Origin: Patescibacteria group bacterium
GTDB taxonomy: Bacteria > Patescibacteriota > Patescibacteriia > UBA9570
DNA: 64,000 nt
Direction of reading: 5' to 3'
Assembly (NCBI GenBank): GCA_041665365.1
Contig: JBAYIY010000004.1
Location: 8,610 to 72,609, forward strand
Each line of letters begins with the position of its first letter. Position 1 is the stretch's first letter. Below are positions 1 to 64,000 of the stretch, piece after piece. The notes below the pieces were generated by a model. That model was given only the letters and a program-made list of their open reading frames with translations. It was not told where the DNA came from and did not search any database. The translations under genes were made by a program, and so were the position numbers.

Positions 1-3000
1 AAAGTAACTGTACCGAGTGATGGTAGCGTGGTAGATGGTTCATATGCCTTTTCTGAAGATAAAACTGCAGCGGTGTTTTATCCAGCCAGTGATTATCAGG
101 CTGATACTACTTATAAGGTAGAATTAACCAGTGCCATCGAAGGGATTAACCCAGATACCGGCGCGGTCTATAATTTATCCTCCAGTGATTCAAAACGGAT
201 TTTTACTTTCAGCACCGGTACCACCACCGATGATATTCCACCAACTGTTAATGTGGCCGAACTGGCACCATTTCCAGCTGACGGTGATGTGGATATTTGT
301 TTGAACCCAACACTGCAGGTATCATTTTCGGAAAGCCTTGATCCGGCATCGCCATCTGATAATAATTTTTGGTTATTCAAAGCCGCTGACGTTGTAGCCG
401 ATACATTAGATATTGGTAACATTCGGTTAACCAGTATTGGTGGGGAATCGGATGATACTATTGTTACCTCTCCGCAAGACCAATTAGATAGTAACACTGA
501 GTATGGCATTAGTTTGTATAGTGGTGACCCAGCGACCGATCAGTTTACTGGCGCCATTTATGATACATGCGGCAACCCGTTGAGTGGTAATTTTGATGTT
601 CTGATGACAGGTAGCCCAACGGATGATTATATCGATTCGGCTGCCACCACCTATCCCTGGACATTTACGACCGGCGATCAACCATATTGTGTACCGAATA
701 TTGATAGTGTCAGCCAAGAAGATTCTTACTACAGTGAAGATCAAGCACCAATCGGTACCAGTGGAGATGAAGATACTGGTGTTACCACTTTAACCGGTGA
801 TTATCTTTATCCATTTTATGATGTTAATTTTAACGATAATATCTCGGCAGCTGGAATAAATTGTTTTGATACTGGGCACGATACTACATTAGGTTGTTTT
901 GTTAGCCATACTGGTAGTTCCAGTATTTCTTTGCGCTTACCGGTGGCCAGTCAAACCGGGGTAGTGAGTGTGGAAAATAATAATGGTGCCGATGATTCAC
1001 CGCAAGTGGCGGTAGTAGCTTCACCTTATCTGCGTAGTACTTCACCAGCCACTGGGCCAGTTGGACAGTATATTACCATTCGCGGAAAGCATTTCGGTGA
1101 TTATGATCCAGCTGTATCTGGCAGTGAGCGTGGTCAAGTGTGGTTTGGTGATGTGGCCGGTGAATTCGTTTGTGCGGATGGTTGGGACGATACCAGTATT
1201 ATTGTGCGTGTACCAGTGGGGTTAAATGTTGATGATACACCAACCATTCAAGTTATTACAGCCGCCGGTAAATATAGTAATCAATTAAGCTTTACCGTAA
1301 CCGACGGTACACCTGGCCCTGGTTTGTGTGAGTTAGTACCAAAGTGTAGTGATACTGGAGCCGATAGTGTCACGGCCTTAGGAGAAAATTTTGGAGATGA
1401 TGGTGCCGTTTATTTTCAATCATCTTCTGGTGAGGTTAATATTGGCACGGTGACTAGTTGGAATGTGTATAATGAAACCTATCTTAGTCAGACCGTTGTC
1501 ACGGATGGCACGCCGGTAACTGCTCTAGATACGTATAGTTTTTCAGTTGGGTCTACTGGTATTAGTAATAGTTTAGATTTTAAAATTTCCTGTGCCGAAC
1601 CGCCTAGTTTATTTGAGTCTTATAGTTGTGATCTCAGTGCCGGCACCTATTATCTACCAAATCCAACCAGTTCGAGTGATAATGCCTGTGTTAATAGTGT
1701 GATTGATTTTGCTTTCACCACGACTATGGATGATACTGCGGTTGAATCTGGCGTGGCGATTTATAAGTGTAATAATACAGAACCATTCGATGATACAACT
1801 TGTACGCCAATTACTGGTGAGTATATTAGCGGTTTTCTCGATTCAGCTTATGGTGCCGGCAGTACGGCTAGTGAATATTCCTTCACTCCGAGCGGTGGTT
1901 TTTCGGCTGGTTACTACTATAAAGTAACTATACCATCAAGTGTGACTGACAGCACTGGTGTGGGCTTAGATAGTGATTACGCCTGGAATTTTAAAGTGCG
2001 AGATGATACTAGTGCCTGTAAAGTAGATTCTTTATCAGTTTCACCAGCCACGGAACGTGTCACGGGTTATGACGCGGTGGATGCGTGTCTGGATAATCAT
2101 AATTATAAAGACACAAGCTATTCATTGCGCGCTCGTCCGGCCACGGCTGATTGTTTGATGCTTGATGCGGTGGGGGATTACACTTGGGATATAAGTGAAC
2201 CTGCTATATTAACTTTTGGTAGCAATAGCACCACCGGTAGCGATGTCGTTGGTAGTAGTCTGACTCATACTACAACTAATGGTTATGATACTGTTTGTTT
2301 ACAGGGAGCCGGCGAAACCAATGATGGTTTATCTACTGTCTCTGCCTCCATCGAAGGTGTGTCAGATTCAGCTGATATTGAGGTTGATTTTGGTTATTGT
2401 ACGCAAGATAGTGATTGCTATACGGCCGATTGTCGTGATACCTATTGTGATGCCACCACGTCACATTGTGCTCCAGATGTAATTGGATTTACCCCAGCTA
2501 CGGTTGGAGCCGGTGGTTGTTTAACTTTAAATGGTTGCTATTTTGGTAGTGATCAAACTCAATCGGGTTATTGTACGTGTACCAGTTTAAAAGCAGACGG
2601 TGAAACCTGCACGATTGATGAAGGTGATGTGGCCTGTTTGTTATCTGGTGGTATTTCCAGTTGTACTTTAAATGAGGAATATTGTGAGTTAGGTAGCACT
2701 TGTACCACTGAATCAGCCGAGGCTAATTATGATTTAGGTTATTTTAGGGGTTGTGACTGTATCATGACTGATGGTACTAGCCGCACTTGTCGTGTGGAAG
2801 ATGGTGCTACCCAATGTGTGGTAGCTGGTTCTGAAACTTGTTCAGCTACTTCAAGTACATTTACCGCCGGTGGTGCTGGCAGTATCAGTTTTGGTAGTAC
2901 TACCGCCTCAACTCCAGCTTCAACCTACTGTGGTGACGTTTGGAATACCGATCAAGTAGTGGTACAAGTTCCAGAAGATGGTTCAGTTACCCCGGGCACC

Positions 3001-6000
3001 TACGATGTAACATTACAGAGTTACTACGGATTGTCTGACACCATTGAGGGTTGTGCGGTGGGTAGTGACCCAACAGCTTGTTTATGTAGAATAGAGCCAG
3101 CTCGTGGCCAAGAAGGTACCATCGCCGATTTATTTGGTGACCACTTTGATCTTTTCACCACCAATCGGCGAGTCACTTTTGCTGGTTCAATCAGTCGTGT
3201 TCAGACTGATGGCACTGAAACTTGGACTAGTGCCAATGAAATTAACAACTCTATCGTACCAGAAGGGGCTGTTAGTAGTTCTGAAGGTGTGCAATTGGAG
3301 GACGATACTTCTACCAGTAACGCTTTGAATTTTAATGTGAGTTGTAGTTCCGATTTTGATTGTGCCACCGGTTGTTGTAACGCCGGGCAGTGTGCAGCGG
3401 CCGAGCAGTGCAATATTTGTACCACTGACAGTGATTGTTCTTCCAGTGCTTGTACTTCCACTTGTGTGGCCAGTACTTGTGCGCCGGTTATTACTAAGCT
3501 TAGTCCAGATCATGGTGCCGTCGGGCAACCGGTAACTATTCAGGGTTGTCATTTTGGGTCTTATTATGATCCCGCCAGTTCCACTCCGGGAAGTACCGTT
3601 ACCATGGATGGTATTCAAGCCGAGTTAGCCTGTTCAGAAACGCAAGAGTGGAGTAACCGCCAGATTATTGTCACAGCACCAGATGGTATATTTACTGATG
3701 CCACCACTGATTTAGCTAGTGTGCAAGTGCAACAGGTTAGTACAGTGAATGCGGAGTTGATCGCTCAAACCAGCAATGCCGTTGATTTTACTATGGATAA
3801 TAGCTGCTCTGAAGTTGATTTGCCAGTGTTGTGTAATGCTAATCCCGTCTACAGCCCAGTGGCTAATGATGTTACTTTAACCGGTGAGAATTTCCGCGCT
3901 GAAGCTGATGGTTATTGCGCTTGTACTACTAGTTTAGGTGACTGCAAAATCACGGCGGGTGATACCTCTTGTACTCTCACAGAAAGTAACACGTATTATG
4001 TCAATCCGACTGATACCAGTGAAGTTTGTGCTAATGGCAGTTCCGGTCCGGCCACCTCCAATGCCAATACTTTTTACGATGCCACCGTTGGTGCTTGTGT
4101 GTATACCGATACCACTGATACAACTATTACTTGTCAGATTACAACTGGGTCGGCCAGTTGTGTAGTAACAAATTCAGACACGTGTTATGCCGATCGGATT
4201 GATACCAGTTTGAAATGTTCAAAAGATGTTACCGGTTTTGTATCATTAGATGGTTCTGCTCAATACTATTCAGATCAAGCAGCAATCATAGATTGGACGA
4301 CATATTCCAGTACAAAATACGATACAACTGTGCCGAGTGATAGTGAAACTGGAGATGTCAACGTAATTTCTACCACTCAAAATAATACTCAGTGCGTCAG
4401 TAATGGTCTTGAATTTCCAATTTCTTGTGCCTCGTGTGGGGAATGTAACAGTACCGCCGATCATGCATTGAATTGTGATCTCACCTATGATGCCGCCTTT
4501 GGTAGTTGTACCACCTCAAGTACTGGGTTTTGCCGCGCTCAACCGGATTCATGCTGTAATGTCTCCAGTTGTATCTACGATGATACTGCCACTACTGCCG
4601 TCGATGGTGGTACTTGTGTTGGTCAGCCAGTAGTAGCCTTTACTGATCCGGTTATGGCTGTTCAACCAGGTGATACAAATATTTGCGCCAATGTGCAGCT
4701 ACATGTGAAATTTAGTGAAGGCATGACTACCAGTGCCGCCACTGATACGAGCGATAACTTTGATAAATATATTTTCTTACGCCCATCTTCAGCTGATGAC
4801 ACAGCTAGTGATGAAACAGTGTTGAGCACAATTACTCCAACCAAAACCGGCAGTGAGTTAACTTTAGATCTGACAAAATTATTGGATTATGACACTGACT
4901 ATGAATTGATCATTCGTAGTCAGGATACAATTGTGTCAGGCACAAAGCATCAATCGGGTGTAATTTCAGCCACGACCGGTGCCGCTATTGGCTGTGATGC
5001 GACCATGAGTGCACTCGGTGTGTGTCATGATGGTTATATCAAATACACTTTTACCACTGCATCAGCGGCTGATTATTCGACCCAGTGTGGTCCGGCCAGC
5101 GTAGTATTAGAGGCGGATAGTAGTGACTTTATTGACCATGATTATACCTTTAATGAATCAGGGCAAACGGAAGATATCACCGCTACCACCTATTCCGGTG
5201 ATAGTCAGGCGATTAGTAGAATTGATGATGGTACAGAACCTGGTTTTTCTTGGAGTTATGACTGGACACCAACCTATACCACCTTAGCCGATTTAGAAGC
5301 CGATATCTGTCCGATTGCTGGCATTATTGGTGCCAGTACGGATGTGCCTAATCAAACTCTCACCGCTGATACACCAGATGCTGAAGGTGAACATACTGAT
5401 ACAGTAAAAGTTTCCATCACTGGAGATGGTTCCGTTGAACAAGGTTGGAATAATTCTTTTACCGATAGTTTATTATACGATTTTCAATACTGTGATCCAG
5501 ATAAATTAGTCACTTATAGTAACAGTGATTACAACTTATATTGGTCATACTGTCAGGGTGATATGGCTGAGTTTGATGAGGTGTTTAGTAGAGATAGCGC
5601 TAAAATTACTGAAGAATATGGTCACACGGAAGATTTTATTTATGAAATCGGTTTTAAAGATACTGCTGCGACTACCAATGATGCCACTACTAATAATAAC
5701 TTGATTGTGTTACGGGTTTATCCAAACGATATTGACGGTTCACCAGCTTCACCTTGGGATAGTATCAATCCAGATTTATGGTATATGCTAAATACCAATA
5801 ACCCTTCGGCTACCGCTACTCCAACCACAGTGAATGGTTATGATGCTGTCACAGTCGGTAATACTGTTTATGTGGCGGCCAATAATTTGGATGATCACGA
5901 TGATTCTATAGAGGTTGAGGGGGAGGAAGAAGAAGATCTTAATTATGGTACTTTATCATCTTACATGTTTGTAGTGGCTTACAGTGCCGATGCCTCCAGT

Positions 6001-6672
6001 GCCACGACTGATGTAGTCACGGCTATTTTAGATGGTTTCAAATTTAATCGTAATGAGACATTATCAACCGATTGTGCCTTAGAAAAAGCTAAATTAGTCA
6101 TCGATACCAACCGGGTGACCGACTTAGGTACGATCGCTTATTTATTAAGTAGTTATTATTATCATGATAGTGACGGTAATGGTGTAAATGATTTTCCAGA
6201 TTTAACCAGTGGTTCATATATTACCGGTTTAACCACGTCAGTTTGGCCATCTTGGGATGCAGTGTTAGGCGATGCGCTGGGGCAGACGTTGTTTACGGAT
6301 CCGGTTAATACTTTTGCCGATGCAACCACACAGTGCCCATACGCGCCGGACGATAATAAATACTATGATGCCTCTGGCTCATGTTGGGATCCGGTAAACA
6401 AAAAATTCTTCGGGCCAACTGATTCTCATGTTTATCTTTATGAATATCAATCGGCTGATCAATTTGCTTTATATTCCAAGCTAGATTATACCGGTTTAGG
6501 TAGTTGGGGACAGAGTTACTCGTATGATCCATGCACGACATATTCTGATGGTACCACAGCTGTGTCTACTAAAATCAGTGGTTTTTCCGGAGGGTGTTCG
6601 ACCTTTAACTACCTGGTCAATAATACATTGACGACAGATAATACCCTGTATGCCAAACTCTTTGCCGATTGA
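1..6672 (+). CDS. Giant secreted/cell-surface protein (over 2214 aa). The reading frame is open from base 1, so the gene is probably 5'-truncated by the window edge. It is Thr/Ser/Asp/Gly/Cys-rich with repeated IPT/TIG-like modules and many CxxxC pairs.
   Basis: The track ORF 28..6672 is in frame with bases 1-27 with no stop. Repeated '...GQ(Y/P)(I/V)TI(R/Q)G.HFG...' segments resemble IPT/TIG domains. The composition is extreme in Cys and Thr. No TM segment is seen in the part covered. Confidence 0.6.
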   Translation, partial: KVTVPSDGSVVDGSYAFSEDKTAAVFYPASDYQADTTYKVELTSAIEGINPDTGAVYNLSSSDSKRIFTFSTGTTTDDIPPTVNVAELAPFPADGDVDICLNPTLQVSFSESLDPASPSDNNFWLFKAADVVADTLDIGNIRLTSIGGESDDTIVTSPQDQLDSNTEYGISLYSGDPATDQFTGAIYDTCGNPLSGNFDVLMTGSPTDDYIDSAATTYPWTFTTGDQPYCVPNIDSVSQEDSYYSEDQAPIGTSGDEDTGVTTLTGDYLYPFYDVNFNDNISAAGINCFDTGHDTTLGCFVSHTGSSSISLRLPVASQTGVVSVENNNGADDSPQVAVVASPYLRSTSPATGPVGQYITIRGKHFGDYDPAVSGSERGQVWFGDVAGEFVCADGWDDTSIIVRVPVGLNVDDTPTIQVITAAGKYSNQLSFTVTDGTPGPGLCELVPKCSDTGADSVTALGENFGDDGAVYFQSSSGEVNIGTVTSWNVYNETYLSQTVVTDGTPVTALDTYSFSVGSTGISNSLDFKISCAEPPSLFESYSCDLSAGTYYLPNPTSSSDNACVNSVIDFAFTTTMDDTAVESGVAIYKCNNTEPFDDTTCTPITGEYISGFLDSAYGAGSTASEYSFTPSGGFSAGYYYKVTIPSSVTDSTGVGLDSDYAWNFKVRDDTSACKVDSLSVSPATERVTGYDAVDACLDNHNYKDTSYSLRARPATADCLMLDAVGDYTWDISEPAILTFGSNSTTGSDVVGSSLTHTTTNGYDTVCLQGAGETNDGLSTVSASIEGVSDSADIEVDFGYCTQDSDCYTADCRDTYCDATTSHCAPDVIGFTPATVGAGGCLTLNGCYFGSDQTQSGYCTCTSLKADGETCTIDEGDVACLLSGGISSCTLNEEYCELGSTCTTESAEANYDLGYFRGCDCIMTDGTSRTCRVEDGATQCVVAGSETCSATSSTFTAGGAGSISFGSTTASTPASTYCGDVWNTDQVVVQVPEDGSVTPGTYDVTLQSYYGLSDTIEGCAVGSDPTACLCRIEPARGQEGTIADLFGDHFDLFTTNRRVTFAGSISRVQTDGTETWTSANEINNSIVPEGAVSSSEGVQLEDDTSTSNALNFNVSCSSDFDCATGCCNAGQCAAAEQCNICTTDSDCSSSACTSTCVASTCAPVITKLSPDHGAVGQPVTIQGCHFGSYYDPASSTPGSTVTMDGIQAELACSETQEWSNRQIIVTAPDGIFTDATTDLASVQVQQVSTVNAELIAQTSNAVDFTMDNSCSEVDLPVLCNANPVYSPVANDVTLTGENFRAEADGYCACTTSLGDCKITAGDTSCTLTESNTYYVNPTDTSEVCANGSSGPATSNANTFYDATVGACVYTDTTDTTITCQITTGSASCVVTNSDTCYADRIDTSLKCSKDVTGFVSLDGSAQYYSDQAAIIDWTTYSSTKYDTTVPSDSETGDVNVISTTQNNTQCVSNGLEFPISCASCGECNSTADHALNCDLTYDAAFGSCTTSSTGFCRAQPDSCCNVSSCIYDDTATTAVDGGTCVGQPVVAFTDPVMAVQPGDTNICANVQLHVKFSEGMTTSAATDTSDNFDKYIFLRPSSADDTASDETVLSTITPTKTGSELTLDLTKLLDYDTDYELIIRSQDTIVSGTKHQSGVISATTGAAIGCDATMSALGVCHDGYIKYTFTTASAADYSTQCGPASVVLEADSSDFIDHDYTFNESGQTEDITATTYSGDSQAISRIDDGTEPGFSWSYDWTPTYTTLADLEADICPIAGIIGASTDVPNQTLTADTPDAEGEHTDTVKVSITGDGSVEQGWNNSFTDSLLYDFQYCDPDKLVTYSNSDYNLYWSYCQGDMAEFDEVFSRDSAKITEEYGHTEDFIYEIGFKDTAATTNDATTNNNLIVLRVYPNDIDGSPASPWDSINPDLWYMLNTNNPSATATPTTVNGYDAVTVGNTVYVAANNLDDHDDSIEVEGEEEEDLNYGTLSSYMFVVAYSADASSATTDVVTAILDGFKFNRNETLSTDCALEKAKLVIDTNRVTDLGTIAYLLSSYYYHDSDGNGVNDFPDLTSGSYITGLTTSVWPSWDAVLGDALGQTLFTDPVNTFADATTQCPYAPDDNKYYDASGSCWDPVNKKFFGPTDSHVYLYEYQSADQFALYSKLDYTGLGSWGQSYSYDPCTTYSDGTTAVSTKISGFSGGCSTFNYLVNNTLTTDNTLYAKLFAD

Positions 6673-7237
6673 CCCTAATGTTGAAGATATCTTCGCTGAA
6701 TCTGTTAATGCCGCAGCGGGAGCGGAACCAGAGCCAGTTGCGCAACCATATGAACCGGTAGTTTATCCCCGATCACATCGTAAGCTATGGATTATTGCCA
6801 TAGTGCTAGTAGGTTTGCTACTATTAGGTGGTCTAGTGGTTGGTGGTTATTTATATTGGCAGACATTGCCTAAACCACAATCACCCGTTCCTACCAATAT
6901 CAATACCAACACAAACATCAATACTAATATACCAGTCACGGTTCCTATCAATACCAACACAAACATCAATACTAATACCAATATTAATGTTACTAGTGTG
7001 GATACCGATCATGATGGATTATCAGATGAGGAAGAATTGGTGTTAAATACCAATCCAAAAAAGAAGGATACCGATGAAGATGGATTATCCGACCGTGAGG
7101 AAGTACGGGTTTATGATACTGACCCGCGTAATCCTGATACGGACGGTGATGGCTACACTGACGGTGATGAAGTAACCCACTTCTATGACCCTAATAATCC
7201 TGATTCAACTAAACGTTTGTTCGATTTACCAAAATAA
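6650..7237 (+). CDS. Membrane-anchored protein with Asn/Thr (NTNTNINTN) low-complexity repeats and three thrombospondin type 3-like Ca-binding repeats (DxDxDGxxDxxE).
   Basis: Single TM 'LWIIAIVLVGLLLLGGLVVGGYLYW'. Motifs 'DTDHDGLSDEEE', 'DTDEDGLSDREE', 'DTDGDGYTDGDE'. An exact 31-bp direct repeat lies at 6899-6929 and 6947-6977 inside the CDS. Confidence 0.55.
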   Translation: MPNSLPIDPNVEDIFAESVNAAAGAEPEPVAQPYEPVVYPRSHRKLWIIAIVLVGLLLLGGLVVGGYLYWQTLPKPQSPVPTNINTNTNINTNIPVTVPINTNTNINTNTNINVTSVDTDHDGLSDEEELVLNTNPKKKDTDEDGLSDREEVRVYDTDPRNPDTDGDGYTDGDEVTHFYDPNNPDSTKRLFDLPK

Positions 7238-7254
7238 ATAACTTAAATTACATT

Positions 7255-8433
7255 ATGGATTTTCCACAACCACCCCAAGGCGCAGCTACTCCATTTCCAG
7301 CCGCGCCACAACCCACTCCTACTACACCACCGTCTTTTCCGGCCACTCCACCAACCTCACCATTGCCCGCCCCATCATTTCCACCACAACCTGTGCAAAT
7401 TCCAGTGCAAGGGGTAAGCGACGAGCAGGTTTATGCTATGCCAGAAAAATTTTTATCGACTAATCCGGCCGGTAGCAGCCCGAGTAGTGAAAAACCGCCG
7501 CGAAAAAAACTGACCATTGTGTTAATTGTGCTAATAATATTAATGGTGCTCGCTACGATTGGTGGAGTAGCCTATTATTTCTTAGTATTGGCTAAAGCTC
7601 CAGTCACAACCACTACATCAACCACTTCTTCCAAAACAACTTCTACTAGTACTACTAACACAAGTAACAATAATGTTAATGCTGTGAATGCCAGCAATGC
7701 AAACAGTAACACGAATAAAATTAATAGTAATGTCAGTAATGTTAATAATGCCAACACTAATAGTAATACAAATTCAAATACCAATGCTGTTGTTAACACA
7801 AATACCAACGTTAATACTAATGTAAATGCTCCGGTAAATACCAACACGAATATTAGTGTCCCGGCCAAAGACACTGACGGTGATGGTTTAACCAATGACG
7901 AAGAAAAAATTTGGGGAACTAAAGCCGATTTACCTGATACGGATGGTGATGGTTATAAAGACGGTGTTGAAGTAGTCGCCGGTTATGATCCAACTAATGC
8001 TACGAGTGCTGGTAAAATATCTGATAATGCAGCTTTAGTCGATACTTATACAAATAGTATGTATAGTTACACTGTGTTACATCCAAACAAGTGGATTGCC
8101 GATGCCTTAACGGAGGGTGATAATACTGAAATATTATTTACGCCAAATACCCTTGAATTAGCGGGACAGTTCGTGGCGATTAGTGTCACTAGTAATCCAT
8201 CTGGGTTAACTGCCTTAGATTGGTACGTTGAAACCAACAAAGTAGCCGAAACTAGTGTAAAACCGGTGACAACATTTTCCGGTTTAAAGGGTGTCTGGAG
8301 TGCTGACGGTAGTACCGCTTACTTTGTTGATAATGATTATGTCTATGCTGTCAGTTATCGTTATGGCACCAGTGCTGAATTGTTCTTCCCTGATACCTTT
8401 CAGTTAATGGTGAAAAGCTTTTCCTTGAATTAA
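7255..8433 (+). CDS. Paralog of the preceding gene: Pro-rich N-terminus, one TM, a long N/T/S/V low-complexity tract, two TSP3-like Ca-binding repeats, and a C-terminal globular domain.
   Basis: 'DTDGDGLTNDEE' and 'DTDGDGYKDGVE'. TM 'IVLIVLIILMVLATIGGVAYYFLVL'. NTN/NSN repeats. Confidence 0.55.
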   Translation: MDFPQPPQGAATPFPAAPQPTPTTPPSFPATPPTSPLPAPSFPPQPVQIPVQGVSDEQVYAMPEKFLSTNPAGSSPSSEKPPRKKLTIVLIVLIILMVLATIGGVAYYFLVLAKAPVTTTTSTTSSKTTSTSTTNTSNNNVNAVNASNANSNTNKINSNVSNVNNANTNSNTNSNTNAVVNTNTNVNTNVNAPVNTNTNISVPAKDTDGDGLTNDEEKIWGTKADLPDTDGDGYKDGVEVVAGYDPTNATSAGKISDNAALVDTYTNSMYSYTVLHPNKWIADALTEGDNTEILFTPNTLELAGQFVAISVTSNPSGLTALDWYVETNKVAETSVKPVTTFSGLKGVWSADGSTAYFVDNDYVYAVSYRYGTSAELFFPDTFQLMVKSFSLN

Positions 8434-8435
8434 TC

Positions 8436-8849
8436 ATGCAACTTGAGTTATCCAAGCGTGTATCTGCTCAGCTGGTGACGGAATCATTCATAAAGACTAT
8501 ATTTTCAGCTCTGCAGCGTTATGTAAAAATTCCAGACAGTTATGACTTTATCAGTGTAGATGTAGTCGGTGATACGTCAATGCAGGCTTTAAATAAGACA
8601 TACCGTCAGCAAAACTACATTCCAGATGTACTCTCGTTTCCGTATGGGCCAGAAGGTGGTGAAATTGTACTGTGTTATCCACAAGCCAAGCGGCAAGCCA
8701 AAGCCAAACAAGTCCCACTACGTTCAGAATTAGCTTGGTTATTAATACATGGATTTTTACACATCCTTGGATATGATCATGAACAAGCCACGGCTGCTAA
8801 AATTATGCGCCCACTCGAACAACGTATTTTACAGGCAATAAAATTATGA
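8436..8849 (+). CDS. ybeY: Endoribonuclease YbeY (rRNA maturation factor)
   Basis: Zn-binding motif 'HGFLHILGYDHE' (H-x3-H-x5-H) characteristic of YbeY. About 137 aa. Confidence 0.8.
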   Translation: MQLELSKRVSAQLVTESFIKTIFSALQRYVKIPDSYDFISVDVVGDTSMQALNKTYRQQNYIPDVLSFPYGPEGGEIVLCYPQAKRQAKAKQVPLRSELAWLLIHGFLHILGYDHEQATAAKIMRPLEQRILQAIKL

Positions 8850-9223
8850 TTAGTGTACGACAACTCCATAACAGTTTCTACTATGCTGTTCAAGGCCTAC
8901 AGTATGTTTGGCGCAATGAACAGAATTTTCGCTTACAGTGCGGTATAGCTGTGTTAGTGGTGCTGGCGATGGTATTCTTTCGTGTTACTTTACCAGAAGC
9001 TATTGTGCTCACTATGATGATAGTGTGTGTCTTAGTGTTAGAAGTGATTAATACCATTTTTGAGAAGCTGGTTGATATCCTAAAACCGCGCATGCACACT
9101 TATGTTGGCATTATTAAAGATATGATGGCAGCGACAGTGCTGTTAGCTTCGGTAGGGGCGGCTTTGATTGCTGCGATGGTGTTCATACCTTATTGCCTTG
9201 AATTGGTGCAATTGCTACAATAG
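8846..9223 (+). CDS. dgkA: Diacylglycerol/undecaprenol kinase (DgkA family)
   Basis: Three TM helices in about 125 aa. 'WRNEQNFRLQ' and 'EVINTIFEKLVD' resemble DgkA conserved blocks. ybeY-dgkA synteny is common. Start overlaps the ybeY stop (ATGA). Confidence 0.65.
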   Translation: MISVRQLHNSFYYAVQGLQYVWRNEQNFRLQCGIAVLVVLAMVFFRVTLPEAIVLTMMIVCVLVLEVINTIFEKLVDILKPRMHTYVGIIKDMMAATVLLASVGAALIAAMVFIPYCLELVQLLQ

Positions 9224-9227
9224 TACC

Positions 9228-10478
9228 ATGGCGCGCGCTGACATCATTACTGGATTAGATATAGGCTCAACGACTATTCGTGTTGCGGTTGGGCAGGTCA
9301 ATCAGCACGATGGTGATTTACATATTATTGGTGCTGCTGAGCATCCCGCTGAAGGTATCAACAAAGGAGTTGTGACCAGCATCGAAGATGCGGTGTCGAG
9401 TATTTCTGGTGCTCTAGATAAAGCTGAGCGCATGACCGGCATTCCCATCGAGCGAGCTTATGTGAGTGTTAATGGTAGTCATATTGTGGCGCAAGATAGT
9501 CATGGCGTAGTGGCGGTGTCTAAAGCCGATGGTGAAATTCGTGAAGATGATGTGCAACGCGCCATTGAAGCCGCGCAGACCGTAGCCACCCCACCGAACT
9601 ATGAAATTTTACATGTGATTCCACATCAGTTTCAGGTGGATAATCAATCTGGCGTAAAAGATCCAATTGGCATGACCGGCATAAAGTTAGAAGTTGATGC
9701 TCAGATTATTTTGGGTTTAACCGCGCAAATCAAAAATTTAACCAAGTGTGTTTATCGTACCGGAACAGATATTCAAGATCTCGTGCTGGGTGTATTAGCA
9801 GTCGGTGAAGCAGTTTTAACTAAAAGACAAAAAGAATTAGGTGTGGCTTTAGTGAGTATGGGTGGATTAACCACCAGCATAATGGTATTTGAAGAAGGGG
9901 ATATGATTCATACCAAAGTTATCCCAGTCGGTTCTGGTCACATCACTAATGATATTGCCATTGGCTTACGCACGTCTGTTGATGTGGCTGAAGCCATCAA
10001 GGCTCGCTTTGGCACAGCTGTTCCGGATGAAGTGGGTAAGCATGAAGAAATTGATTTACGTGAAATTGATCCAAATGAAAATAGTCGTGTCTCACGCCGC
10101 GAAGTAGCCGAAATTATTGAAGCGCGTTTAGAGGAATTATTTACCTTAGTGAATAAAGAATTAAAAGTCATTAATCGTCATGGCATGTTACCAGCTGGTA
10201 TAGTTTTAACCGGTGGTGGTGCTAAGTTGACCGGCATTACAGAGGTGGCTAAAAAACAATTCTCATTACCAGCCTCAGTTGGTACACCCCGTCAGTTCAA
10301 AACAGCTATTGATAAGATAGAAGATCCGGTCTTTGCGACTGCATTAGGCCTGGTTTTGTGGGGAGAAAATATGAATGAACAACCGCACGCTGGTGGTTTA
10401 GCCTCACTAGCTCGTTTTTCTGTAGTGGGCGATGCCACGACAAAAATGAAGAAGTGGTTTAAGAGTTTACTACCATAA
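9228..10478 (+). CDS. ftsA: Cell division protein FtsA
   Basis: The N-terminus 'MARADIITGLDIGSTTIRVAVGQV' is the actin-like FtsA phosphate-1 motif. The start was moved to the ATG at 9228 (the track ORF begins at 9168 inside dgkA). Lies directly upstream of ftsZ. Confidence 0.85.
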   Translation: MARADIITGLDIGSTTIRVAVGQVNQHDGDLHIIGAAEHPAEGINKGVVTSIEDAVSSISGALDKAERMTGIPIERAYVSVNGSHIVAQDSHGVVAVSKADGEIREDDVQRAIEAAQTVATPPNYEILHVIPHQFQVDNQSGVKDPIGMTGIKLEVDAQIILGLTAQIKNLTKCVYRTGTDIQDLVLGVLAVGEAVLTKRQKELGVALVSMGGLTTSIMVFEEGDMIHTKVIPVGSGHITNDIAIGLRTSVDVAEAIKARFGTAVPDEVGKHEEIDLREIDPNENSRVSRREVAEIIEARLEELFTLVNKELKVINRHGMLPAGIVLTGGGAKLTGITEVAKKQFSLPASVGTPRQFKTAIDKIEDPVFATALGLVLWGENMNEQPHAGGLASLARFSVVGDATTKMKKWFKSLLP

Positions 10479-10510
10479 ATTTGTGTGGACACAAAAAGTG
10501 TTCAGAACTA

Positions 10511-10539
10511 TTGACGTAATATACTATTGCTAGTATCAT
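10511..10539 (+). promoter_or_regulatory. Sigma70-like promoter upstream of ftsZ (TTGACG-17 bp-TATCAT)
   Basis: Read directly: ttgacg at 10511-16 and tatcat at 10534-39, with a 17-bp spacer. Confidence 0.4.
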
Positions 10540-10580
10540 TGGCAATTGTATAACTTAGCATTGAACAAAAAAAGTGTTAT

Positions 10581-11735
10581 ATGGCTAATGGTAAATATGT
10601 AGAAGTTAAACCTGATGTAGAAACATTCGCAAAGATTCTTGTGGTGGGCGTTGGTGGCTCCGGTGGCTCTGCCGTTTCCCGCATGATTGACAGTGGTTTA
10701 AAAGGGGTTGAATTTGTCGCTATTAACACCGATGCCCAGGCTTTACACCATAATCCAGCTAAGAACAAAATCCATATTGGTAAGAGTACAACTCGCGGTT
10801 TAGGTGCCGGTATGGATCCTGCCATTGGAGCGAAAGCCGCTGAAGAAACTAATGAAGAATTAACCGCCATGCTCAAGGGAGCGGATATGGTGTTTGTGAC
10901 CTGTGGTTTAGGTGGTGGTACTGGGTCTGGGGCTGGTCCTATTATTGCTCGTTTAGCGCGTGATGCCGGTGCGTTAACAGTAGCCGTTGTAACCAAACCA
11001 TTTCAATTTGAAGGAGCGCAACGTAACCAAATTGCCGATGCCGCTTATAATGAAATGGCCGATGCGGTGGATACAATTATCACCATTCCAAATGATCGCT
11101 TGTTACAAATTATTGATAAGAAAACATCTTTACTTGATGCCTTTAAAACTGTCGACAATGTTTTATTTCAAGGTGTGCAAGGAATCTCTGATTTGATTAC
11201 TGTACCAGGTTTAATTAACGTTGACTTTGCTGATGTAAAATCGGTTATGGCCAACGCCGGTTCGGCCTTGATGGGGATCGGTAAAGCCACGGGTGAGAAT
11301 CGAGCTGTAGAGGCAGCTAAATCAGCCGTTGATAGTCCATTATTAGAATTGAGTATTGATGGAGCTAAGGGTATCTTGTTTACCATCACTGGTGGACCAA
11401 ATTTGAGTATGTACGAAGTCAATGAAGCCGCTCGGGTGATTACTGAATCGGCTGATCCATCCGCCAAGATTATTTTTGGATCCAATGTTGATGAATCTTT
11501 AGGTGATGAAGTTAAAGTAACGGTCGTAGCGACTGGTTTTGGTCAACCAGCCAAAGCCGCCAAAAAAATTCAAGCTGTGCGCCAAACGCCATTTAGCAAA
11601 CGCGAAGATAAAGATATGCCCGTTGCAACCAGTAATACTTTCCGCAACAAAAATATCATGGACGAAGCTCCCGTAGATAATTCCTCCGATGAAGATTTAG
11701 AGGTACCGGCCTTCATTCGGAAGAAGATGATGTAA
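10581..11735 (+). CDS. ftsZ: Cell division GTPase FtsZ
   Basis: Tubulin signature 'GGGTGSGAGPIIA'. 'VVGVGGSGGSAVSRM'. Confidence 0.95.
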   Translation: MANGKYVEVKPDVETFAKILVVGVGGSGGSAVSRMIDSGLKGVEFVAINTDAQALHHNPAKNKIHIGKSTTRGLGAGMDPAIGAKAAEETNEELTAMLKGADMVFVTCGLGGGTGSGAGPIIARLARDAGALTVAVVTKPFQFEGAQRNQIADAAYNEMADAVDTIITIPNDRLLQIIDKKTSLLDAFKTVDNVLFQGVQGISDLITVPGLINVDFADVKSVMANAGSALMGIGKATGENRAVEAAKSAVDSPLLELSIDGAKGILFTITGGPNLSMYEVNEAARVITESADPSAKIIFGSNVDESLGDEVKVTVVATGFGQPAKAAKKIQAVRQTPFSKREDKDMPVATSNTFRNKNIMDEAPVDNSSDEDLEVPAFIRKKMM

Positions 11736-11752
11736 GGAACAACAATTAACAT

Positions 11753-11794
11753 AAAACTGGTAGAGACATGCCATGGCATGTCTCTACCAGTTTT
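11753..11794 (+). terminator. 42-nt perfect palindrome (aaaactggtagagacatgcc|atgg|catgtctctaccagtttt) after ftsZ. It is flanked by an A-tract and a T-tract, so it can act as a bidirectional intrinsic terminator. It belongs to the GTAGAGAC palindrome family.
   Basis: Reverse-complement identity checked base by base. T4 follows on the + strand and A4 precedes. Confidence 0.7.
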
Positions 11795-11860
11795 ATGTGT
11801 GTCAATATGTTTTTTATTATGGTTTATTTATGGCAGATGATCTATACTAACTGACGAACT

Positions 11861-12334
11861 ATGATCTGCCCAGCCTGTTTATTTACGGATACAAAAGTGG
11901 TCGATTCGCGTGACATGGATGATGGCATGGCGATTCGACGGCGACGGGAGTGTCCGAAATGTGAGTTTCGTTTTTCCACCAAAGAACAAGTCGAAATTCT
12001 TAACTTGACGGTAAAAAAGCGGGCTGGTCGAATGGAACCGTATTCTACAGAAAAAATTACCCGTGGTTTACACATTGCCTTAGAAAAACGTCTTAAAGAT
12101 GACGAACGGTTTAAGAAACTTGTAGCGGGGATTGAGCGGGATATTCAAATTGCCGCCACTAGCGAAGATGTGATTGAATCAAAGGCGATTGGGGATATCG
12201 TGATGCGTCATTTGAAAAAAATTGATAAAATAGCCTATATCCGATTTGCTTCAGTGTATCAAGATTTTGAAGATTTATTATCCTTTCAGGAAGAAGTTGA
12301 GCGCCTAATGAACAAACATAAGAAAAAAACTTAA
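11861..12334 (+). CDS. nrdR: Transcriptional repressor NrdR
   Basis: N-terminal Zn-ribbon 'CPACLFTDTKVVDSRDMDDGMAIRRRRECPKCEFRFST' followed by an ATP-cone. About 157 aa. Confidence 0.9.
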   Translation: MICPACLFTDTKVVDSRDMDDGMAIRRRRECPKCEFRFSTKEQVEILNLTVKKRAGRMEPYSTEKITRGLHIALEKRLKDDERFKKLVAGIERDIQIAATSEDVIESKAIGDIVMRHLKKIDKIAYIRFASVYQDFEDLLSFQEEVERLMNKHKKKT

Positions 12335-12342
12335 AAACCACT

Positions 12343-12915
12343 ATGCATATTCATCCTAAGCCAACCAAGTCACATCAGCCAAAGAAAAAATTAGGTTATC
12401 TTCATCTCTATACCGGCGCGGGTAAAGGTAAAACCTCAGCGGCTTTGGGTGTTTTGTTACGCGCGGCTGGGCAAGGCCATCGTGTCTTGATGATTCAATT
12501 TTTAAAGGGGCACAAAGATGCCGGTGAGTTTCTAGCCTTTCAGAAATTAGGGTCTAATATCGAAATTGTTCAATTTGGTCGAGCTGATTTATTGTCACTC
12601 GATGCACTTCAAGCCGCTGATGCTTATTTTACGAAACAAGGTTTAGATTATGCTCGCCAGGCGATGCGCAGTAAACAACGCCCGGATGTTCTAATCTTAG
12701 ATGAAATTACCTCAGCGGTGCACTATGGTCTATTGCCAATTGAAGAACTGGTTGATTTTCTTGATAATCGTCACCGTGAAACTGAAGTAGTTCTAACCGG
12801 CGCTGAAGCGCACCCGGCGCTCTTTAATCTGGCCGATTTAGTGACCGTGATGCAACCGGCTAAGCATTATTTCAATTACGTCAACTTTGCCCCTAGGCTT
12901 GGTATTGAACATTAG
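12343..12915 (+). CDS. cobA: Cob(I)yrinic acid a,c-diamide / cob(I)alamin adenosyltransferase (CobA/CobO/BtuR family)
   Basis: P-loop 'LYTGAGKGKTSAALG' and 'MIQFLKG', typical of the BtuR/CobA family. Lies directly upstream of the B12-dependent RNR. Confidence 0.75.
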   Translation: MHIHPKPTKSHQPKKKLGYLHLYTGAGKGKTSAALGVLLRAAGQGHRVLMIQFLKGHKDAGEFLAFQKLGSNIEIVQFGRADLLSLDALQAADAYFTKQGLDYARQAMRSKQRPDVLILDEITSAVHYGLLPIEELVDFLDNRHRETEVVLTGAEAHPALFNLADLVTVMQPAKHYFNYVNFAPRLGIEH

Positions 12916-12943
12916 AGCGCTACTAGGTTATCCACAGTGACAA

Positions 12944-12990
12944 CACAATATATTGTGGTATACTTTGTTTCTAACCACTATATATAGATA
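12944..12990 (+). promoter_or_regulatory. Tandem NrdR boxes upstream of nrdJ
   Basis: Box 1 'acacaatatattgtgg' at 12944-12959 contains the perfect palindrome CACAATATATTGTG. Box 2 'ccactatatatagata' at 12975-12990 contains the palindrome CTATATATAG. Centre-to-centre distance is 31 bp, matching the published NrdR-box arrangement (consensus acaCwAtATaTwGtgt, two boxes about 31-32 bp apart). Confidence 0.7.
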
Positions 12991-13005
12991 AATCAACATA
13001 ATCTT

Positions 13006-15300
13006 ATGTACAATCTGCAGGGCTTAGCCAAAGACGTCTTTTTCGATCGCTATACTTTAAAGGACGACCAAGGCAAGCGCATCGAAGACACTCCCGAACA
13101 AATGTGGCAGCGGGTAGCTAAAGCCATTGCGACTGTTGAAAAAACTGATAGCAAAAAACAAGAGTGGGAAGAAAAATTCTATAGTATATTAAATGGTTTC
13201 GATTTTGTTCCAGGTGGCCGAATATTATCCGGCGCGGGCTCTGGCGTACCTTTAACGTTATATAACTGCTTTGTTATCCCATCACCCGATGATAGTCGAG
13301 GTGGCATTTTGGATAGTGTTAAACTGATGGTGGAAATTATGAGCCGAGGCGGTGGTGTGGGAGTGAATCTTTCCAGTGTGCGTCCGCGCGGGGCTTATGT
13401 GAAAGGGGTCAATGGCACCGCTTCCGGGGCGGTCTCGTTTGGGGCATTGTATTCCTTTGCCACCGGCTTGATTATTCAAGGTGGGTCAAGACGAGGCGCA
13501 TTAATGCTCATGTTGGATATTGATCATCCTGATGTAATGGAATTCATCACGGTTAAACGTACCATGGGTCAAATTACTAACGCCAATTTGTCGGTGTGTG
13601 TGTCGGATAGTTTCATGCAAGCAGTCAAAGCCAATGCCGATTGGAATCTACAATGGCGCGGTAAAGTTTACAAAACAGTCAAAGCTAGAGATTTATGGAA
13701 TCTTGTCTGTGAATCCGCTTGGGCATCTGGTGAGCCAGGTTTAATGTTCAAAGAACGTTACAATAAAGAATCCAATGCTTGGTACTTTGAAGAAATTATC
13801 GCCACTAATCCATGTGGTGAGCAAGGTTTACCGGCTTGGGGTGTATGTAATTTAGGATCAATCAACGTAGCTAACTGTGTGCGCGCCGATAATACTTTTG
13901 ATTATGATCGTTTGGGAAAGGTAGCCCGGATTGCTATTCGGTTCTTAGATAATGTAGTCGATACCACTGAGTATTTCTTCCCAGAAAATGAAGCGGCCCA
14001 ACGGCGCATTAGACGCACTGGTTTAGGCACTATGGGGTTAGCCGATGCTTTGATAAAAATGAACGTGCGTTATGGTAGCCCAGAATCACTAGAGATTGTT
14101 GAAAAGATGCATCAGACCATTCGCGATGAAGCCTATGCCGCTAGCAGTGAATTAGCGGTAGAAAAAGGTCCGTTTCCGGCTTTTGACAAGGATAAATTCA
14201 TGCAAGGAGTTTTCATTAAACGTTTACCTCAGGCTTTGCAAGATACCATCGCGCGGCAAGGTTTACGCAATGGTGTGTTATTAACTCAAGCTCCCACTGG
14301 CACCACCAGTATTCTGGCTGGCGTTAGTTCTGGTATTGAACCAGTCTATGATTTTGCTTTCCAACGCAAAGATCGTTTAGGTGTACATACGGTGTATCAC
14401 CCCTTATATAAAGCCTGGAAGGATGCACACCCTGATGTTAATGACATGCCTGATTATTTTGTTAGTGCCAAAGTGTTAACACCAGAAGAACACGTGCGCA
14501 TGCAAGCTTCGATTCAGCGCTATGTTGATTCTAGTATCAGTAAAACGGTTAATGCTCCACATACACACACGCAAGAACAAGTACAAGAGCTTTATATCAA
14601 GGCGTATGATTTAGGTTGTAAAGGAGTAACATATTTCCGAGATGGTTCACGCAGTGAAGCCGTGTTGACCAGTTTAACCGACACTAAAAAAGACTCAGCC
14701 GCTAAACCTGACAAAACCGAGACCAAAGATGCGATTATTTCACCTCGTTTGCGTCCAGAAAAAGTGGCTGGCATCACGTATAAGATTAAAACTGGTTACG
14801 GTACCATGTTTGTAACAGTTAATCATGATGAAGACGGTAAACCATTTGAAGTGTTCGCCACGATTGGTAAAGCCGGTGGAGTGTTTGCGGAAGAATCTGA
14901 GGCGATCTGTCGGTTGGTGTCGCTCGCCTTACGCGCTCGTATCCCATTGCCAACTGTGGTTGAGCAAATTAAAGGGATTCGTGGACCAATGCCGATCTTT
15001 GGTAAGAACGGTATGATTTTATCTATTCCCGATGCTATCGCGCAGGTGCTCAGCCAACACATGCAAGACCTTGAATTAAAACCAGCCCCGGCGCAACAAC
15101 AAGCTGAAGTTGAACAAATGGTGGAAGACACTATGACAACCACGGTGAAAAAAGCCGAAGGCAAATATAAACTAATTTCCGCCAGTTCGTCGGTAGCCAA
15201 CACCGGTTTCTCCCCAGAGTGTCCGGAATGTAGTAGTATCATGGCCATGGCCGAAGGCTGCCTAACTTGCTTTAACTGTGGGTATTCTAAGTGTAGTTAA
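13006..15300 (+). CDS. nrdJ: Class II (adenosylcobalamin-dependent) ribonucleotide reductase
   Basis: 'NPCGEQGLPAWGVCNLGSIN' active-site block, 'TQAPTGTTSI', C-terminal CxxC..CxxC Zn-ribbon. 764 aa. Confidence 0.9.
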   Translation: MYNLQGLAKDVFFDRYTLKDDQGKRIEDTPEQMWQRVAKAIATVEKTDSKKQEWEEKFYSILNGFDFVPGGRILSGAGSGVPLTLYNCFVIPSPDDSRGGILDSVKLMVEIMSRGGGVGVNLSSVRPRGAYVKGVNGTASGAVSFGALYSFATGLIIQGGSRRGALMLMLDIDHPDVMEFITVKRTMGQITNANLSVCVSDSFMQAVKANADWNLQWRGKVYKTVKARDLWNLVCESAWASGEPGLMFKERYNKESNAWYFEEIIATNPCGEQGLPAWGVCNLGSINVANCVRADNTFDYDRLGKVARIAIRFLDNVVDTTEYFFPENEAAQRRIRRTGLGTMGLADALIKMNVRYGSPESLEIVEKMHQTIRDEAYAASSELAVEKGPFPAFDKDKFMQGVFIKRLPQALQDTIARQGLRNGVLLTQAPTGTTSILAGVSSGIEPVYDFAFQRKDRLGVHTVYHPLYKAWKDAHPDVNDMPDYFVSAKVLTPEEHVRMQASIQRYVDSSISKTVNAPHTHTQEQVQELYIKAYDLGCKGVTYFRDGSRSEAVLTSLTDTKKDSAAKPDKTETKDAIISPRLRPEKVAGITYKIKTGYGTMFVTVNHDEDGKPFEVFATIGKAGGVFAEESEAICRLVSLALRARIPLPTVVEQIKGIRGPMPIFGKNGMILSIPDAIAQVLSQHMQDLELKPAPAQQQAEVEQMVEDTMTTTVKKAEGKYKLISASSSVANTGFSPECPECSSIMAMAEGCLTCFNCGYSKCS

Positions 15301-15308
15301 CCAACAAC

Positions 15309-15394
15309 ACACCTCCCCAACCCTCCTATCGTAGGAGGGGGTAAGAAAAATTATCTTGCTCCCTTCCTAGAATAGGAAGGGCGGGGGGATGGTG
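15309..15394. repeat. GC-rich double-hairpin element (CCTCCCCAACCCTCCT + hairpin + GTAAGAAA + hairpin + GGGGGG). Second copy of the MITE-like element found at 22395-22516.
   Basis: Hairpin 1 is 15321-15339 (ccctccta/tcg/taggaggg). Hairpin 2 is 15361-15381 (cccttccta/gaa/taggaaggg). The shared block 'acctcccc(t)ccccaaccctcct' and the 'gtaagaaa' linker match the copy at 22402. Confidence 0.6.
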
Positions 15395-15408
15395 CAGTAC
15401 GATTCAAA

Positions 15409-15999
15409 ATGAAACATTTTACAAAAAAGAATTTAATAATCGCAATAAGTTTAATTGTCTTGGGTGGATTAGGTAGATTGTTATTACTTGAGTATCCAAA
15501 TGTTGAAACTTTAACTAGTGTATCGATTATAGCGGGGGCGTTACTGGGGCCGTATCTGGGATTACTAGTTAGTTTGTGTAGTGTCGTTGGTACGGATATG
15601 GTAATAGGTAATACCAATATTATGCTCTACACCTGGAGTGCCTGGGCGATAATTGGTTTAGCTAGTTCTTTGTTAAAAAGACGACAGCGTAAAACTATTC
15701 AAGTTTGGCAGGATAGTTTAAAGTTCACCGGGTTTGGTATGATAACAACACTATTCTTTTATTTGTGGACGAATTTTGGTGTCTGGCAGCTTAGTGGTAT
15801 GTACGCCCACACGTCGGCCGGTTTAATGCTATCATATATTAATGGGTTGCCGTTTTTACGCAATCAACTATTAGGGAATTTATTTCTAGTACCAGTGTTA
15901 TCGGTTATTTCCTTAACCGTCGTTAAATATCTAGTTTACTCTCATGCCTACAATCACCAAAGAATCTCTCATCGGCGAAGTATTGTTAGAGCATCCTGA
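15409..15999 (+). CDS. Small polytopic membrane protein, possibly an ECF-type S component-like substrate-capture subunit (inference).
   Basis: Five to six predicted TM helices in 196 aa. 'AGALLGPYLGLLVSLCSVVGTDMVIG' resembles ECF S-component helices. Lies in the RNR/B12 operon. Its 3' end overlaps the next gene by 56 nt. Confidence 0.35.
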   Translation: MKHFTKKNLIIAISLIVLGGLGRLLLLEYPNVETLTSVSIIAGALLGPYLGLLVSLCSVVGTDMVIGNTNIMLYTWSAWAIIGLASSLLKRRQRKTIQVWQDSLKFTGFGMITTLFFYLWTNFGVWQLSGMYAHTSAGLMLSYINGLPFLRNQLLGNLFLVPVLSVISLTVVKYLVYSHAYNHQRISHRRSIVRAS

Positions 16000-16162
16000 A
16001 GCCCAGGAGATTATGCTCAAGTATTTTGGCGAGCAGGTGGCCTGTGTGTTTTGTCCTGGGCAAGCTTTTGATACTTTTGCCATGATCGCTGAGCTGCATG
16101 GCGTGGAGGATAGTGTGGTTGAAGAAATGCTGGCGGAGATAAATCAAAGCATTGGCAAATAA
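15944..16162 (+). CDS. DUF1858-type small redox/disulfide domain protein
   Basis: 72 aa. 'ITKESLIGEVLLEHPEAQEIMLKYFG...CVFCPG' matches the DUF1858 architecture (about 70 aa, conserved Cys pair). Confidence 0.55.
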   Translation: MPTITKESLIGEVLLEHPEAQEIMLKYFGEQVACVFCPGQAFDTFAMIAELHGVEDSVVEEMLAEINQSIGK

Positions 16163-17460
16163 GTTTCGATTTCGTAGTGGTGCACTTGACGGCGGTAATT
16201 ATTCCATTCCATTTCTTTATTCATGATTAGTTTAGCGTGCACATCCTCACCTAAAGTGTCTTTCAGTAAAACACTGTTTTTGGCTAAATTAATCGCTTCT
16301 TTTAAGCTACCGGGCAGAGCGGTGATATTGGCTTTAGCCATCGCTTCATCAGACATTTCGAAAATATCATTTTCCGTGGCTGGGCTTAATTGATAATTTT
16401 CCATAATACCTTTTAGACCGGCGCGTAACATTACGGCAAAAGTTAAGTAAGGGTTAGCGGCTGGGTCTGGGCAACGTAATTCAATGCGGGTAGCATTAGC
16501 TTCACCACGGGTTAGAGGGATACGCACCAACGTAGAGCGGTTACGGCGACCCCAGGCTAGGTAAGCGGGTGCTTCGTAACCTGGCACGAGTCTTTTATAT
16601 GAGTTTACATACTGATTAGTTACTAAGACTATTTCCGGCATGTGTTTTAAAATTCCAGCCACATAGGATTTAGCTAAACTGGATAAACCATATTCATCGC
16701 GACTATCATGAAACATATTTTCCCCATTTTTCCATAAACTTTGGTGCACATGCATGCCGCTGCCATTTTGGCCAAAAATCGGTTTGGGCATGAATGTAGC
16801 ATAGGCGCCATGTTCACGAGCAATTTCTTTCACCACATATTTATATGTCATGACAATATCTCCCATCGATAGAGAATCACTGTATTTCATGTTGATCTCC
16901 TGTTGTGATGGAGCCACTTCATGATGGCCACGTTCAACGCTATAACCGAGTCGTTCTAGAGCCTCCACCGTGCGTTCACGCAAAATGGTACCTTGTTCCA
17001 GAGTAATCTGATCAAAATAACCGGCTTTGTCTAAACCAACTGTGGCGGTATTATCTTTAAAATAAAAGTATTCTAGTTCAGGTCCAACAAAATAATCATA
17101 ACCCTGTTGTTTAGCAAAAGCGACGTTGCGGGCTAAAACATTACGTGGGTCTGAGCCATACGGTAAACCATGAGCATCATATACCGAGCACATGAAGCGA
17201 GCGATTTTATGGACATCCGCCTCAATTGGTAAAATGGCGAACGAATCTAAAATTGGTTTGAGCACTAAATCGCTTTCTTCGATGCGGGAGAAACCATCAA
17301 TCGATGAACCATCAAAAAAGGTGCCCTCTTCTAAATAGCGCTCGAGTCTTTCTACCGGAAAAGTAATTCCCTTTAGTTGGCCGAGTACATCGGTAAACCA
17401 AAATCCTACCATGGTCACGTGTTCGGCTTTCACTTTGGCTAATATTTCCGCTGTCGTCAT
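16144..17460 (-). CDS. glnA: Glutamine synthetase
   Basis: 'FFDGSSIDGF' GS signature. 'GMHVHQSLW' and 'NRSTLVRIP' regions. 438 aa. Confidence 0.85.
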   Translation of the reverse strand: MTTAEILAKVKAEHVTMVGFWFTDVLGQLKGITFPVERLERYLEEGTFFDGSSIDGFSRIEESDLVLKPILDSFAILPIEADVHKIARFMCSVYDAHGLPYGSDPRNVLARNVAFAKQQGYDYFVGPELEYFYFKDNTATVGLDKAGYFDQITLEQGTILRERTVEALERLGYSVERGHHEVAPSQQEINMKYSDSLSMGDIVMTYKYVVKEIAREHGAYATFMPKPIFGQNGSGMHVHQSLWKNGENMFHDSRDEYGLSSLAKSYVAGILKHMPEIVLVTNQYVNSYKRLVPGYEAPAYLAWGRRNRSTLVRIPLTRGEANATRIELRCPDPAANPYLTFAVMLRAGLKGIMENYQLSPATENDIFEMSDEAMAKANITALPGSLKEAINLAKNSVLLKDTLGEDVHAKLIMNKEMEWNNYRRQVHHYEIETYLPML

Positions 17461-17597
17461 AAGATATTAAATTATTACTAATAAAGAAAAAATCTTCGCC
17501 CCCTTATATACATTGTATACAAGTGAGGTGAAGACAGCATTGTCTTAATTGGTGTACGACATTGTACTAGCAAAGTATAGCGTCTTGGAAAAAACTG

Positions 17598-18620
17598 TCA
17601 ACTGCGGAGTTTTTGTTCTATCGCAGCTGGTGCCAAGGCTTTGAGCAAAAGAGTCCGATCATGTATATAAGACAGACCAATGCCGGCAAATATTCGGTAT
17701 GGTTCAAAATTAATACGATCTGCCGGTGTAGTTTCTAAATAATGTTTTGTAGTTATCAAGGCCTCGTAGGCGGCTTGCTGCACGGCTGGGTCGTCTATCA
17801 AAGATTGCGGGCAATTACAAAACAAAAGTGTATAAGCTAAATCCAATTGGCGAAAAATATCATAGCGGGTAAAGCGTCTTTGTAAGACTTCATGATTTTG
17901 GCGATCATTTAACTTTTTTCTCAGTCTATCACGATCAATAATCTCAACTTCTATAAATGTACCATGACTAGCCTGACCAGGAATAAAATTAAATTGGGGT
18001 CGCACTGGAGCGATACCATGTTCCAGCATTTGTACTACAACACTATCAGGATTGATCTCGCGCGCTAACTTTAATGCCCGATCAATGGTGGCTGCTGGTG
18101 ATTGATCGGTGGCTCTGGCACTAGTTTCTCTTACCGTGTCACGCAAATCACTCCCAAAATGTTTTACTACGGCTCGATCAGCTTTTTGAGTGGCTCGTTT
18201 TTTTTGCTCAATTGTTTGAGTTTGATCCAATAATGTTTCATAGGCTTTATCAATTATGGCATCATACTCAGCTTGTTGTGTAGGATCACCGCTCACTCGT
18301 TTCATCACAGTAACGGGGTAGCCAGCACCATCAGCGGCACTATCCAAACGGGGATCGGCGGCACCAGTAACACCGATAGTGTGTTCCGGAAAAAGTTCGT
18401 AGATTAAAGACATTTCATAATATTTGGTTTTATGATGAAAGGGTGATATGGGAATTTTTTTACCGGTGGTTCGTTCAATTTGTCCATGCCAATGAGTTTG
18501 ATACCATTCTTTTAAAACCTGGGGATCGTCTGGTGTTCCAAAAAAATAGACACGTCCTTCCTCACCAGTTTTATCGGGTAAATGTTTTTTAAGTTCAAGT
18601 AATCCTTCACGATTAAGCAT
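17598..18620 (-). CDS. Hypothetical protein (340 aa) conserved next to glnA and the GAF-ANTAR regulator. No family recognised.
   Basis: Long ORF with normal composition. 'RVYFFGTPDDPQVLKEWYQTHWHG'. No motif I can assign. Confidence 0.5.
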   Translation of the reverse strand: MLNREGLLELKKHLPDKTGEEGRVYFFGTPDDPQVLKEWYQTHWHGQIERTTGKKIPISPFHHKTKYYEMSLIYELFPEHTIGVTGAADPRLDSAADGAGYPVTVMKRVSGDPTQQAEYDAIIDKAYETLLDQTQTIEQKKRATQKADRAVVKHFGSDLRDTVRETSARATDQSPAATIDRALKLAREINPDSVVVQMLEHGIAPVRPQFNFIPGQASHGTFIEVEIIDRDRLRKKLNDRQNHEVLQRRFTRYDIFRQLDLAYTLLFCNCPQSLIDDPAVQQAAYEALITTKHYLETTPADRINFEPYRIFAGIGLSYIHDRTLLLKALAPAAIEQKLRS

Positions 18621-18623
18621 AGT

Positions 18624-19301
18624 TTACAGCGATAAAGCAATAATAATCGCTTCGGCGATTTCTTTCATAGTCTTTTTTGTATCCATCGATTTTTTTTGAA
18701 TCAAACCATAAGCTTGCTCTTCGGTGAGTTGTTGTTTCTTCATTAAAATACCCTTAGCTTTTTCCACCACTTTACGCGTTTCTAGCGCCGCTTTGAGAGT
18801 TTGCGTTTCAGAAATCAGTTTAGCGTTATAAATGGCTCCACCAACTTGAGTGGCAATTAACCGTAATAATCTTAACTCGGTTTCTGGATGTTGTTTTTTG
18901 CGGCGGTGTTGCACATTAATTACTCCCACAATTTCATCCTGATAAATAATTGGTACTGATACAAAGGCTTCCCAGCGATCCTCATCTAAATAGGGTACTA
19001 CTTTAAAACGTTTATCGGCATAAGATTGCTCCGTAAGAGCTACTAACTGGCGATGTTCAGCTACCCAACCGGTGATACCTTCACCAAATTTCATGGCCAC
19101 TTGGTTAATCATTTTTGGGTGTGGTATCTTGGACGCTTTCAAAATTAAGTGATCATCCTGCACTAGATAGATCAAACAAGAGTCGGCTTTCATGGTATCT
19201 GAGACTAATTCAACCACTTCCTTCAATACTTCATCCAAATCAAGCTTATAGCTAATTGTATCCATGATGCGCTCTAATAAGGCTAATTGTCGTTTTAACA
19301 T
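18624..19301 (-). CDS. GAF-ANTAR RNA-binding antitermination regulator
   Basis: The N-terminal half is GAF-like ('DSCLIYLV...GEGITGWVAEH'). The C-terminus 'ETRKVVEKAKGILMKKQQLTEEQAYGLIQKKSMDTKKTMKEIAEAII' is a typical ANTAR helix bundle. Confidence 0.7.
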   Translation of the reverse strand: MLKRQLALLERIMDTISYKLDLDEVLKEVVELVSDTMKADSCLIYLVQDDHLILKASKIPHPKMINQVAMKFGEGITGWVAEHRQLVALTEQSYADKRFKVVPYLDEDRWEAFVSVPIIYQDEIVGVINVQHRRKKQHPETELRLLRLIATQVGGAIYNAKLISETQTLKAALETRKVVEKAKGILMKKQQLTEEQAYGLIQKKSMDTKKTMKEIAEAIIIALSL

Positions 19302-19318
19302 GGCAGTATCGTATAGTA

Positions 19319-19924
19319 TTAGAAGTGAGCGTGCAATAGGCTAGTATTATCAGTCATTTTACCCTGATCGAGTATAATTAAGTGCTGGCTCATGAACTGT
19401 GCCTCTTTAATATCGTGAGTAACGTATATGACAGTAATGTTTTTTTGCGTTATTAGTTGTTTAAACCAGCGCGCCAGCTCTACCCGAGTAATAGCATCAA
19501 GCGCGGCGAAAGGTTCGTCACACAATAATACCGTTGGTTCATAAACTAAACTTCTGGCTAACATTACACGCCTAATTTCACCACCACTAATTTCATGGGG
19601 GTAACGGGTAGTTAATTGTGCGACACCACAATCATTCATAATCTCAGTACTTGATTTTTTTAGGTGTCGAACATGTAAGGGATAATTTATATTTTCTTCG
19701 ACAGTAAGATGTGGAAAGAGGGTATTGTGTTGTTCAATATATCCAAGTCGTTTTGGATGGAAACCTGTTATATTACCAGTATAATCTTGTAAGCCGGCGA
19801 TACAGCGTAATAATGTAGTTTTACCCGAACCGGATTTTCCCAGCACAGTTAAAATATCACCAGTGGGTACAGTAATGTGAATATCTCTAAGGATTAACGC
19901 CTGAGTAATCTGGAGGTTGAGCAT
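19319..19924 (-). CDS. ABC transporter ATP-binding protein (thiamin/Fe3+/polyamine importer type)
   Basis: Walker A 'GKSGSGKTTLLRCIAGL', signature 'ISGGE', Walker B 'LLCDEPFAALD'. The start was chosen at the internal Met (the track ORF starts at 19954). Confidence 0.8.
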   Translation of the reverse strand: MLNLQITQALILRDIHITVPTGDILTVLGKSGSGKTTLLRCIAGLQDYTGNITGFHPKRLGYIEQHNTLFPHLTVEENINYPLHVRHLKKSSTEIMNDCGVAQLTTRYPHEISGGEIRRVMLARSLVYEPTVLLCDEPFAALDAITRVELARWFKQLITQKNITVIYVTHDIKEAQFMSQHLIILDQGKMTDNTSLLHAHF

Positions 19925-21219
19925 ATGGTTATAAAAATTATCCCTAATATACACACAAGCGCTAAACTACCAACTTGAAAATGATAACTAGATAACAAGC
20001 CAAAGGCTACTTGCATGCTAGTTGGAGCATTGTTGGGGGCAAGTAAACTAGCCAAGGCAATATCGCCAAACACAAAGGCGATGCCTAAACTTATCACCTG
20101 GCTAATAGTCGGTTTTAACCAGTTAATTTCTAACAGATATTGTTGTAAGTAATTAGCACCTAATATTTTGGCTGTGTTATGAAAATATTCCGGTAGTTGC
20201 CGATAACTTTGGGCGATGAAATAATTTGTGATCGGTACTAATCCGATTACCAGAGCTAACCAGAGGCTTAATTTACTTTGGCCTAATATCAGTAACCAGA
20301 TAAAACCCAGTGTTACTGGTGATAAGGTTAATAATAAAACACTGATTTTAAAGGAAGATTTTAATAATAGACTGATAAATAAAGTTGTTATAATAACAGA
20401 ACTGGCTAACATTGTTGTCCAAAGAATACTTAGAAAAAAATGGCTGTGAGTTAATAAGGTCAGTGTTTTAAGATTGGTTTGACTAATTGTTTTAAAAACA
20501 AAGAATGCAAGAGGAGTTAGTACTATTATTGCTAAACAGGCATGAATAAAATGAATGAAGAATGAAGAATGATGAATGATGGTGGGGGGCGTAAAAGATA
20601 GTTGGGGTTTAAGATTGGGACGAATTATTAATAAAATAACCAGACTGAAAATCACAGTCTGCAAGCCGGTGATCCAACCAACTAGGTTATAATCATGATA
20701 GAGGATAATGCGTTGATACAGCCACACTTCGAGAGTTTGGGCATGGATACCACCTAGTTGTAAGGGTAGTGCAAAACTAGTGATACAGTACAAAAAGATG
20801 ATACCGGCTACACCTAGGATAGTTGGTTTGAGTTGTGGCCACCACAGGGTAAGAAACAGTTGTTTATTGTTCGCTCCTAACACCCGAGCCGACTCTTCGG
20901 TATGAAATGAGATAGCCTGCAAAGCAGAATGAATCGCAAGATAAGCCAGAGGGATATTGTAGTAGAGGTGGGCCAGTACCACCATGGTTGGTGTATAGAG
21001 CAGTGACGAGCCCGAAAAGAGCTGAATAAAACTGGTACTCACTAGGATAGGGGGAAGAAAAACAGGTAGATAGAAAATAGGAAATAGGAAAGTTGGGGGA
21101 TGGGCACGAGTAGCACGCTCAAACAGGGCTAGACTACCACCTAGAAAAATTGCCAATAGGGTAGTTAAACTAGCTTGCCAGAGAGTAAACCAAATTACAG
21201 ACCAAAGCTGGTATGCCAT
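19894..21219 (-). CDS. ABC transporter permease (polytopic)
   Basis: At least ten hydrophobic helices. Sits in an operon with the ATPase and the binding protein. Confidence 0.7.
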   Translation of the reverse strand: MAYQLWSVIWFTLWQASLTTLLAIFLGGSLALFERATRAHPPTFLFPIFYLPVFLPPILVSTSFIQLFSGSSLLYTPTMVVLAHLYYNIPLAYLAIHSALQAISFHTEESARVLGANNKQLFLTLWWPQLKPTILGVAGIIFLYCITSFALPLQLGGIHAQTLEVWLYQRIILYHDYNLVGWITGLQTVIFSLVILLIIRPNLKPQLSFTPPTIIHHSSFFIHFIHACLAIIVLTPLAFFVFKTISQTNLKTLTLLTHSHFFLSILWTTMLASSVIITTLFISLLLKSSFKISVLLLTLSPVTLGFIWLLILGQSKLSLWLALVIGLVPITNYFIAQSYRQLPEYFHNTAKILGANYLQQYLLEINWLKPTISQVISLGIAFVFGDIALASLLAPNNAPTSMQVAFGLLSSYHFQVGSLALVCILGIIFITICSTSRLLRR

Positions 21220-22232
21220 TGTTCTAGGTAAGGTGTGTAATTATTTTGTATAGTAATTTCATCAAGTGGTAAGCTGGTTTTTAAATTCGGTGTGATAATT
21301 TGTGAATAGGCATCAGGCAGTGTTACCTCATTTTTCAAAACAGGGAACATCCATTGGGTAGTAGGGATAGCTTGTTGGACAGGTTGACTCAACATGTAAT
21401 CAATAAACTGTTGTCCTAGAGTTGTGGCTGCACTACCATGCACCAAGCCGACACCTTCAACTTGTGGTAAATAACCATCTGTTATGGGAATTGTTTTGTA
21501 ACGGTCGGTTTGTTCTTGATCAATGTGGTACGCCGGACTGGTAACATAACTTAATACAATCGGAGCTTGATCATTTAAAAACATTGAGTAGTAAGCCGTG
21601 TTCCAATCTGGCGCTACTGTTAGAACTTGATTGGATAGTTTATCAAAAAATTCTTTGGCTTGGTCATCGCCTAAAGCCTGATGTGCCCAAAACAATAATT
21701 GTGTACCGGGGGAGGACAAACCGGGTTGTTCGATAATAATTTTTTTATTGTAAGCTGAATTATTTACTAATTCCATCAAGCTAATCGGTTCAGAAAAGGT
21801 TAGTGCCTGACTATCATAGACGAAACTAACATAACCATAATCAAACGGGGTCATAGTAAAATCATTATCAAACCGGAGTCGTTTTGGAATAGCACTAGCT
21901 CTGGTTGGTTTATATGGATCTAGTAGATTATTAGTTTTTAAATCAGGTAGGTTAATGTTATCTAACCCTAACACTACGTCGGCCTTAGGATTATTTTTCT
22001 CCGCGATTAATTGATTTAACATCGCCCCAGTATCAGTAAAACTAACAATATTTAAAGTGATTTGATGATCCTGTTCAAATTGATCTTTAATGGCTGGGAG
22101 TAATCCATAGTCGGCCGATAAGCTGTCGTATGTGTAAACTGTTAATGTAGTCGGTTCGGTGGCCACTGGTGTTGATTTTACACAACCAGTACCAAAAAGA
22201 AATACGGTGAGTAGTATATATATTTTTTTCAC
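21195..22232 (-). CDS. ABC transporter substrate-binding lipoprotein (thiamin/iron/spermidine SBP fold)
   Basis: Lipobox 'LFGTGC'. Size and periplasmic-binding-protein-like composition. The operon order SBP-permease-ATPase fits. Confidence 0.65.
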   Translation of the reverse strand: MKKIYILLTVFLFGTGCVKSTPVATEPTTLTVYTYDSLSADYGLLPAIKDQFEQDHQITLNIVSFTDTGAMLNQLIAEKNNPKADVVLGLDNINLPDLKTNNLLDPYKPTRASAIPKRLRFDNDFTMTPFDYGYVSFVYDSQALTFSEPISLMELVNNSAYNKKIIIEQPGLSSPGTQLLFWAHQALGDDQAKEFFDKLSNQVLTVAPDWNTAYYSMFLNDQAPIVLSYVTSPAYHIDQEQTDRYKTIPITDGYLPQVEGVGLVHGSAATTLGQQFIDYMLSQPVQQAIPTTQWMFPVLKNEVTLPDAYSQIITPNLKTSLPLDEITIQNNYTPYLEQWHTSFGL

Positions 22233-22380
22233 AAAATATGTTTATTAAAAATAAAATTCCCAATTTATAGGGAATACAGCCTGTATTCCCTACGCTGGCA
22301 TAACCCAGATCAGGTAATGTAAGGATACTTCTCAGTCCATAAGGACGCTCCTATACAGTGCTATCATATTACCAGTTGAG

Positions 22381-22394
22381 TTATTTTTGGCAAC
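22381..22394. repeat. Direct repeat / target-site duplication copy 1 (ttatttttggcaac). It duplicates the last 14 nt of fpg.
   Basis: Identical 14-mer at 22517-22530, which encodes the fpg C-terminus ...CQK plus stop on the minus strand. Confidence 0.7.
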
Positions 22395-22516
22395 TCGAGA
22401 GACCTCCCCTCCCCAACCCTCCTCTCCTTCCTCAGGAGAGGAGGGAGTAAGAAAGAAAAGATTTATAAAAAGCTCCCCTCTCCTTCTGAAGGAGAGGGGC
22501 AGGGGGAGAGGTCTGT
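22395..22516. mobile_element. MITE-like 122-bp GC-rich element. It has imperfect terminal inverted repeats (agacctcccctcccc / ggggagaggtct) and two internal 11-bp-stem hairpins. It is inserted exactly at the fpg stop codon and flanked by 14-bp direct repeats.
   Basis: Hairpin 1 is 22417-22445. Hairpin 2 is 22475-22499. Left TIR about 22398-22414. Right TIR about 22500-22515. The 14-bp direct repeats are at 22381-94 and 22517-30. A related copy lies at 15309-15394. Confidence 0.65.
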
Positions 22517-23347
22517 TTATTTTTGGCAACCCGAACAATAACACGTGCCTCGGCCAGCACATCTGGTTTTTTTGATAATCGAACCGCATCTCAAACATGG
22601 TTCGCCCACCCGTTGATAAACTTTACGGTGATTCCAGTAAGAACCTTGTTTACCAGTGACCGAATAAAAATGGCTAAAAGATGTACCGCCAAGTTTGATC
22701 GCTTCTTGCAAAATGGTTCGAGCCGCTACGTGAATGGCTTTACGCTCAGACAGTGTCAAGGTTTTTACGCGCCGCATTGGTTTTACTTTAGCTTGCCAGC
22801 AAATATCATCACTATAAATATTACCAATGCCGCCAATTAATTGTTGGTTTAATAAAACTGCCTTAAGTGATGTGTTACCGTGACTTTTTAATTGTTGATT
22901 AAAGTACGCAAAAGTAAAAGTCGGTTGAATGGGTTCTATTCCTGGACGTTTTTTTATAAAATACTCGGCTAAACCAGTTGGGCTATAAAGCTCTACATAA
23001 CCAAACTTACGCATATCTTGAAAAAATAATTGGGTTTTATCGCTGAACATGAATTGTACTCGGGTATGGTTGTTCGGTAACGGCAGGGGTTCTTTTTTTT
23101 GATAAAGTAACTGCCCGGTCATTTTGAGATGAATGACAAAACTATAACCTGAAGACAGCTTTAAAACCAACCATTTGGCTTTTCTGTCTACAGCAGAGAC
23201 GGTTCTTTTCAGAACATATTTACGTAATTCTACTGGTGTGCCCTTAAACTTTTTGGCTTCATGAACAATAACCTTGGTGATAGTTTTACCAACAATATGT
23301 GTTCGTAAGCCTCGCGCTAATGTTTCAACTTCAGGTAATTCCGGCAT
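22517..23347 (-). CDS. mutM: Formamidopyrimidine-DNA glycosylase (Fpg/MutM; the Nei alternative is not excluded)
   Basis: N-terminal 'MPELPEVE' (catalytic Pro2/Glu3). C-terminal Zn finger 'CLRCGSIIKKTRCAGRGTCYCSGCQK'. Start set at the MPELPEV Met. Confidence 0.85.
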   Translation of the reverse strand: MPELPEVETLARGLRTHIVGKTITKVIVHEAKKFKGTPVELRKYVLKRTVSAVDRKAKWLVLKLSSGYSFVIHLKMTGQLLYQKKEPLPLPNNHTRVQFMFSDKTQLFFQDMRKFGYVELYSPTGLAEYFIKKRPGIEPIQPTFTFAYFNQQLKSHGNTSLKAVLLNQQLIGGIGNIYSDDICWQAKVKPMRRVKTLTLSERKAIHVAARTILQEAIKLGGTSFSHFYSVTGKQGSYWNHRKVYQRVGEPCLRCGSIIKKTRCAGRGTCYCSGCQK

Positions 23348-23395
23348 ATTGGTATTATACAACATTTTACACTTGTGCTACTATAATCTCTGACT

Positions 23396-23737
23396 ATGCC
23401 ACAACCCAAGACAGATAAAATCACCCGCAAAGAGGGTGCACAAAAACCCAGCCGGTCAATTAGTACGGTGCAGTTTATTAATGTTAAAAAGGTCGAAGAA
23501 AAAACCGACTTAATGCGTTTATTAACAAATATTGTTCAGCGCTACACTAAAGATAAAACAGTATTAGTACAAGCTAAAACTACCGTCAACACTATTGAGT
23601 ATAAAGTGTTAAACAGAAAAGTGGCTCTGGCTTTAGCCACCAAAGCGCAAGCGGCTTTTAAACAACATCATCCCACTGTTACAATCCATTCGCCCAACGA
23701 TGATGCCTACTGCCAAATTGTCGTCCAATTTAATTGA
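23396..23737 (+). CDS. Hypothetical small basic protein (113 aa)
   Basis: ORF only. No recognisable motif. Confidence 0.35.
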   Translation: MPQPKTDKITRKEGAQKPSRSISTVQFINVKKVEEKTDLMRLLTNIVQRYTKDKTVLVQAKTTVNTIEYKVLNRKVALALATKAQAAFKQHHPTVTIHSPNDDAYCQIVVQFN

Positions 23738-26504
23738 CGTTCAGTATCAGTTATTAAACCCGGAACAGGTTCGGGCGGTTGATCATGTCGATGGCCCGAT
23801 GTTGGTTTTGGCTGGAGCCGGTACGGGTAAAACTCAGATTATCGCTCTCAGGATAGCCCGTTTGTTGCAAACCCAGGATCTTAAACCCAGTAATATACTG
23901 TGCTTAACCTTCACTGAAAGTGGAGTCCAGGCTATGCGGCAACGTTTAGTTAGCCTACTGGGTTCAATTGGCTATCAAGTGCGAGTGCATACCTTTCATA
24001 GTTTTTGTAACGAAGTGATTATTGATCATCCGGAGTTATTTGTCGCCCAAGCGGCTTTACAACAAATCACCGATTTGGATCATATTACTTTAATTCAGGA
24101 GATCATCGAAACGCTTCCAGCTGATAGTTTATTAAAACCATTCGGCGCACCGGATTTTTATATTTCTGAAATTGTCCACGCCATTCAAACCCTAAAACGT
24201 GAACATGTCTCACCGGATGATTTAGCCAAATTTGAACTAACCGAAAAGCAGCAAGCTTTAGTAGAAGTGTATCGCGCCTATCAGGTAAAATTGCAAGATC
24301 AACAACTCTATGATTATGAAGATATGTTGTTGCACGTTATCGCTGTTTTTAAAAAAGACCCAGATTTGTTAGCTGAGTATAGAGAACAGTATTTGCATTT
24401 ATTAGTGGATGAATATCAAGATACCAATAATGCGCAAAATGAAATTATTAACTTATTGGCAGGGAATGATCCGGCGCCTAATGTATTTGTGGTGGGGGAT
24501 GATAAACAATCGATTTACCGATTTCAAGGCGCGGCCTTAGAAAATATTTTATCGTTCCAACACCGCTATGGCAAAGCCGCTAAATTAATCAGTTTACAGC
24601 AAAATTATCGCAGCCAACAATGGATACTGGATGCCGCCAGTGCCGTGATTGATCACAATGAACAAAGTTTAGCCAAATATATTCCAGAATTAAAATCTCA
24701 CTTAAAGTCGGCGCGTGATTTACCAACTGTTCCACTAGAAATAGCTACGTTAAGCTCGCCCAGTACAGAACTATTTTGGGTTGGGAAACGCATTCAGGCG
24801 CTATTAGCTAACGGTGTGGCTCCGGAAGAAATCGCTGTGTTGTATCGAACTAATAGTGACGGTGAAGCCATCTTAGAAACGCTCAGACAATTAAATATAC
24901 CAGTGCATAGTGTGTCGGGACGAAATATTTTATCCGATCCATTAATTCAACAATTATTGCGGTTATTTCAATATATTTCTTACGGTGATAGCGACGCGAA
25001 TTTATTTAGCTTAGTGCATGCTCGTTGGCTGGGATTACACAATGATAAACTTCTCCAATTAACCGATCCGGTAATTACAGAATTTAAGCAGCGTGTGGTT
25101 CATTGGCGCAGTGCAATGCATAATGATTTGTGTACGGAGTGGTTTACTCAGATAGTGAACGAATCTAGTTGGTTACGCTATGTGCTGCAACACGATCATG
25201 CGATTGAGCATCTAAACCGATTAAGTAGTTTGTATCATGCCGTCGTCAATTTAACACGCCGTGAACCAACTATTACTATTAAGAATGTGTTAGATTATTT
25301 TCAGTTATTACAACACCATGATCTAACTTTAGAAGAAGAACCGTTATCCACTCAGGCCAATGCTGTACAACTTATGACCGCGCATCGAGCCAAAGGGTTA
25401 GAGTTTAAACATGTGTTTATGATTCATTGTCGCGATAAACACTGGGGTAACGTACCGGATCGCAGCAAATTAAAACTACCCGAAGGCATTATTCAATTAA
25501 GCGCTGAGTTGGCCAAGCATGAACGCAATGAAGATGAGCGGCGCTTATTTTATGTGGCCATGACGCGCGCTAAAGAACATTTATATTTAAGTGTGGCTAA
25601 ACAATCCGCTACCGGCCGTGCCCTGATGCCAAGCCAGTTTTTAAATGAATTACCGAGTGATATTGTAAAACCGGCTGATGGTGTAGCCGAGGTTGAAGCT
25701 GAACCGATCGAGCGTTTGCAACTGACTCTTAGCCAGCCTAAAGTTGTTATAGAAACCAATCAAGTTTATCTTAAGAGTTTGCTAGAGAATTATCGAATGA
25801 GTGCCACGCACTTGAATGATTATTTGGAGTGTCCGATCAAGTTTTTGTATCAAGATTTATTACGTGTACCGCAAACCATGTCACGCGCCGTTGGGTTTGG
25901 AGTAGCCATGCATAACACTTTAAAGGAGCTGCCGAGCCAAGCGGATGTGTTTTTAATATTTAAAAGAGAACTTGAAAAACAATTAATGAGTAAAAAAGAT
26001 TTTAAAGATAGTTTAGATTTTGGTGAAAAGTTGCTAGACAAATATTACCCGGTGCATTATGAGTTTTTGCAAAAAAACAAGTTTATGGAGAAAGACTTTA
26101 AACCGTATAATTGTCTGGTCGGGGAAGTGCCCATTGTCGGAAAAATTGATGCGATTCAAGTGGTTGATGAAGCCAGTAAACAAATACATGTGATCGATTA
26201 TAAAACCGGCAATCCGGATAATAAAAGTGCCAATTTGGCCGTGGGTGGATCTTATTACCGTCAATTAGTGTTTTATAAATTACTCTGTGACGCCGCTGGT
26301 GATTTTGGTTATACCCCTGTGTCAGGCGAAATTCACTTTATTCAGCCGAGTAAAAAGAAACAACAATTTGTGCATCGGCGGTATGAGTTTAGTGACGACG
26401 ATGTGAAACAGGTGACCACTGAATTAGTGGAGACTTATCAACACATTCAAAATCTAGAATTCTCAACTGGTTGTAATGACTGCGAATGGTGCAAGTTATT
26501 ATAG
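23700..26504 (+). CDS. UvrD/PcrA-family SF1 helicase fused to a C-terminal PD-(D/E)xK (RecB/Cas4-like) nuclease with a Cys cluster
   Basis: Walker A 'LAGAGTGKTQ'. 'VDEYQDTN' (helicase motif II). C-terminal 'IDAIQV...HVIDYKTG' nuclease motif and a terminal 'CNDCEWC' four-Cys cluster. Confidence 0.8.
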   Translation: MMPTAKLSSNLIDVQYQLLNPEQVRAVDHVDGPMLVLAGAGTGKTQIIALRIARLLQTQDLKPSNILCLTFTESGVQAMRQRLVSLLGSIGYQVRVHTFHSFCNEVIIDHPELFVAQAALQQITDLDHITLIQEIIETLPADSLLKPFGAPDFYISEIVHAIQTLKREHVSPDDLAKFELTEKQQALVEVYRAYQVKLQDQQLYDYEDMLLHVIAVFKKDPDLLAEYREQYLHLLVDEYQDTNNAQNEIINLLAGNDPAPNVFVVGDDKQSIYRFQGAALENILSFQHRYGKAAKLISLQQNYRSQQWILDAASAVIDHNEQSLAKYIPELKSHLKSARDLPTVPLEIATLSSPSTELFWVGKRIQALLANGVAPEEIAVLYRTNSDGEAILETLRQLNIPVHSVSGRNILSDPLIQQLLRLFQYISYGDSDANLFSLVHARWLGLHNDKLLQLTDPVITEFKQRVVHWRSAMHNDLCTEWFTQIVNESSWLRYVLQHDHAIEHLNRLSSLYHAVVNLTRREPTITIKNVLDYFQLLQHHDLTLEEEPLSTQANAVQLMTAHRAKGLEFKHVFMIHCRDKHWGNVPDRSKLKLPEGIIQLSAELAKHERNEDERRLFYVAMTRAKEHLYLSVAKQSATGRALMPSQFLNELPSDIVKPADGVAEVEAEPIERLQLTLSQPKVVIETNQVYLKSLLENYRMSATHLNDYLECPIKFLYQDLLRVPQTMSRAVGFGVAMHNTLKELPSQADVFLIFKRELEKQLMSKKDFKDSLDFGEKLLDKYYPVHYEFLQKNKFMEKDFKPYNCLVGEVPIVGKIDAIQVVDEASKQIHVIDYKTGNPDNKSANLAVGGSYYRQLVFYKLLCDAAGDFGYTPVSGEIHFIQPSKKKQQFVHRRYEFSDDDVKQVTTELVETYQHIQNLEFSTGCNDCEWCKLL

Positions 26505-26557
26505 TGTGCTAATATAAATTTATTAATTAAGTTAATTTTTAATTGGGGAGGACAATT

Positions 26558-27010
26558 ATGAAAAAAATTACAAAAATGCTATTCGTTGTTAGTTCGTTGT
26601 TCGCTGTTACTAGTTGGTTTATGCCAATGTCAGCCTATGCTTTTGTACCGTCTAATTTGGAGGGTCGATACAATGGTGATTGGGAATTGCTTGATGGCGG
26701 GTTGTGCTATACAGCCGGTGCCACGGGCAATATTGTCATTAGAATTGTGGACATGGACGCTAATGGAACAATTAATGATGCGCGAGTAAAATTTTCCGAT
26801 GAAGCGCAAACTCCAGCGGAACTTGGTACGGGTCGTATTTTTATGCGTAACGGAGTACGGCGCATTCGTTTAAATTATGATATTGCCGGTTATGACCGAT
26901 ATATTAAAGGTAGATTAACCAGAACCAGAAAGATTAAAGGTAATTATTATCATGCCGCCTCAGATGATAGTTGCATTTGGTCAGGATCAGTTAGCGCCAG
27001 TCATATCTAA
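26558..27010 (+). CDS. Small secreted hypothetical protein (signal peptide)
   Basis: 'MKKITKMLFVVSSLFAVTSWFMPMSAYA' signal peptide. The rest is unassigned. Confidence 0.45.
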   Translation: MKKITKMLFVVSSLFAVTSWFMPMSAYAFVPSNLEGRYNGDWELLDGGLCYTAGATGNIVIRIVDMDANGTINDARVKFSDEAQTPAELGTGRIFMRNGVRRIRLNYDIAGYDRYIKGRLTRTRKIKGNYYHAASDDSCIWSGSVSASHI

Positions 27011-27778
27011 AAATTGTTTATGAGCAGCCACATCGTGCACCCGTAACCAGGCGGCACCATGTTGGACGGCTATAAAATGGGCTGCCAGCGTACCTGGTAG
27101 CCTGTTTTGTATATCAGCGCCGGTTAATTTACCGATAAATGATTTGCGTGATGCCCCCACCATGACGGGTTTTTTTCCGAACACAGCAATGTTTTTAATC
27201 AATGCCAAATTATGTGAGACAGTTTTTCCAAACCCAATGCCAGGGTCTAAAATAATCTTATCTGGTTTAATACCAGATGCAAGACACAGTTTGATTTGTT
27301 GTTTAAAAAAATTATTTACCTCAAAAACGACATTTTTATAACGTGGGTGTTTTTGCATGGTTTGTGGTTCACCTAGCATGTGCATTATTATCACGGTACA
27401 GTGGTGTTGAGCGGCTAACTGGCGCATGGCCGGATCACGCAGGCCGGTAATATCATTTATCCAGGTAGCACCAGCTTGAATGGCCTGTTTGGCTACCTCT
27501 ACTTTGTAAGTATCAATCGAAATGGGTGTGTTGGTTTTTTTATGTAAAGCCTTAATTGCTGGAATAACCCGGTGTAGTTCTTCTTGCAGTGAGACAGGTT
27601 TAGCACCCGGCCGGCTAGATTCACCGCCAATATCAATCACCGCAGCGCCTTCACGCACGAGTTGCAGAGCATGCTGGACAGCTGCGCGAGTGGTTTTTAA
27701 TTGACCACCATCCGAGAATGAATCCGGTGTGACGTTAACGATACCCATTAAATTAACTCTACTTTTTTTCATACTCAA
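26987..27778 (-). CDS. folP: Dihydropteroate synthase
   Basis: 'MGIVNVTPDSFSDGG' pterin-binding motif and a DHPS TIM-barrel-like sequence. Confidence 0.9.
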   Translation of the reverse strand: MSMKKSRVNLMGIVNVTPDSFSDGGQLKTTRAAVQHALQLVREGAAVIDIGGESSRPGAKPVSLQEELHRVIPAIKALHKKTNTPISIDTYKVEVAKQAIQAGATWINDITGLRDPAMRQLAAQHHCTVIIMHMLGEPQTMQKHPRYKNVVFEVNNFFKQQIKLCLASGIKPDKIILDPGIGFGKTVSHNLALIKNIAVFGKKPVMVGASRKSFIGKLTGADIQNRLPGTLAAHFIAVQHGAAWLRVHDVAAHKQFLDMTGAN

Positions 27779-28484
27779 ACAACTTTATTAATTCTTTAGT
27801 AATCTGACCTGGTTTACCAACCGGTACAATCCCCGTAGATGTTTGGGTGATGAAACATTCCGCACTATGTTGGATATCCTGCCAGGTGATTTTCTTAAAC
27901 ACAACGCGATAACGGTTTTTGCACAAATTCAAAACAACTTGTCTAGTGACACCATACAGAATATCTCGATTGGGAGTAATGATAGTATTATTTTTTATGA
28001 TAAATATATTTGCACAGGCACATTCATTACCCAGATAGGCATCAAAACAGCCTTGTTTTAGAGCTAATTCATGTGCTTGATATTCAAATATTCTGGCTAA
28101 AGATTTTATTTTTGGCACAGCTGGTTGATAGGGATAGTTTAATAATTTCACCCCAGTTTTATATATTTTAGAATCTATTTTTAATTCCTCAGACAACACA
28201 TAAATTCTATTTGGTGCCCCAATTACTTTTATTCTTAATTCTTTATTCTTTATTCTTTCATCAGTATGTTTTGAAATATATTGAGTAATCGTTTTCTGAG
28301 AAGCCATTTTTAACCCAATCACCTTAGCTGATTCTTGTAATCTTTTTAAATGAGCCGATAACTGAAACGGTTTACCACCATAGGTTCTAATCGTTTCAAA
28401 CACACCATAAGCACACATAAACTCAGGTTCTTTCCCAGATAAAGAGATTTTTTTTACAAACTGACCGTTTATGGAAATTTTCAT
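27759..28484 (-). CDS. pabC: Class IV aminotransferase fold, probable aminodeoxychorismate lyase
   Basis: Fold-type IV PLP enzyme size and motifs. Embedded between pabB and folP. Confidence 0.6.
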   Translation of the reverse strand: MKISINGQFVKKISLSGKEPEFMCAYGVFETIRTYGGKPFQLSAHLKRLQESAKVIGLKMASQKTITQYISKHTDERIKNKELRIKVIGAPNRIYVLSEELKIDSKIYKTGVKLLNYPYQPAVPKIKSLARIFEYQAHELALKQGCFDAYLGNECACANIFIIKNNTIITPNRDILYGVTRQVVLNLCKNRYRVVFKKITWQDIQHSAECFITQTSTGIVPVGKPGQITKELIKLFEYEKK

Positions 28485-29575
28485 GGTAATAATAATCTGG
28501 CTTTAGTTAGGGTTTCTTGATACTCTTTGGCTGGAGTAGATGCCAACGTAATACCACCCCCAACGTAATAATGCAATTGATTGTCTCGCAGAGTAGCCGT
28601 GCGAATCGCGATATTAAATTCAGCTTGATTACGCCCGGCGATATAACCCATCGCGCCACAATACACATCGCGGGGTTGAGTTTCTAAATCTTGTAATATT
28701 TCTACCGCCCGTTGTTTAGGCGCCCCCGTCACTGAACCAAATGGTAACATCACTTTTAATACATCGAGTATATTGTAGTGTTTGTCTTTCATACCTTGAA
28801 TCACCGCTTGAGCTTGATAAACCGTTTTGTATTTAATAATTTCCCGTCGTTTTTTTACCACCACACTTCCCGGCAGACACACTCGATTCAAATCATTGCG
28901 GTGCACATCAATAATCATATCCAACTCGGCTTTTTCTTTGGCACTGGAAAGTAGCTGTGATCTTGGTGAAGACACCGACGCAGTTCCTTTCATTGGTTTT
29001 GTCTCCAATAAATTATTATTTAGTCTTATCCCTAATTCCGGAGAGTTACAAACTATTTGGTGATCGGGAGTAGTAATGATAGCCGCATAAGGGGTTGGTT
29101 GATTGTGTAATAAACGGTAAGCAATTTGCTCAAGACTAGCCCGTGTTTTACCAGATAATCTATAGCAGTAATTAGCTTGATAAATATCCCCAATACTTAA
29201 ATGGTGAATAATTTTATTAATGGCTTTTTTATATTGAGAATAATTTGGGTAAGATAGTTTTATCTTAAATGGTGTTGGATTCAACAGGGTCTGTAAAGAT
29301 ACTGGTTTGAAACGATCAAATATTCCAAAATACACTTGATCCTGTTCATAGTTGATAAAGCCAATAACTAGTTGATGTCTAGCCGCACCAGAACAATACC
29401 ATTTTTTTAATTGTAGCCACGAGGTGATTAGACCATGATAACCATCACCTTGATATGCACGTGTCTTATCGATCAAGACAAAGCGATAAGAATTCATGTC
29501 TCGTATTTTGGTTGATTTTAAATAAGCCGCGAAATGATGATGTCGTAACAATGGTGTTTTGTTTTTCCACGCCAC
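28481..29575 (-). CDS. pabB: Aminodeoxychorismate synthase component I (chorismate-binding enzyme; short form)
   Basis: C-terminal chorismate-binding blocks 'GSVTGAPK', 'GAMGYI', 'GGGIT'. The start is uncertain: the track ORF overlaps folE by 110 nt, and the internal Met at 29497 is an alternative. Confidence 0.65.
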   Translation of the reverse strand: MAWKNKTPLLRHHHFAAYLKSTKIRDMNSYRFVLIDKTRAYQGDGYHGLITSWLQLKKWYCSGAARHQLVIGFINYEQDQVYFGIFDRFKPVSLQTLLNPTPFKIKLSYPNYSQYKKAINKIIHHLSIGDIYQANYCYRLSGKTRASLEQIAYRLLHNQPTPYAAIITTPDHQIVCNSPELGIRLNNNLLETKPMKGTASVSSPRSQLLSSAKEKAELDMIIDVHRNDLNRVCLPGSVVVKKRREIIKYKTVYQAQAVIQGMKDKHYNILDVLKVMLPFGSVTGAPKQRAVEILQDLETQPRDVYCGAMGYIAGRNQAEFNIAIRTATLRDNQLHYYVGGGITLASTPAKEYQETLTKARLLLP

Positions 29576-30023
29576 GCGCTTGCATGCATAAATGAGTGGC
29601 TTCTAGCACCACACCAATCCCTTTGGCTTGTAAGGCGTGATCTAAAAACTCAGTTATTTGTGAGGTTAAACGTTCTTGATTTTGTAATCGGCGCGCAAAT
29701 ACTTCCACTATTCTGGGCAATTTTGATAAACCAATAATCTTAGATTGTGGGATATAACCAATGTGTGCCTTGCCGTAAAACGGTAATAAATGATGTTCAC
29801 AAGTTGAATAGAAATCAATCGCTTTGCACGTCACCATTTCATCGTAGTGTTCACTATCAAAAAAAGTTAACAACGAGGCCGGATCAATATCGTATCCAGC
29901 AAATAATTTGTGATAACTTTTAGCTACTCGGGCTGGAGTGTCTTTTAACCCTTCCCGCGCTGGTGCTGGATCTATCTCTTTTAGAAGTTGGGCAATCAGA
30001 GTTTCAATTTTAGTTTGGTTCAT
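29466..30023 (-). CDS. folE: GTP cyclohydrolase I
   Basis: 'CEHHLLPF' Zn-binding motif of GCH-I (FolE type I). Confidence 0.9.
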   Translation of the reverse strand: MNQTKIETLIAQLLKEIDPAPAREGLKDTPARVAKSYHKLFAGYDIDPASLLTFFDSEHYDEMVTCKAIDFYSTCEHHLLPFYGKAHIGYIPQSKIIGLSKLPRIVEVFARRLQNQERLTSQITEFLDHALQAKGIGVVLEATHLCMQARGVEKQNTIVTTSSFRGLFKINQNTRHEFLSLCLDR

Positions 30024-30531
30024 ATAGTTTTACTTGGAGTGTATCCGGACAGTTATCTAATAATTGTTTAATAGTTTTACCAGACCGGGGTTCTATTATT
30101 AATTGTGCGACATCTGATAGTGGTTGAAGAAAAAAATTTCTATCAGCCAAAGCCCGATGAGGGATAATTAACTCATCCGACGCTAGTACTGTATCGTTAT
30201 ATAGTAAGATGTCAATATCAATTTCACGATCAGTGTAGCCGGGGTATGGTTTGCGGCCTAAAGCCTGTTCGATTTGTTTACAGCTCGCTAACAAAATATC
30301 TGGTTCCAGTGAAGTATCTAACACCACCACTTGGTTTAAGTGCCAACCGTGGGCACTAGCCCCAAGTGGCTCGGTTTCATAAATGGGTGATAATTCTATA
30401 ACTCGGCCACACTGTTCTAAGGCGGTGATAGCGCGATCCAAATAATCAAGGCGCGGTTCGATGTTACTGCCGATGCCCAGGTAAGCCCGCATTAGCCGGT
30501 GTAGGTTACTGATGATGTGTCTGTTTCCCAA
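30010..30531 (-). CDS. folK: 6-hydroxymethyl-7,8-dihydropterin pyrophosphokinase
   Basis: 'YLGIGSNIEPR...ETEPLG' HPPK motifs. 173 aa. Confidence 0.85.
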   Translation of the reverse strand: MGNRHIISNLHRLMRAYLGIGSNIEPRLDYLDRAITALEQCGRVIELSPIYETEPLGASAHGWHLNQVVVLDTSLEPDILLASCKQIEQALGRKPYPGYTDREIDIDILLYNDTVLASDELIIPHRALADRNFFLQPLSDVAQLIIEPRSGKTIKQLLDNCPDTLQVKLYEPN

Positions 30532-30839
30532 AGCTGAATGGTTGTTACTGGTATATATTTCTTTAATTCAGTAAATATCCATTCAGCCACTAGCTCACAA
30601 GTTGGATTAGAAAATCTGTCATTTAAATTTGTATGATCCAAAATATCTAGTATGTGTTTTTTTACCAGATTTTTTAATTCCGTAAAATCTATCACTAGAT
30701 CATCATTGTTTAATGGCCCAGTGACAGTAACAGCCAGACGATAATTGTGACCATGTAAATTTTCACATTTACCATGATATTTTGTCAAGAAATGTGCAGC
30801 CGAAAAAGTAAACTCTTTAGTAACACTAATTGTTGTCAT
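30492..30839 (-). CDS. 6-pyruvoyl-tetrahydropterin synthase family protein (QueD/PTPS). In this folate cluster with no folB visible, it is a candidate PTPS-III acting as a dihydroneopterin-aldolase replacement.
   Basis: 'FSAAHFL...CENLHGHNY' carries Cys and Glu just upstream of the HGH Zn motif. 115 aa. Confidence 0.6.
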   Translation of the reverse strand: MTTISVTKEFTFSAAHFLTKYHGKCENLHGHNYRLAVTVTGPLNNDDLVIDFTELKNLVKKHILDILDHTNLNDRFSNPTCELVAEWIFTELKKYIPVTTIQLWETDTSSVTYTG

Positions 30840-32520
30840 AAAAACTCAGGCTGTCGGCCATAGATTGTAAATCGGTTTTATCGGTTTCTTTCAAACCAGC
30901 ATCGCGTTGCACAGTAAATAAATAAACCGTGTTGTTATGTAAAAGAGCCGCTTCAGCGTTGATAGAATTAGTAATCATACCATCGGGGCGATTTACACTT
31001 AACCATTGGTTGAGTGTTATACCGGGTGCGCTGTACGGTTTAAGCGTGATACTGTAGCCAGTCCAGGCGGTACTGGAGAGAAAGGTAGTTTCGGTAGAAT
31101 AAAATACTATAGTGCCGTCCGGTAAAATTTTACCAGTGAGATTACTTGGGTGTAAAACCGTAAATAGATCGGTGCTAAAAAATTTCCGCGTGGGTTGAAT
31201 AGCACCCAGTTTGGCCAGTTGTATATAATTATTACCTTGATCGGTGAGATTAGTCTTAATGGCATTATCAACGCGCCAAATTACATTACCGGTATCATCT
31301 TTTATTACCAGTGTTACCGTTGGCACATCAGGAAATGTAGCAAAGATGGTTTTTAGGGTATCCAAGAATGTGGTTTCAACCGGTGGTTTATAAACGAATT
31401 CAACATACAAACCTTGATCAGTGGTCGTGAAACGATATGTCTTAAGATCGATCTTTAACTTAGCCACGATGTTTCTTATTGTATTATTGTAGTTATCCCA
31501 TTCATCAGCGGTGGTAGTAAATGTACCGGTTGTGGTTGGAGTGCTTGGAATATCTGGTTCAATTGTAACTGGTAGTGAGCTATAACTGGGTTGATAGGCA
31601 AAGGCCGTTAACTTACCAGCGGTTTTGGCTGGGACTTCCTGAGTAATTTGATTGAAGCGATTATAAGCTAACCAAGTATTGCGCCAGGGGTGAAAAAATA
31701 ACCATTGACTACCATCCGTTGACCAAACCACTACTGGTACACCAACCCGATCTAATATTTTATGTTCTTCGGCTTTTGTCCCATCGCGTTGTAACACCAA
31801 AACATAGGGTGAAAACGGTTCAGGATTTTGCGTTGCACTAGTTACTACTAATCCAAACTCATTAGCTGTAATCCAACTTAATGAATGAAACTCATAAAAC
31901 GGTAAACTAATCGAGTTATATAACTCCGCGCCAGCTAAATCAACCGAAATAATTTTTTGACTATTTTCCACAAAAGCCATTTCACTACCGTCAGGTGCAA
32001 ACACTAGTTGATCATACAGTGCTCCAGTTGTGCCGGTATAAATAATTTTATCTTCGGCTGTAGCAATAGTATATAAATGTAATTGTTCGTTACTAAACCA
32101 AGCTACATACAATTCTGCTGAATCAACCGCTATAGCTTGAGGTTGAATGGACAGTTGACCAATTGTTCTTGTACCGGATGATTCGTGTAGAGACATTACA
32201 CCATTGGTCACACCATACCAATGATTAGTCGCGAGCAGATAATTGCTCAGTAATTCTTGGCTTTGATCAGATAAAGCCAGACTGGCCGTACTGGCAGTAT
32301 CGGTCGCGTAAACCGTTTTACCGGTCTCACTGGTACTAAGAAAAACCACTAGGCCGGCACTAATATCCAAAAAAGTTTTTTGGTCGATCGGCTCTACTGC
32401 TGCGTTTACCGCGGGGGGTGGTGTGGTAGTGGAATGTGGCCATAACCACCAAATAATCCCGGCAATTACAAGCAAACCAGAGGCAAGCACGATAAATATT
32501 AACACCCGTTGGCGATCCAT
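30826..32520 (-). CDS. Membrane-anchored hypothetical protein (564 aa), with a probable extracytoplasmic beta-rich domain
   Basis: N-terminal TM 'VLIFIVLASGLLVIAGIIWWLW'. No family assigned. Confidence 0.4.
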   Translation of the reverse strand: MDRQRVLIFIVLASGLLVIAGIIWWLWPHSTTTPPPAVNAAVEPIDQKTFLDISAGLVVFLSTSETGKTVYATDTASTASLALSDQSQELLSNYLLATNHWYGVTNGVMSLHESSGTRTIGQLSIQPQAIAVDSAELYVAWFSNEQLHLYTIATAEDKIIYTGTTGALYDQLVFAPDGSEMAFVENSQKIISVDLAGAELYNSISLPFYEFHSLSWITANEFGLVVTSATQNPEPFSPYVLVLQRDGTKAEEHKILDRVGVPVVVWSTDGSQWLFFHPWRNTWLAYNRFNQITQEVPAKTAGKLTAFAYQPSYSSLPVTIEPDIPSTPTTTGTFTTTADEWDNYNNTIRNIVAKLKIDLKTYRFTTTDQGLYVEFVYKPPVETTFLDTLKTIFATFPDVPTVTLVIKDDTGNVIWRVDNAIKTNLTDQGNNYIQLAKLGAIQPTRKFFSTDLFTVLHPSNLTGKILPDGTIVFYSTETTFLSSTAWTGYSITLKPYSAPGITLNQWLSVNRPDGMITNSINAEAALLHNNTVYLFTVQRDAGLKETDKTDLQSMADSLSFYDNN

Positions 32521-32554
32521 GGCAGCAATTATATCATTATGCTAATGTACTGTC

Positions 32555-33649
32555 ATGCAAAATATGTTAGAGCGCATTAGTACGATTGGTGAGCAATTAA
32601 ACATTGCCGGCATGCGGGCTAAAGTAGCCACCCTTGAAGCGGAAATGGCGCAGCCCGAGTTTTGGCAAAATCAATCTCATGCCCAAACGGTTAGCCGAAC
32701 CGTGAATGATTTGCGTAAAGAAATTCAAACCTGGGATGACTTGAAAGTGAGTTTGAAAAATCTCCAAGAGATGGCTGATTTAAATCAAACCGAGCCGGAT
32801 CCTGAAATTACCGCCGAACTAGAACTCCAACGCACCGCACTCACCAAACAGTTTACCGAATTAGAGTTTCATTTACTCTTCGGTAAAAAATATGATGATG
32901 CTTCGGCCGTGGTGGCCATTCACGCTGGCGCTGGTGGAGTAGATGCACAAGATTGGGCCGAAATGTTGATGCGTATGATGTTGCGTTATTGTGAACAAAA
33001 AGGTTTTGCCGTGTCTGTGCTTGAAGTGGCACGTGGTAATGAAGCTGGCATAAAATCGGCGACACTGGAAGTAACCGGGCGCTATGCTTATGGTTATTTA
33101 AAAAGTGAACACGGTGTGCATCGCCTCGTGCGGCAATCACCGTTTAACGCTGATGCTTTGCGCCAAACCTCTTTTGCTTTGATTGAAGTGTTACCTGAAC
33201 TGGGGGAATCATCGCCCGTGGAGATTAAAGATGAAGATTTGCGCATCGATGTGTATCGAGCTGGTGGCAAAGGCGGCCAAGGTGTTAATACCACCGATTC
33301 TGCCGTACGCATTACCCATTTAGCCACCAACATCGTGGTCACTTGCCAAAATGAACGCTCGCAACATCAGAACAAAGCCACCGCCATGAAAATCCTGCGC
33401 GCGAAATTACACCAGTTACAACTCCAAGCTGAACAAGCCGAAAAATTAAAACTCAGAGGCGAATACACGTCCGCCGAATGGGGGAATCAAATTCGCTCGT
33501 ATGTGTTACATCCTTATAAGATGGTAAAAGATCATCGTACCGATTATGAAGAATCCGACCCCGACGCAGTGTTAAATGGAAAACTGGAAGGGTTTGTTGA
33601 GGCGTATTTACGTAAGACGGTAGATGCGCGGGTGACGAATGAGGTTTAG
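32555..33649 (+). CDS. prfB: Peptide chain release factor 2, encoded without the programmed +1 frameshift
   Basis: 'SPF' tripeptide motif, 'GGQ' motif ('GGQGVNTTDSAVRITH'), full-length 364-aa single ORF. Confidence 0.85.
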   Translation: MQNMLERISTIGEQLNIAGMRAKVATLEAEMAQPEFWQNQSHAQTVSRTVNDLRKEIQTWDDLKVSLKNLQEMADLNQTEPDPEITAELELQRTALTKQFTELEFHLLFGKKYDDASAVVAIHAGAGGVDAQDWAEMLMRMMLRYCEQKGFAVSVLEVARGNEAGIKSATLEVTGRYAYGYLKSEHGVHRLVRQSPFNADALRQTSFALIEVLPELGESSPVEIKDEDLRIDVYRAGGKGGQGVNTTDSAVRITHLATNIVVTCQNERSQHQNKATAMKILRAKLHQLQLQAEQAEKLKLRGEYTSAEWGNQIRSYVLHPYKMVKDHRTDYEESDPDAVLNGKLEGFVEAYLRKTVDARVTNEV

Positions 33650-33748
33650 AGACTTGGTCGAATTGATCGCTGAGGCACTGAAAAAAACTGAAGACCCGCC
33701 TACGCTCAGAGCTTCGGCGGGCAGGCACTGAAAAAGATTGTAATATGA

Positions 33749-33783
33749 ATCTAGAAGAGATGTGTCACCGGCACGTCTCTTCT
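33749..33783. repeat. Palindromic hairpin (ctagaagaga[t/c]gtg-tcaccgg-cacgtctcttctag). A variant of the GAGACGTG...CACGTCTC family.
   Basis: 14-bp arms with one mismatch. Shares AGAGACGTGCC/GGCACGTCTCT with the element at 41366. Confidence 0.55.
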
Positions 33784-33847
33784 AGGCTAAACCACACGTT
33801 TACTGACTATGATTACAAATGTAATTCTTGAAAATTAATTCCTTGTT

Positions 33848-34750
33848 TTAAATTGTTATTTCCCGGTTTGTAAAATTCAAAACTTTAAAATTATTTTTTT
33901 GCAGATATTCTTCTGTCACGTCATAAAGTACGGGTACGAAATTTGTGGTAATATTATTTATTTTTATCACCTTATCATTGATTTTTGTTTCTATGCAAAT
34001 TTCATTATATCTAAAATATTTTTTACCTCTTTTGATAAAACAATGATTTTTTTCTAAGACATGAAATTTTTCTTGTATCTGGTGAGGGGATACTATTTGT
34101 CCTTTCAAATGATTATCGGTAAGCCATATTCTTAATTGTAATGGAGATGTAGATATGTTTTTTACTTTCAGATCTATGAAGTTGTATAAAATAGTTGCTC
34201 CACTGCCAAACGGCAAAGTTCTGCCTGAATCAGGAAAAACATCCATAGAATGATGATACCTTTCTACTGTTTCAATTGGTGCATGTAAGAAAATCCAGTA
34301 AAGAAAATTTGATAGTTGGCAGAGTCCGCCACCAATTCCCTCAATAACTTTACCGTTTGATAAAAGCATCCCATCAACATATCCATTTTCATATTTTAGT
34401 TCACCTATAATCTTCCAAATCGAAAAAATATGATTAGGTTCTATTATTATTCCGTTTAATTGCTGAATCGCTTGTTTTAGATTTACAATTTTTTGTTCTT
34501 GCAGTTTTGGATTACTATCTCCGAGTCTTCGTCTTAAAACTGATTGATGTCTTGCTACCACACAATCAAAAAAAACATCGTTTTTTTTGTACTTGATCCT
34601 AAAATCGAAGAAATTTTGAACATCTCTCAACTTATGGCGCAAGAAAATAATTGGTTTTATTAGAAAAGGATATTTTTTTGAAAGGGGAATCCTTTTGGGG
34701 TTTTCGTAATTATAGATATATTCCTCGATCTCTTTCTCTATATTTATCAT
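33848..34750 (-). CDS. VanW-like domain protein, in an AT-rich (about 30% GC) segment
   Basis: 'GGGLCQLSNFLYWIFLHAP' resembles the VanW core 'GGGVCQ(V/L)S..L(Y/F)'. The region 33850-34900 is visibly more AT-rich than its flanks. Confidence 0.5.
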   Translation of the reverse strand: MINIEKEIEEYIYNYENPKRIPLSKKYPFLIKPIIFLRHKLRDVQNFFDFRIKYKKNDVFFDCVVARHQSVLRRRLGDSNPKLQEQKIVNLKQAIQQLNGIIIEPNHIFSIWKIIGELKYENGYVDGMLLSNGKVIEGIGGGLCQLSNFLYWIFLHAPIETVERYHHSMDVFPDSGRTLPFGSGATILYNFIDLKVKNISTSPLQLRIWLTDNHLKGQIVSPHQIQEKFHVLEKNHCFIKRGKKYFRYNEICIETKINDKVIKINNITTNFVPVLYDVTEEYLQKNNFKVLNFTNREITI

Positions 34751-35049
34751 AGCTATTCAATACTCATAAGTTAATCATGACTAAAGGAAAAAAATGCTAA
34801 TATAATATTCGCAGATAAACTGATAAAAGTTTCGCTCATATATAGTTAGTGCATTTATGTGTCCAAGAAGGAGGACTTAATACGTACATTAGTACGTTCA
34901 AATCGCCAACGCGGATGAGTGTTTCACATTATAGTAGGTTTGTCAATCCGTACGATATTTTCCAGGGATACGCAATCAACCGGTAGGCTCATGGTGAGGA
35001 GCCTGGAGAGGTTGACTAACCCCACCAAATCCTTCATCCTTACGGCATT

Positions 35050-36882
35050 ATGTGTGGCATCATTGGATATATCGGTAAACAACCAGCTAGCCCAATCATT
35101 ATTGATGGACTAAAACGCATGGAGTATCGTGGTTACGATTCTTCGGGTTTGGCGGTGATAGAAAATGCTGGAGTGGCTTGCCATAAGAAGGTAGGCAAGC
35201 TGGGTAATTTACAAAGAGAGTTAACTAAATATAAATTAGCTGGCACAGTTGGTATTGGGCACACACGCTGGGCGACCCATGGTAAACCAAGTGACAATAA
35301 TGCTCATCCCCACCGCGATTGTCGGGAAGAAATTTATTTGATTCATAATGGCATTATCGAAAATTATCACGATATCAAATCAGCTCTGCAAGCTAAAGGG
35401 CATGCTTTCTATTCCGATACCGACACCGAAGCCCTGGTACATTTAATTGAGGAGTACCATAAAACTTTATCGTTTGAAGAGGCTTTTATAGCGGCGTTGA
35501 ACGATGTGGTGGGTACCTATGGGGTAGTAGCGTTATCGAACAAAGAACCGCGCAAGATTATGGCAGCGCGATTAGGCAGCCCGATGATTTTAGGCATTAT
35601 TGGCGAAGGTGAATACATGGTGGCGTCTGATGTGGCGGCGATTATGAAACACACGCGCGAAGTAATTTATTTAAACGACGGGGAAGTGTGTGTGTTAACT
35701 GATACTGGTTACACCATGAAGGATCTGAAGGCACAAACCATTGATGCCAAAATTCAACGAGTCGATTGGGATATTAACCAGGCGCAAAAGCAAGGCTACA
35801 AACATTTCATGTTAAAAGAAATTCATGAACAACCGGATGTAATCATGAATGCCTTACGTGGCCGTTTAAAACTGGAAGAGGGTTTAGCGCACATGAGTGG
35901 GTTTATTGAACAGGCCGATCGTTTACAAAATACTAATCGCATTATTATTGTCGCGATGGGTACGGCTTTGTATGCTGGGCTAGTGGGCGAGTATATGATC
36001 GAAGAGTATGCCGGTATTCCGGTCGAGGTCGAATCGGCCGCGGAGTTTCGCTATCGTAAACCGATTATCGATGAGCACACTACTGTAATTGCCGTTACCC
36101 AAAGTGGTGAAACGGCTGACTTAATTGCCGCTGTTAAAGAAGCTAAATTAAAAGGGGCTTTAGTACTTGGTTTAGTTAACGTAGTTGGTAGCACTATTGC
36201 CCGCGAGGTGCATGCTGGAGCGTATTGTCATGCTGGCCCGGAAATTGGTGTGGCTTCAACCAAAGCGTTTATGGCGCAACTAACTATGCTTGCCTTAGTG
36301 GCTTTATTTGTTGGTCGCCAACGTGGGTTAAGCGTAGTGATGGGTAATCGCATTGCCAAAGAATTATTAACCCTACCAGAAAAAGTAGAGATTATTTTTG
36401 CTCAAGAAAAAACCATTGCCAAATTGGCGAAAAAATACAGCAAGTATCATGATCTATTTTTCTTAGGGCGAAAATATAATTATCCCATTGCTTATGAGGG
36501 GGCGCTGAAACTAAAAGAGATTTCGTATTTACATGCCGAAGGTTATGGGGCGGGGGATTTAAAACATGGTCCAATTGCTTTGATTGATAAAAACTTTCCA
36601 TCGATTGTATTGGCACCGCAAGATAGTGTCTATGAAAAAGTATTGAGTAACATTCAAGAAGTTAAAGCGCGTAGTGGGCGAGTATTGGCCATTGCCACAG
36701 TTGGAGATAAACATATTGCTGAAGTCGCTGATGATGTGATTTATATTCCCAAAACCTTAGAAATGCTCACACCATTATTAGCCATCGTGCCATTACAATT
36801 ATTGGCTTATTATATCGCCGATACATTAAAGCGAGATATTGATCAGCCGCGCAACCTTGCTAAATCAGTCACAGTGGAGTAA
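35050..36882 (+). CDS. glmS: Glutamine--fructose-6-phosphate aminotransferase
   Basis: N-terminal 'MCGIIGYIG' (Ntn Cys). Two SIS domains. C-terminal '...SVTVE'. Confidence 0.95.
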   Translation: MCGIIGYIGKQPASPIIIDGLKRMEYRGYDSSGLAVIENAGVACHKKVGKLGNLQRELTKYKLAGTVGIGHTRWATHGKPSDNNAHPHRDCREEIYLIHNGIIENYHDIKSALQAKGHAFYSDTDTEALVHLIEEYHKTLSFEEAFIAALNDVVGTYGVVALSNKEPRKIMAARLGSPMILGIIGEGEYMVASDVAAIMKHTREVIYLNDGEVCVLTDTGYTMKDLKAQTIDAKIQRVDWDINQAQKQGYKHFMLKEIHEQPDVIMNALRGRLKLEEGLAHMSGFIEQADRLQNTNRIIIVAMGTALYAGLVGEYMIEEYAGIPVEVESAAEFRYRKPIIDEHTTVIAVTQSGETADLIAAVKEAKLKGALVLGLVNVVGSTIAREVHAGAYCHAGPEIGVASTKAFMAQLTMLALVALFVGRQRGLSVVMGNRIAKELLTLPEKVEIIFAQEKTIAKLAKKYSKYHDLFFLGRKYNYPIAYEGALKLKEISYLHAEGYGAGDLKHGPIALIDKNFPSIVLAPQDSVYEKVLSNIQEVKARSGRVLAIATVGDKHIAEVADDVIYIPKTLEMLTPLLAIVPLQLLAYYIADTLKRDIDQPRNLAKSVTVE

Positions 36883-36924
36883 TATACTTTTAAAGAGCGC
36901 TGCCGAAGTATTGGGGCGCTTTTT

Positions 36925-38238
36925 GTGCATAGATCAACGCTTGTTTGGTTGTCATGGTTAATCTTTATGGCCGGGGTGTGGCATATACCCCAACTAATTA
37001 TCTTTTTAGTAGGTTGTGGTTTTGTCACCAGCTTAATTGGCTGGAAACGTTATGTGTTGTTGGGTTGGTTAATGGGATGTGCCGCCATCGGGGTGGCTTA
37101 TTATGATCAGTTTTTTGTTGACCCAATATATTTAGACGGAGCGAAATTTAATGACACAGTGTTAGTGGATCGTTTACCGGTTTTGCATGAAGGTAGTCAG
37201 CGTTTGGTAGTTGTTACCAAAGAACAACAACATCTGCAACTCGATGCTGACTTGTATCCGGAATATCGTTATGGTGATGTGATAAATCTTAGATGCACCA
37301 TTCGGTTACCTAAACAAATCGAGGGATTTGCTTATGATAAATATTTAGCTCGGTTTCATATTCAAGCTTTATGTGATTATCCAACCACCGCGTTCGTTGC
37401 TACCAACCAAGGTAACAAAATAATTACTAGCATTTATGAGTTTAGAAATAATTTAAGGAAACGGGTTGAGAGTTTATGGCACGAACCGGCCGCGTCATTA
37501 TTATTAGGTGTGTTGATTGGCGAACAAGATACGATTCCTATTTCTATTTATACTAGTTTTCAGCGGGCTGGGGTGGTGCACATTTTAGTTGTGTCCGGCA
37601 TGCACGTGTTGTTGTTGGTGCAATTATTAACCAGTTTTACTAAATGGTTGCCAAAATTTTATCAAACATTAGTGATAGTTTTAGCCTTAACGGCTTTTTG
37701 TGTGCTAACCGGTTTTTCCGCCACCGTCATTCGCGCCACGGTGATGGGATCAATTCCGTTATTAGGTAGATTTATTGGTCGACCACATCGCATTCATCTG
37801 ACGTTAACCTGGGCGGCTGGAGTAATTACTCTGGTGAATCCATATATCTTAGTACACGATGTTGGTTTTCAATTATCGTTTTTAGCCACTTTAGGTTTGG
37901 TGTATATGACGCCGTTTGTTAAACCATTTACCAAATGGTTACCGGAAAAATTTGAATTACGCGATACCGTCACCACTACCTTAGCCGCCACTACCACCAC
38001 AGCACCGTGGATTGGTTATACTTTTGGTACTTGGTCTAATGTGGCCATGCTATCAAACATCGTGGTGCTGCCAACGTCGAATCTCATGTTATTTGCCGGC
38101 GGTGTCATCACAGCCCTGTCTGTATTATTTCCAAATCTAGCGCAAATGTTAGCGACATTATTGGAAGTGATTATAAATTTACTTGTGCAATATGTTGATT
38201 GGTGTGCCGCATTGCCTTATGCCTATATTAAGTGGTAA
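36925..38238 (+). CDS. comEC: ComEC/Rec2 DNA-uptake channel, membrane part (DUF4131 plus competence domain)
   Basis: Polytopic membrane protein. 'GVVHILVVSGMHV' is the typical ComEC competence-domain motif. Confidence 0.75.
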   Translation: MHRSTLVWLSWLIFMAGVWHIPQLIIFLVGCGFVTSLIGWKRYVLLGWLMGCAAIGVAYYDQFFVDPIYLDGAKFNDTVLVDRLPVLHEGSQRLVVVTKEQQHLQLDADLYPEYRYGDVINLRCTIRLPKQIEGFAYDKYLARFHIQALCDYPTTAFVATNQGNKIITSIYEFRNNLRKRVESLWHEPAASLLLGVLIGEQDTIPISIYTSFQRAGVVHILVVSGMHVLLLVQLLTSFTKWLPKFYQTLVIVLALTAFCVLTGFSATVIRATVMGSIPLLGRFIGRPHRIHLTLTWAAGVITLVNPYILVHDVGFQLSFLATLGLVYMTPFVKPFTKWLPEKFELRDTVTTTLAATTTTAPWIGYTFGTWSNVAMLSNIVVLPTSNLMLFAGGVITALSVLFPNLAQMLATLLEVIINLLVQYVDWCAALPYAYIKW

Positions 38239-39080
38239 AAAATATGTTTACAAAAATAAATAAATTGGTCATTTTAATCTGTGTTGGAGTGGCGCTGTAT
38301 TATTTTTATCAGCAATCTTTACCGGGTAATCTGACTGGTTCGTTTGTAGCATTTTTAGATGTTGGACAAGGCGATGCCATTTATATTCGTACCAGTAATG
38401 GGAGCGATGTGTTGATTGACGGTGGACCGGATCGTAAAATTCTCGAGCAGTTACCCAAAGTGTTAGCGCCACAAGACAATACCATTGAACTGATGTTACT
38501 CACTCATCCGGATGCCGATCATATCGATGGTCTGATTGAAGTGGTGAAGCGGTATAGTGTGAAACAAATTATCACCACAGCCTTGCCAGCCGAAAAATCA
38601 GACTATAAAGAATTATTAAACTTAATCGAAACAAAAAATATTCAACACACCGTAGTACAACAGGGGAATAAAATTGTGTTGGGTGAGCAAGATGATATCG
38701 ATATTTTATACCCTGAAGCGGATACACCTTTGACCACTTTAAGTACCAATAATACTTCATTGGTCGCTGAATATCATTATAAAAATCAAACTACGGAAAA
38801 AACGATCTTATTGGTGGGTGATGCCGAAACTCCAGTGGAGGATGAATTACTCAAACAAAATTTATTGCATGACGTCGATATTTTAAAAGTTGGTCATCAT
38901 GGTAGCAAAACGTCATCCTCAGAAGCATTCTTACAAAAAATTACACCGGAGTTGTGTATCATCGAAGTGGGAAAAGATAATTCGTATGGTCATCCGCACG
39001 CTGAGGTGGTACATAGGTTACAACAGTATTGTGAGATTAAAAGAACTGATGACTGGGGGAATATCGTGATTAACAATTGA
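38232..39080 (+). CDS. comEC: ComEC C-terminal metallo-beta-lactamase domain, encoded as a separate ORF overlapping the previous one by 7 nt
   Basis: 'LLTHPDADHIDGL' (HxHxDH), 'LKVGHHGSKTSSS'. N-terminal TM anchor. Confidence 0.75.
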   Translation: MVKNMFTKINKLVILICVGVALYYFYQQSLPGNLTGSFVAFLDVGQGDAIYIRTSNGSDVLIDGGPDRKILEQLPKVLAPQDNTIELMLLTHPDADHIDGLIEVVKRYSVKQIITTALPAEKSDYKELLNLIETKNIQHTVVQQGNKIVLGEQDDIDILYPEADTPLTTLSTNNTSLVAEYHYKNQTTEKTILLVGDAETPVEDELLKQNLLHDVDILKVGHHGSKTSSSEAFLQKITPELCIIEVGKDNSYGHPHAEVVHRLQQYCEIKRTDDWGNIVINN

Positions 39081-39215
39081 CCCCCACAATAATATTATAT
39101 ATACTGTCTTGAAGTGCTTGTTAGTTTTTGAGATTAACGGTTATTATCCTGTTATATAAAGGATTACTATTAGCCTCAAAAACTAAGCACCAACTTAGTA
39201 ATTAATTACAAAAAT

Positions 39216-40394
39216 ATGCGTAAAGTCTTCACATCTGAGTCAGTCACCGAGGGTCATCCCGATAAAATGGCTGATCAAATTTCCGATGCGGTGCTCGATG
39301 CCATTTTAGCCCTTGATCCAAAGGGGCGAGTGGCTTGCGAAACTTATTTAACCAATGGTGTGTGTTTGGTGGGTGGAGAGGTAACTACCTCTGCCAAGAT
39401 TGATGTCCCAAACTTAGTGCGCGCCGTCATTAAAGATATTGGTTATGCCAAATCCGATTATGGGTTTCATTGGGAAACGTCTGGTTTGATGGTAACAATA
39501 AAAGAGCAATCGCCTGACATTGCCATGGGTGTGGATAGTATTAAAGACCAACAAGAAGATCTGGCTAATTTAGGGGCAGGTGACCAAGGCCTGATGTTTG
39601 GTTATGCCTGTAATGAAACGAAAGAATTAATGCCATTACCAATTGTTTTGGCGCATAAATTAGCCAAACGCTTAGCAGAAGTGCGCAAAAAAAATATTAT
39701 TAAAGGTTTGCGCCCAGATGGTAAAAGTCAGGTTACGGTAGAATATGACGAAAATGATCAACCGGTGCGGGTTCGGTCAGTGTTAATTTCAGCACAGCAT
39801 AATCCAGAATTATCGGTTAAAAAACTCAAGCCGCAGATTATTAAACAGGTAATCAAAGCAGTTATTCCAAAAAACTTGTTAGATAAAGATACGCTATATT
39901 ATGTTAATCCAACTGGTCGATTTGTGATTGGTGGGCCACAAGGCGATACTGGTTTAACCGGCCGCAAGATTATTGTGGATACCTATGGTGGTTATGCCCG
40001 CCATGGTGGCGGTGCTTTTTCTGGCAAAGATCCCAGTAAAGTTGATCGCACCGGCAGTTACGCCGCGCGCTGGATTGCAAAAAATATTGTGGCGGCTAAA
40101 TTAGCCTCACGCGCTGAAGTGCAAGTAGCCTATGCCATCGGTATGGCCGAACCGTTATCGGTGCGCGTTGATACGTTTGGTACCGGCGTAGTTGGAGACG
40201 ATATTCTAGCTGACGCTGTACAACAAGTGTTTGATTTACGTCCCGGCATGATTATTAAAGCACTAAATTTACGTCAGCCAATTTATAAACAAACCGCGGC
40301 CTATGGTCATTTTGGTCGAAACGATTTAAAACTACCTTGGGAACAAACCAATCGTATTATCCAACTTAAACAAGCCGTGAAGAAATTACAATAA
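39216..40394 (+). CDS. metK: S-adenosylmethionine synthetase
   Basis: '[25 protein letters not shown]', '[23 protein letters not shown]'. Confidence 0.95.
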
Positions 40395-41359
40395 TGTCGG
40401 TTATCGTGTCAGGCTCAATTGCGTTCGATCGCATCATGGATTTTCCTGGAAAATTTTCTGACCATATTCTGCCTAATAAAATTCATAATCTCAATGTCAG
40501 TTTTGGTCTAGATAAATTATCCATCGAGTTTGGTGGTACCGCCGGTAATATCGCTTATACACTATCATTATTTGGAGAAAAACCCAGTATTGTTGGTAGT
40601 GTCGGTCATGATTTTGCTCCCTACAAAAAGCATCTTATCAAACACCATATCAATCTTCGGGACATTCGTGTAATTCCAAAAGAAACCTGTGCCACCGCTC
40701 ACATTATTACCGACCAAGGTGATAATCAAATAGCTGGTTTTCATTTCGGTGCCATTAGTTATCCGGCCGTGTCAGCACAGATCGTAACAAAACAAACCAA
40801 ATTAGGTATTATAGCGGCTGGTAATCTTGCTGATATGATGAAACTATCCGAGCAATATCGCCATAATCATGTTCCGTTTATTGTCGATCCAGGACAACAA
40901 CTTACCTGGCTAACCGGAGCACAATTAACCTATTTATTAAATGGTGCTCACACCTTGGTGGTAAATGATTATGAACTGGCTGTGGTTCAAAAAAAATTAA
41001 TGTCTGTAGAGACACGCCATGGCGTGTCTCTACAGAATAAATCGTCTCTACAAAATTTGACCCAATTGGTTGTCACCAAAGGTGAAAAAGGCGCCGATTG
41101 GTTTGTGGGTGGAAAACGCTATGTTTTGCCGGTGGCTAAACCCACCCGGGTATTAGATCCAACCGGGGCAGGTGATGCCTACCGCAGTGGCATAATTCTT
41201 GGTATACTCCGCCAGTGGTCACCCGAGCAAGCTGGTCGTGTGGCCGCTTTATGTGCGACGTATGCCATCGAACAATACGGCACACAAAACCACACGTTTA
41301 CAAAAACACAATTTAAAAAACGCTATTATAAAAATTTTAAACATAATATAATTATTTAA
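40394..41359 (+). CDS. PfkB-family carbohydrate/nucleoside kinase, likely adenosine kinase given the metK/ahcY context
   Basis: 'NDYE' (NxxE motif). 'DPTGAGDAYRSG' anion-hole motif. Confidence 0.7.
   Translation: MSVIVSGSIAFDRIMDFPGKFSDHILPNKIHNLNVSFGLDKLSIEFGGTAGNIAYTLSLFGEKPSIVGSVGHDFAPYKKHLIKHHINLRDIRVIPKETCATAHIITDQGDNQIAGFHFGAISYPAVSAQIVTKQTKLGIIAAGNLADMMKLSEQYRHNHVPFIVDPGQQLTWLTGAQLTYLLNGAHTLVVNDYELAVVQKKLMSVETRHGVSLQNKSSLQNLTQLVVTKGEKGADWFVGGKRYVLPVAKPTRVLDPTGAGDAYRSGIILGILRQWSPEQAGRVAALCATYAIEQYGTQNHTFTKTQFKKRYYKNFKHNIII
41003..41036. repeat. 34-nt perfect palindrome (tctgtagagacacgcc|atgg|cgtgtctctacaga) inside the adoK coding sequence, in frame (encodes SVETRHGVSLQ). A duplicated half-arm 'cgtctctaca' follows at 41044-41053.
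   Basis: Exact reverse-complement symmetry verified. Same arm family as 11753-11794. Confidence 0.75.
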
Positions 41360-41365
41360 TCGATA

Positions 41366-41396
41366 GGTAGAGACGTGCCGCCGGCACGTTTCTACC
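41366..41396. repeat. Imperfect palindrome ggtagagacgtgcc-gccggc-ggcacgtttctacc between adoK and ahcY
   Basis: One mismatch in the 14-bp arms. Family core GTAGAGACG. Confidence 0.6.
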
Positions 41397-41418
41397 GAGT
41401 GTATCAATTAACCATCAT

Positions 41419-42678
41419 ATGAAAAATTACGACGTCAAGGATCTCAAATTAGCCGATGGTGGTAAACAACGCATTGAATGGGCCGACCATGATATGCCCG
41501 TCTTACGCGCCATTCGTGACCGATTTTCTAAACAACAACCACTCAAAGGCATGACGATGTCGTGTTGTCTACACGTCACAGCCGAAACTGCGAATTTAAT
41601 GCGCACCCTGCAAGCCAGTGGCGCCGATGTGGTGCTCTGTGCTTCAAATCCTTTATCCACTCAAGATGATGTGGCAGCTGCGTTAGTGAAACACTACAAC
41701 ATTCCAGTGTTTGCTATTACTGGTGAAAATAACGCCTCATATTATAAGCACTTACAAGCAGCCGTCGCGCATAAACCCAATGTCACTATGGATGATGGCG
41801 CCGATTTAGTGAGTGCGATCCTAAAAGATCACCCTGAGTTGCATAATAAAATCGTCGCTTCCATGGAAGAAACCACCACTGGTGTTATTCGCTTACGCGC
41901 CATGGAAAAAGATGGTGTCTTGAAATTTCCTGTTGTGGCCGTAAATGATGCCGCCTGCAAACATTTTTTTGATAATAGATATGGTACTGGTCAATCAACC
42001 ATTGATGGTATCGTGCGTGCCACCGATGTGTTGTTAGCCGGTTCAACTTTTGTGGTAGCCGGTTATGGCTGGTGTGGCCGCGGTTTAGCCGATCGTGCCC
42101 GTGGTATGGGAGCTAACGTGATTGTGACAGAAGTGGATCCAATTAAAGCGTTAGAAGCGGTGATGGATGGTTTCCGCGTCATGCCGATGTTAGAAGCTGT
42201 GAAACAAGCCGATATTATTTGTACCGTGACTGGTAATATTAATGTATTAGACACTAAACATTTTCAAGCCATGAAGGATGGTGTGTTAGTAGCCAATTCA
42301 GGGCACTTCAATGTTGAGATCAATCTTGATAATCTAAAAAAACTTAGTAAATCGGTAGAACGGGTGCGTGAGTTTGTAGAAGCCTACACTTTAAAAACCG
42401 GTAAAATTGTTCATGTGCTGGGTGAAGGCCGCTTAGTAAATTTGGCCGCCGCCGAAGGTCATCCCGCTTCTGTGATGGATATGAGTTTTGCCGTGCAAGC
42501 TCTCACTACCGAATGGGCGATTAAGAATCATAAAACCCTCACGGCTCAAGTCTATAACGTACCGGAACAAATCGATGATAGTGTCTCCCGCTTAAAACTT
42601 AAAACCATGGGCGTTAAATTAGAACAACTTACTCCAGAACAAAAAAAGTATCTGTCTTCCTGGGAAATGGGGACATAG
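41419..42678 (+). CDS. ahcY: Adenosylhomocysteinase
   Basis: '[17 protein letters not shown]', NAD-binding '[10 protein letters not shown]'. 419 aa. Confidence 0.95.
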
Positions 42679-42736
42679 GGTGAGGAAGTGACATGCATAA
42701 TCACCTTATTTCATAAGGGTATTATAGTCATACTTG

Positions 42737-42766
42737 CAAATTGCTCTTTCATGAGCAATTTGTTTG
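42737..42766 (+). terminator. Intrinsic terminator after ahcY (caaattgctc-tttcat-gagcaatttg-tttg)
   Basis: 10-bp perfect stem, 6-nt loop, then a T-run. Confidence 0.6.
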
Positions 42767-42800
42767 AAGGTAGTCATAGTCTGTCCGAATCGTTCGCCTC

Positions 42801-42829
42801 TTGACATCAATTTCATGTACTAGTACACT
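42801..42829 (+). promoter_or_regulatory. Sigma70-like promoter (TTGACA-17-TACACT) for the trpR-like gene, overlapped by the 12-nt palindrome tgtactagtaca (42816-42827) and bracketed by ctgtcc/ggacag inverted repeats
   Basis: Read directly from the sequence. Confidence 0.4.
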
Positions 42830-42838
42830 AGGACAGAT

Positions 42839-43093
42839 ATGAACGATACGCAGCGGTACAAGAAAAATTTAATTCACTTTCTCACCAAGATTGATCGGCC
42901 TGAATTTATGGCCGCCGTGCTTAATGATCTGTTGACTCCTGGTGAGTTAGCCGAAATTGCTAAACGCTTAGAAATTATTACATTATTAAAACGCGGCGTC
43001 AGTCAACGAGCCATCAGCCAACAACTGGGTGTTGGTATTGCCACCGTCACGCGCGGTGCACGTCTTTTGGCCACATCAAAACACTGGCAGTGA
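42839..43093 (+). CDS. TrpR-like DNA-binding protein, YerC/YecD family
   Basis: 'LLTPGELAEIAKRLEIITLLKRGVSQRAISQQLGVGIATVTRGARLL' is a TrpR/YerC-type HTH. Confidence 0.65.
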   Translation: MNDTQRYKKNLIHFLTKIDRPEFMAAVLNDLLTPGELAEIAKRLEIITLLKRGVSQRAISQQLGVGIATVTRGARLLATSKHWQ

Positions 43094-43121
43094 TTTGTTT
43101 GTTGGCCAGAGGGAGACACAC

Positions 43122-43295
43122 ATGTCACATGTGCATCAATTCATCCTCGTCGTCGATCAGAACACCTCCACCGCTGTTATGCGTTGTGATGACTGTGGTG
43201 AGGAACGTCCGGTTGATGTCGTGGTGCCGGAGGAGACTGATTCTCAGGAAACTGATAGCGCTGAAGATGATGATTTCGGTGTGCTCTGCTGGTAG
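43122..43295 (+). CDS. Small acidic protein (57 aa) with a CxxC pair
   Basis: An ATG with a purine-rich stretch (gggagacacac) upstream. 'RCDDCGEERP'. Acidic tail. Confidence 0.35.
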   Translation: MSHVHQFILVVDQNTSTAVMRCDDCGEERPVDVVVPEETDSQETDSAEDDDFGVLCW

Positions 43296-43313
43296 TGGCT
43301 CCTTCATTCAAGT

Positions 43314-43346
43314 CCTGGAGTAGGTGATGCATTCATCTACTCCAGG
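43314..43346. repeat. Hairpin (cctggagtag...ctactccagg, 10-bp stem). Not a GTAGAGAC-family member.
   Basis: Inverted repeat read directly. No T-tract follows. Confidence 0.4.
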
Positions 43347-43403
43347 CACTATACCCCTCTGATAATAATTGACTAAATCAAAAAAAACTGATATTTTTTC
43401 ATT

Positions 43404-43568
43404 ATGAATGTACAGCTAAACGATCCAACTTTTGATGAATTGTGCGAAAAAATTGCTCAGGGCAAAGCCACACCTAGTGACATGGAAGCGGCGTTTAAAT
43501 CTTTGAATAGTGACATTGATGCCTTTTCAGCAGATGTCCAAGATCAGCTTTATAAGAATAAAAAATGA
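43404..43568 (+). CDS. Small protein (54 aa), translationally coupled (ATGA overlap) to the following 421-aa gene
   Basis: ORF 'MNVQLNDPTFDELCEKIAQGKATPSDMEAAFKSLNSDIDAFSADVQDQLYKNKK'. Its stop overlaps the start at 43565. Confidence 0.4.
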   Translation: MNVQLNDPTFDELCEKIAQGKATPSDMEAAFKSLNSDIDAFSADVQDQLYKNKK

Positions 43569-44830
43569 GCCACGAAAAAACTCGTCCACCGTTACCACGA
43601 CGAAGTGAGCCAAGGCAAGATACACCAAGGACAGGTGAGGCTACACCTGAAACGTTGCGGGCTTATCTTGATCATCTGGCTGAATCCAGCCGCCGTTTTG
43701 ACAGTGCTTTGACGCATTATCACACTTTATTGCAAGAACAAGATCAAGCCGAAGGAAATTTAATAACGCTGGAGCAACAATATCAAAATGAACAACGATT
43801 TGCGTTACTTAAAGCTAAGGCAACAAAGCTAGCCTGGGCGACAATACGTTATGTCACCTCTAGTACCATTGTAGGAGCAGGCAGTGGTGCAGCAGCCCAT
43901 ATGTTAAGTGGCGATCCGTCTTTCACTATTTTAGCTAGTGCTGGTGGAGCCATGGTTGGATCAGCGCTAGAGTTTGGTTTATCACATCTGGAAGAAACTA
44001 ATGATTACTCAGATAAATTTTTTGAGTTATATGAGCCGACGCAAGCATATATGCAAGATAAAAAACGGCGTGAACAAAATAAAGACGATAACCCTACCAA
44101 CCGTGAGGCCGAAATTAAATTGTTAGTAGAACAACTATCTGCTTTACAAACAGACATCGCTAACCTTGAAAAAGAAATTGATGATATCGGCAGTAGCGGC
44201 CAGGCCTTATTCAAAGACCCACGAGCACCGCTTCCCACTGCAGATCCAGCACGGTCAGAAGCTGAGGCGGCGGTGCGAGCTTTGGCGGAACATTTACGCA
44301 CAGCTGGCCAACGTTTAAATGAACTCTTAGCACAGTATTTTGAAATGACCGTGGTGGCCGAGAGTGCTGAACATTATTTGGCGGCACGTCAACAAATTTA
44401 TGATCGTAGTAAGGCAGCCGTGCAAATACGAGTGACTGCGCGCCAAGCTTGGGAGATGTTGAAAACAGCTCATATGACTCTCAGTGCAGCTGGTATTTTA
44501 GGGATGGCTGGCTATATCTATAATGCAGGTCAACCAGGTTCTAATGTACCTATGGCGGTATTAGGTGGAGCGGTCGGATCAGCCATAGGTTGGTTTCAAA
44601 TTTCTCGTTTGGAGAAAAAAGTTTGGCATAAAAATATACCCCATGGTCAATACGAGATTAGTGATCAATTAGCGGTGCGAGAAGATTATCAGTTGGCCAC
44701 TGATCCAGCCTTACAAGAGGCCGAAGCACTGTTAACTGAGGCACAATTACACCGGCAGCAAATGCAAGCTGAACAAGCTAAATTATCTGCCGAGCTTGAG
44801 GCCTTCATGGCTAAGTATCCAATGAAGTGA
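43565..44830 (+). CDS. Hypothetical 421-aa protein with long coiled-coil segments and four glycine-zipper-like (GxxxG/SxxxG) hydrophobic stretches, possibly membrane-inserting. Its GC content is higher than its neighbours.
   Basis: 'VGAGSGAAAHMLSG', 'ASAGGAMVGSALEFG', 'AAGILGMAGYIYNAG', 'AVLGGAVGSAIGWF'. Heptad-like Q/E/L-rich stretches. Confidence 0.45.
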   Translation: MSHEKTRPPLPRRSEPRQDTPRTGEATPETLRAYLDHLAESSRRFDSALTHYHTLLQEQDQAEGNLITLEQQYQNEQRFALLKAKATKLAWATIRYVTSSTIVGAGSGAAAHMLSGDPSFTILASAGGAMVGSALEFGLSHLEETNDYSDKFFELYEPTQAYMQDKKRREQNKDDNPTNREAEIKLLVEQLSALQTDIANLEKEIDDIGSSGQALFKDPRAPLPTADPARSEAEAAVRALAEHLRTAGQRLNELLAQYFEMTVVAESAEHYLAARQQIYDRSKAAVQIRVTARQAWEMLKTAHMTLSAAGILGMAGYIYNAGQPGSNVPMAVLGGAVGSAIGWFQISRLEKKVWHKNIPHGQYEISDQLAVREDYQLATDPALQEAEALLTEAQLHRQQMQAEQAKLSAELEAFMAKYPMK

Positions 44831-44846
44831 CATATTTAAATTTCAT

Positions 44847-44875
44847 TTGACAGCACTAATTTTTTGTAGTATCAT
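44847..44875 (+). promoter_or_regulatory. Sigma70-like promoter (TTGACA-17-TATCAT) upstream of the Bro-N gene
   Basis: Read directly. Confidence 0.4.
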
Positions 44876-44923
44876 CATCAATGATAGCGCCAACCAGAGC
44901 GCTTTTTATTTATAAACAATCCT

Positions 44924-45736
44924 ATGTCACCATCTAAAATTGCCTTATTTAAAGGTAAACAAATCAGAAAAACGTTCTATCACAAGGAATGGTGGTTTGT
45001 TATTAATGATGTAATCGAGTCTCTGACAGACTCCAGTGATCCGGCTCAGTACTTTAAACGTTTAAAATCTAGAGATGAGGAGCTAGCGGATCTGATCAAC
45101 AAAGGAGGGGTACAATTTGTACCACCCCTTATGCTGGCCATAGATACTACAGGAGGTAAACAAAAAATGTATTGTTGGCATACAGAAGGCCTCTTTCGTC
45201 TGGTTCAATCTATATCGTCACCAAAAGCTGAACCCTTTAAACGATGGTTAGCTAGAGTAGGTTATGAGCGCATTCAAGAAGTAGAAAATCCAGAATTGGC
45301 GACTAAACGAACTCGGATGTTGTACAAACTTAAGGGCTATAGTTCAGCCTGGATCGAAAAACGCCTTCGTGGTATGGCCATCCGTGAAGAATTAACCGAT
45401 GAATGGAAAAATCGCGGTGCTTCCGAGCAGCAAGATTATGAAATCTTAACAGCAGAAATTTCTAAGTCTACCTTTGGAGTAACACCACATGAGTACAAAA
45501 AACTCAAAGGTTTGAAACGTCAAAATCTACGTGATCATATGAATGACTTTGAACTGATTTTTAATATGCTTGGTGAACGCACAACCACAGAAATTCATCG
45601 TCTAGAAAATTCACAAGGTGTTCCAAAACTACGTAAAGACGCGAGAGCTGGTGGAGACGTTGCTGGTAATGCTCGACAACACTTAGAAAAACGCTTGGGT
45701 CGATCGATTGTGTCAAAAAATAACTTTTTAAAATAA
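44924..45736 (+). CDS. Bro-N domain protein (phage antirepressor-like) with an unassigned C-terminal half
   Basis: N-terminal 'FKGKQIRKTFYHKEWWFVINDVIESL...WHTEGLFRLVQSISSPKAEPFKRWL' matches the BRO-N pattern. Confidence 0.6.
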   Translation: MSPSKIALFKGKQIRKTFYHKEWWFVINDVIESLTDSSDPAQYFKRLKSRDEELADLINKGGVQFVPPLMLAIDTTGGKQKMYCWHTEGLFRLVQSISSPKAEPFKRWLARVGYERIQEVENPELATKRTRMLYKLKGYSSAWIEKRLRGMAIREELTDEWKNRGASEQQDYEILTAEISKSTFGVTPHEYKKLKGLKRQNLRDHMNDFELIFNMLGERTTTEIHRLENSQGVPKLRKDARAGGDVAGNARQHLEKRLGRSIVSKNNFLK

Positions 45737-45760
45737 TGTGATTCGTGATACATTCCTTCT

Positions 45761-45922
45761 ATGAATACTCTTACAACAACAAAAATTTGTCTGGCCTGTC
45801 GGCATGTATCCACCAATACTACCGACACCGCCTGCATGCAATGTGGTATGATGCTGGAAGAACAGTGTCCAAATTGTAAATTACCTAAATCGGAATGTGT
45901 ATGCCCAGAGAACCAGAACTAA
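45761..45922 (+). CDS. Small Cys-rich Zn-ribbon-like protein (53 aa), not in the supplied ORF track
   Basis: 'MNTLTTTKICLACRHVSTNTTDTACMQCGMMLEEQCPNCKLPKSECVCPENQN' carries four CxxC-type pairs. Codons counted directly. Confidence 0.4.
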   Translation: MNTLTTTKICLACRHVSTNTTDTACMQCGMMLEEQCPNCKLPKSECVCPENQN

Positions 45923-47013
45923 AACGGTTGCCACCTACTCATACTGAAAGAACTCCCCGTGAAGAATCAGGACAAATACAACCACGTGAGGTTGAAGCGC
46001 GGTCTTGGTGGAAAAAATTAATTGAACGTCATGTTAGCGAAGCATCAATTCCGGGTGTGGCCAATGGTATTGAACGTAGTACTTATGTGGCACCTAATAA
46101 ACCGGAAGATGAAGCTGTAATTATTCGTGAACGCATACTGTCAGGTAAATTAGTCGGTGTCACTCAAGTTCAGTTTAATCCAAAATCTGGTAGCGTTAGT
46201 GAGTATCGTCGCGAAACACCACAGGGGCAACCTTTGCGTGTGGTAGAAACCAATGACGCTGGTTGGTTGGATCAAGTCTATTCATATCAGGCACCCGGCA
46301 GAATTGCTCTGCAACAATATGATCATGAGCATAATGTGGTCTGGGATGGCACAATTACTCAAAGAGATGGGAGAGAAGTTGAAACCAGGCAAGCTACAGC
46401 CAACACTTTTGGTCAGATAGCAAGTGGTGTATTAGCAGATTGTAAAAGTATGGTGATTCAACGTGTGGGCACACGAGTTGATGGTGAAATCATAGAAGAT
46501 ATTATGGGTTTTAAACCGAACCAAGTTAAATTTACTGATGCCAGTAAGGGGCATGTCAATGTACACCGTGAAACTGTTATTATAGGAGGCAAACTTAGAA
46601 AAGAAAAAGTCACTGAATCAGTTGGTTCGGAAAGAAAAAGATATGTTACTTATACGAAACGACATGAGAGTGAATTAGATAGGCAAGTTGATGAAACCAG
46701 TGGTAATGTTATGAGATCTTATGAAATTAAAAAGCGCTACGATGATAGAGGCTCCATGGTCGAAACCAGAGAAACTACTGAGACGTTTACCGCCTCTGGT
46801 AAATTAGATCATAAAGAACTAAAGTTTAGTATAGGCGGCCGTGACTCTGTAGCACAGACCAACTATCAATATGACCAAAACTATCAATTGGTACTCATTG
46901 AAGAAATCGGTTTTGATGGTGTCACTAAACGCTATCATCGTGCCCCAAGAGGTACAAAAATACCAGAAGAAAAAGAACATTCTAGTGAATCTGGTTTTAT
47001 ATTGGTTGAATAA
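45895..47013 (+). CDS. Hypothetical charged protein (372 aa). The start is uncertain; it may begin at the TTG at 45927 after the Zn-ribbon ORF.
   Basis: Long ORF. No recognisable motif. Lys/Glu/Arg-rich. Confidence 0.45.
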   Translation: MCMPREPELKRLPPTHTERTPREESGQIQPREVEARSWWKKLIERHVSEASIPGVANGIERSTYVAPNKPEDEAVIIRERILSGKLVGVTQVQFNPKSGSVSEYRRETPQGQPLRVVETNDAGWLDQVYSYQAPGRIALQQYDHEHNVVWDGTITQRDGREVETRQATANTFGQIASGVLADCKSMVIQRVGTRVDGEIIEDIMGFKPNQVKFTDASKGHVNVHRETVIIGGKLRKEKVTESVGSERKRYVTYTKRHESELDRQVDETSGNVMRSYEIKKRYDDRGSMVETRETTETFTASGKLDHKELKFSIGGRDSVAQTNYQYDQNYQLVLIEEIGFDGVTKRYHRAPRGTKIPEEKEHSSESGFILVE

Positions 47014-47040
47014 TAATCAATCTGTGTTATACTGTTTTTC

Positions 47041-48033
47041 ATGTTAACACCAGGTAAAATCATTTTAGATCACGCTTTGCAAAACCATTATGCGGTTGGC
47101 GCGTTTAACGCCAATAATATGGAGCAAGTGCAAGCCATTATCGATGCGGCAGCGGAAACGCAATCGCCCGTGTTTATTCAAGTGTCGCGCGGGGCATTAA
47201 AATATTCCCGCTTAACTTATTTACGCAATATCATTTTAGCCGCCGCCGAAGAACATCCGGAAATACCTTTGGCTATGCACTTAGATCATGGCAACGGTTT
47301 GGAAGTAGTTAAAACCGCTATTGGTTTGGGTTTTACCTCTGTGATGATCGATGGTTCTTTAGATGAATCCGGGAAAAAGGCCTTGAGTTTTGAAGAAAAT
47401 TTAGCAGTCACTAAAGCGGTGGTTGAATATGCTCATCCGTTTGGGGTGAGTGTAGAAGCAGAATTAGGTACAATTGGTGGAGTCGAAGATGGCGCTGGTG
47501 TGAAAAGAATTTTAGTAACCGATCCAGCTCAAGCGGAAGATTTTGTCAAACAAACCTCGGTTGATTCTCTAGCCATCGCCATTGGTACTTCGCACGGGGC
47601 TTACAAATTTAAAGAGGCTTGTGTGTTGCAACATGAAGTAGTGGAAGAAATTCATCGACGCTTACCAAACTTACCTTTAGTGATGCACGGGTCATCGAGT
47701 GTGCCAGCAGAATTAGTGGCGATTGTGAATAAATACGGTGGCAATATGCCTAATAGTAAAGGTGTGGATATACCGCAGCTACAACAAACTATTAAGTTTG
47801 GTGTGAGTAAAGTAAATGTTGATACCGATGGTCGCATCGTGGTAACTGGCGCCATTCGTAAACAGTTCGCTGAACATCCCGAACAGTTTGACCCACGGGA
47901 ATATTTAGCTCCAGCGCGTGATGCCTTGCGGGACATGGTCAAAGGGCGCATGATCGCTTTTGGTTGTGCTAATCAAGCTCCAAAAATTAACCAAATTACT
48001 TTAGAACAAGCTAAACAATTTTATGCGCGTTAA
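47041..48033 (+). CDS. fba: Class II fructose-bisphosphate aldolase
   Basis: 'HLDHG' Zn site, 'AIGTSHGAYKF'. 330 aa. Confidence 0.9.
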   Translation: MLTPGKIILDHALQNHYAVGAFNANNMEQVQAIIDAAAETQSPVFIQVSRGALKYSRLTYLRNIILAAAEEHPEIPLAMHLDHGNGLEVVKTAIGLGFTSVMIDGSLDESGKKALSFEENLAVTKAVVEYAHPFGVSVEAELGTIGGVEDGAGVKRILVTDPAQAEDFVKQTSVDSLAIAIGTSHGAYKFKEACVLQHEVVEEIHRRLPNLPLVMHGSSSVPAELVAIVNKYGGNMPNSKGVDIPQLQQTIKFGVSKVNVDTDGRIVVTGAIRKQFAEHPEQFDPREYLAPARDALRDMVKGRMIAFGCANQAPKINQITLEQAKQFYAR

Positions 48034-48640
48034 AATTATTACCGTTATTTGTGTGCTGGCCATCATGGTTGGGTTAATTGCTTTAATTCAATGGAAAGCG
48101 TCAACTTCATCACCGGTACAAGGATCAACCGCTGATCCGGTGCGCGGCGACGACACCGCTAAAGTTTCCATTCAGGAATACAGTGATTTTCAATGCCCGG
48201 CGTGTAAGGCCTTAGAGCCAAACTTAAAAAAAGTCTTACAGGAATATCCCGGTCAGGTAAAGTTATCTTATAATGATTTTCCGTTACGTCAGGTACACCC
48301 GTCTGGTGCTTTAGCCGCCGAAGCTGGCCAATGTGCATATGCGCAAAATCGATTCTGGGATTACCATGATTTATTATTCCAACGCCAAAGTGAGTGGCCG
48401 ATAGCGGATAATGTTGAAACCACTTTAGCTGATTATGCGGCTGAGTTGGGGCTTGATCGAGATAAATTTCAACAGTGTTTAAATGACGATTCGACTCTGG
48501 CTAGTATTTCTGAAGATGAAACTGAAGGTAATAATGCCAAAATTACTTCCACACCAACCGTCTTTGTAAACGGAACTCGTTTAGTTGGACCAACCTATGA
48601 TCAACTCCATGCGGAAGTGGCAAAACAACTCGGTCAATAA
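48023..48640 (+). CDS. Membrane-anchored DsbA-like thiol:disulfide oxidoreductase (paralog 1)
   Basis: N-terminal TM. 'CPAC' thioredoxin active site. DsbA-fold length. Confidence 0.75.
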   Translation: MRVKIITVICVLAIMVGLIALIQWKASTSSPVQGSTADPVRGDDTAKVSIQEYSDFQCPACKALEPNLKKVLQEYPGQVKLSYNDFPLRQVHPSGALAAEAGQCAYAQNRFWDYHDLLFQRQSEWPIADNVETTLADYAAELGLDRDKFQQCLNDDSTLASISEDETEGNNAKITSTPTVFVNGTRLVGPTYDQLHAEVAKQLGQ

Positions 48641-49082
48641 GTATCTAGTATTTGGCCTACGGGTTGTCATTGGTTTGATTTTTGTGATCGCCGGTTTAAG
48701 TAAAACAACCGCGCCAATTGCAGAGTTTATTGGTTTAGCCAGACAGTGGAATATTTTACCAGAACCGTATGTCACCATTTACGCATTTTTATTGCCCTGG
48801 GTAGAACTAGTGTTTGGTTTAACTTTATTATTCGGTGCTTGGTCTCGATTAAGTGCCTTTATTGTGTTGTTAATGTTGCTGTCTTTTTTAATCGCTATTG
48901 GCATCAACATTTCTCGAGGAACGTTATTGCAAGACTGTGGTTGTTTTGGCGGTTGGTTTGAATTAGGTGCAACCTTCCAAGAATTATTCTGGCGAGATGC
49001 AGCTATGTTTGTTGGTACCCTATGGATAATGTTTATGCCAAAGCCATTGTGGTTATCGGTGGATCAATGGTTGACATCATAA
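48609..49082 (+). CDS. DoxX-family membrane protein
   Basis: 'VFGLRVVIGLIFVIAGLSK' and three or four TM helices. DoxX partners with DsbA-like proteins in known thiol-oxidoreductase complexes. The start is uncertain (48585 or 48609). Confidence 0.55.
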   Translation: MRKWQNNSVNKYLVFGLRVVIGLIFVIAGLSKTTAPIAEFIGLARQWNILPEPYVTIYAFLLPWVELVFGLTLLFGAWSRLSAFIVLLMLLSFLIAIGINISRGTLLQDCGCFGGWFELGATFQELFWRDAAMFVGTLWIMFMPKPLWLSVDQWLTS

Positions 49083-49132
49083 AATAATCATTTATACTAC
49101 ATACAGTAGTAATTAACTAACGCACGCGTTTT

Positions 49133-49192
49133 ATGAAAAAAATTATGGTCGGTGAAGGCTGTGACTGCGGCGGAAAATGCGGTTCTTGCTAA
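49133..49192 (+). CDS. Tiny Cys-rich peptide (19 aa: MKKIMVGEGCDCGGKCGSC), not in the ORF track. Possible metal-binding peptide or RiPP precursor.
   Basis: The ATG and stop were counted directly. Six Cys in 10 residues. Lies immediately upstream of a BlaI/CopY-family repressor. Confidence 0.3.
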   Translation: MKKIMVGEGCDCGGKCGSC

Positions 49193-49200
49193 AAGCCTAT

Positions 49201-49226
49201 AACAGGGGTGATTAATCACCCCTGTT
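49201..49226. promoter_or_regulatory. 26-nt perfect palindrome aacaggggtgattaatcacccctgtt between the Cys-peptide ORF and blaI. Candidate operator or terminator.
   Basis: Self-complementary. It shares the TGATTAATCA centre with the 59.6-62.9 kb palindromes. Confidence 0.5.
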
Positions 49227-49231
49227 CTATT

Positions 49232-49609
49232 ATGTTACATACCTTAAAACCATTAGGTGAACTAGAACAACATATCATGGATGTGATGTGGGGTAATGAT
49301 TTTAATACCGTGCGGGCTGTTTATGAATCTATGCAAAACCACCGGGATATTGCTTACACTACAGTGATGACAACGATGGATCGGCTCACCAAAAAAGGTG
49401 TCTTACAACGCGTTAAAGTGGGTAAGGCTTATCAATACAAAACAGCGCAAACCGAAACTGAATTGTGTTTACATACCACTAAAGTTATGATTGACATGTT
49501 GGTCAGTAGATATGGTGATTTAGCCATTGCGCAATTTGTTGATACAGTTGATCAAATTGATCCGAAAAAATTCGCCGCTTTAAAAAAAATCGTCAATGAA
49601 CATCGCTAA
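49232..49609 (+). CDS. BlaI/MecI/CopY-family winged-helix repressor
   Basis: 'LGELEQHIMDVMW...AYTTVMTTMDRLTKKGVL' matches the Penicillinase_R family pattern. Start moved to the ATG at 49232. Confidence 0.75.
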   Translation: MLHTLKPLGELEQHIMDVMWGNDFNTVRAVYESMQNHRDIAYTTVMTTMDRLTKKGVLQRVKVGKAYQYKTAQTETELCLHTTKVMIDMLVSRYGDLAIAQFVDTVDQIDPKKFAALKKIVNEHR

Positions 49610-50477
49610 GGCCATACACCGTTTTCTCATCTCAAATTGCATTTTAGTGCTGACTACTATTTGGTTAACACTTAGTTTGGGTAATGTACTTAAACCATTT
49701 TTGCAAAACATGGTGGATCGATGGTTGGGCTATAAACAAATGTGTGGTTGTGCTAATTACGCTTTGTTTCCAACCGATACCGCCGGACGGTTTGTTCTAG
49801 GAGTATTTATCATCGCCGTCATTGGTTTAATTATTTTTAGTCTTAATGCGATCATTGCTTTTATTCGCACAAAACTTTATCAAACAAAACTATCATCTAA
49901 TCATAAACGTCATACTTTTTATCAAGGTATACAGATAAATTATATTGATAGTAATGAAACGCTAGCCGTTTGTGTTGGTTACATCCGGCCACAGGTTTAT
50001 ATTAGTCGCGGATTAATTGCGCGTTTAGATGGTTTTGAATTGTTAGCCGTCATTCAACATGAAGTGGCGCATGCTAAATCGTTTGATCCTTTAAAACGAT
50101 TATTTATTGGAGCGGTACCAATTTGGTATAAACAATATCAACGTTATGTGACCGCCCAAGAAGTGTTGGCGGATAATGCCGTGGTTAATACTACATCGAT
50201 TCGGTCGGCGTTTGTTAAAGTAGTCGAAGAACTGTGTGTCACACCAGGTGTGTCGGCGTCATTTTTTTCCACCAGTCAGGCACGCATCAATGTTTGGTTG
50301 GGCGAACGGCTTACTTTGCCGAGTAGTCGCAGCGTTGTCATTGGGTTAAGTATCATCATTACCATGTTGTTGTTTAGTTATCGCACGTTTGCGGCCGAGC
50401 CGGAGATGCAGGCTTTTGGGCAATGTTTAACGGAACAAAATATGTGTCGAACCATCATGACCTATGTGGTATCATAG
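49596..50477 (+). CDS. BlaR1/MecR1-like M56 peptidase membrane protein (signal-transducing antirepressor type)
   Basis: Polytopic N-terminus. 'HEVAHAKSFD' HExxH motif. Overlaps the blaI stop. Confidence 0.7.
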   Translation: MNIAKAIHRFLISNCILVLTTIWLTLSLGNVLKPFLQNMVDRWLGYKQMCGCANYALFPTDTAGRFVLGVFIIAVIGLIIFSLNAIIAFIRTKLYQTKLSSNHKRHTFYQGIQINYIDSNETLAVCVGYIRPQVYISRGLIARLDGFELLAVIQHEVAHAKSFDPLKRLFIGAVPIWYKQYQRYVTAQEVLADNAVVNTTSIRSAFVKVVEELCVTPGVSASFFSTSQARINVWLGERLTLPSSRSVVIGLSIIITMLLFSYRTFAAEPEMQAFGQCLTEQNMCRTIMTYVVS

Positions 50478-51147
50478 TTTTGGAAAAGTATTAGCCTTAG
50501 TTATACTGGTGTTTATTTTACTGACTGGTTTATTATTTGGTTTATTGGTGTTTGCGCAATATCGAAATTTACAAAAACCAGTGACTCAAAATACCAACAC
50601 TATTACCAATAATAATTTATATGTCGCTCCCGATGCCGATGATGATCCGTCGCTCGGTAGTCCAGCGGCTAAAGTAACCATCATTGCTTTTGAGGATTTT
50701 CAATGTCCCTTTTGTAAAGAAGCTGAAGCCGCTCTCACAACTACCTTAAACAAATATTCTAACGATATCTATTTTGTCTATCGTGACTTTCCACTTTATA
50801 CCATTCATTTACAAGGTCGAGCTGCGGCGCAGGCGGGGGAATGTGCCGATGAGCAAGGTCAGTTTTGGGTTTGGCACGACATAGCCTATGCTAATCAATC
50901 GGCTCTGACGCAAGCGCCATTAATATTTTCCACATGGGCACAGCAAGCTGGATTAGACGTTACCAAATTTAATACCTGTATCACTAACGATACATATAAA
51001 AATGAGGTGCAGAAGGATATTGATGAAGGTTTTCTGGCTGGCGTTAGCGCTACTCCCACTTGGTTTGTGAATGGTAAAAAATATGAAGGCGTGTTAACCG
51101 AGCAGCAGTGGTCGGATATTATTGAGGCTGCTATAATCCAACCATGA
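50464..51147 (+). CDS. Membrane-anchored DsbA-like thiol:disulfide oxidoreductase (paralog 2)
   Basis: TM anchor. 'CPFC' active site. Confidence 0.75.
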   Translation: MWYHSFGKVLALVILVFILLTGLLFGLLVFAQYRNLQKPVTQNTNTITNNNLYVAPDADDDPSLGSPAAKVTIIAFEDFQCPFCKEAEAALTTTLNKYSNDIYFVYRDFPLYTIHLQGRAAAQAGECADEQGQFWVWHDIAYANQSALTQAPLIFSTWAQQAGLDVTKFNTCITNDTYKNEVQKDIDEGFLAGVSATPTWFVNGKKYEGVLTEQQWSDIIEAAIIQP

Positions 51148-51593
51148 TATATTTAGGTGCCGATCACGGCGGTTTTGCTCTTAAAGAACACCTCAAAACT
51201 GTTCTGAAAAAAAACAATTTAGAGTATGTTGATTTAGGTGCTACAGTGTTTGATCCGGAAGATGATTATCCGGATTATGCTTTTTTAGTAGCCAAAGCCG
51301 TCGCACAAGCACCGGGTGAGCGTAGAGGTGTGTTATGTTGTCGGTCAGCGGCTGGGGTAGTGATTGCGGCTAACAAAGTAATCGGTATCAGGGCAGTAGC
51401 ACCACTTAGTGTTGAAGCAGCTCAACATGCGCGCGAGCATAACGATGCTAATGTGATCGGTTTATCCGGTGACTGGTTGAACGAATCACAAGCATCGGCT
51501 ATTATGGATAAGTTCCTCGCCACACCATTTTCGAATGAGGCACGGCACATTAGACGTTTACAAAAAATTACTCAATTTGAACAACAAGTATGA
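51144..51593 (+). CDS. rpiB: Ribose-5-phosphate isomerase B
   Basis: 'MIYLGADHGGFALKEHL' RpiB/LacAB N-terminus. 149 aa. Confidence 0.85.
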   Translation: MIYLGADHGGFALKEHLKTVLKKNNLEYVDLGATVFDPEDDYPDYAFLVAKAVAQAPGERRGVLCCRSAAGVVIAANKVIGIRAVAPLSVEAAQHAREHNDANVIGLSGDWLNESQASAIMDKFLATPFSNEARHIRRLQKITQFEQQV

Positions 51594-52216
51594 TTACAGT
51601 TTTACCAGCCATTTTAGAAAAAGATGTCGCCACGATTCAACAACGGGTTAATGCCGTGGTGGGCTTAGCTCCAGAAATTCATTTAGATATTATGGATGGT
51701 GAATTTGTTCCTAATGTGACTGTTAATGATCCGGCTATACTGGAACAAATAGATTGGAAAGGTTTACGTGTCTCGTTACATTTAATGATCCGTCATCCGG
51801 AATTGTCGATTCGGCGATGGGCGCAATCGATGGTATCTAGCATTGTGGTGCACCGTGAAGCAGTTAATAATATGGATAATATTATTGAGTTGATTCATGG
51901 TTTAGATAAACAATGTGGAGTAGCTCTTAACCCCCATACTCCTAGTTATGATGTAATTGATTATCTTGAGAAGCTTGATTTAGTGATGATTATGGGTGTA
52001 GAACCGGGTTTTGCCGCCCAAGGTTTTAACAGTGATGTTTTAGAAAAAATCAAATATCTACACACCCAAAAACCGAATTTACCAATTGCCGTGGATGGTG
52101 GTGTGAATGATCAATCGAAACCCAGTATAGTCAAAGCCGGAGCTAATATTTTATGTGCTAATAGTTATTTATTTAAAGCTAACGATATCGCAACCGCCTA
52201 TGCATCCCTTAGATAA
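51590..52216 (+). CDS. rpe: Ribulose-phosphate 3-epimerase
   Basis: 'HLDIMDGEFVPN', 'MIMGVEPGFAAQ'. Confidence 0.85.
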   Translation: MITVLPAILEKDVATIQQRVNAVVGLAPEIHLDIMDGEFVPNVTVNDPAILEQIDWKGLRVSLHLMIRHPELSIRRWAQSMVSSIVVHREAVNNMDNIIELIHGLDKQCGVALNPHTPSYDVIDYLEKLDLVMIMGVEPGFAAQGFNSDVLEKIKYLHTQKPNLPIAVDGGVNDQSKPSIVKAGANILCANSYLFKANDIATAYASLR

Positions 52217-53003
52217 AACCGCCAAACTCATTCGTCAAGACATTTTAAAATCTTTAAATGCCGCCGGTTCTGGCCATTCAGCTGGGCCGCTCGGCATGGC
52301 TGATGTTTTTACAGCTTTGTTTTTTAAAGTCGCTAATATTCGTCCAACTGAAACAGACTGGCCGGAGCGTGATCGTATCTTGTTATCCAACGGCCATATT
52401 TGCCCCGTACTATATGCCACCATGGCACACGCCGGATATTTTCCGGTGGAAGAATTGATGACGCTGCGTAAATTGGGTAGTAGATTACAAGGGCATCCCC
52501 ATCGCACAGATTTACCGGGTTTGGATTCCACTAGTGGTCCATTAGGTTCAGGCACATCGCAAGCCGCCGGTATGGCGTTAGGTTTTAAAATGAATAAAAC
52601 CCCGCAACATGTGTGGTGTTTAACCAGTGATGGCGAGCAACAAGAAGGCAACACCTGGGAGGGAGTGATGTTTGCCGCGGCCAAAAAACTTGATAATCTC
52701 ACTGTCATCATGGATCGAAATTATATTCAGATTGATGGTAATACCGAAGATGTTATGCCGCTTGATCCATTGGCCGATAAGTATCGCGCGTTTAATTGGA
52801 ATGTATTGGAAGTTGATGGCCACGATATTGAGGCGGTAATTTCCATCATGGAGCAAAGTAAACACCTAAATCAAGCCCCGACTTTAATAATTGCTAATGT
52901 CATACCAGGTAAAGGAGTTAGCTTTATTGAAAATGATTATATTTGGCATGGTAAAGCCCCATCCAATGATGAATTAACTCGCGCTCTAAAAGAATTAGCC
53001 TAA
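52200..53003 (+). CDS. tkt: Transketolase, N-terminal (TPP-binding) subunit
   Basis: 'GSGHSAGPLGMADV' and the TPP-binding 'GDG' region ('LTSDGEQQEGNTWE'). Split-transketolase arrangement. Confidence 0.85.
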   Translation: MHPLDKTAKLIRQDILKSLNAAGSGHSAGPLGMADVFTALFFKVANIRPTETDWPERDRILLSNGHICPVLYATMAHAGYFPVEELMTLRKLGSRLQGHPHRTDLPGLDSTSGPLGSGTSQAAGMALGFKMNKTPQHVWCLTSDGEQQEGNTWEGVMFAAAKKLDNLTVIMDRNYIQIDGNTEDVMPLDPLADKYRAFNWNVLEVDGHDIEAVISIMEQSKHLNQAPTLIIANVIPGKGVSFIENDYIWHGKAPSNDELTRALKELA

Positions 53004-53007
53004 ATTT

Positions 53008-53997
53008 ATGCCAATTGTATCTTCAGCTCATTTAGTAGAAAACATTTTTGATCCTAAAGCTATTAAATATACCGGGACGCGGGATGGTTACGGTTCGGCG
53101 TTAGTAGAGTTAGGTAAACAAGATGATCGGGTAGTGGTATTGTGTGCTGATTTAAGTGAATCCACTCGCTCACATTTATTTCAACAAGCTTACCCAGAGC
53201 GTTATGTGCAAATCGGTGTGGCTGAACAGAATTTGATAACAGTGGGCGCGGGTTTAGCGGCTGTTGGTAAAGTGCCGTACATGGCGTCTTATGCCGCGTT
53301 TTCACCGGGCCGCTGTTGGGAACAAATTCGTACCACCTTTGGTTATAATAATTTACATGGCATTGTAGCTGGAGCACATGCTGGTGTGTCTGTTGGGCCA
53401 GATGGGGCTACTCATCAAGCGGTTGAGGATATTGCCACGATGCGTACCATTGCGCGCGCCACTGTGTTAGTACCCAGCGATAGTATTAGAGCTCATCAAG
53501 CGACCATGGCTACTATTACTGAACCGCATTTATGGTATATCCGTTTCGGACGTGATAAATACCCAATTTTTACTACTAATCAAACCCCTTTTACGGTGGG
53601 TAAAGCCGAAGTGTTTTATACCGGTGATGATGTGACCGTGATAGCCTGTGGACCGTTAGTATATGAAGCGTTGTTAGCAGCTAAAGAATTAGAAGCTCAA
53701 GGGATTGGCGTAGAAGTGATCGATGCTACTACAGTGAAACCACTGGATGTTGAAACAATTGTAAAATCTGTTAGAAAAACTCGGGCTGTTGTCACCGCCG
53801 AAGAGGCTAGTGTGATTGGTGGGCTAGGCGGCGCTGTGGCGGAAACATTAGCCAAACATTATCCCGCGCCGATTGAGTTTATTGGTATGCAAGATCGTTA
53901 CGGTGAATCCGGTACGGCCGACGAATTAATGACCATCTGTCACATGAAACAAGCCGATATCGTGGCCGCTATTCACACTGTGCTGAAACGTAAATGA
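53008..53997 (+). CDS. tkt: Transketolase, C-terminal (pyrimidine-binding) subunit
   Basis: Transketolase pyrimidine-binding and C-terminal domains. Directly follows the N-terminal subunit. Confidence 0.85.
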   Translation: MPIVSSAHLVENIFDPKAIKYTGTRDGYGSALVELGKQDDRVVVLCADLSESTRSHLFQQAYPERYVQIGVAEQNLITVGAGLAAVGKVPYMASYAAFSPGRCWEQIRTTFGYNNLHGIVAGAHAGVSVGPDGATHQAVEDIATMRTIARATVLVPSDSIRAHQATMATITEPHLWYIRFGRDKYPIFTTNQTPFTVGKAEVFYTGDDVTVIACGPLVYEALLAAKELEAQGIGVEVIDATTVKPLDVETIVKSVRKTRAVVTAEEASVIGGLGGAVAETLAKHYPAPIEFIGMQDRYGESGTADELMTICHMKQADIVAAIHTVLKRK

Positions 53998-54764
53998 CGC
54001 AGCTTGATCGTTTTATAAAACAAATAATATTTCAAGCCGGTAAAAGTGTTCGGAAAAATTATGGTGTCATCACAACCGGCACGGCCAAAACTTCACAACA
54101 TGACATTGTCACTGAGGCGGATTATGCATCAGAAAGAATTTTGATTTCAGCGATTCGAAAAAAATTTCCCTATCATAATATTCTCAGTGAAGAGAGTGGT
54201 GAGTTACGGGGTAAAAGTCAGTACACTTGGATTATTGATCCAATTGATGGCACCAGTAATTTTGCACGCCAAATACCTTTGTTTGGTATTATTGTGGCTT
54301 TAGTAAAAAATAATACCGTGACACACGGCGCGATTTACGACCCAATTCACGATGAGTACTATTATGCTAAACGAAAACACGGAAGTTACTGTAATGGTCG
54401 AAAAATTCATGTCAGCCAAGTAACCAGATTAGAAGATATGGTAGTAACCATTAGTAATGTGCGCCTGCGGAGTTCGTTGGAACAATTTGCCCATTGGCGT
54501 TCGTTGCTCGCTTTACATACCACCTATTACAAATCATTTGGCTCGGCGGCACAAACTTTCATGGCTTTAGCGTCAGGTAAAATTGACGCTTATATGATCG
54601 GTGGAGCTTACCCATGGGATATAGCCGCCGGTGGGTTGTTGGTGCAAGAAGCTGGTGGTATTATTACTCAACTAGATGGACGCACCTGGGATTGGCGTGA
54701 CAATAATCAACATATTTTAGCTACCAATAAATCATTACATAAACAACTAGTCAATATTTTATGA
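53994..54764 (+). CDS. Inositol monophosphatase family protein (IMPase/FBPase superfamily)
   Basis: 'WIIDPIDGTSNF' metal-binding motif. 'WDIAAG'. Confidence 0.8.
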   Translation: MTQLDRFIKQIIFQAGKSVRKNYGVITTGTAKTSQHDIVTEADYASERILISAIRKKFPYHNILSEESGELRGKSQYTWIIDPIDGTSNFARQIPLFGIIVALVKNNTVTHGAIYDPIHDEYYYAKRKHGSYCNGRKIHVSQVTRLEDMVVTISNVRLRSSLEQFAHWRSLLALHTTYYKSFGSAAQTFMALASGKIDAYMIGGAYPWDIAAGGLLVQEAGGIITQLDGRTWDWRDNNQHILATNKSLHKQLVNIL

Positions 54765-55714
54765 AAATATTTATCACCCGCCCGATTCCCGGTAGTGCTC
54801 TCAACATCATCAATACATTGGGGACAGTAAAATTAAGAAACAAAGATAGTGTGATTTCACGTCGTGAGCTTGAAGCCGGCGTGAAAGATTGTGATATTCT
54901 CGTACCTATCCTCACCGATAAAATTGATGATGCCTTATTATCTCAAGCACCCCGTTTAAAATTGATCGCCAATTATGGCGCTGGGTATAATAATATTGAT
55001 ATCGTGGCAGCTAAGAAACATGGTGTGGCTGTGACTAATACACCCGGTGTCCTCACAGAAACAACCGCCGAACTGACAGTGGCCTTAATGTTGGCAGTGT
55101 CTCGCCGCTTGGTAGAAACTGATGGCATTATGCGGGCAGGTAAGTATCCGGGTTGGGGACCAATGATGTATTTAGGACACGGCATTTCTGGTAAGACATT
55201 AGGTGTGATTGGCATGGGTCGAGTTGGTACCCGTGTGGCTGAAATTGCGCATCACGGTTTTGGTATGCATGTGTTGTATTACACCAAACGAAAAGAGCGG
55301 GAAGTAGAATTATCATTGGGGGCAAAAAAAGTTAGTTTAAATACACTCTTAAAAAAATCCGACGTGGTGTCTTTACATGTCCCGTTATTGCCCAATACGC
55401 AACATTTGATCGGTAAAAAACAGTTAGCCCTAATGAAATCATCAGCGTATTTAATAAACACGTCACGTGGTCCCGTAGTAGATGAAGTGGCTTTAGTACA
55501 AGCCTTAAAATCGAAACAGATCGCTGGTGCTGGTTTGGATGTTTATGAAAAAGAACCAGCTATGGTACCCGGTTTAGCCAAATTATCTAACGCTGTTTTA
55601 TTACCGCATATCGGTTCGGCCACCATTGATACCCGCACTGCTATGGCCATGGTAGTAGCAAAAAATATTAAGGCGTTTGTCCGTGGAAAAAAATTACCCA
55701 ATCAAGTTGCTTAA
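54761..55714 (+). CDS. D-isomer-specific 2-hydroxyacid dehydrogenase (hydroxypyruvate/glyoxylate reductase or PGDH-like)
   Basis: 'GVIGMGRVG' NAD Rossmann motif. Catalytic 'R...E...H' arrangement typical of 2-Hacid_dh. Confidence 0.8.
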   Translation: MKIFITRPIPGSALNIINTLGTVKLRNKDSVISRRELEAGVKDCDILVPILTDKIDDALLSQAPRLKLIANYGAGYNNIDIVAAKKHGVAVTNTPGVLTETTAELTVALMLAVSRRLVETDGIMRAGKYPGWGPMMYLGHGISGKTLGVIGMGRVGTRVAEIAHHGFGMHVLYYTKRKEREVELSLGAKKVSLNTLLKKSDVVSLHVPLLPNTQHLIGKKQLALMKSSAYLINTSRGPVVDEVALVQALKSKQIAGAGLDVYEKEPAMVPGLAKLSNAVLLPHIGSATIDTRTAMAMVVAKNIKAFVRGKKLPNQVA

Positions 55715-56939
55715 ACAGTTAGCTCAAGCAACTTTACGAGCTTTGCAGCCTGAGCAAATGGTTAAGGTTAATTTACCAAAATTAGGTGTTTATAAACATA
55801 TTTATGTCATTGGTGCCGGTAAGGCCACTTTTGGCATGGCGGTACAAATTAATAAAATGCTCGGCAAAAAGATTACCGCCGGTTATATAAATGTACCAGG
55901 CAATAGCCAACAGGCAATAGGGAAAATTATTGTACAGACGGGGTCACATCCGTTTCCAGATCAAAATACAGTACAAGCTAGTAACAATATATTGAAATTA
56001 GTACGATCTGCTGGAAAAAATGATTTAGTAATTGGCTTGTGGAGTGGGGGAGGGTCGAGTTTGTTTACTATTCCGCGGGCAGGTATCACTTTGCCACAAC
56101 AAGTTGAACTCACTAAAAAATTAATGAGAGCCGGGGCGGATATTATTGAGTTGAACACTGTGCGTAAACATATTTCACAGGTTAAAGGTGGGCAATTAGC
56201 CGCAGTGTGTTCTGCAGCGATGTTGAATTTGATTATTTCTGACGTGATTGGTGACCCGCTAGATGTTATCGCCTCAGGCCCTACCGTGGCGGATGCATCT
56301 ACCACTAAACAAGCCAGGCAAATTCTAAAAAAATATCATATCTATAATAAACCGTTAGAAAAAATTATCTTATTAGAAACTCCTAAAAAGATAAATTCAA
56401 AAAAAGTAAAGAATATCCTAATCGGTTCAAATAAAATTGCTTTAAATTATTTAGTTAAACTAGCCAAACAGAAACAGATCACACCGGTTATTATAACCGA
56501 TCGTTTATCTGGAGAAGCTAGAATTGTAGCTAAGAGATTGTGTCGTTATGCTAAAAAGATTCAAGCTATTAAACAGTTACCGGTTTTATTATTAGCCGGT
56601 GGTGAAACTACAGTGACGGTAAAAGGCAACGGTTATGGTGGGCGTAATCAAGAATTAGTATTGGCGGCTTTACCGCATTTGGCACCCGGTATCAGCCTAT
56701 TATCATTGGCCACCGACGGGGTTGATGGTTTTACACCTAAACCGGTCGCTGCCGCCTTTGGGACGTTTATTGGTGGTAAAGACGCGATTAATCGCGTCTT
56801 TACCACCAATAAATTTTTGGATAATCACGATTCCTATACAATCTTAAACAAATTGCACCAATTATTGTTTACCGGACCAACTGGTACCAATGTGGGGGAT
56901 ATCGTGCTGTTGTTGGTTGAAAAACCCCCAGTCCTGTGA
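55677..56939 (+). CDS. Glycerate 2-kinase (MOFRL family)
   Basis: 'LVIGLWSGGGSSLF' and 'LLAGGETTVTVKGNGYGGRNQE' are MOFRL/GckA hallmarks. Confidence 0.7.
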   Translation: MSVEKNYPIKLLKQLAQATLRALQPEQMVKVNLPKLGVYKHIYVIGAGKATFGMAVQINKMLGKKITAGYINVPGNSQQAIGKIIVQTGSHPFPDQNTVQASNNILKLVRSAGKNDLVIGLWSGGGSSLFTIPRAGITLPQQVELTKKLMRAGADIIELNTVRKHISQVKGGQLAAVCSAAMLNLIISDVIGDPLDVIASGPTVADASTTKQARQILKKYHIYNKPLEKIILLETPKKINSKKVKNILIGSNKIALNYLVKLAKQKQITPVIITDRLSGEARIVAKRLCRYAKKIQAIKQLPVLLLAGGETTVTVKGNGYGGRNQELVLAALPHLAPGISLLSLATDGVDGFTPKPVAAAFGTFIGGKDAINRVFTTNKFLDNHDSYTILNKLHQLLFTGPTGTNVGDIVLLLVEKPPVL

Positions 56940-56971
56940 TACCATAGACACATAATAAATTATTTACATAT

Positions 56972-58153
56972 ATGAATTTTGCCAATCGAATTTCACGTTT
57001 AGGTACAGAACAGGCGTTTCACGTTTTAGCTCGCGCTAAAGACGCTGAGCGTCAAGGCAGGGATATGATCCACATGGAAATTGGTGATACCGATTTTCCC
57101 ACACCCCAACCAATTGTTGAGGCAGCCATTCAGGCGTTGCGCGATAATAAAACGAAATATCTACCGTCAGCTGGTTTAATGGAGTTGCGGGAGGTGCTGG
57201 CCGAACAAATGTCAGCCTCGCGTAATATTTCCGCCAAACCGGAAGAGATGGTGGTTACACCTGGTGGTAAACCGATGATTTTTTATACCCTGTTAGCCAT
57301 GGTAAATGAAGGCGACGAAGTAATTTATCCCAACCCAGGTTTTCCCACCTATGAGTCAGTGATCAATTTTATTGGAGCTAAACCAGTGGCGTTAGAAATG
57401 AAAGGGGAGAACGGTTTCAATTTTGATGTGGAAGAATTACGCAGAGTTGCCAATAAAAATACTAAATTGATTATTGTTAACTCACCGCAAAACCCCACTG
57501 GTGGCATTTTAACGCATGAATCACTCCAAGCCATTGTCGATGTAGCCAAACAATATGATGCCATGATTTTTGCCGATGAAGTTTATTCAGAATTAGTCTT
57601 TGAAGGTAAATTTGAAAGTATTCTCAGTATTCCCGGTGCCCGTGAGCGTACCATTGTGTTGGATGCTTACACTAAAACTTTTTCCATGAGTGGCTGGCGC
57701 TGCGGTTATGGTTTATGCCCAAATAAGGCCACCGCTGATGTGATTGCTAATTTGATAAACAATACCGTATCTTGTTCAGCCAACTTTGTGCAATGGGCCG
57801 GTATTGCTGCCTGGAAAGATCCTAGTATGCCAGAAGCGGTAGCCAAAATGCGCGAGGAATTAAAGAAACGCCGTGATGTGCTCTACGCTGGTTTAGAAAA
57901 CCTTGATGGTGTGTCGTGCCATTTACCACAAGGCGCCATTTATTTATTCCCGGATATTACCGGTACCGGGCGTAGTAGCCAAGATGTGTATAACTTTATG
58001 TTTGATGAAGCCAATATTGCTGTGTTACCCGGCACATCCTTTGGCCGGTTTGGTGAGGGATACATTAGATTATCGTTTGCCAACAATGCCGTACCCAGAA
58101 TTGAACAAGCCATTGCTCGCTTAGAAAAGGTCTGGCCAAAACTCATCGGCTAA
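56972..58153 (+). CDS. Class I/II PLP-dependent aminotransferase (aspartate/aromatic family)
   Basis: 'YTKTFSMSGWRCGY' Lys-containing PLP motif. 393 aa. Confidence 0.8.
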   Translation: MNFANRISRLGTEQAFHVLARAKDAERQGRDMIHMEIGDTDFPTPQPIVEAAIQALRDNKTKYLPSAGLMELREVLAEQMSASRNISAKPEEMVVTPGGKPMIFYTLLAMVNEGDEVIYPNPGFPTYESVINFIGAKPVALEMKGENGFNFDVEELRRVANKNTKLIIVNSPQNPTGGILTHESLQAIVDVAKQYDAMIFADEVYSELVFEGKFESILSIPGARERTIVLDAYTKTFSMSGWRCGYGLCPNKATADVIANLINNTVSCSANFVQWAGIAAWKDPSMPEAVAKMREELKKRRDVLYAGLENLDGVSCHLPQGAIYLFPDITGTGRSSQDVYNFMFDEANIAVLPGTSFGRFGEGYIRLSFANNAVPRIEQAIARLEKVWPKLIG

Positions 58154-58157
58154 ATAT

Positions 58158-58895
58158 ATGCCCGAAGAGCATTTTTTTACCGCCCACACTAGTGCCCGTT
58201 TAACCTTTATTGTTGGCATTGTGATTGGTATGGTGATAATGACGGCTACCGGGTTTGGTTTTTTTGCCTATGTGTTTTCGGGTGGTGAAATAACAAGTTA
58301 TGCTATTGCGCCGTTAGATACGGAGAGTCAAATTCTCACCGAACCAATCACTCAAGTAATTGAACAAACCTCGACAGACATTTCTGGTGCTGACAACCAA
58401 ATTTTTGGTGCCAAAGAAAATTACACTATCACGCTGGTACAATATGTTGATTATGAATGTCGCTTCTGTAAAAAGTTTTTTCCGGATGTCGTGGCTTTAA
58501 CCAATGACCATAGTGATTCAGTCCGGTTAATAATAAAACAGTATCCACTGGTACAAATTCATCCTCGAGCCAAAGCGGCTAGTAGTGCAGCCACCTGTGC
58601 CGCTGCCCAAAATAAACTACTTGAGTACAGTACCGCCCTGTATGAACACCAAGCTGATTTATCCAGTGATGTTTTATTATCTTTAGCTAAAGACCAACAG
58701 TTAGATGAAAGTCAATTTAAAACTTGTCTCACTAGTAGTGCTACACTAAAACAATTAGAATCCGATGCTCAGGAGGCAAAAATTTTGGGTATTAAAACCC
58801 AACCGAATTTATTGATTATTAATAATAATGGCGATAAACAATTAATTGATGGTTACGTCAATAAAGATTATTTAGTGGGTGTGTTAGGCTTGTAA
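58158..58895 (+). CDS. Membrane-anchored DsbA-like thiol:disulfide oxidoreductase (paralog 3)
   Basis: TM anchor. 'CRFC' active site. Confidence 0.7.
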   Translation: MPEEHFFTAHTSARLTFIVGIVIGMVIMTATGFGFFAYVFSGGEITSYAIAPLDTESQILTEPITQVIEQTSTDISGADNQIFGAKENYTITLVQYVDYECRFCKKFFPDVVALTNDHSDSVRLIIKQYPLVQIHPRAKAASSAATCAAAQNKLLEYSTALYEHQADLSSDVLLSLAKDQQLDESQFKTCLTSSATLKQLESDAQEAKILGIKTQPNLLIINNNGDKQLIDGYVNKDYLVGVLGL

Positions 58896-58897
58896 AT

Positions 58898-59665
58898 ATG
58901 TTACCGAATTTACATTGGGCAACGATTACGCTTGGACCAATCGTGATTCAAGTGTGGGGTTTGTTTGTGGCACTTGGTATTATCGTAGCGGTATTGGTCG
59001 TTAAACAGTTTGCTAAACAGCGGCAATTAAATGACACCGCCGTAGTGGACGCCAGTTTTTGGATAATGGTGGCGGCCATGTTGATGGGTCGAGTGTGGTT
59101 TGTGTTTGATGAATGGTCTTTATTTAGCGGACATGTGTTAGATGCTTTAAAAATTTGGGAAGGAGGGATGTCAATCAGCGGTGGTTTCTTTGGGGCTTTA
59201 GTAGCCGGAGTGATTTATTTTAAATATAAAAAATTACCGTTTCTACCTTATGCGGAAGTAATGGTGTACGCTTTACCGTTAGGTATTGCCATCGGCCGGT
59301 TGGGTTGTTTCTTTATTTTTGACCATCCCGGAACGGTGACAAATTTCTTCTTAGGTGAGGTTTATTTTGTGGATGGCCTCGTGCGCCATAATCATGGGTT
59401 ATATCTAGTGATAGATGGAGCAGTGTTATTTAGTTTATTTACTTATCTACGGTACAAAACCAAAGCCTTACCACCATATTTTGTGACGATATTTTTACTG
59501 TGGGAAGGTTTGGTGCGAATTATTTTAGACAATTGGCGCATCGCCGATAACCACTGGTACGGCTTTACCGCCGCCCAATGGTGGGGAGTTGTGATGGTAT
59601 TAGGTGGTTTAACTGTGTTTGGCACGAGGCAGATTATAAGGAAGAAATACACACACGTCCTGTAG
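58898..59665 (+). CDS. lgt: Probable prolipoprotein diacylglyceryl transferase (Lgt-like polytopic membrane protein)
   Basis: Seven TM segments. 'GIAIGRLGCFFIFDHPG' resembles the Lgt GR.GNF region. The stop codon TAG lies inside the following palindrome. Confidence 0.45.
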   Translation: MLPNLHWATITLGPIVIQVWGLFVALGIIVAVLVVKQFAKQRQLNDTAVVDASFWIMVAAMLMGRVWFVFDEWSLFSGHVLDALKIWEGGMSISGGFFGALVAGVIYFKYKKLPFLPYAEVMVYALPLGIAIGRLGCFFIFDHPGTVTNFFLGEVYFVDGLVRHNHGLYLVIDGAVLFSLFTYLRYKTKALPPYFVTIFLLWEGLVRIILDNWRIADNHWYGFTAAQWWGVVMVLGGLTVFGTRQIIRKKYTHVL

Positions 59666-59694
59666 AGACGCGATTAATCGCGTCTCTACAGGAC
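59657..59694. repeat. 38-nt perfect palindrome gtcctgtagagacgcgattaatcgcgtctctacaggac
   Basis: Verified self-complementary. Overlaps the lgt stop codon. Confidence 0.8.
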
Positions 59695-59727
59695 AGGGCA
59701 TTGTAATTCCGCCGGTTTTTGTTGGGT

Positions 59728-59756
59728 TTGACAAAACTCAAAAAATGTGATAATGT
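59728..59756 (+). promoter_or_regulatory. Sigma70-like promoter (TTGACA-17-TAATGT with an upstream TGTG) in the AT-rich spacer between the two palindromes. No obvious ORF lies downstream.
   Basis: Read directly. Confidence 0.3.
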
Positions 59757-59922
59757 GTTCTGTTTTTGAGGCGCTTTTTTGTGCCTTAAAAACAAGCTAT
59801 TTGTCACGGTTTTTCGAGTCCTTTGACAATTTATCAATGTAAAGAATTAAAAAAACCATATATTTCTGTTTGGTTTGAAATATACGGTGCAGGTAGATCG
59901 AAATGAATAACCGAACCATCCC

Positions 59923-59976
59923 ACCCCCTGTCCTGGTAGAGACGCGATTAATCGCGTCTCTACCAGGACAGGGGGT
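59923..59976. repeat. 54-nt perfect palindrome (acccccctgtcctggtagagacgcgattaatcgcgtctctaccaggacagggggt), a longer copy of the 59657 element
   Basis: Verified base by base. Confidence 0.8.
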
Positions 59977-60095
59977 ACCGGGACGTCGGTTATTAATCTC
60001 GGTCTATCTGTGAGCCTTATCCAGGGGACGGTTGGGGCAATGATGCTCTGATCACACTGGGTGGGGTTTGGTCACAAAAACCGAAAGGAGAGGCC

Positions 60096-61835
60096 ATGAC
60101 CGGCTTCTTTTCTGATCTGAATGACGTCATGGAAAACCTCCTGTCCGGGCTGTCGGCCCGGCTGGTGGCTATCCTCGGGTTTTTGCTCGCCGTGCTCGGG
60201 GGTGGGGGCGCGTTCGCGTTCCTCGGTCCCGAAAACGAGTGGGTGACCCCCCTGTTCGGGGCGGGGGCGACGTTGGTCGTCCTCTCCCTGTTTGTGCGGG
60301 GGAGGCACGGGAATATCGGGGTGGAAGCCCCGGTTCCTGTGCAGGTTGTTCTCTGGGGACTGGCGATGTTTTTGTTGTGCCACGTCCCTATTGATAGGTC
60401 GGTCTGGATCTACCCCTGGATGCAGGGGGCGACCGTCCTGATCGTGGCACTCGGACTCGCCACGATCTTCATCCTCTCACCCGGGAGGGCGTTCCCGTCA
60501 GGGTCGTTCTTCTGGGGAGTGCTCTGTGCCTGGGGCGCAAGCCTCTTGCACTGGGGGCTCGTGGGGATGAAATGGGCGGCGACCGAGATCGCCCCGCAGG
60601 GTCCCATCGCCCAGGCCTCAGTGGCCGTGGCGTGGGTACTCGGCACCGTCTGCCTGATTGTGGCAACGGTGGCGTGGGCGATCATCCAGACCCACCGGTG
60701 GTCCAAGCGGGACCAGGTGTTCTTCCGCTTGGACAGGCCGGGAAAGTTCAAGGCCGTGCGCACGGGGCCCACGGTCTACACCTTCGTCGGGGATCTCACG
60801 GGTGTCCCCCCGGCGAAGGAGTCGGTACCAAGCGACGTTCTCTCCCAAGGGCCACAGGCGGTCTGGGAGTGGATGTGTGCGTGGCGGCCGACCCCCGCAT
60901 TGGTGGCACACGGAGCCCACCATGCGGATCCAACCATCCTGGACAATCCCAGGATGGATCCACGCCCGTTCCTCAACGACGCCCAGTGGATTCTCCCTGG
61001 TGCGTTCTTTGGGGGAGTTCCGGGGTTCGCCATCCCGGAACTGATGGTGGCAGAGATCTTCAATCGGAACCATGGCAACGGCGGCAACGGACACGCTGCC
61101 GGCGGTCATGGTGATCACAAGCAGCCCGACGCCCCGCGCCCCGGGGAGTACGGGACCTTGCAGGTCATTCCGGATGTGGACATGATCGTTGGGTTCGTGC
61201 CCACGAGCATGGCCGGTCCGGAAATCCGGCTGAAGATCGGCGTGTCCCTGCGGGCCGTCGGTCTGCCTTATCTTTTCCACGTGGACTCGCTGGATCACCA
61301 GCTTGAACACGCGGCGGAGATTCTCGGGCAGGCCCTCGCCGGTTCGGTGGGGACGTGGCTGTATGGCTTGACGGGGCACCTCTACGAGTTCGCTCGTCGT
61401 GGTGCTCCGCGTCGTCCTCGTACCCCGCTCGCCCCGGGGGATGAGCCCATCTCGGACATCCCGGCCGAGGTGGGGAATCACTTGGACCACTTCGTGCACC
61501 ACATGCACGAAGTTGGTATCCACGTTATTGAGTTGCGGCTCAAGGACGTGGATCTGCCGGACAACATCCGGCAGGTGAGTGATGAGAGGCTCACGGTCTT
61601 CATCCAGCAGACCGTGGCCAAGGCTAAGGCCGACATTCTCCGCCAGACTCGAATGGCGGAAATGGAAGCCTTCCTTGACACCGCCAAACTCTCTGACGAA
61701 AAGGTCAGAGGTGACGTGGTCAAGGAGCTGGCGAAGTTTTACTTCATTCAGGGGACGGATATGGCCGCCCTGCTTGGAGTAGCTTCCGCTGTCGGGTTCG
61801 CGCCCGGTATCGGTGGTGGCAAGAAGTCCACCTAG
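60096..61835 (+). CDS. High-GC (about 65%) foreign gene: polytopic N-terminal membrane domain, a His/Gly-rich linker, and a C-terminal SPFH/band-7 (flotillin/stomatin-like) domain
   Basis: GC3-rich codons throughout. SD 'aaaggagagg' upstream. 'IHVIELRLKDVDLPDNIRQV...AKAKADILRQTRMAEMEAFLDTAK' resembles the SPFH core. Linker 'NRNHGNGGNGHAAGGHGDH'. Confidence 0.6.
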   Translation: MTGFFSDLNDVMENLLSGLSARLVAILGFLLAVLGGGGAFAFLGPENEWVTPLFGAGATLVVLSLFVRGRHGNIGVEAPVPVQVVLWGLAMFLLCHVPIDRSVWIYPWMQGATVLIVALGLATIFILSPGRAFPSGSFFWGVLCAWGASLLHWGLVGMKWAATEIAPQGPIAQASVAVAWVLGTVCLIVATVAWAIIQTHRWSKRDQVFFRLDRPGKFKAVRTGPTVYTFVGDLTGVPPAKESVPSDVLSQGPQAVWEWMCAWRPTPALVAHGAHHADPTILDNPRMDPRPFLNDAQWILPGAFFGGVPGFAIPELMVAEIFNRNHGNGGNGHAAGGHGDHKQPDAPRPGEYGTLQVIPDVDMIVGFVPTSMAGPEIRLKIGVSLRAVGLPYLFHVDSLDHQLEHAAEILGQALAGSVGTWLYGLTGHLYEFARRGAPRRPRTPLAPGDEPISDIPAEVGNHLDHFVHHMHEVGIHVIELRLKDVDLPDNIRQVSDERLTVFIQQTVAKAKADILRQTRMAEMEAFLDTAKLSDEKVRGDVVKELAKFYFIQGTDMAALLGVASAVGFAPGIGGGKKST

Positions 61836-61962
61836 CCAGCCCGAGCCATTAGCGTGTGGCTCGTAAAAGATATCACGCCAGTTTCTCGTCGGTTTGAGCC
61901 ATAGTCATTACTGTGGTTCGCCGACATTCGTGTTTCAACAAACAACAATTCAAACAACAAAT

Positions 61963-61993
61963 TGTAGAGACGTCCCGCCGGGACGTCTCTACA
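61963..61993. repeat. Palindrome tgtagagacgtcccg-c-cgggacgtctctaca between the two high-GC genes
   Basis: 15-bp arms, verified. Confidence 0.75.
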
Positions 61994-62003
61994 GGGAGAT
62001 TTC

Positions 62004-62792
62004 ATGAGTCTCACTACGGCTCTTGCGATTCTGGTTCCGTTCTTGATGACTATTATCGGGGTCGCGATCGTGCGCTCAATTATGTACAGTGGAACTGACG
62101 ACCCCGCCGCCCACGCCGGTGGGAAGGAGGAGGCTCATCACGAGCCCTTCCTCCCCAACTGGCTCACCCTGGGGTACCACCCCAAGGTGTGGGTCGCGGC
62201 CGCCGCGCTCGTGGCGGTCGTCTGGCTCGGGCCGTGGGTGTGGGAGTGGGGATACGGGACCCCACTCGCCGACCCAGAGGTGGTCGAGCGACTCCAGTGG
62301 CCAGGCACCGTCCTGGCAATCCTGGTGGTGTTGATCATCAACGCCGCCAGGAAAAAGTACCCGGATGCCCACTCCCACGGGCCGGAGGACGCGGATGTCC
62401 TCTTCATGCTCGTGGTCACCGCCGTCATGGTGCTGATGGCGACCGGGGGCATCGGGTTCCTCCACCTGTTGGGGAACAACTGGGTGAAGGTCGGGGATAC
62501 CTGTTGGCGGCTGTATCACTGCCCCGCCAGCTGGATCCTGATCTTCCTCTTTCCCCACATGGGTGAGAGGTCGTTTGGGAAGGGAACCGGGCCGGCCACC
62601 GTGTCGACGGTGATCGTGGTCGGCCTGTGGGCGTTCTTCGTCGGACCGTACGTGTCCGACGGATGGAACGCAGTGTGGTTCGACCACATGGTGCTGCACG
62701 CCATGGGGTTGAATCACGCGTGGGAAATGCCAGACTGGTTCCTCTGGCTTTTCCCGGTTGACGATCACCTGCCACCGGAGTGGCGCTGGTGA
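62004..62792 (+). CDS. High-GC foreign gene: hypothetical polytopic membrane protein (262 aa), Trp/His-rich
   Basis: Six or more hydrophobic helices. GC3-rich. SD 'agggag'. The alternative-frame ORFs in this stretch are treated as GC artefacts. Confidence 0.55.
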   Translation: MSLTTALAILVPFLMTIIGVAIVRSIMYSGTDDPAAHAGGKEEAHHEPFLPNWLTLGYHPKVWVAAAALVAVVWLGPWVWEWGYGTPLADPEVVERLQWPGTVLAILVVLIINAARKKYPDAHSHGPEDADVLFMLVVTAVMVLMATGGIGFLHLLGNNWVKVGDTCWRLYHCPASWILIFLFPHMGERSFGKGTGPATVSTVIVVGLWAFFVGPYVSDGWNAVWFDHMVLHAMGLNHAWEMPDWFLWLFPVDDHLPPEWRW

Positions 62793-62895
62793 TCAAAGAG
62801 TAGTAAGGCTCGATTTGGATAGGTGTGGTAGGCTTGACGCGTTGTCGTCGCCGCCACCCATACATCCATCTCGAGCCTTTTTTCGTATACAAAAT

Positions 62896-62955
62896 AACTG
62901 TACCAACACAGGTAGAGACGCGATTAATCGCGTCTCTACCTGTGTTGGTACAGTT
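62896..62955. repeat. 60-nt perfect palindrome aactgtaccaacacaggtagagacgcgattaatcgcgtctctacctgtgttggtacagtt
   Basis: 27-bp arms, verified. Core identical to 59923-59976. Confidence 0.8.
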
Positions 62956-63040
62956 CAATTTGACAACAACAAAAAAATACCTTATTATCACCAGCATAAA
63001 GCGTTGCCAAAGTGATTGGGGACGCTTTTATTATCAGATT

Positions 63041-63718
63041 ATGAAAAACAACAAGCAGATTATTAAACAAAACACCTTTTCGAAGTTTTTATTATACACT
63101 ACGCCAAATGGCAAAGTTAAGGTGGAGATATTTTTGCATGATGAGAATATCTGGCTGACACAAATGAAGATAGCCAAGTTATTCGGAGTAGAAAGAAGTG
63201 TTATTACTAAGCATCTACAAAATATATTTAAGGAGGGTGAGCTTAATAAAGTAGCAACCTGTGCAAAAATTGCACAGGTTCAAAATGAAGGCAAAAGACA
63301 AGTAACAAGGGATGTTGAGTTTTATAATTTAGATGCGATTATATCTGTTGGATACAGAGTAAACAGTGTCATGGCCACTAATTTTAGAATTTGGGCGACT
63401 GAACGTCTCAAAGAATATATCATCAAGGGTTTTACCATGGACGATGAACGATTAAAAAACCCAAATACTATTTTTGGTCAAGATTATTTTGAAGAACAAC
63501 TGGCTCGCATCAGAGATATTAGAAGTAGTGAAAGACGATTTAATGAAAGGAATATTTTAGAAGACAATGGAAAAATTAGTCATGAAGTAGCAGTAGTTTC
63601 TGCAGAAAGCGAATACGAAAAATATCGTAAAAAACAAGACAAAAATTATATATCTGATTTTGATCGAGCAGCGAAGAAACTTATGAACAATAAATTTAAT
63701 AACAAAAATAACAGGTAA
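63041..63718 (+). CDS. rhuM: RhuM-family protein (virulence/phage-associated DNA-binding family), low GC
   Basis: 'GKVKVEIFLHDENIWLTQMKIAKLFGVERSVITKHLQNIFKEGEL' and 'ATNFRIWATERLKEYIIKGF' match RhuM conserved blocks. Start set at the ATG at 63041 downstream of the palindrome. Confidence 0.65.
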   Translation: MKNNKQIIKQNTFSKFLLYTTPNGKVKVEIFLHDENIWLTQMKIAKLFGVERSVITKHLQNIFKEGELNKVATCAKIAQVQNEGKRQVTRDVEFYNLDAIISVGYRVNSVMATNFRIWATERLKEYIIKGFTMDDERLKNPNTIFGQDYFEEQLARIRDIRSSERRFNERNILEDNGKISHEVAVVSAESEYEKYRKKQDKNYISDFDRAAKKLMNNKFNNKNNR

Positions 63719-63727
63719 GAACACCCG

Positions 63728-63755
63728 GTAGAGACGTTGTATGCAACGTCTCTAC
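63728..63755. repeat. Palindrome gtagagacgttg-tatg-caacgtctctac after rhuM
   Basis: 12-bp arms, verified. Confidence 0.7.
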
Positions 63756-63852
63756 TTGATTTCAGGGTTTAATTTCAGCGTTTTCATCTCCTTCATCTTT
63801 TCAGCGATCCATTTGACCTACCTGGTATTATAAAATATGTTATACTCCCTGC

Positions 63853-64000
63853 ATGTTTAAATTCTTCATTCTTACTTCATTATTCTTAATTCTTTATTCT
63901 TTTCCTCTCCCCACCCAGGCGGCTTTCGGTGATACCACCACTTATGCTGGTAAACTAATCTCCGGTGATGGCAGTTTCCGTACGGACGCTTATTTTGATT
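63853..64000 (+). CDS. 5' part of a secreted-protein gene (signal peptide MFKFFILTSLFLILYSFPLPTQAAFG...), running off the window end
   Basis: Preceded by a TTGACC...TATAAAAT promoter-like sequence. Open frame to the last base. Confidence 0.4.
   Translation, partial: MFKFFILTSLFLILYSFPLPTQAAFGDTTTYAGKLISGDGSFRTDAYFD

Follow-up and report, generated by a model that had tools for sequence, protein, structure and literature searches.

Between ahcY and the class II fba gene of a Patescibacteria (CPR) MAG contig lies a 4.4 kb block of seven ORFs. We analysed a 64 kb stretch of the contig around this block (the window); all coordinates refer to it, and all features described below are on its forward (+) strand. 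ahcY (TIGR00936, 1e-189), whose upstream neighbours are metK and a gene for a PfkB-type kinase, ends at position 42678. It is followed by a stem-loop (42736-42763; 11-bp stem then UUUG; MFE -15.1 kcal/mol, z = -4.3 relative to shuffled sequences) that probably terminates ahcY transcription and marks the left edge of the island. At the right edge of the insertion is a promoter-like site for fba, TTGAAT-16-TATACT (47006-47033), and the last ~15 bp before fba are similar to the sequence of a related contig, L088, in which the site is empty. All seven ORFs are found where the original prediction placed them, tightly packed on one strand. We group them into four modules, each of which has a promoter-like site at its 5' end; strong hairpins follow ahcY and the second ORF, cys57.

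A TrpR-family repressor gene with a putative operator over its own promoter

The first gene, trpR84 (42839-43093), encodes an 84-aa TrpR-family helix-turn-helix repressor (PF01371 Trp_repressor, 2.9e-18; 66 bits, cut-off 27), annotated by NCBI as a "Trp family transcriptional regulator". The original prediction of a TrpR/YerC-like protein was right about the helix-turn-helix regulator, which is closer to true TrpR than to YerC-like proteins: the nearest solved structure is E. coli TrpR (1jhg, 6.9e-8), the YerC-like 3kor is a weaker match (1.9e-4), and the score against TIGR02531 (YerC-like) is under the cut-off. Alignment to E. coli TrpR structures indicates that the recognition helix, GIAT(V/I)TRG, is kept. 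TrpR homologues elsewhere are found in unrelated genomic contexts.

Upstream of trpR84 is a sigma-70-like promoter, TTGACA-17-TACACT (42801-42829; 10/12 consensus match), whose spacer and -10 hexamer are covered by a putative TrpR-type operator (42816-42831). The operator consists of a perfect 12-bp palindrome, TGTACTAGTACA (42816-42827), with no other exact copy in the window, plus a second CTAG 8 bp beyond the first (CTAG at 42820 and 42828); the palindrome had been predicted to overlap the regulator's promoter, and it does. The sequence GTACTAGTAC is also found 27 bp 5' of the gene for a 45%-identical CPR TrpR homologue (P0034) in three loci (L179, L180 and L181); the other 181 loci compared lack it. 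Since the putative operator overlaps the trpR84 promoter, its position implies that trpR84 may be autoregulated. We propose that a trpR84 dimer would bind TGTACTAGTACA/CTAG-8-CTAG over its own -10 hexamer, and that the bound repressor would shut off both trpR84 and the co-transcribed ORF, cys57.

cys57 (43122-43295; GGGAG ribosome-binding site) would encode a very acidic 57-aa protein (15 D/E), as predicted, with only one CxxC. It is annotated by JGI and not by NCBI, its 90%-identity cluster contains only itself, and we found no relatives in any compared locus or in viral contigs (IMG/VR). Being an orphan, cys57 is only a putative gene, and it may not be a real one. The trpR84-cys57 unit is closed by an inverted repeat with 14-bp arms (43314-43346) that forms a hairpin of -27.2 kcal/mol (MFE; z = -8.35).

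Two conserved cassettes flank a Bro-N gene

The second module has a promoter-like site, TTGACT-17-TATTTT with an extended -10 TG (43369-43397), followed by s54 (43404-43568), which encodes a 54-aa acidic protein with an invariant motif, FD.LCEKIAQGKA.P. The end of s54 overlaps the start of p421 (43565-44830) in an ATGA, in keeping with the predicted translational coupling of the two genes. p421 encodes a 421-aa all-helical protein with two tandem repeats, each consisting of a long helix, a Gly/Ala/Ser-rich two-helix hairpin and a C-terminal helix; the two halves are 24% identical over 199 aa (z = 13.9). A search of 5.8 billion protein clusters turned up only three p421 homologues besides p421 itself (in L001, L002 and L003). 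All three have the internal duplication, and each has an s54 homologue directly upstream, making s54 the conserved partner of p421. In these three contigs the pair has unrelated neighbours and is accompanied by none of the other island genes; in L001, the neighbours look like signal-peptide-bearing secreted proteins or lipoproteins, and none matched a defence gene.

p421 had been predicted to have four glycine-zipper hydrophobic segments. The zipper hairpins are there (residues about 91-140 and 303-346, the latter including G334xxxG338xxxG342), but the segments are weakly hydrophobic (Kyte-Doolittle 19-residue maximum of 1.43). Structure prediction, which had been suggested for this protein, gave an all-helical model of low confidence (pLDDT 47.5), and we found no match to p421 in Pfam, PADLOC or the PDB, and no signal peptide by inspection of the sequence. 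The locally higher GC content that had been reported for p421 is unremarkable (0.445, versus a mean of 0.42 for the window and a standard deviation of 0.029 for island-sized stretches). We propose that p421 is a coiled-coil protein with an internal duplication, whose two glycine-zipper hairpins most likely attach it to the membrane on the cytoplasmic side, and that translational coupling would provide the small acidic s54 in a fixed ratio to it, perhaps as a partner or chaperone, or as an inhibitor. With these hydropathy peaks and this poor model, membrane insertion of p421 is uncertain.

The third module is a single gene, bro270 (44924-45736), with the best promoter-like site of the region, TTGACA-17-TATCAT (44847-44875; 11/12 consensus match), as expected from the prediction that this gene has a strong promoter of its own. 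Between this site and the start codon is a short GC hairpin followed by a T-run (44886-44903; MFE -7.7 kcal/mol, z = -3.1), which could be either a terminator for p421 or a leader element of bro270. The 270-aa protein has a Bro-N domain (PF02498, 8.3e-12), and matches over its full length (residues 3-269) the PADLOC model PDLC04920 (PDC-S13; 7.5e-101, 335 bits); it also belongs to phrog_15286 (1e-77). PDC families are phage-defence candidates, recognised by their location inside BREX, DISARM or type I RM loci (bioRxiv 10.1101/2024.01.29.577857). In IMG/VR, relatives of bro270 with 42-52% identity over the full or nearly full length occur at 13 loci, and there is one truncated match with 66% identity. 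One of two such loci that we inspected is near primase and terminase genes, and the other is near exonuclease and serine recombinase genes. The C-terminal half of bro270 is weakly similar to DinD (0.003), and we detected no C-terminal antirepressor domain of the KilA-C/ANT type; hence, the Bro-N part of the original "antirepressor-like" label stands, whereas the antirepressor part is not established. We take bro270 to be a DNA-binding Bro-N protein whose family is common to phages and to cellular loci embedded in restriction or BREX systems.

The fourth module has a weak promoter-like site, GTGTCA-16-AATAAT (45710-45737; 9/12 consensus match), and comprises zn53 (45761-45922) and p372 (45895-47013). 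zn53 is missing from every public annotation of the contig, as it was from the ORF track used for the original prediction, which recognised it as a gene; it is real and conserved, with homologues directly 5' of both p372 homologues. The 53-aa product has eight cysteines, all invariant in these homologues, arranged as three CxxC and one CxC rather than the four CxxC originally described, and probably binds two zinc ions. p372 is a highly charged 372-aa protein, as predicted (31% charged residues), with no hydrophobic segment and, on sequence inspection, no signal peptide. Structure prediction, again as had been suggested, gave a long antiparallel beta-hairpin meander; the AF2 model is all-beta, with a pLDDT of about 90 over residues 260-372. 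Its structural matches are generic beta-meanders (outer-membrane barrels, OspA, Rhs/teneurin and MORN) with TM-scores of at most 0.25, and p372 therefore has no global fold match. A profile search against 1.84 billion representative proteins recovered p372 itself and two others. For the same genome pair, dN is 0.54 for p372 and 0.10 for fba, a roughly fivefold faster divergence. We propose that this module pairs a two-zinc ribbon protein with a fast-diverging, soluble beta-hairpin-repeat protein that may provide a binding or recognition surface.

The s54-p421 and zn53-p372 cassettes are under purifying selection: dN/dS is 0.11-0.20 across the four genes (0.11 for p421, 0.14-0.18 for s54, and 0.16 for zn53 when comparing L004 with L005), indicating that they are real genes. 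The GC content of the island is 0.420 and its tetranucleotide signature is ordinary. Since this composition is indistinguishable from that of the genome, it gives no positive sign that the island was transferred recently.

The ahcY-fba junction varies among relatives

Over more than 13 kb, two related metagenome contigs, L088 and L086, are collinear with the window on both sides of the island (window positions 35050-42678 and 47041-48640). Their collinearity is broken only at the ahcY-fba junction, indicating that this is a genuine variable hotspot, and neither contig has the island genes, so that the original view of the block as an accessory insertion between housekeeping genes is borne out. 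In L088 the junction is empty, with about 22 bp separating ahcY (85% identity) from fba (80% identity). In L086 it is filled by a VapBC-type pair, an RHH gene and a PIN gene (PF01850, 8.8e-12). Another contig, L004, has a zn53-like gene, a p372-like gene and fba (86% identity), in that order, and lacks the other island genes. L005 has zn53-like and p372-like genes, an RHH-like gene (without a Pfam match of its own, and assigned by its likeness to the RHH gene of L086) and a PIN gene; the sequence 5' of its zn53 homologue resembles nothing in the window, Bro-N included. Thus, far from being syntenic across the lineage, the seven genes give way to junctions that are empty, carry VapBC or carry only zn53 and p372. 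That zn53-p372 adjoins fba in the closest relative too suggests that this pair is older than the rest of the island.

Discussion

We consider it moderately likely that the ahcY-fba junction is a lineage-specific variable hotspot, and that the island is a composite accessory insertion of four independently transcribed modules that have been separately gained and lost; the comparison covers three to five related contigs, mostly short, and differential loss from a bigger ancestral block would predict an identical pattern of presence and absence. From the VapBC pair that relatives carry at this site, together with the PDC-S13 match, we infer that the cargo serves inter-genome conflict, as defence against phages or mobile elements or as addiction. 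The case for an anti-phage role is circumstantial, built on association.

A different explanation, which we regard as unlikely although it fares best among the alternatives, is that these are lineage-specific cellular genes, for the cell envelope, cell division or host attachment of an episymbiotic CPR bacterium, that are ancestral, have been lost in some relatives and have no role in conflict. Orphan membrane and surface proteins abound in CPR genomes, which fits this explanation, as do the genome-like composition of the island, the purifying selection on every tested gene, the fact that zn53-p372 also borders fba in the closest relative, and the secreted or lipoprotein-like neighbours of s54-p421 in L001. 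Nonetheless, the distribution of the genes is very narrow and patchy, with about two or three homologues each besides the query among billions of proteins; the site is empty in L088 despite 85% ahcY identity; the divergence of p372 is about fivefold faster than that of fba; p421 and p372 lack recognisable signal peptides; and a toxin-antitoxin module and a phage-shared Bro-N gene occur at the same site.

It is improbable that the seven genes form a single anti-phage or abortive-infection system, with trpR84 as signal-sensing controller, p421 as membrane-disrupting effector, and bro270 and zn53/p372 as sensors. Glycine-zipper motifs occur in pore-forming proteins, and those of p421 are of this kind; the tight packing on one strand, the PDC-S13 match and the toxin-antitoxin module in relatives also accord with such a system. 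However, s54-p421 and zn53-p372 each occur elsewhere in the absence of the other genes, the genes beside TrpR homologues are unrelated, every module starts with a promoter-like site of its own, the -27 kcal/mol hairpin sets trpR84-cys57 apart from the downstream genes, and the operator sequence is confined to the trpR84 promoter within the window. A PADLOC-type scan of the kind that had been suggested matched bro270 alone, to a candidate family of single genes, and found no validated defence gene in the island. Of the proposed defence or abortive-infection module, then, a candidate gene survives; the genes are not one system, and their role in defence is not established. Least probable of all is the originally suggested degraded prophage or mobile-element remnant, with the Bro-N gene, the regulator and the membrane protein as its surviving immunity/lysis region: phages typically have small repressor-like and small acidic proteins among their early genes, and bro270 belongs to phrog_15286 and has IMG/VR relatives, of which the two inspected lie among phage-type genes, but the island has no integrase or recombinase, att-like direct repeats, tRNA target, phage structural or replication genes, or compositional anomaly, its modules occur separately in other genomes, and bro270 is the only tested gene with viral relatives (p421, p372, cys57 and zn53 have none in IMG/VR, and p421 and p372 none in 50,697 phage records).

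trpR84 is in the same Pfam family as E. coli TrpR, and the residues aligned with Thr44, Arg54, Arg84 and Gly85 of that protein are conserved. As in the E. coli trp, aroH and trpR operators, a CTAG-centred palindrome with two CTAG 8 bp apart overlaps the promoter; the putative trpR84 operator matches 14 of 18 positions of the E. coli trp operator, GAACTAGTTAACTAGTAC, and E. coli trpR is autoregulated, as the operator position suggests for trpR84. Unlike E. coli TrpR, trpR84 is just 84 aa long and scores below the cut-off of the TIGR01321 equivalog (53.6 versus 67.25), and its gene is in a CPR accessory block, with no trp or aro genes nearby, co-transcribed with an orphan acidic ORF. bro270 resembles PDC-S13 and phrog_15286 proteins in its N-terminal Bro-N domain, its full-length HMM match and its relatives in genuine phage contigs, but no RM or BREX genes adjoin it; DinD and the phage Ant antirepressors are more distant Bro-N comparisons. 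p421 is reminiscent of glycine-zipper and hairpin-anchored coiled-coil proteins, of which the chlamydial Inc proteins are an example: it has GxxxGxxxG in paired short helices with tight turns between them, and its hairpins are bordered by long predicted helices with basic outer flanks. It differs in having no detectable homology to such families, marginal transmembrane hydrophobicity, and an internal duplication and obligatory small partner gene that are specific to its own family. p372 differs from Rhs/YD-repeat shells, teneurin, OspA single-layer beta-sheets and MORN proteins in global fold, with no Pfam RHS or MORN match even at E<=1, and no toxin domain or sequence-level internal repeat.

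The RHH antitoxin and PIN toxin genes of VapBC modules are found at exactly the same junction in L086 and 3' of the p372 homologue in L005. None of the seven island proteins carries a known toxin or antitoxin domain, RHH and PIN included; the island's two coupled small-plus-large gene pairs have a similar two-gene layout, which by itself is not evidence for toxin-antitoxin function. Lastly, the junction, as sampled in four or five contigs, is like defence islands and integration hotspots in being a conserved site whose cargo differs among close relatives and includes a toxin-antitoxin module and a phage-defence candidate; it differs from them in that the island has neither a recombinase nor a mobile-element boundary, and no defence system that has been validated.

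A variable hotspot between ahcY and fba

The junction between ahcY and fba is a variable hotspot, at which accessory genes are inserted within a conserved backbone. The window is part of a 365-kb contig from a Patescibacteria (CPR) MAG, and between ahcY (adenosylhomocysteinase; 41419-42678; TIGR00936, 1e-189) and fba (class II fructose-bisphosphate aldolase; 47041-48033) we found all seven of the ORFs listed in the original prediction, each on the + strand: trpR84 (42839-43093, 84 aa), cys57 (43122-43295, 57 aa), s54 (43404-43568, 54 aa), p421 (43565-44830, 421 aa; NCBI locus tag WCV88_02735), bro270 (44924-45736, 270 aa), zn53 (45761-45922, 53 aa) and p372 (45895-47013, 372 aa). The gene said to be missing from the ORF track, zn53, is indeed absent from every public annotation of the sequence, and cys57 is missing from the NCBI annotation. 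There was no match to an Rfam family in the island.

Two related contigs, L086 and L088, were found by a metagenome scan using the neighbouring kinase gene (adoK), and both are collinear with the window from about position 35050 to the end of ahcY, and then again from fba on. In L088 (ahcY 85% and fba 80% identical), about 22 bp separate the ahcY stop codon from the fba start codon. In L086 (ahcY 83%, fba 75%), the junction contains a ribbon-helix-helix (RHH) gene overlapping a PIN-domain gene (PF01850, 8.8e-12), which is a VapBC-type toxin-antitoxin pair. In the closest relative as judged by fba (L004; 86%), homologues of zn53 and p372, in that order, precede fba; in another contig, L005, zn53-like and p372-like genes are followed by an RHH-like gene, which has no Pfam match of its own but whose product resembles the RHH protein of L086, and then by a PIN gene (PF01850, 3.4e-10). 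With the junction empty in L088, and holding VapBC in L086, zn53 and p372 in L004 and seven genes in the window, its cargo therefore differs among close relatives. The idea of an accessory block was thus borne out: the result was the opposite of seven genes conserved in synteny across the lineage.

The window's own species is not among the matches to ahcY listed from 185,579 species-representative genomes; those listed are at most about 70% identical and come mostly from Chloroflexota (Anaerolineae). Many of these relatives (L006-L085) also have the kinase-ahcY gene pair (39216-42678 in the window), so the methyl-cycle operon may have come to this CPR lineage from Chloroflexota, or be common to both. 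On the other side of the junction, the region downstream of fba (48023-50477) encodes a DsbA-like thioredoxin, a MauE/DoxX membrane protein and a BlaI-type repressor, with a 293-aa ORF overlapping the repressor gene downstream of it. This DsbA-like gene is syntenic in L086, and a second one adjoins lgt (58158-59665).

Composition of the island and its surroundings

The GC content of the island is 0.420, against a window mean of 0.42, and its tetranucleotide signature is ordinary, with 17.5% of same-size windows having a tetranucleotide distance at least as large. The higher local GC that had been attributed to p421 (0.445) lies inside normal variation. A far stronger foreign-DNA signature is found at 60000-63000, where GC rises sharply to 0.54-0.66 from a background of 0.42. 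This stretch has two ORFs with no Pfam match whose products resemble multi-pass membrane proteins (60096-61835, 579 aa; 62004-62792, 262 aa), and is followed by a RhuM-family gene (62825-63718; PF13310, 3e-48), at which GC falls to 0.34. Elsewhere in the window, the - strand carries a TPP riboswitch (22270-22362; RF00059, 62 bits, 9e-10) upstream of the gene for a solute-binding protein (21195-22232), with which it probably forms a thiamine uptake operon. The window starts with an ORF of 2214 aa (28-6672); CPR genomes often encode giant surface proteins.

Four modules with their own promoter-like sites

The distribution of homologues indicates that the seven genes are four modules (trpR84 and cys57; s54 and p421; bro270; zn53 and p372), each conserved separately. 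The s54-p421 pair occurs in three other contigs at 55-76% identity, always with the s54 homologue immediately upstream, among unrelated neighbours and with no other island gene. The zn53-p372 pair occurs in L004 and L005, where no Bro-N, p421 or TrpR gene lies upstream of it. Homologues of trpR84, no more than about 60% identical to it along most of their length, adjoin trpE/G or aro genes in Proteobacteria, or stand alone in another CPR lineage. Every module is preceded by a promoter-like site (42801-42829, 43369-43397, 44847-44875 and a weaker one at 45710-45737), and both ahcY and cys57 have a stable hairpin after them, of -15.1 and -27.2 kcal/mol respectively (z -8.4 for the second). The signals upstream of bro270 (44847-44923) stand in an unusual order: the best promoter match of the region, TTGACA-17-TATCAT, is followed by a hairpin and then the start codon. 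This GC hairpin with its T-run (44886-44903) is terminator-like, and could be a p421 terminator that overlaps the Bro-N leader, or an attenuator within that leader.

The s54-p421 and zn53-p372 gene pairs

Translational coupling of the 54-aa and 421-aa genes, as originally proposed, is consistent with the overlap between the s54 stop codon and the p421 start codon (ATGA). We found no significant match for p421 in Pfam, NCBIfam, PADLOC or the PDB, including a PDB profile search, and no match in phage and viral collections. The protein is an internal tandem duplication, with halves 24% identical over 199 residues (z = 13.9 versus shuffles), and all three homologues also show the duplication. Each half consists of a long helix, a tightly turning two-helix hairpin rich in Gly/Ala/Ser, and another helix. 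The predicted glycine-zipper motifs are present, among them an invariant G334xxxG338xxxG342 in the second hairpin, but the hydrophobicity claimed for these segments is marginal (maximum hydropathy 1.43). Structure prediction, which had been suggested for both large proteins, gave a poor AlphaFold model for p421 (pLDDT 47.5) and a beta-meander for p372. Given the marginal hydropathy and the poor model, we can only infer membrane anchoring of p421. Purifying selection acts on both genes, with dN/dS at 0.11 in p421 and at 0.14-0.18 in s54. Our best guess is that p421 would be a cytoplasm-facing, hairpin-anchored coiled-coil protein, produced in a fixed ratio with a small acidic partner.

We looked for a defence context around the s54-p421 pair in two contigs. 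There was no PADLOC match in L001, and nothing in L002 beyond a helicase of a generic type. The gene for this helicase (L002, 1-1116), which is Pif1/RecD-like and fused to a WYL domain (PF13280, 7.5e-8), lies directly upstream of the s54-p421 cassette; in defence loci, WYL domains frequently serve as ligand sensors. In L001, the third gene downstream of the p421 homologue encodes a 259-aa protein (14076-14855) that has an N-terminal helical segment ('...SNALKSYLDQLQYDRDQLSALQKRMQ...') whose composition resembles that of the p421 repeat, and this protein might be a diverged relative of the repeat unit.

Judging by its conservation, zn53 is a real gene: all eight of its Cys residues are invariant in three sequences, so that the paired Cys knuckles typical of zinc ribbons are conserved, and its dN/dS is 0.16. 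The Cys-rich gene that had been described as a Zn-ribbon with four CxxC motifs exists, but it has three CxxC and one CxC, and its match to Pfam DZR (0.027) is below the cut-off. Its partner, p372, is highly charged and has neither a hydrophobic segment nor a signal peptide. The predicted fold has about twenty antiparallel beta-strands, with pLDDT around 90 for residues 260-372, and a structure search returned generic beta-meander matches only (outer-membrane barrels, OspA single-layer sheets, Rhs/teneurin YD shells and MORN repeats), with TM-scores of at most 0.25. There are no sequence-level internal repeats in p372, and a PDB profile search gave nothing significant. Searching 1.84 billion representative proteins with a profile recovered only p372 itself, one homologue and one distant relative. 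For the same genome pair, dN is 0.54 for p372 and 0.10 for fba; p372 diverges fast, yet under constraint, with a dN/dS of 0.20 between L004 and L005. A reasonable reading is that p372 would provide a rapidly evolving binding surface, with zn53 as a small, putatively zinc-binding partner.

A Bro-N protein shared with phages

The assignment of bro270 to Bro-N holds, with a PF02498 match at residues 15-110 (46 bits versus a gathering score of 25.6; 8e-12), and sequence comparison establishes it as a Bro-N protein shared with phages. Its relatives, 42-52% identical over the full or nearly full length, are found in 13 IMG/VR contigs; in the two that we checked, their neighbours encode a primase and a large terminase subunit, or an exonuclease and a serine recombinase. 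As an antirepressor, the likeness originally proposed, or as a defence gene, bro270 is at most a candidate. No ANT/KilA-C C-terminal antirepressor domain was detected with Pfam, Ant PHROGs match N-terminal parts only (1e-8 to 1e-5), and the full-length match is instead to phrog_15286, of unknown function (1e-77). In PADLOC, bro270 matches PDC-S13 (PDLC04920; 7.5e-101), with residues 3-269 aligned to profile positions 4-267 of 286. We found no literature on PDC-S13, or on Bro-N in Patescibacteria.

What the hotspot may hold

Bacteria keep genes for conflict and for particular niches in variable hotspots. To our knowledge, very few such sites have been mapped in Patescibacteria, and little is known of the phage-defence repertoire of these bacteria. 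The original prediction offered two readings of the island, a degraded prophage or a defence/abortive-infection module. What remains is that the hotspot would hold conflict-type or niche-type cargo, a reading supported by VapBC at the same site in relatives and by the similarity of bro270 to PDC-S13. Alternatively, the seven may be cellular genes specific to this lineage and lost to varying degrees in its relatives; this neutral explanation fits both the island's native composition and the sharing of zn53-p372 with the closest relative.

As to defence, the PADLOC scan gave a full-length match of bro270 to a candidate family and no match for p421. A single integrated defence system is unlikely, since each module occurs independently of the others and has a promoter-like site of its own. 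We also think it improbable, albeit worth stating, that s54-p421 and zn53-p372 are two previously undescribed two-gene CPR conflict systems, toxin-antitoxin-like or abortive-infection-like, beside a PDC-S13 gene at a defence hotspot occupied in relatives by VapBC; p421 would then permeabilise or remodel the membrane unless restrained by s54, and p372 would recognise an invader under regulation by zn53. We reject a prophage, degraded or otherwise, because the seven ORFs include no integrase or recombinase and are flanked by conserved backbone, there are no att-like flanking direct repeats beyond chance-level short matches, no tRNA in the window, no significant match in the island to phage structural, packaging or lysis PHROGs (the best being a minor tail protein, E 0.11) and no compositional deviation, and only one of the seven genes, bro270, has phage relatives, with none for p421, p372, cys57 and zn53 in the phage or viral collections searched.

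The hotspot yields two compact, selectively maintained gene pairs that have almost no relatives anywhere and can both be cloned, one of them containing the unannotated zn53.

Comparison with known systems

The region is accessory, and is an ordinary variable hotspot with orphan cargo; it is of a familiar kind rather than a new mechanism. The PDC families are 145 candidate systems defined by their embedding in BREX, DISARM or type I RM loci (bioRxiv 10.1101/2024.01.29.577857). By contrast, bro270 has p421 and zn53 as neighbours, and there are no RM or BREX families among the seven island ORFs; the one RM-related PADLOC match is a weak one of bro270 itself to a type I specificity-subunit model (2.5e-4). 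The features of Rhs/YD-repeat proteins were not found in p372, which has no RHS_repeat HMM match, and whose structural likeness to them is local only (TM-score at most 0.16).

Another parallel to a known system concerns trpR84, which had been described as a TrpR/YerC-like HTH protein. It belongs to the TrpR family (PF01371, 66.2 bits, cut-off 27), its best solved relative is E. coli TrpR (7e-8), and the recognition helix, GIAT(V/I)TRG, is conserved. It scores below the trp operon repressor equivalog (TIGR01321; 53.6 bits, cut-off 67.25), and is clearly not YerC/YecD (TIGR02531; 24.3 bits, cut-off 42.2), the S. aureus YerC-like structure 3kor being a weaker match than TrpR. The 64-kb window contains neither trp nor aro genes. 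The second gene of this module, cys57, starts 28 bp further on, behind a good ribosome-binding site, and encodes one CxxC; it has no detectable homologue in any of the loci and collections searched, and so stays a candidate gene.

The promoter of trpR84, TTGACA-17-TACACT, contains the perfect palindrome TGTACTAGTACA at 42816-42827, in agreement with the original prediction of a palindrome overlapping this promoter. There is no second exact copy of TGTACTAGTACA in the 64 kb, and two one-mismatch sites were dropped as further operators because the genes in or beside them, for a TSP3-repeat protein and for Fpg and a UvrD-type helicase-nuclease, are unrelated. A second CTAG lies 8 bp beyond the first at the putative operator. 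The operator core, GTACTAGTAC, occurs once in each of three contigs ('Candidatus Buchananbacteria') that carry P0034, a TrpR homologue 45% identical to trpR84, where it is 27 bp upstream of the gene and just downstream of a TTGACA promoter; it was found in none of the 181 other loci searched. The palindrome closely resembles the E. coli trp operator, GAACTAGTTAACTAGTAC, with CTAG motifs 8 bp apart. Together, the palindrome, the core upstream of P0034 and the likeness to the trp operator make autoregulation of trpR84 by operator occupancy a well-supported prediction. As with E. coli TrpR, a CTAG-centred palindrome overlaps a promoter, and a TrpR-type repressor and its putative operator are conserved as a pair between CPR lineages, in a form closely resembling the E. 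coli pair.

Follow-up and report, generated by a model that had tools for sequence, protein, structure and literature searches.

Two genes for membrane proteins at about 63% GC lie in a Patescibacteria genome of 41% GC, set off from their neighbours by palindromes, and the question raised by this locus is whether the palindromes are the means by which the genes arrived. In an initial annotation of the window (the whole 64-kb stretch of DNA analysed here), the locus had been read as an array of independently acquired cassettes delimited by hairpins. Our analysis supports the initial annotation in part; the cassette array itself is not supported. Two unrelated things have probably come to overlap at one locus: REP repeats, and an independent operon of foreign composition.

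A GC-rich operon beside lgt

Sliding GC analysis bore out a jump in composition at 60.0–62.8 kb of the window. GC content in 1-kb windows was 0.64, 0.60 and 0.59 at 60–63 kb, compared to 0.32–0.46 in the rest of the window; in a 100-nt profile, it rose at the left edge from 0.32 (59801–59900) to at least 0.53 from 59901 on, and was at most 0.38 past 62900 at the right edge. The genes and associated signals of the locus are as follows.

58898..59665, + strand: lgt (prolipoprotein diacylglyceryl transferase; Pfam LGT, 1.5e-39)
59977..60095, + strand: GC-rich leader (~0.54 GC) with the conserved start motif CTCGGTCTATCTG and the Shine-Dalgarno sequence GGAGAGG
60096..61835, + strand: high-GC gene 1, encoding a 579-aa membrane protein with a divergent SPFH-like domain (predicted)
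62004..62792, + strand: high-GC gene 2, encoding a 262-aa polytopic, Trp/His-rich membrane protein, partner of gene 1
62960..62988, + strand: promoter-like site (TTGACA-17-TATTAT, 11/12 consensus matches), upstream of the rhuM-like gene
63041..63718, + strand: rhuM-like gene (32% GC; Pfam RhuM PF13310, 1.4e-48)

The two high-GC genes together make up one operon, headed by a GC-rich leader of its own. Each has a GC content of 63.2%, with GC1/2/3 values of 0.66/0.45/0.78 (gene 1) and 0.62/0.44/0.84 (gene 2), whereas GC3 averages 0.348 ± 0.044 (maximum 0.444) over the window's remaining 55 genes, which corresponds to z-scores of 9.9 and 11.2, respectively. Strong three-base periodicity in both ORFs indicates that the annotated frames are truly coding. 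The GC1/2/3 values fit the equilibrium of a genome of ~65% GC and thus give no signal of amelioration. The non-coding parts of the module are raised as well (0.49–0.58 GC), and AT-rich spacers and REPs are present inside the island, between both GC-rich genes.

The gene 1 protein is predicted to have ~6 N-terminal transmembrane (TM) helices, followed by an SPFH-like domain and a long helix, and a fold search returned prohibitin, HflK, flotillin and stomatin as best matches. The structure model, which is of medium confidence (pLDDT 64), suggests an SPFH alpha/beta fold and then a long coiled-coil helix, an assignment that combines the model with sub-threshold sequence matches: Pfam Band_7 (PF01145) at 13.4 bits, not significant against a cut-off of 23.6 (E = 0.081), NCBIfam HflC at E = 0.0067, far below the cut-off, and stomatin among PDB profiles at E = 0.11. 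Akin to operons that pair an SPFH protein with a small membrane partner, for example QmcA-YbbJ (SPFH-NfeD), the module has two genes, and it may function as an SPFH-partner membrane complex. Unlike stomatin, prohibitin, flotillin and HflK/C, however, the gene 1 protein begins with the TM helices instead of a single anchor, and a large insertion divides its SPFH-like domain; unlike the partner in SPFH-NfeD operons, the gene 2 protein has no NfeD match, searches of Pfam (including NfeD), NCBIfam, PHROG and PADLOC having returned nothing and its sole database match being itself. The lgt gene, the GC3-rich coding genes, the SPFH-like protein and the low-GC rhuM-like gene had all been recognised in the initial annotation, and these readings stand.

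Double-foot REPs within and beyond the window

The palindromes of the window are double-foot REPs of the RAYT subclass 2.4 type, as shown by their structure and by the association of such hairpins with RAYT genes in relatives and other phyla. There are nine copies in 64 kb, including all five that had been annotated around the island.

11749..11798, unstranded: REP, 50-nt perfect palindrome with a GTAGAGACATGCCATGGCATGTCTCTAC core
41003..41036, unstranded: REP in frame within ORF 40394–41359, encoding VETRHGVSLQ
41366..41396, unstranded: REP, 7 nt past the stop of ORF 40394–41359
56766..56813, unstranded: REP variant, GTAAAGACG…CGTCTTTAC, with a compensatory foot change
59657..59694, unstranded: REP-1, 38-nt perfect palindrome with core GTAGAGACGCGATTAATCGCGTCTCTAC, double-foot REP
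59923..59976, unstranded: REP-2, 54-nt perfect palindrome with the 28-nt core of REP-1
61963..61993, unstranded: REP-3, 31-nt palindrome with a 1-nt centre and upper stem GTCCCG/CGGGAC
62896..62955, unstranded: REP-4, 60-nt perfect palindrome at the right composition boundary
63728..63755, unstranded: REP-5, 28-nt hairpin of two 12-nt arms and a 4-nt loop, upper stem GTTG/CAAC

All nine copies start with GTAG or GTAA, end with CTAC or TTAC and have stems of 12–30 bp, and the window contains 12 occurrences of the half-site GTAGAGACG, where 0.17 would be expected. The 28-nt core is common to REP-1, REP-2 and REP-4, and the REPs at both composition edges have an identical 30-nt core. REP-2, located on the left boundary, is the middle of a ~120-nt imperfect palindrome (59890–60010; self-match 84% over 126 nt), REP-3 directly adjoins the Shine-Dalgarno sequence of gene 2, and REP-5 starts 10 nt past the rhuM-like stop codon. 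The copy at 11749–11798 lies 14 nt past the stop of ORF 10581–11735, where composition is unchanged; a half copy (41043–41051) sits beside the one at 41003–41036, and the variant at 56766–56813 is in frame within a MOFRL/glycerate-kinase-like ORF (55677–56939). Seven of the nine copies are extragenic, four of them overlapping a stop codon or starting at most 14 nt past one. The proposed placement of the palindromes at composition boundaries holds insofar as they are enriched at the island, with 5/9 copies in 6.8% of the window (p = 1.4e-4) or, counting extragenic copies only, 5/7 in 23% of the intergenic bases (p = 0.009), but four further copies lie elsewhere. The multi-copy, dispersed character of the repeat is judged on these 64 kb of the genome.

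Quentin et al. (2018, BMC Genomics 19:475; PMC6006769) assigned double-foot REPs to TnpA_REP/RAYT subclass 2.4, the equivalent of RAYT group 4. Like those described, the hairpins studied here carry 5' GT[AG]G and 3' C[TC]AC feet on one long hairpin, fall into several sub-families whose covarying upper stems differ, and are spread over Cyanobacteria, Bacteroidetes and scattered phyla, as reported for the subclass. Our case differs in that the host is a Patescibacteria metagenome-assembled genome (MAG), from a phylum whose name is absent from that report, in that a RAYT gene is absent from the ~70 kb examined, in that many copies extend as 38–60 nt perfect palindromes into locus-specific flanks, and in that a 9-bp foot, GTAGAGACG, is conserved far past the tetranucleotide. 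Akin to the GTAG-tagged REP superfamily (Di Nocera et al. 2013, BMC Genomics 14:522; PMC3733652), they are short palindromes with a GTAG terminus, mostly just downstream of ORFs, whereas in that superfamily GTAG is unpaired at one hairpin end and here it is paired with CTAC in a symmetrical structure. GTAG REPs that provide TAG stop codons or lie in frame within ORFs were already described (PMC3733652); in the window, the TAG stop codon of lgt falls in the GTAG foot of REP-1, and the in-frame copies are those at 41003 and 56766.

The GTAGAGACG-N10-11-CGTCTCTAC hairpin was found in at least 120 loci, compared to an estimated ~17 by chance; among the matches listed are Bacteroidota, Cyanobacteria, Chloroflexota, Rhodothermales, Patescibacteria and others, with genomes spanning 31–74% GC. 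At least four extra base pairs are formed in the variable upper stem by 79% of the 130 copies listed, as opposed to 0.4% by chance, which indicates covariation. Identical 28-nt cores occur in unrelated phyla. In other phyla the hairpins adjoin ordinary genes (6–10 nt past them in Bacteroidales locus L006), and they adjoin or interrupt RAYT genes. Searches by tblastn placed RAYT-like genes near hairpins, an association seen in L124, L127, L024, L023, L079, L110, L052 and L102: such a gene lies between two REPs in L024 and beside or around the hairpin in L052 and L102, while L124 has two, both with internal REPs, of which one copy matches Pfam Y1_Tnp at 30.2 bits (cut-off 23) and NCBIfam REP_Tyr_transpos at 2.8e-15. 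The subclass 2.4 signature consists of NH[IFV]H, WQ and YIxNNP, together with double-foot REPs and REPs inserted in tnpA_REP between HuH and Y (PMC6006769). Judged by their motifs, the enzymes beside the hairpins probably belong to this subclass: NHFH, EWQ and YIFNNP in L024; NHIH, RWQ and YIRDNP, with an internal REP, in L124b; NHLH and YI[IR]NNP in L110 and L079, whose internal REP encodes VETHGRASLQ.

The guess of an HUH or RAYT-type transposase in the initial annotation thus fits the published hairpin type. Up to E = 5, tblastn detected neither a RAYT gene nor a remnant of one in the 64-kb window and the 5.7 kb beyond, so that RAYT action on the window REPs is deduced from L124 and L127, where the module has RAYT-like genes beside it. 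Characterised REP/RAYT systems offer an analogy, on which the REPs would form hairpins in single-stranded DNA that RAYT recognises and nicks at the GTAG foot; ssDNA hairpin binding and cleavage by the cognate RAYT are established for E. coli TnpA_REP (PMC6006769). On the same analogy, REPs in the window genome may be mobile through RAYT: they would multiply into intergenic DNA, mostly just past stop codons, would occasionally enter tolerant gene parts in frame and, when transcribed, might serve as 3' hairpins.

The hairpins are not attC sites, as had been noted before. Like integron cassettes, the locus presents a same-strand series of genes with hairpin-forming repeats between them, but perfect palindromes with GTAG/CTAC feet have neither the GTTRRRY core nor extrahelical bases, the genes come with a leader and promoter-like sites of their own (the site at 62960–62988 identified solely by consensus match), and the hairpins also occur elsewhere and inside ORFs. 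No integrase/IntI was found among the Pfam families of the genes from ~10 kb upstream of lgt to ~10 kb downstream. An IS200/IS605-type transposon with cargo was rejected as well: there is no Y1 gene in or near the island, and the bordering hairpins are identical symmetrical REPs, present elsewhere too, without distinct left and right ends. The hairpins are ordinary REP repeats of a type already described and transposase-associated, not cassette borders.

The module in related genomes

An exhaustive HMMER search (1.84 billion representatives of 15 billion proteins) recovered ~10 clusters of the module family, which is very rare and, as far as flanks are visible, restricted to Patescibacteria: wherever flanks could be seen, the relatives sit in AT-rich, Patescibacteria-like contexts. 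Of the AT-rich Patescibacteria genomes in which the module was found, nearly all have it in a GC-rich form. In L124, lgt is followed by a 519-aa homologue (61% GC) and a 180-aa gene (58%) in a background of 35% GC; in L125, whose background is 43% GC, DsbA-lgt precedes a homologue of 599 aa (62%), a gene of 236 aa (61%) and another two genes that are GC-rich. L136 has lgt and then a 64% GC island, L139 has DsbA, a REP and a homologue at 61% GC, and a GC-rich module with AT-rich flanks is present in L127, L138, L140 and L137. The conserved left neighbour, lgt, is thus upstream in L124, L125 and L136 as well, and the module adjoins DsbA/lgt in all five loci whose upstream flank can be seen.

In L124, L125, L126, L127 and L137, gene 1 is followed by a small gene of high GC, the pair being together in six genomes, and gene 2 is weakly homologous to the same-position gene of L125 (BLASTP E = 5e-4). 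Motifs related to the leader start motif occur in L124, L127, L138, L139 and L140. In 5/10 loci (the window, L127, L138, L139 and L140) the module has a REP immediately upstream, and the module borders are REP-free in L124, L125, L136 and L137; together with the REP enrichment at the island, the upstream REPs make a functional or mechanistic link between REP and module possible. Distribution is patchy, L129 and L130 (lgt 58–63% identical) being without the module and L124 and L125 (lgt 53–54%) having it, and the module proteins are ~36% identical regardless of lgt identity (54–68%). The module behaves as a unit in a conserved position, and it combines a foreign composition with an SPFH-like fold, as modelled.

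Origin of the island

On the reading that we favour, the operon would encode a divergent SPFH-type membrane scaffold with a small polytopic partner and would be an accessory module, horizontally exchanged or replaced at a conserved variable locus from a donor pool that is not actinobacterial, and the REPs would have spread into the intergenic spacers at this locus, which are unusually long. Such exchange is suggested by the data above, although no donor, vehicle, integrase or att site was found for it, and the constant location beside DsbA/lgt is more easily reconciled with vertical descent than with import on repeated occasions. Possible, if rather unlikely, is that the module was placed once beside DsbA/lgt in an ancestor and inherited vertically with losses, a local force (selection acting on the DNA or the mRNA, a recombination hot spot with GC-biased gene conversion, or a regional bias of another kind) holding it at ~63% GC in genomes of 35–46% GC. 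This would accommodate the identical position, the conserved leader elements, a module GC that is near constant across hosts and raised in non-coding parts too, and the outcome that searches for att sites, TIRs and an integrase gave none and that the family members found include none from a genome, plasmid or virus demonstrably high in GC. Against it stand the patchy presence among relatives and the flat identity of the module, which does not track that of lgt, although saturation could also give this. The AT-rich rhuM-like gene lies between the same REPs, and REPs themselves therefore confer no GC-richness. Moreover, we know of no mechanism that keeps a 3-kb block 20–28 GC points over a bacterial genome across such divergence.

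That each gene was captured singly, with the hairpin as recombination or transposition site (for instance a RAYT/HUH enzyme mobilising REP-flanked genes), appears improbable. REPs bracket every island gene in the window, and their shared boundary core, their enrichment, the upstream copies in four relatives and the neighbouring RAYT-like genes in two would fit such capture; however, both genes move as one module fixed beside DsbA/lgt, paired in six genomes and without bordering REPs in four, while RAYT, integrase and recombinase are absent within ~15 kb and no target duplications were found except the REPs. Here and in many phyla, the same REPs also border housekeeping genes or lie inside them, which speaks against the undescribed hairpin-based gene capture that had been proposed, and neither of the two reports cited above (PMC6006769, PMC3733652) describes cargo capture by REP/RAYT systems. 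Host-to-symbiont transfer had also been put forward in the initial annotation; a recent transfer of this kind, from an actinobacterium or another host of high GC, is very improbable. Codon-position GC at the equilibrium of a ~65% GC genome and the sharp boundaries agree with it, but the homologues are limited to the ~10 clusters in AT-rich contexts, no actinobacterial or other donor was found, and independent recent host transfers would not yield modules only 36% identical at the same locus. It is scarcely credible that foreign GC-rich DNA was joined to a Patescibacteria contig at palindromic repeats during assembly. The identical cores in unrelated phyla and the contig breaks at REPs in L002 (a Logan contig ending within REP-1), L127, L138 and L140 could be taken in its favour, yet the lgt-REP-high-GC junction is found in ENA assembly L001 (365-kb contig, 100% identical), JGI metagenome L003 (99.78%) and the NCBI MAG, which argues that the island is no chimera; in addition, L124, L125 and L136 pass from AT-rich to GC-rich DNA without any repeat, and the island itself contains AT-rich spacers and REPs.

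An exchangeable module at a conserved locus, as we favour, would resemble variable loci for surface structures such as the O-antigen and capsule loci of enterobacteria, in which atypical GC is kept between conserved flanking genes: position is fixed, alleles are very divergent and composition is unlike that of the host. Those loci, however, are AT-rich and encode sugar pathways, whereas the module, with its genes for two membrane proteins, stands out as GC-rich among AT-rich hosts. At the module locus, the rhuM-like gene would be another passenger, this one of low GC; its 225-aa product matches PADLOC PDC-S05 (2e-78), with the best stretch at profile positions 5–156 of 336, and from this comparison it appears truncated relative to the profiles and is a candidate defence protein.

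A GC-rich two-gene island beside lgt

The GC content of the window is ~41% (0.32-0.46 per kb), with the exception of the 60-63 kb region (0.64, 0.60 and 0.59), and a 100-nt profile climbs from 0.32 (59801-59900) to 0.53 or more from position 59901 on, before falling to 0.38 or less past 62900. Together with the third codon positions, these profiles bear out the jump in composition that the initial annotation had located at two genes. An inverted-repeat search recovered the five palindromes described around them, and the identities of the neighbouring lgt (prolipoprotein diacylglyceryl transferase) and rhuM-like genes were confirmed. The features of the locus are as follows.

59657-59694, perfect inverted repeat of 38 nt (REP-1)
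59923-59976, perfect inverted repeat of 54 nt (REP-2)
60096-61835, gene 1, 579 aa, GC1/2/3 of 0.66/0.45/0.78
61963-61993, perfect inverted repeat of 31 nt (REP-3)
62004-62792, gene 2, 262 aa, GC1/2/3 of 0.62/0.44/0.84
62896-62955, perfect inverted repeat of 60 nt (REP-4)
62960-62988, strong promoter-like site directly after REP-4
63041-63718, rhuM-like gene, 225 aa
63728-63755, 28-nt hairpin with two 12-nt arms and a 4-nt loop (REP-5)

Both high-GC ORFs are real genes: each is preceded by a Shine-Dalgarno sequence, and their GC3 departs strongly (z = 9.9 for gene 1 and 11.2 for gene 2) from that of the 55 other genes in the window (0.348 ± 0.044, maximum 0.444). The non-coding parts of the module have a GC content of 0.49-0.58. 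A non-coding RNA as the source of the GC-rich DNA was ruled out because of the strong codon periodicity, and an assembly chimera was ruled out by the same junctions in two further contigs with the identical arrangement, a 365-kb ENA contig (L001, 100% identity) and a JGI metagenome contig (L003, 99.78% identity); the window and L003 differ by four SNPs (60719-60736), located at the contig end. Both module proteins are also carried by an NCBI MAG labelled "Patescibacteria group bacterium".

The gene 1 product is predicted to be a divergent SPFH-type membrane scaffold, on the strength of a structural model and three independent sub-threshold sequence signals (Band_7, E = 0.08; HflC, E = 0.007; stomatin profile, E = 0.11); by sequence, it was not placed in the Band 7 family. 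The AlphaFold model obtained with a nine-sequence family alignment (pLDDT 64, medium confidence) features six N-terminal TM helices, a beta-rich domain and a long helix, while that from the single sequence (pLDDT 41) was useless. By likeness to SPFH-partner operons, gene 2 would encode a small membrane partner of the gene 1 product, although the partner in the SPFH-NfeD operon is NfeD and the gene 2 product is not an NfeD protein. Neither high-GC protein had a match in PADLOC or PHROGs. His/Gly-rich loops, for example NHGNGGNGHAAGGHGDH and HGGHGHGGHAHGPH, occur in both module proteins (61060-61130 in gene 1; 62100-62160 and 62370-62400 in gene 2) and in their homologues, and the island of a related locus, L125, also encodes a protein with a MopE-type metal-binding motif (PF11617, 3.4e-15); the L125 regions concerned are 4342-5052 and 5354-6067. 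These sequence features hint at a link to metals, possibly copper.

The SPFH-like gene is preceded by a leader that is 82% identical over 104 nt between two module-bearing contigs (L127 54-155 and L138 21-122), well above the 41% identity of the corresponding proteins, with weaker likeness in the window (59995-60020), L124 (~1505-1530), L139 (~1115-1130) and L140 (~310-420). Base-pairing with the Shine-Dalgarno region is predicted for the start motif common to these leaders, CTCGGYCTRYCTG / TCGATCTGCCTG. Rfam gave no match for the leaders of L126, L127, L137 and L138, and the leader may be a new cis-regulatory RNA. Past the module, the rhuM-like gene very strongly matches the candidate defence family PDC-S05 (PADLOC 2e-78); the best-matching stretch covers roughly the first half of the 336-position profile, and the gene may be a truncated copy. 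This low-GC gene would be a second passenger at the module's locus.

Palindromes of the double-foot REP type

Although the palindromes are present at the composition boundaries, as the initial annotation had it, four more copies lie elsewhere in the window, two of them inside ORFs, and the half-site GTAGAGACG occurs 12 times in the window against 0.17 expected.

11749-11798, REP a few bases 3' of a stop codon
41003-41036 (a half copy follows, to 41051), REP in frame in ORF 40394-41359, encoding VETRHGVSLQ
41366-41396, REP a few bases 3' of a stop codon
56766-56813, REP in frame in the MOFRL/glycerate-kinase-like ORF 55677-56939, encoding FIGGKDAINRVFTTNK

The last of these entails no length change of the ORF relative to its homologue in L130, a related locus without the module. 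In lgt of L130, an in-frame REP (6563-6590) forms a 9-residue insertion (FCRDALQCV) compared with the lgt of the window, where the TAG in the GTAG foot of REP-1 serves as the stop codon.

When one genome per species was scanned for GTAGAGACG-N10-11-CGTCTCTAC, at least 120 loci were found, with a chance expectation that we estimate at ~17. The matches listed include Bacteroidota, Cyanobacteria (Nostoc, Calothrix and others), Chloroflexota, Rhodothermales, Acidobacteriota, Omnitrophota, Patescibacteria and more, with host genome GC of 31-74%. The 9-bp foot is invariant, whereas the upper stem varies between copies yet remains self-complementary: at least four further base pairs are present in 79% of 130 copies, compared to 0.4% by chance. 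Four hairpins in a Bacteroidales locus (L006) lie 6-10 nt past the stop codons of ordinary genes (among the adjoining genes are DUF2147, an S4-domain protein, PrsW, an M3 peptidase and MscL). Rfam returned only sub-threshold hits to microRNA models for the hairpins, and a literature search with the literal hairpin sequence only unrelated primers.

Relatives of the island have two fragments resembling Y1 transposases beside them; with these as tblastn queries, we located homologues right at the hairpins, which are RAYT-like (TnpA_REP, the HUH-Y1 transposase class linked to REP hairpins). A RAYT-like gene lies between two hairpins in L024 and beside one in L052 and L102, while L023, L079, L110 and, twice, L124 have the hairpin in frame inside the RAYT-like gene, with the HuH motif (MPNH[ILF]H) on one side and the C-terminal motifs WQ…Y…YIxNNP on the other. 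One of the proteins scores above the Pfam Y1_Tnp threshold and matches the NCBIfam "REP-associated tyrosine transposase" (2.8e-15). In L102 (~5100-5700, minus strand) the RAYT gene adjoins a long tandem array of hairpin units, with the translation YRKDARPCVSTTRLPTARL, and in other phyla (L102, L062, L026, L030, L086 and L108) partial copies of one arm often stand in tandem with the REP.

REPs of RAYT subclass 2.4 (group 4) have a "double foot", 5' GT[AG]G and 3' C[TC]AC, are abundant in Cyanobacteria and Bacteroidetes, with further cases in scattered phyla, and reside in frame within the tnpA_REP gene, a habit unique to this subclass (PMC6006769). The window-type hairpin and its adjoining RAYT-like genes agree exactly with that description, and GTAG REPs that supply TAG stops and reside in frame in ORFs have likewise been documented (PMC3733652). 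Since hairpin structure, RAYT-like genes at the hairpins and taxonomic spread all agree with subclass 2.4, the window palindromes are REP sequences of this known double-foot type, to whose range we add the Patescibacteria, a phylum named in neither PMC6006769 nor PMC3733652. In Patescibacteria, with their very small genomes, this REP type makes in-frame insertions in housekeeping genes, lgt among them. The 9-bp foot GTAGAGACG, common to many phyla, offers a practical marker for subclass 2.4 REPs in metagenomes.

The module family and its genomic contexts

Word-indexed protein searches retrieved nothing for the 579-aa protein, not even its own sequence, only its own sequence for the 262-aa protein, and, with the family alignment, only the 579-aa protein's own fragment. 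An exhaustive HMMER search of 1.84 billion representatives of 15 billion proteins gave ten hits for the 579-aa query: its own fragment, a 39-residue stretch in a 1903-aa protein, and eight genuine relatives (27-39% identity), all from metagenomes. The contexts of the relatives are listed here.

L124 (GCA_030698395.1, background ~35% GC): lgt, 519-aa homologue (61% GC, GC3 0.76), 180-aa gene (58%, GC3 0.80), RAYT-like gene, NHL-repeat gene, second RAYT-like gene
L125 (GCA_054403235.1, ~43% GC): DsbA-like gene, lgt, 599-aa homologue (62%), 236-aa gene (61%), MopE-motif protein (68%), 162-aa gene (58%), then AT-rich housekeeping genes
L136: lgt, spacer, 64% GC island
L139: DsbA-like gene, REP with identical 28-nt core, AT-rich spacer, leader, homologue with GC3 0.85
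L127, L138 and L140: contig start in a REP, conserved leader, homologue of 60-64% GC; GC of 0.31-0.45 beyond the module
L137: AT-rich upstream region, then genes at 55% and 60% GC
L126: 2.8 kb of sequence, no AT-rich flank within those 2.8 kb

Gene 2 shows weak but detectable homology between the window and L125, and a small high-GC gene also follows gene 1 in L124, L126, L127 and L137. Because such a second gene recurs at the same position, genes 1 and 2 are one conserved module with its own leader and not two independent cassettes. The cassette reading is likewise at odds with L124, L125, L136 and L137, where the module exists without bordering palindromes and REPs are thus dispensable for it. 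Where the hairpins that bracket genes are members of a REP family, they do not speak for a cassette system.

Two genomes have RAYT-like genes next to the module. In L124 they lie on either side of the NHL-repeat gene that comes directly after the module (4136-4747 and 7305-7853), each containing an internal REP-type palindrome, and in L127 one follows the module from ~3130; the island of the source genome is followed by the same NHL-repeat gene. This adjacency deserves attention since RAYT genes are usually present at about one copy per genome. A remnant search of the 64-kb window and 5.7 kb beyond found no RAYT gene or remnant, and the source genome's enzyme, if still there, must therefore be elsewhere.

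Origin of the GC-rich module and the part of the REPs

In most of nine independently assembled AT-rich (~35-46% GC) Patescibacteria contexts the 3-kb module (leader, gene 1 and gene 2) has ~60-64% GC and a GC3 of 0.76-0.86. Its GC1/2/3 fit a ~65% GC genome at equilibrium by the Muto-Osawa/Lawrence-Ochman regressions, and hence carry no amelioration signal. The module is patchily distributed, being present in L124 and L125 (lgt 53-54% identical) and absent from L129 and L130 (58-63%), which were found in an lgt-based metagenome scan, and the identity of its proteins between hosts stays at ~36% for lgt identities of both 54% and 68%. Foreign, apparently unameliorated composition, patchiness and flat identities would speak for a GC-rich pool from which the module is exchanged or replaced, and our preferred reading is that the module would be an accessory unit, horizontally exchanged at a conserved variable locus. 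The constant position, with DsbA/lgt adjoining the module in 5/5 loci with a visible upstream flank, and the failure to find a GC-rich source in 15 billion proteins suggest instead a long-standing resident with a composition that is kept up in some way. Set against the apparent lack of amelioration, the patchiness and the flat identity, maintenance in situ appears unlikely to us.

Neither simple amelioration nor simple recent transfer accords with the composition. A broader proposal, that the island is either actively maintained in situ, by a mechanism or by selection, or re-imported site-specifically from an unsampled GC-rich pool, is conceivable if doubtful; re-import would here operate without a recognisable integrase or att site. 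No integrase was found near the module, nor att-like direct repeats or TIRs at its borders apart from the REPs. The actinobacterial donor of the initial annotation was not borne out, as no homologue outside the tiny family emerged from HMMER, from plasmids and phages (tblastn), from IMG/VR or from a pattern scan of JGI metagenomes. From that annotation the GC jump, the genes and the palindromes thus stand, while the cassette reading and the donor find no support, and the locus amounts to double-foot REPs of a known kind plus a compositionally foreign accessory operon. What remains anomalous is a rare, lineage-restricted SPFH-like operon, GC-rich in nearly every AT-rich host, whose neighbours in these episymbiotic bacteria are genes of envelope biogenesis; active maintenance or repeated re-import of its GC content would make it a compact test case for the persistence of compositional islands.

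REPs are enriched at the island (5/9 copies in 6.8% of the window, p = 1.4e-4), also when only extragenic copies are considered (5/7 in 23% of the intergenic DNA, p = 0.009), and the module has one immediately 5' of it in L127, L138, L139 and L140 as well as in the window. In the simplest reading, the locus would offer long intergenic spacers of a kind missing from the densely packed remainder of the genome; a RAYT gene, around which REPs cluster, may also be, or once have been, close by. REPs also decorate housekeeping genes, and they are not the source of the GC-richness, because the rhuM-like gene between two of them has 32% GC. The REP/RAYT elements that recur at the 5' edge of the module may or may not be involved in GC maintenance or re-import; that they move the module is very improbable, nothing in the data requiring such a role.

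In the source genome REPs continue, as perfect palindromes of 38-60 nt, into copy-specific flanks (for instance at 11749-11798, 62896-62955 and 59890-60010). Around REP-2 (59890-60010) the palindrome reaches ~120 nt at 84% identity, and since its right arm runs into the conserved beginning of the leader, the left arm resembles an inverted copy of the right flank. Such a copy would be the expected outcome of DNA synthesis primed by the hairpin (fold-back) once the REP has been nicked. In L138 (1-60 and 2750-2807) the same motif is likewise inverted on two sides of a REP. Public short-read contigs end exactly inside REPs (the end of L002, the starts of L127 and L140, and both ends of L138), which makes this REP family a repeated source of broken contigs when Patescibacteria metagenomes are assembled.
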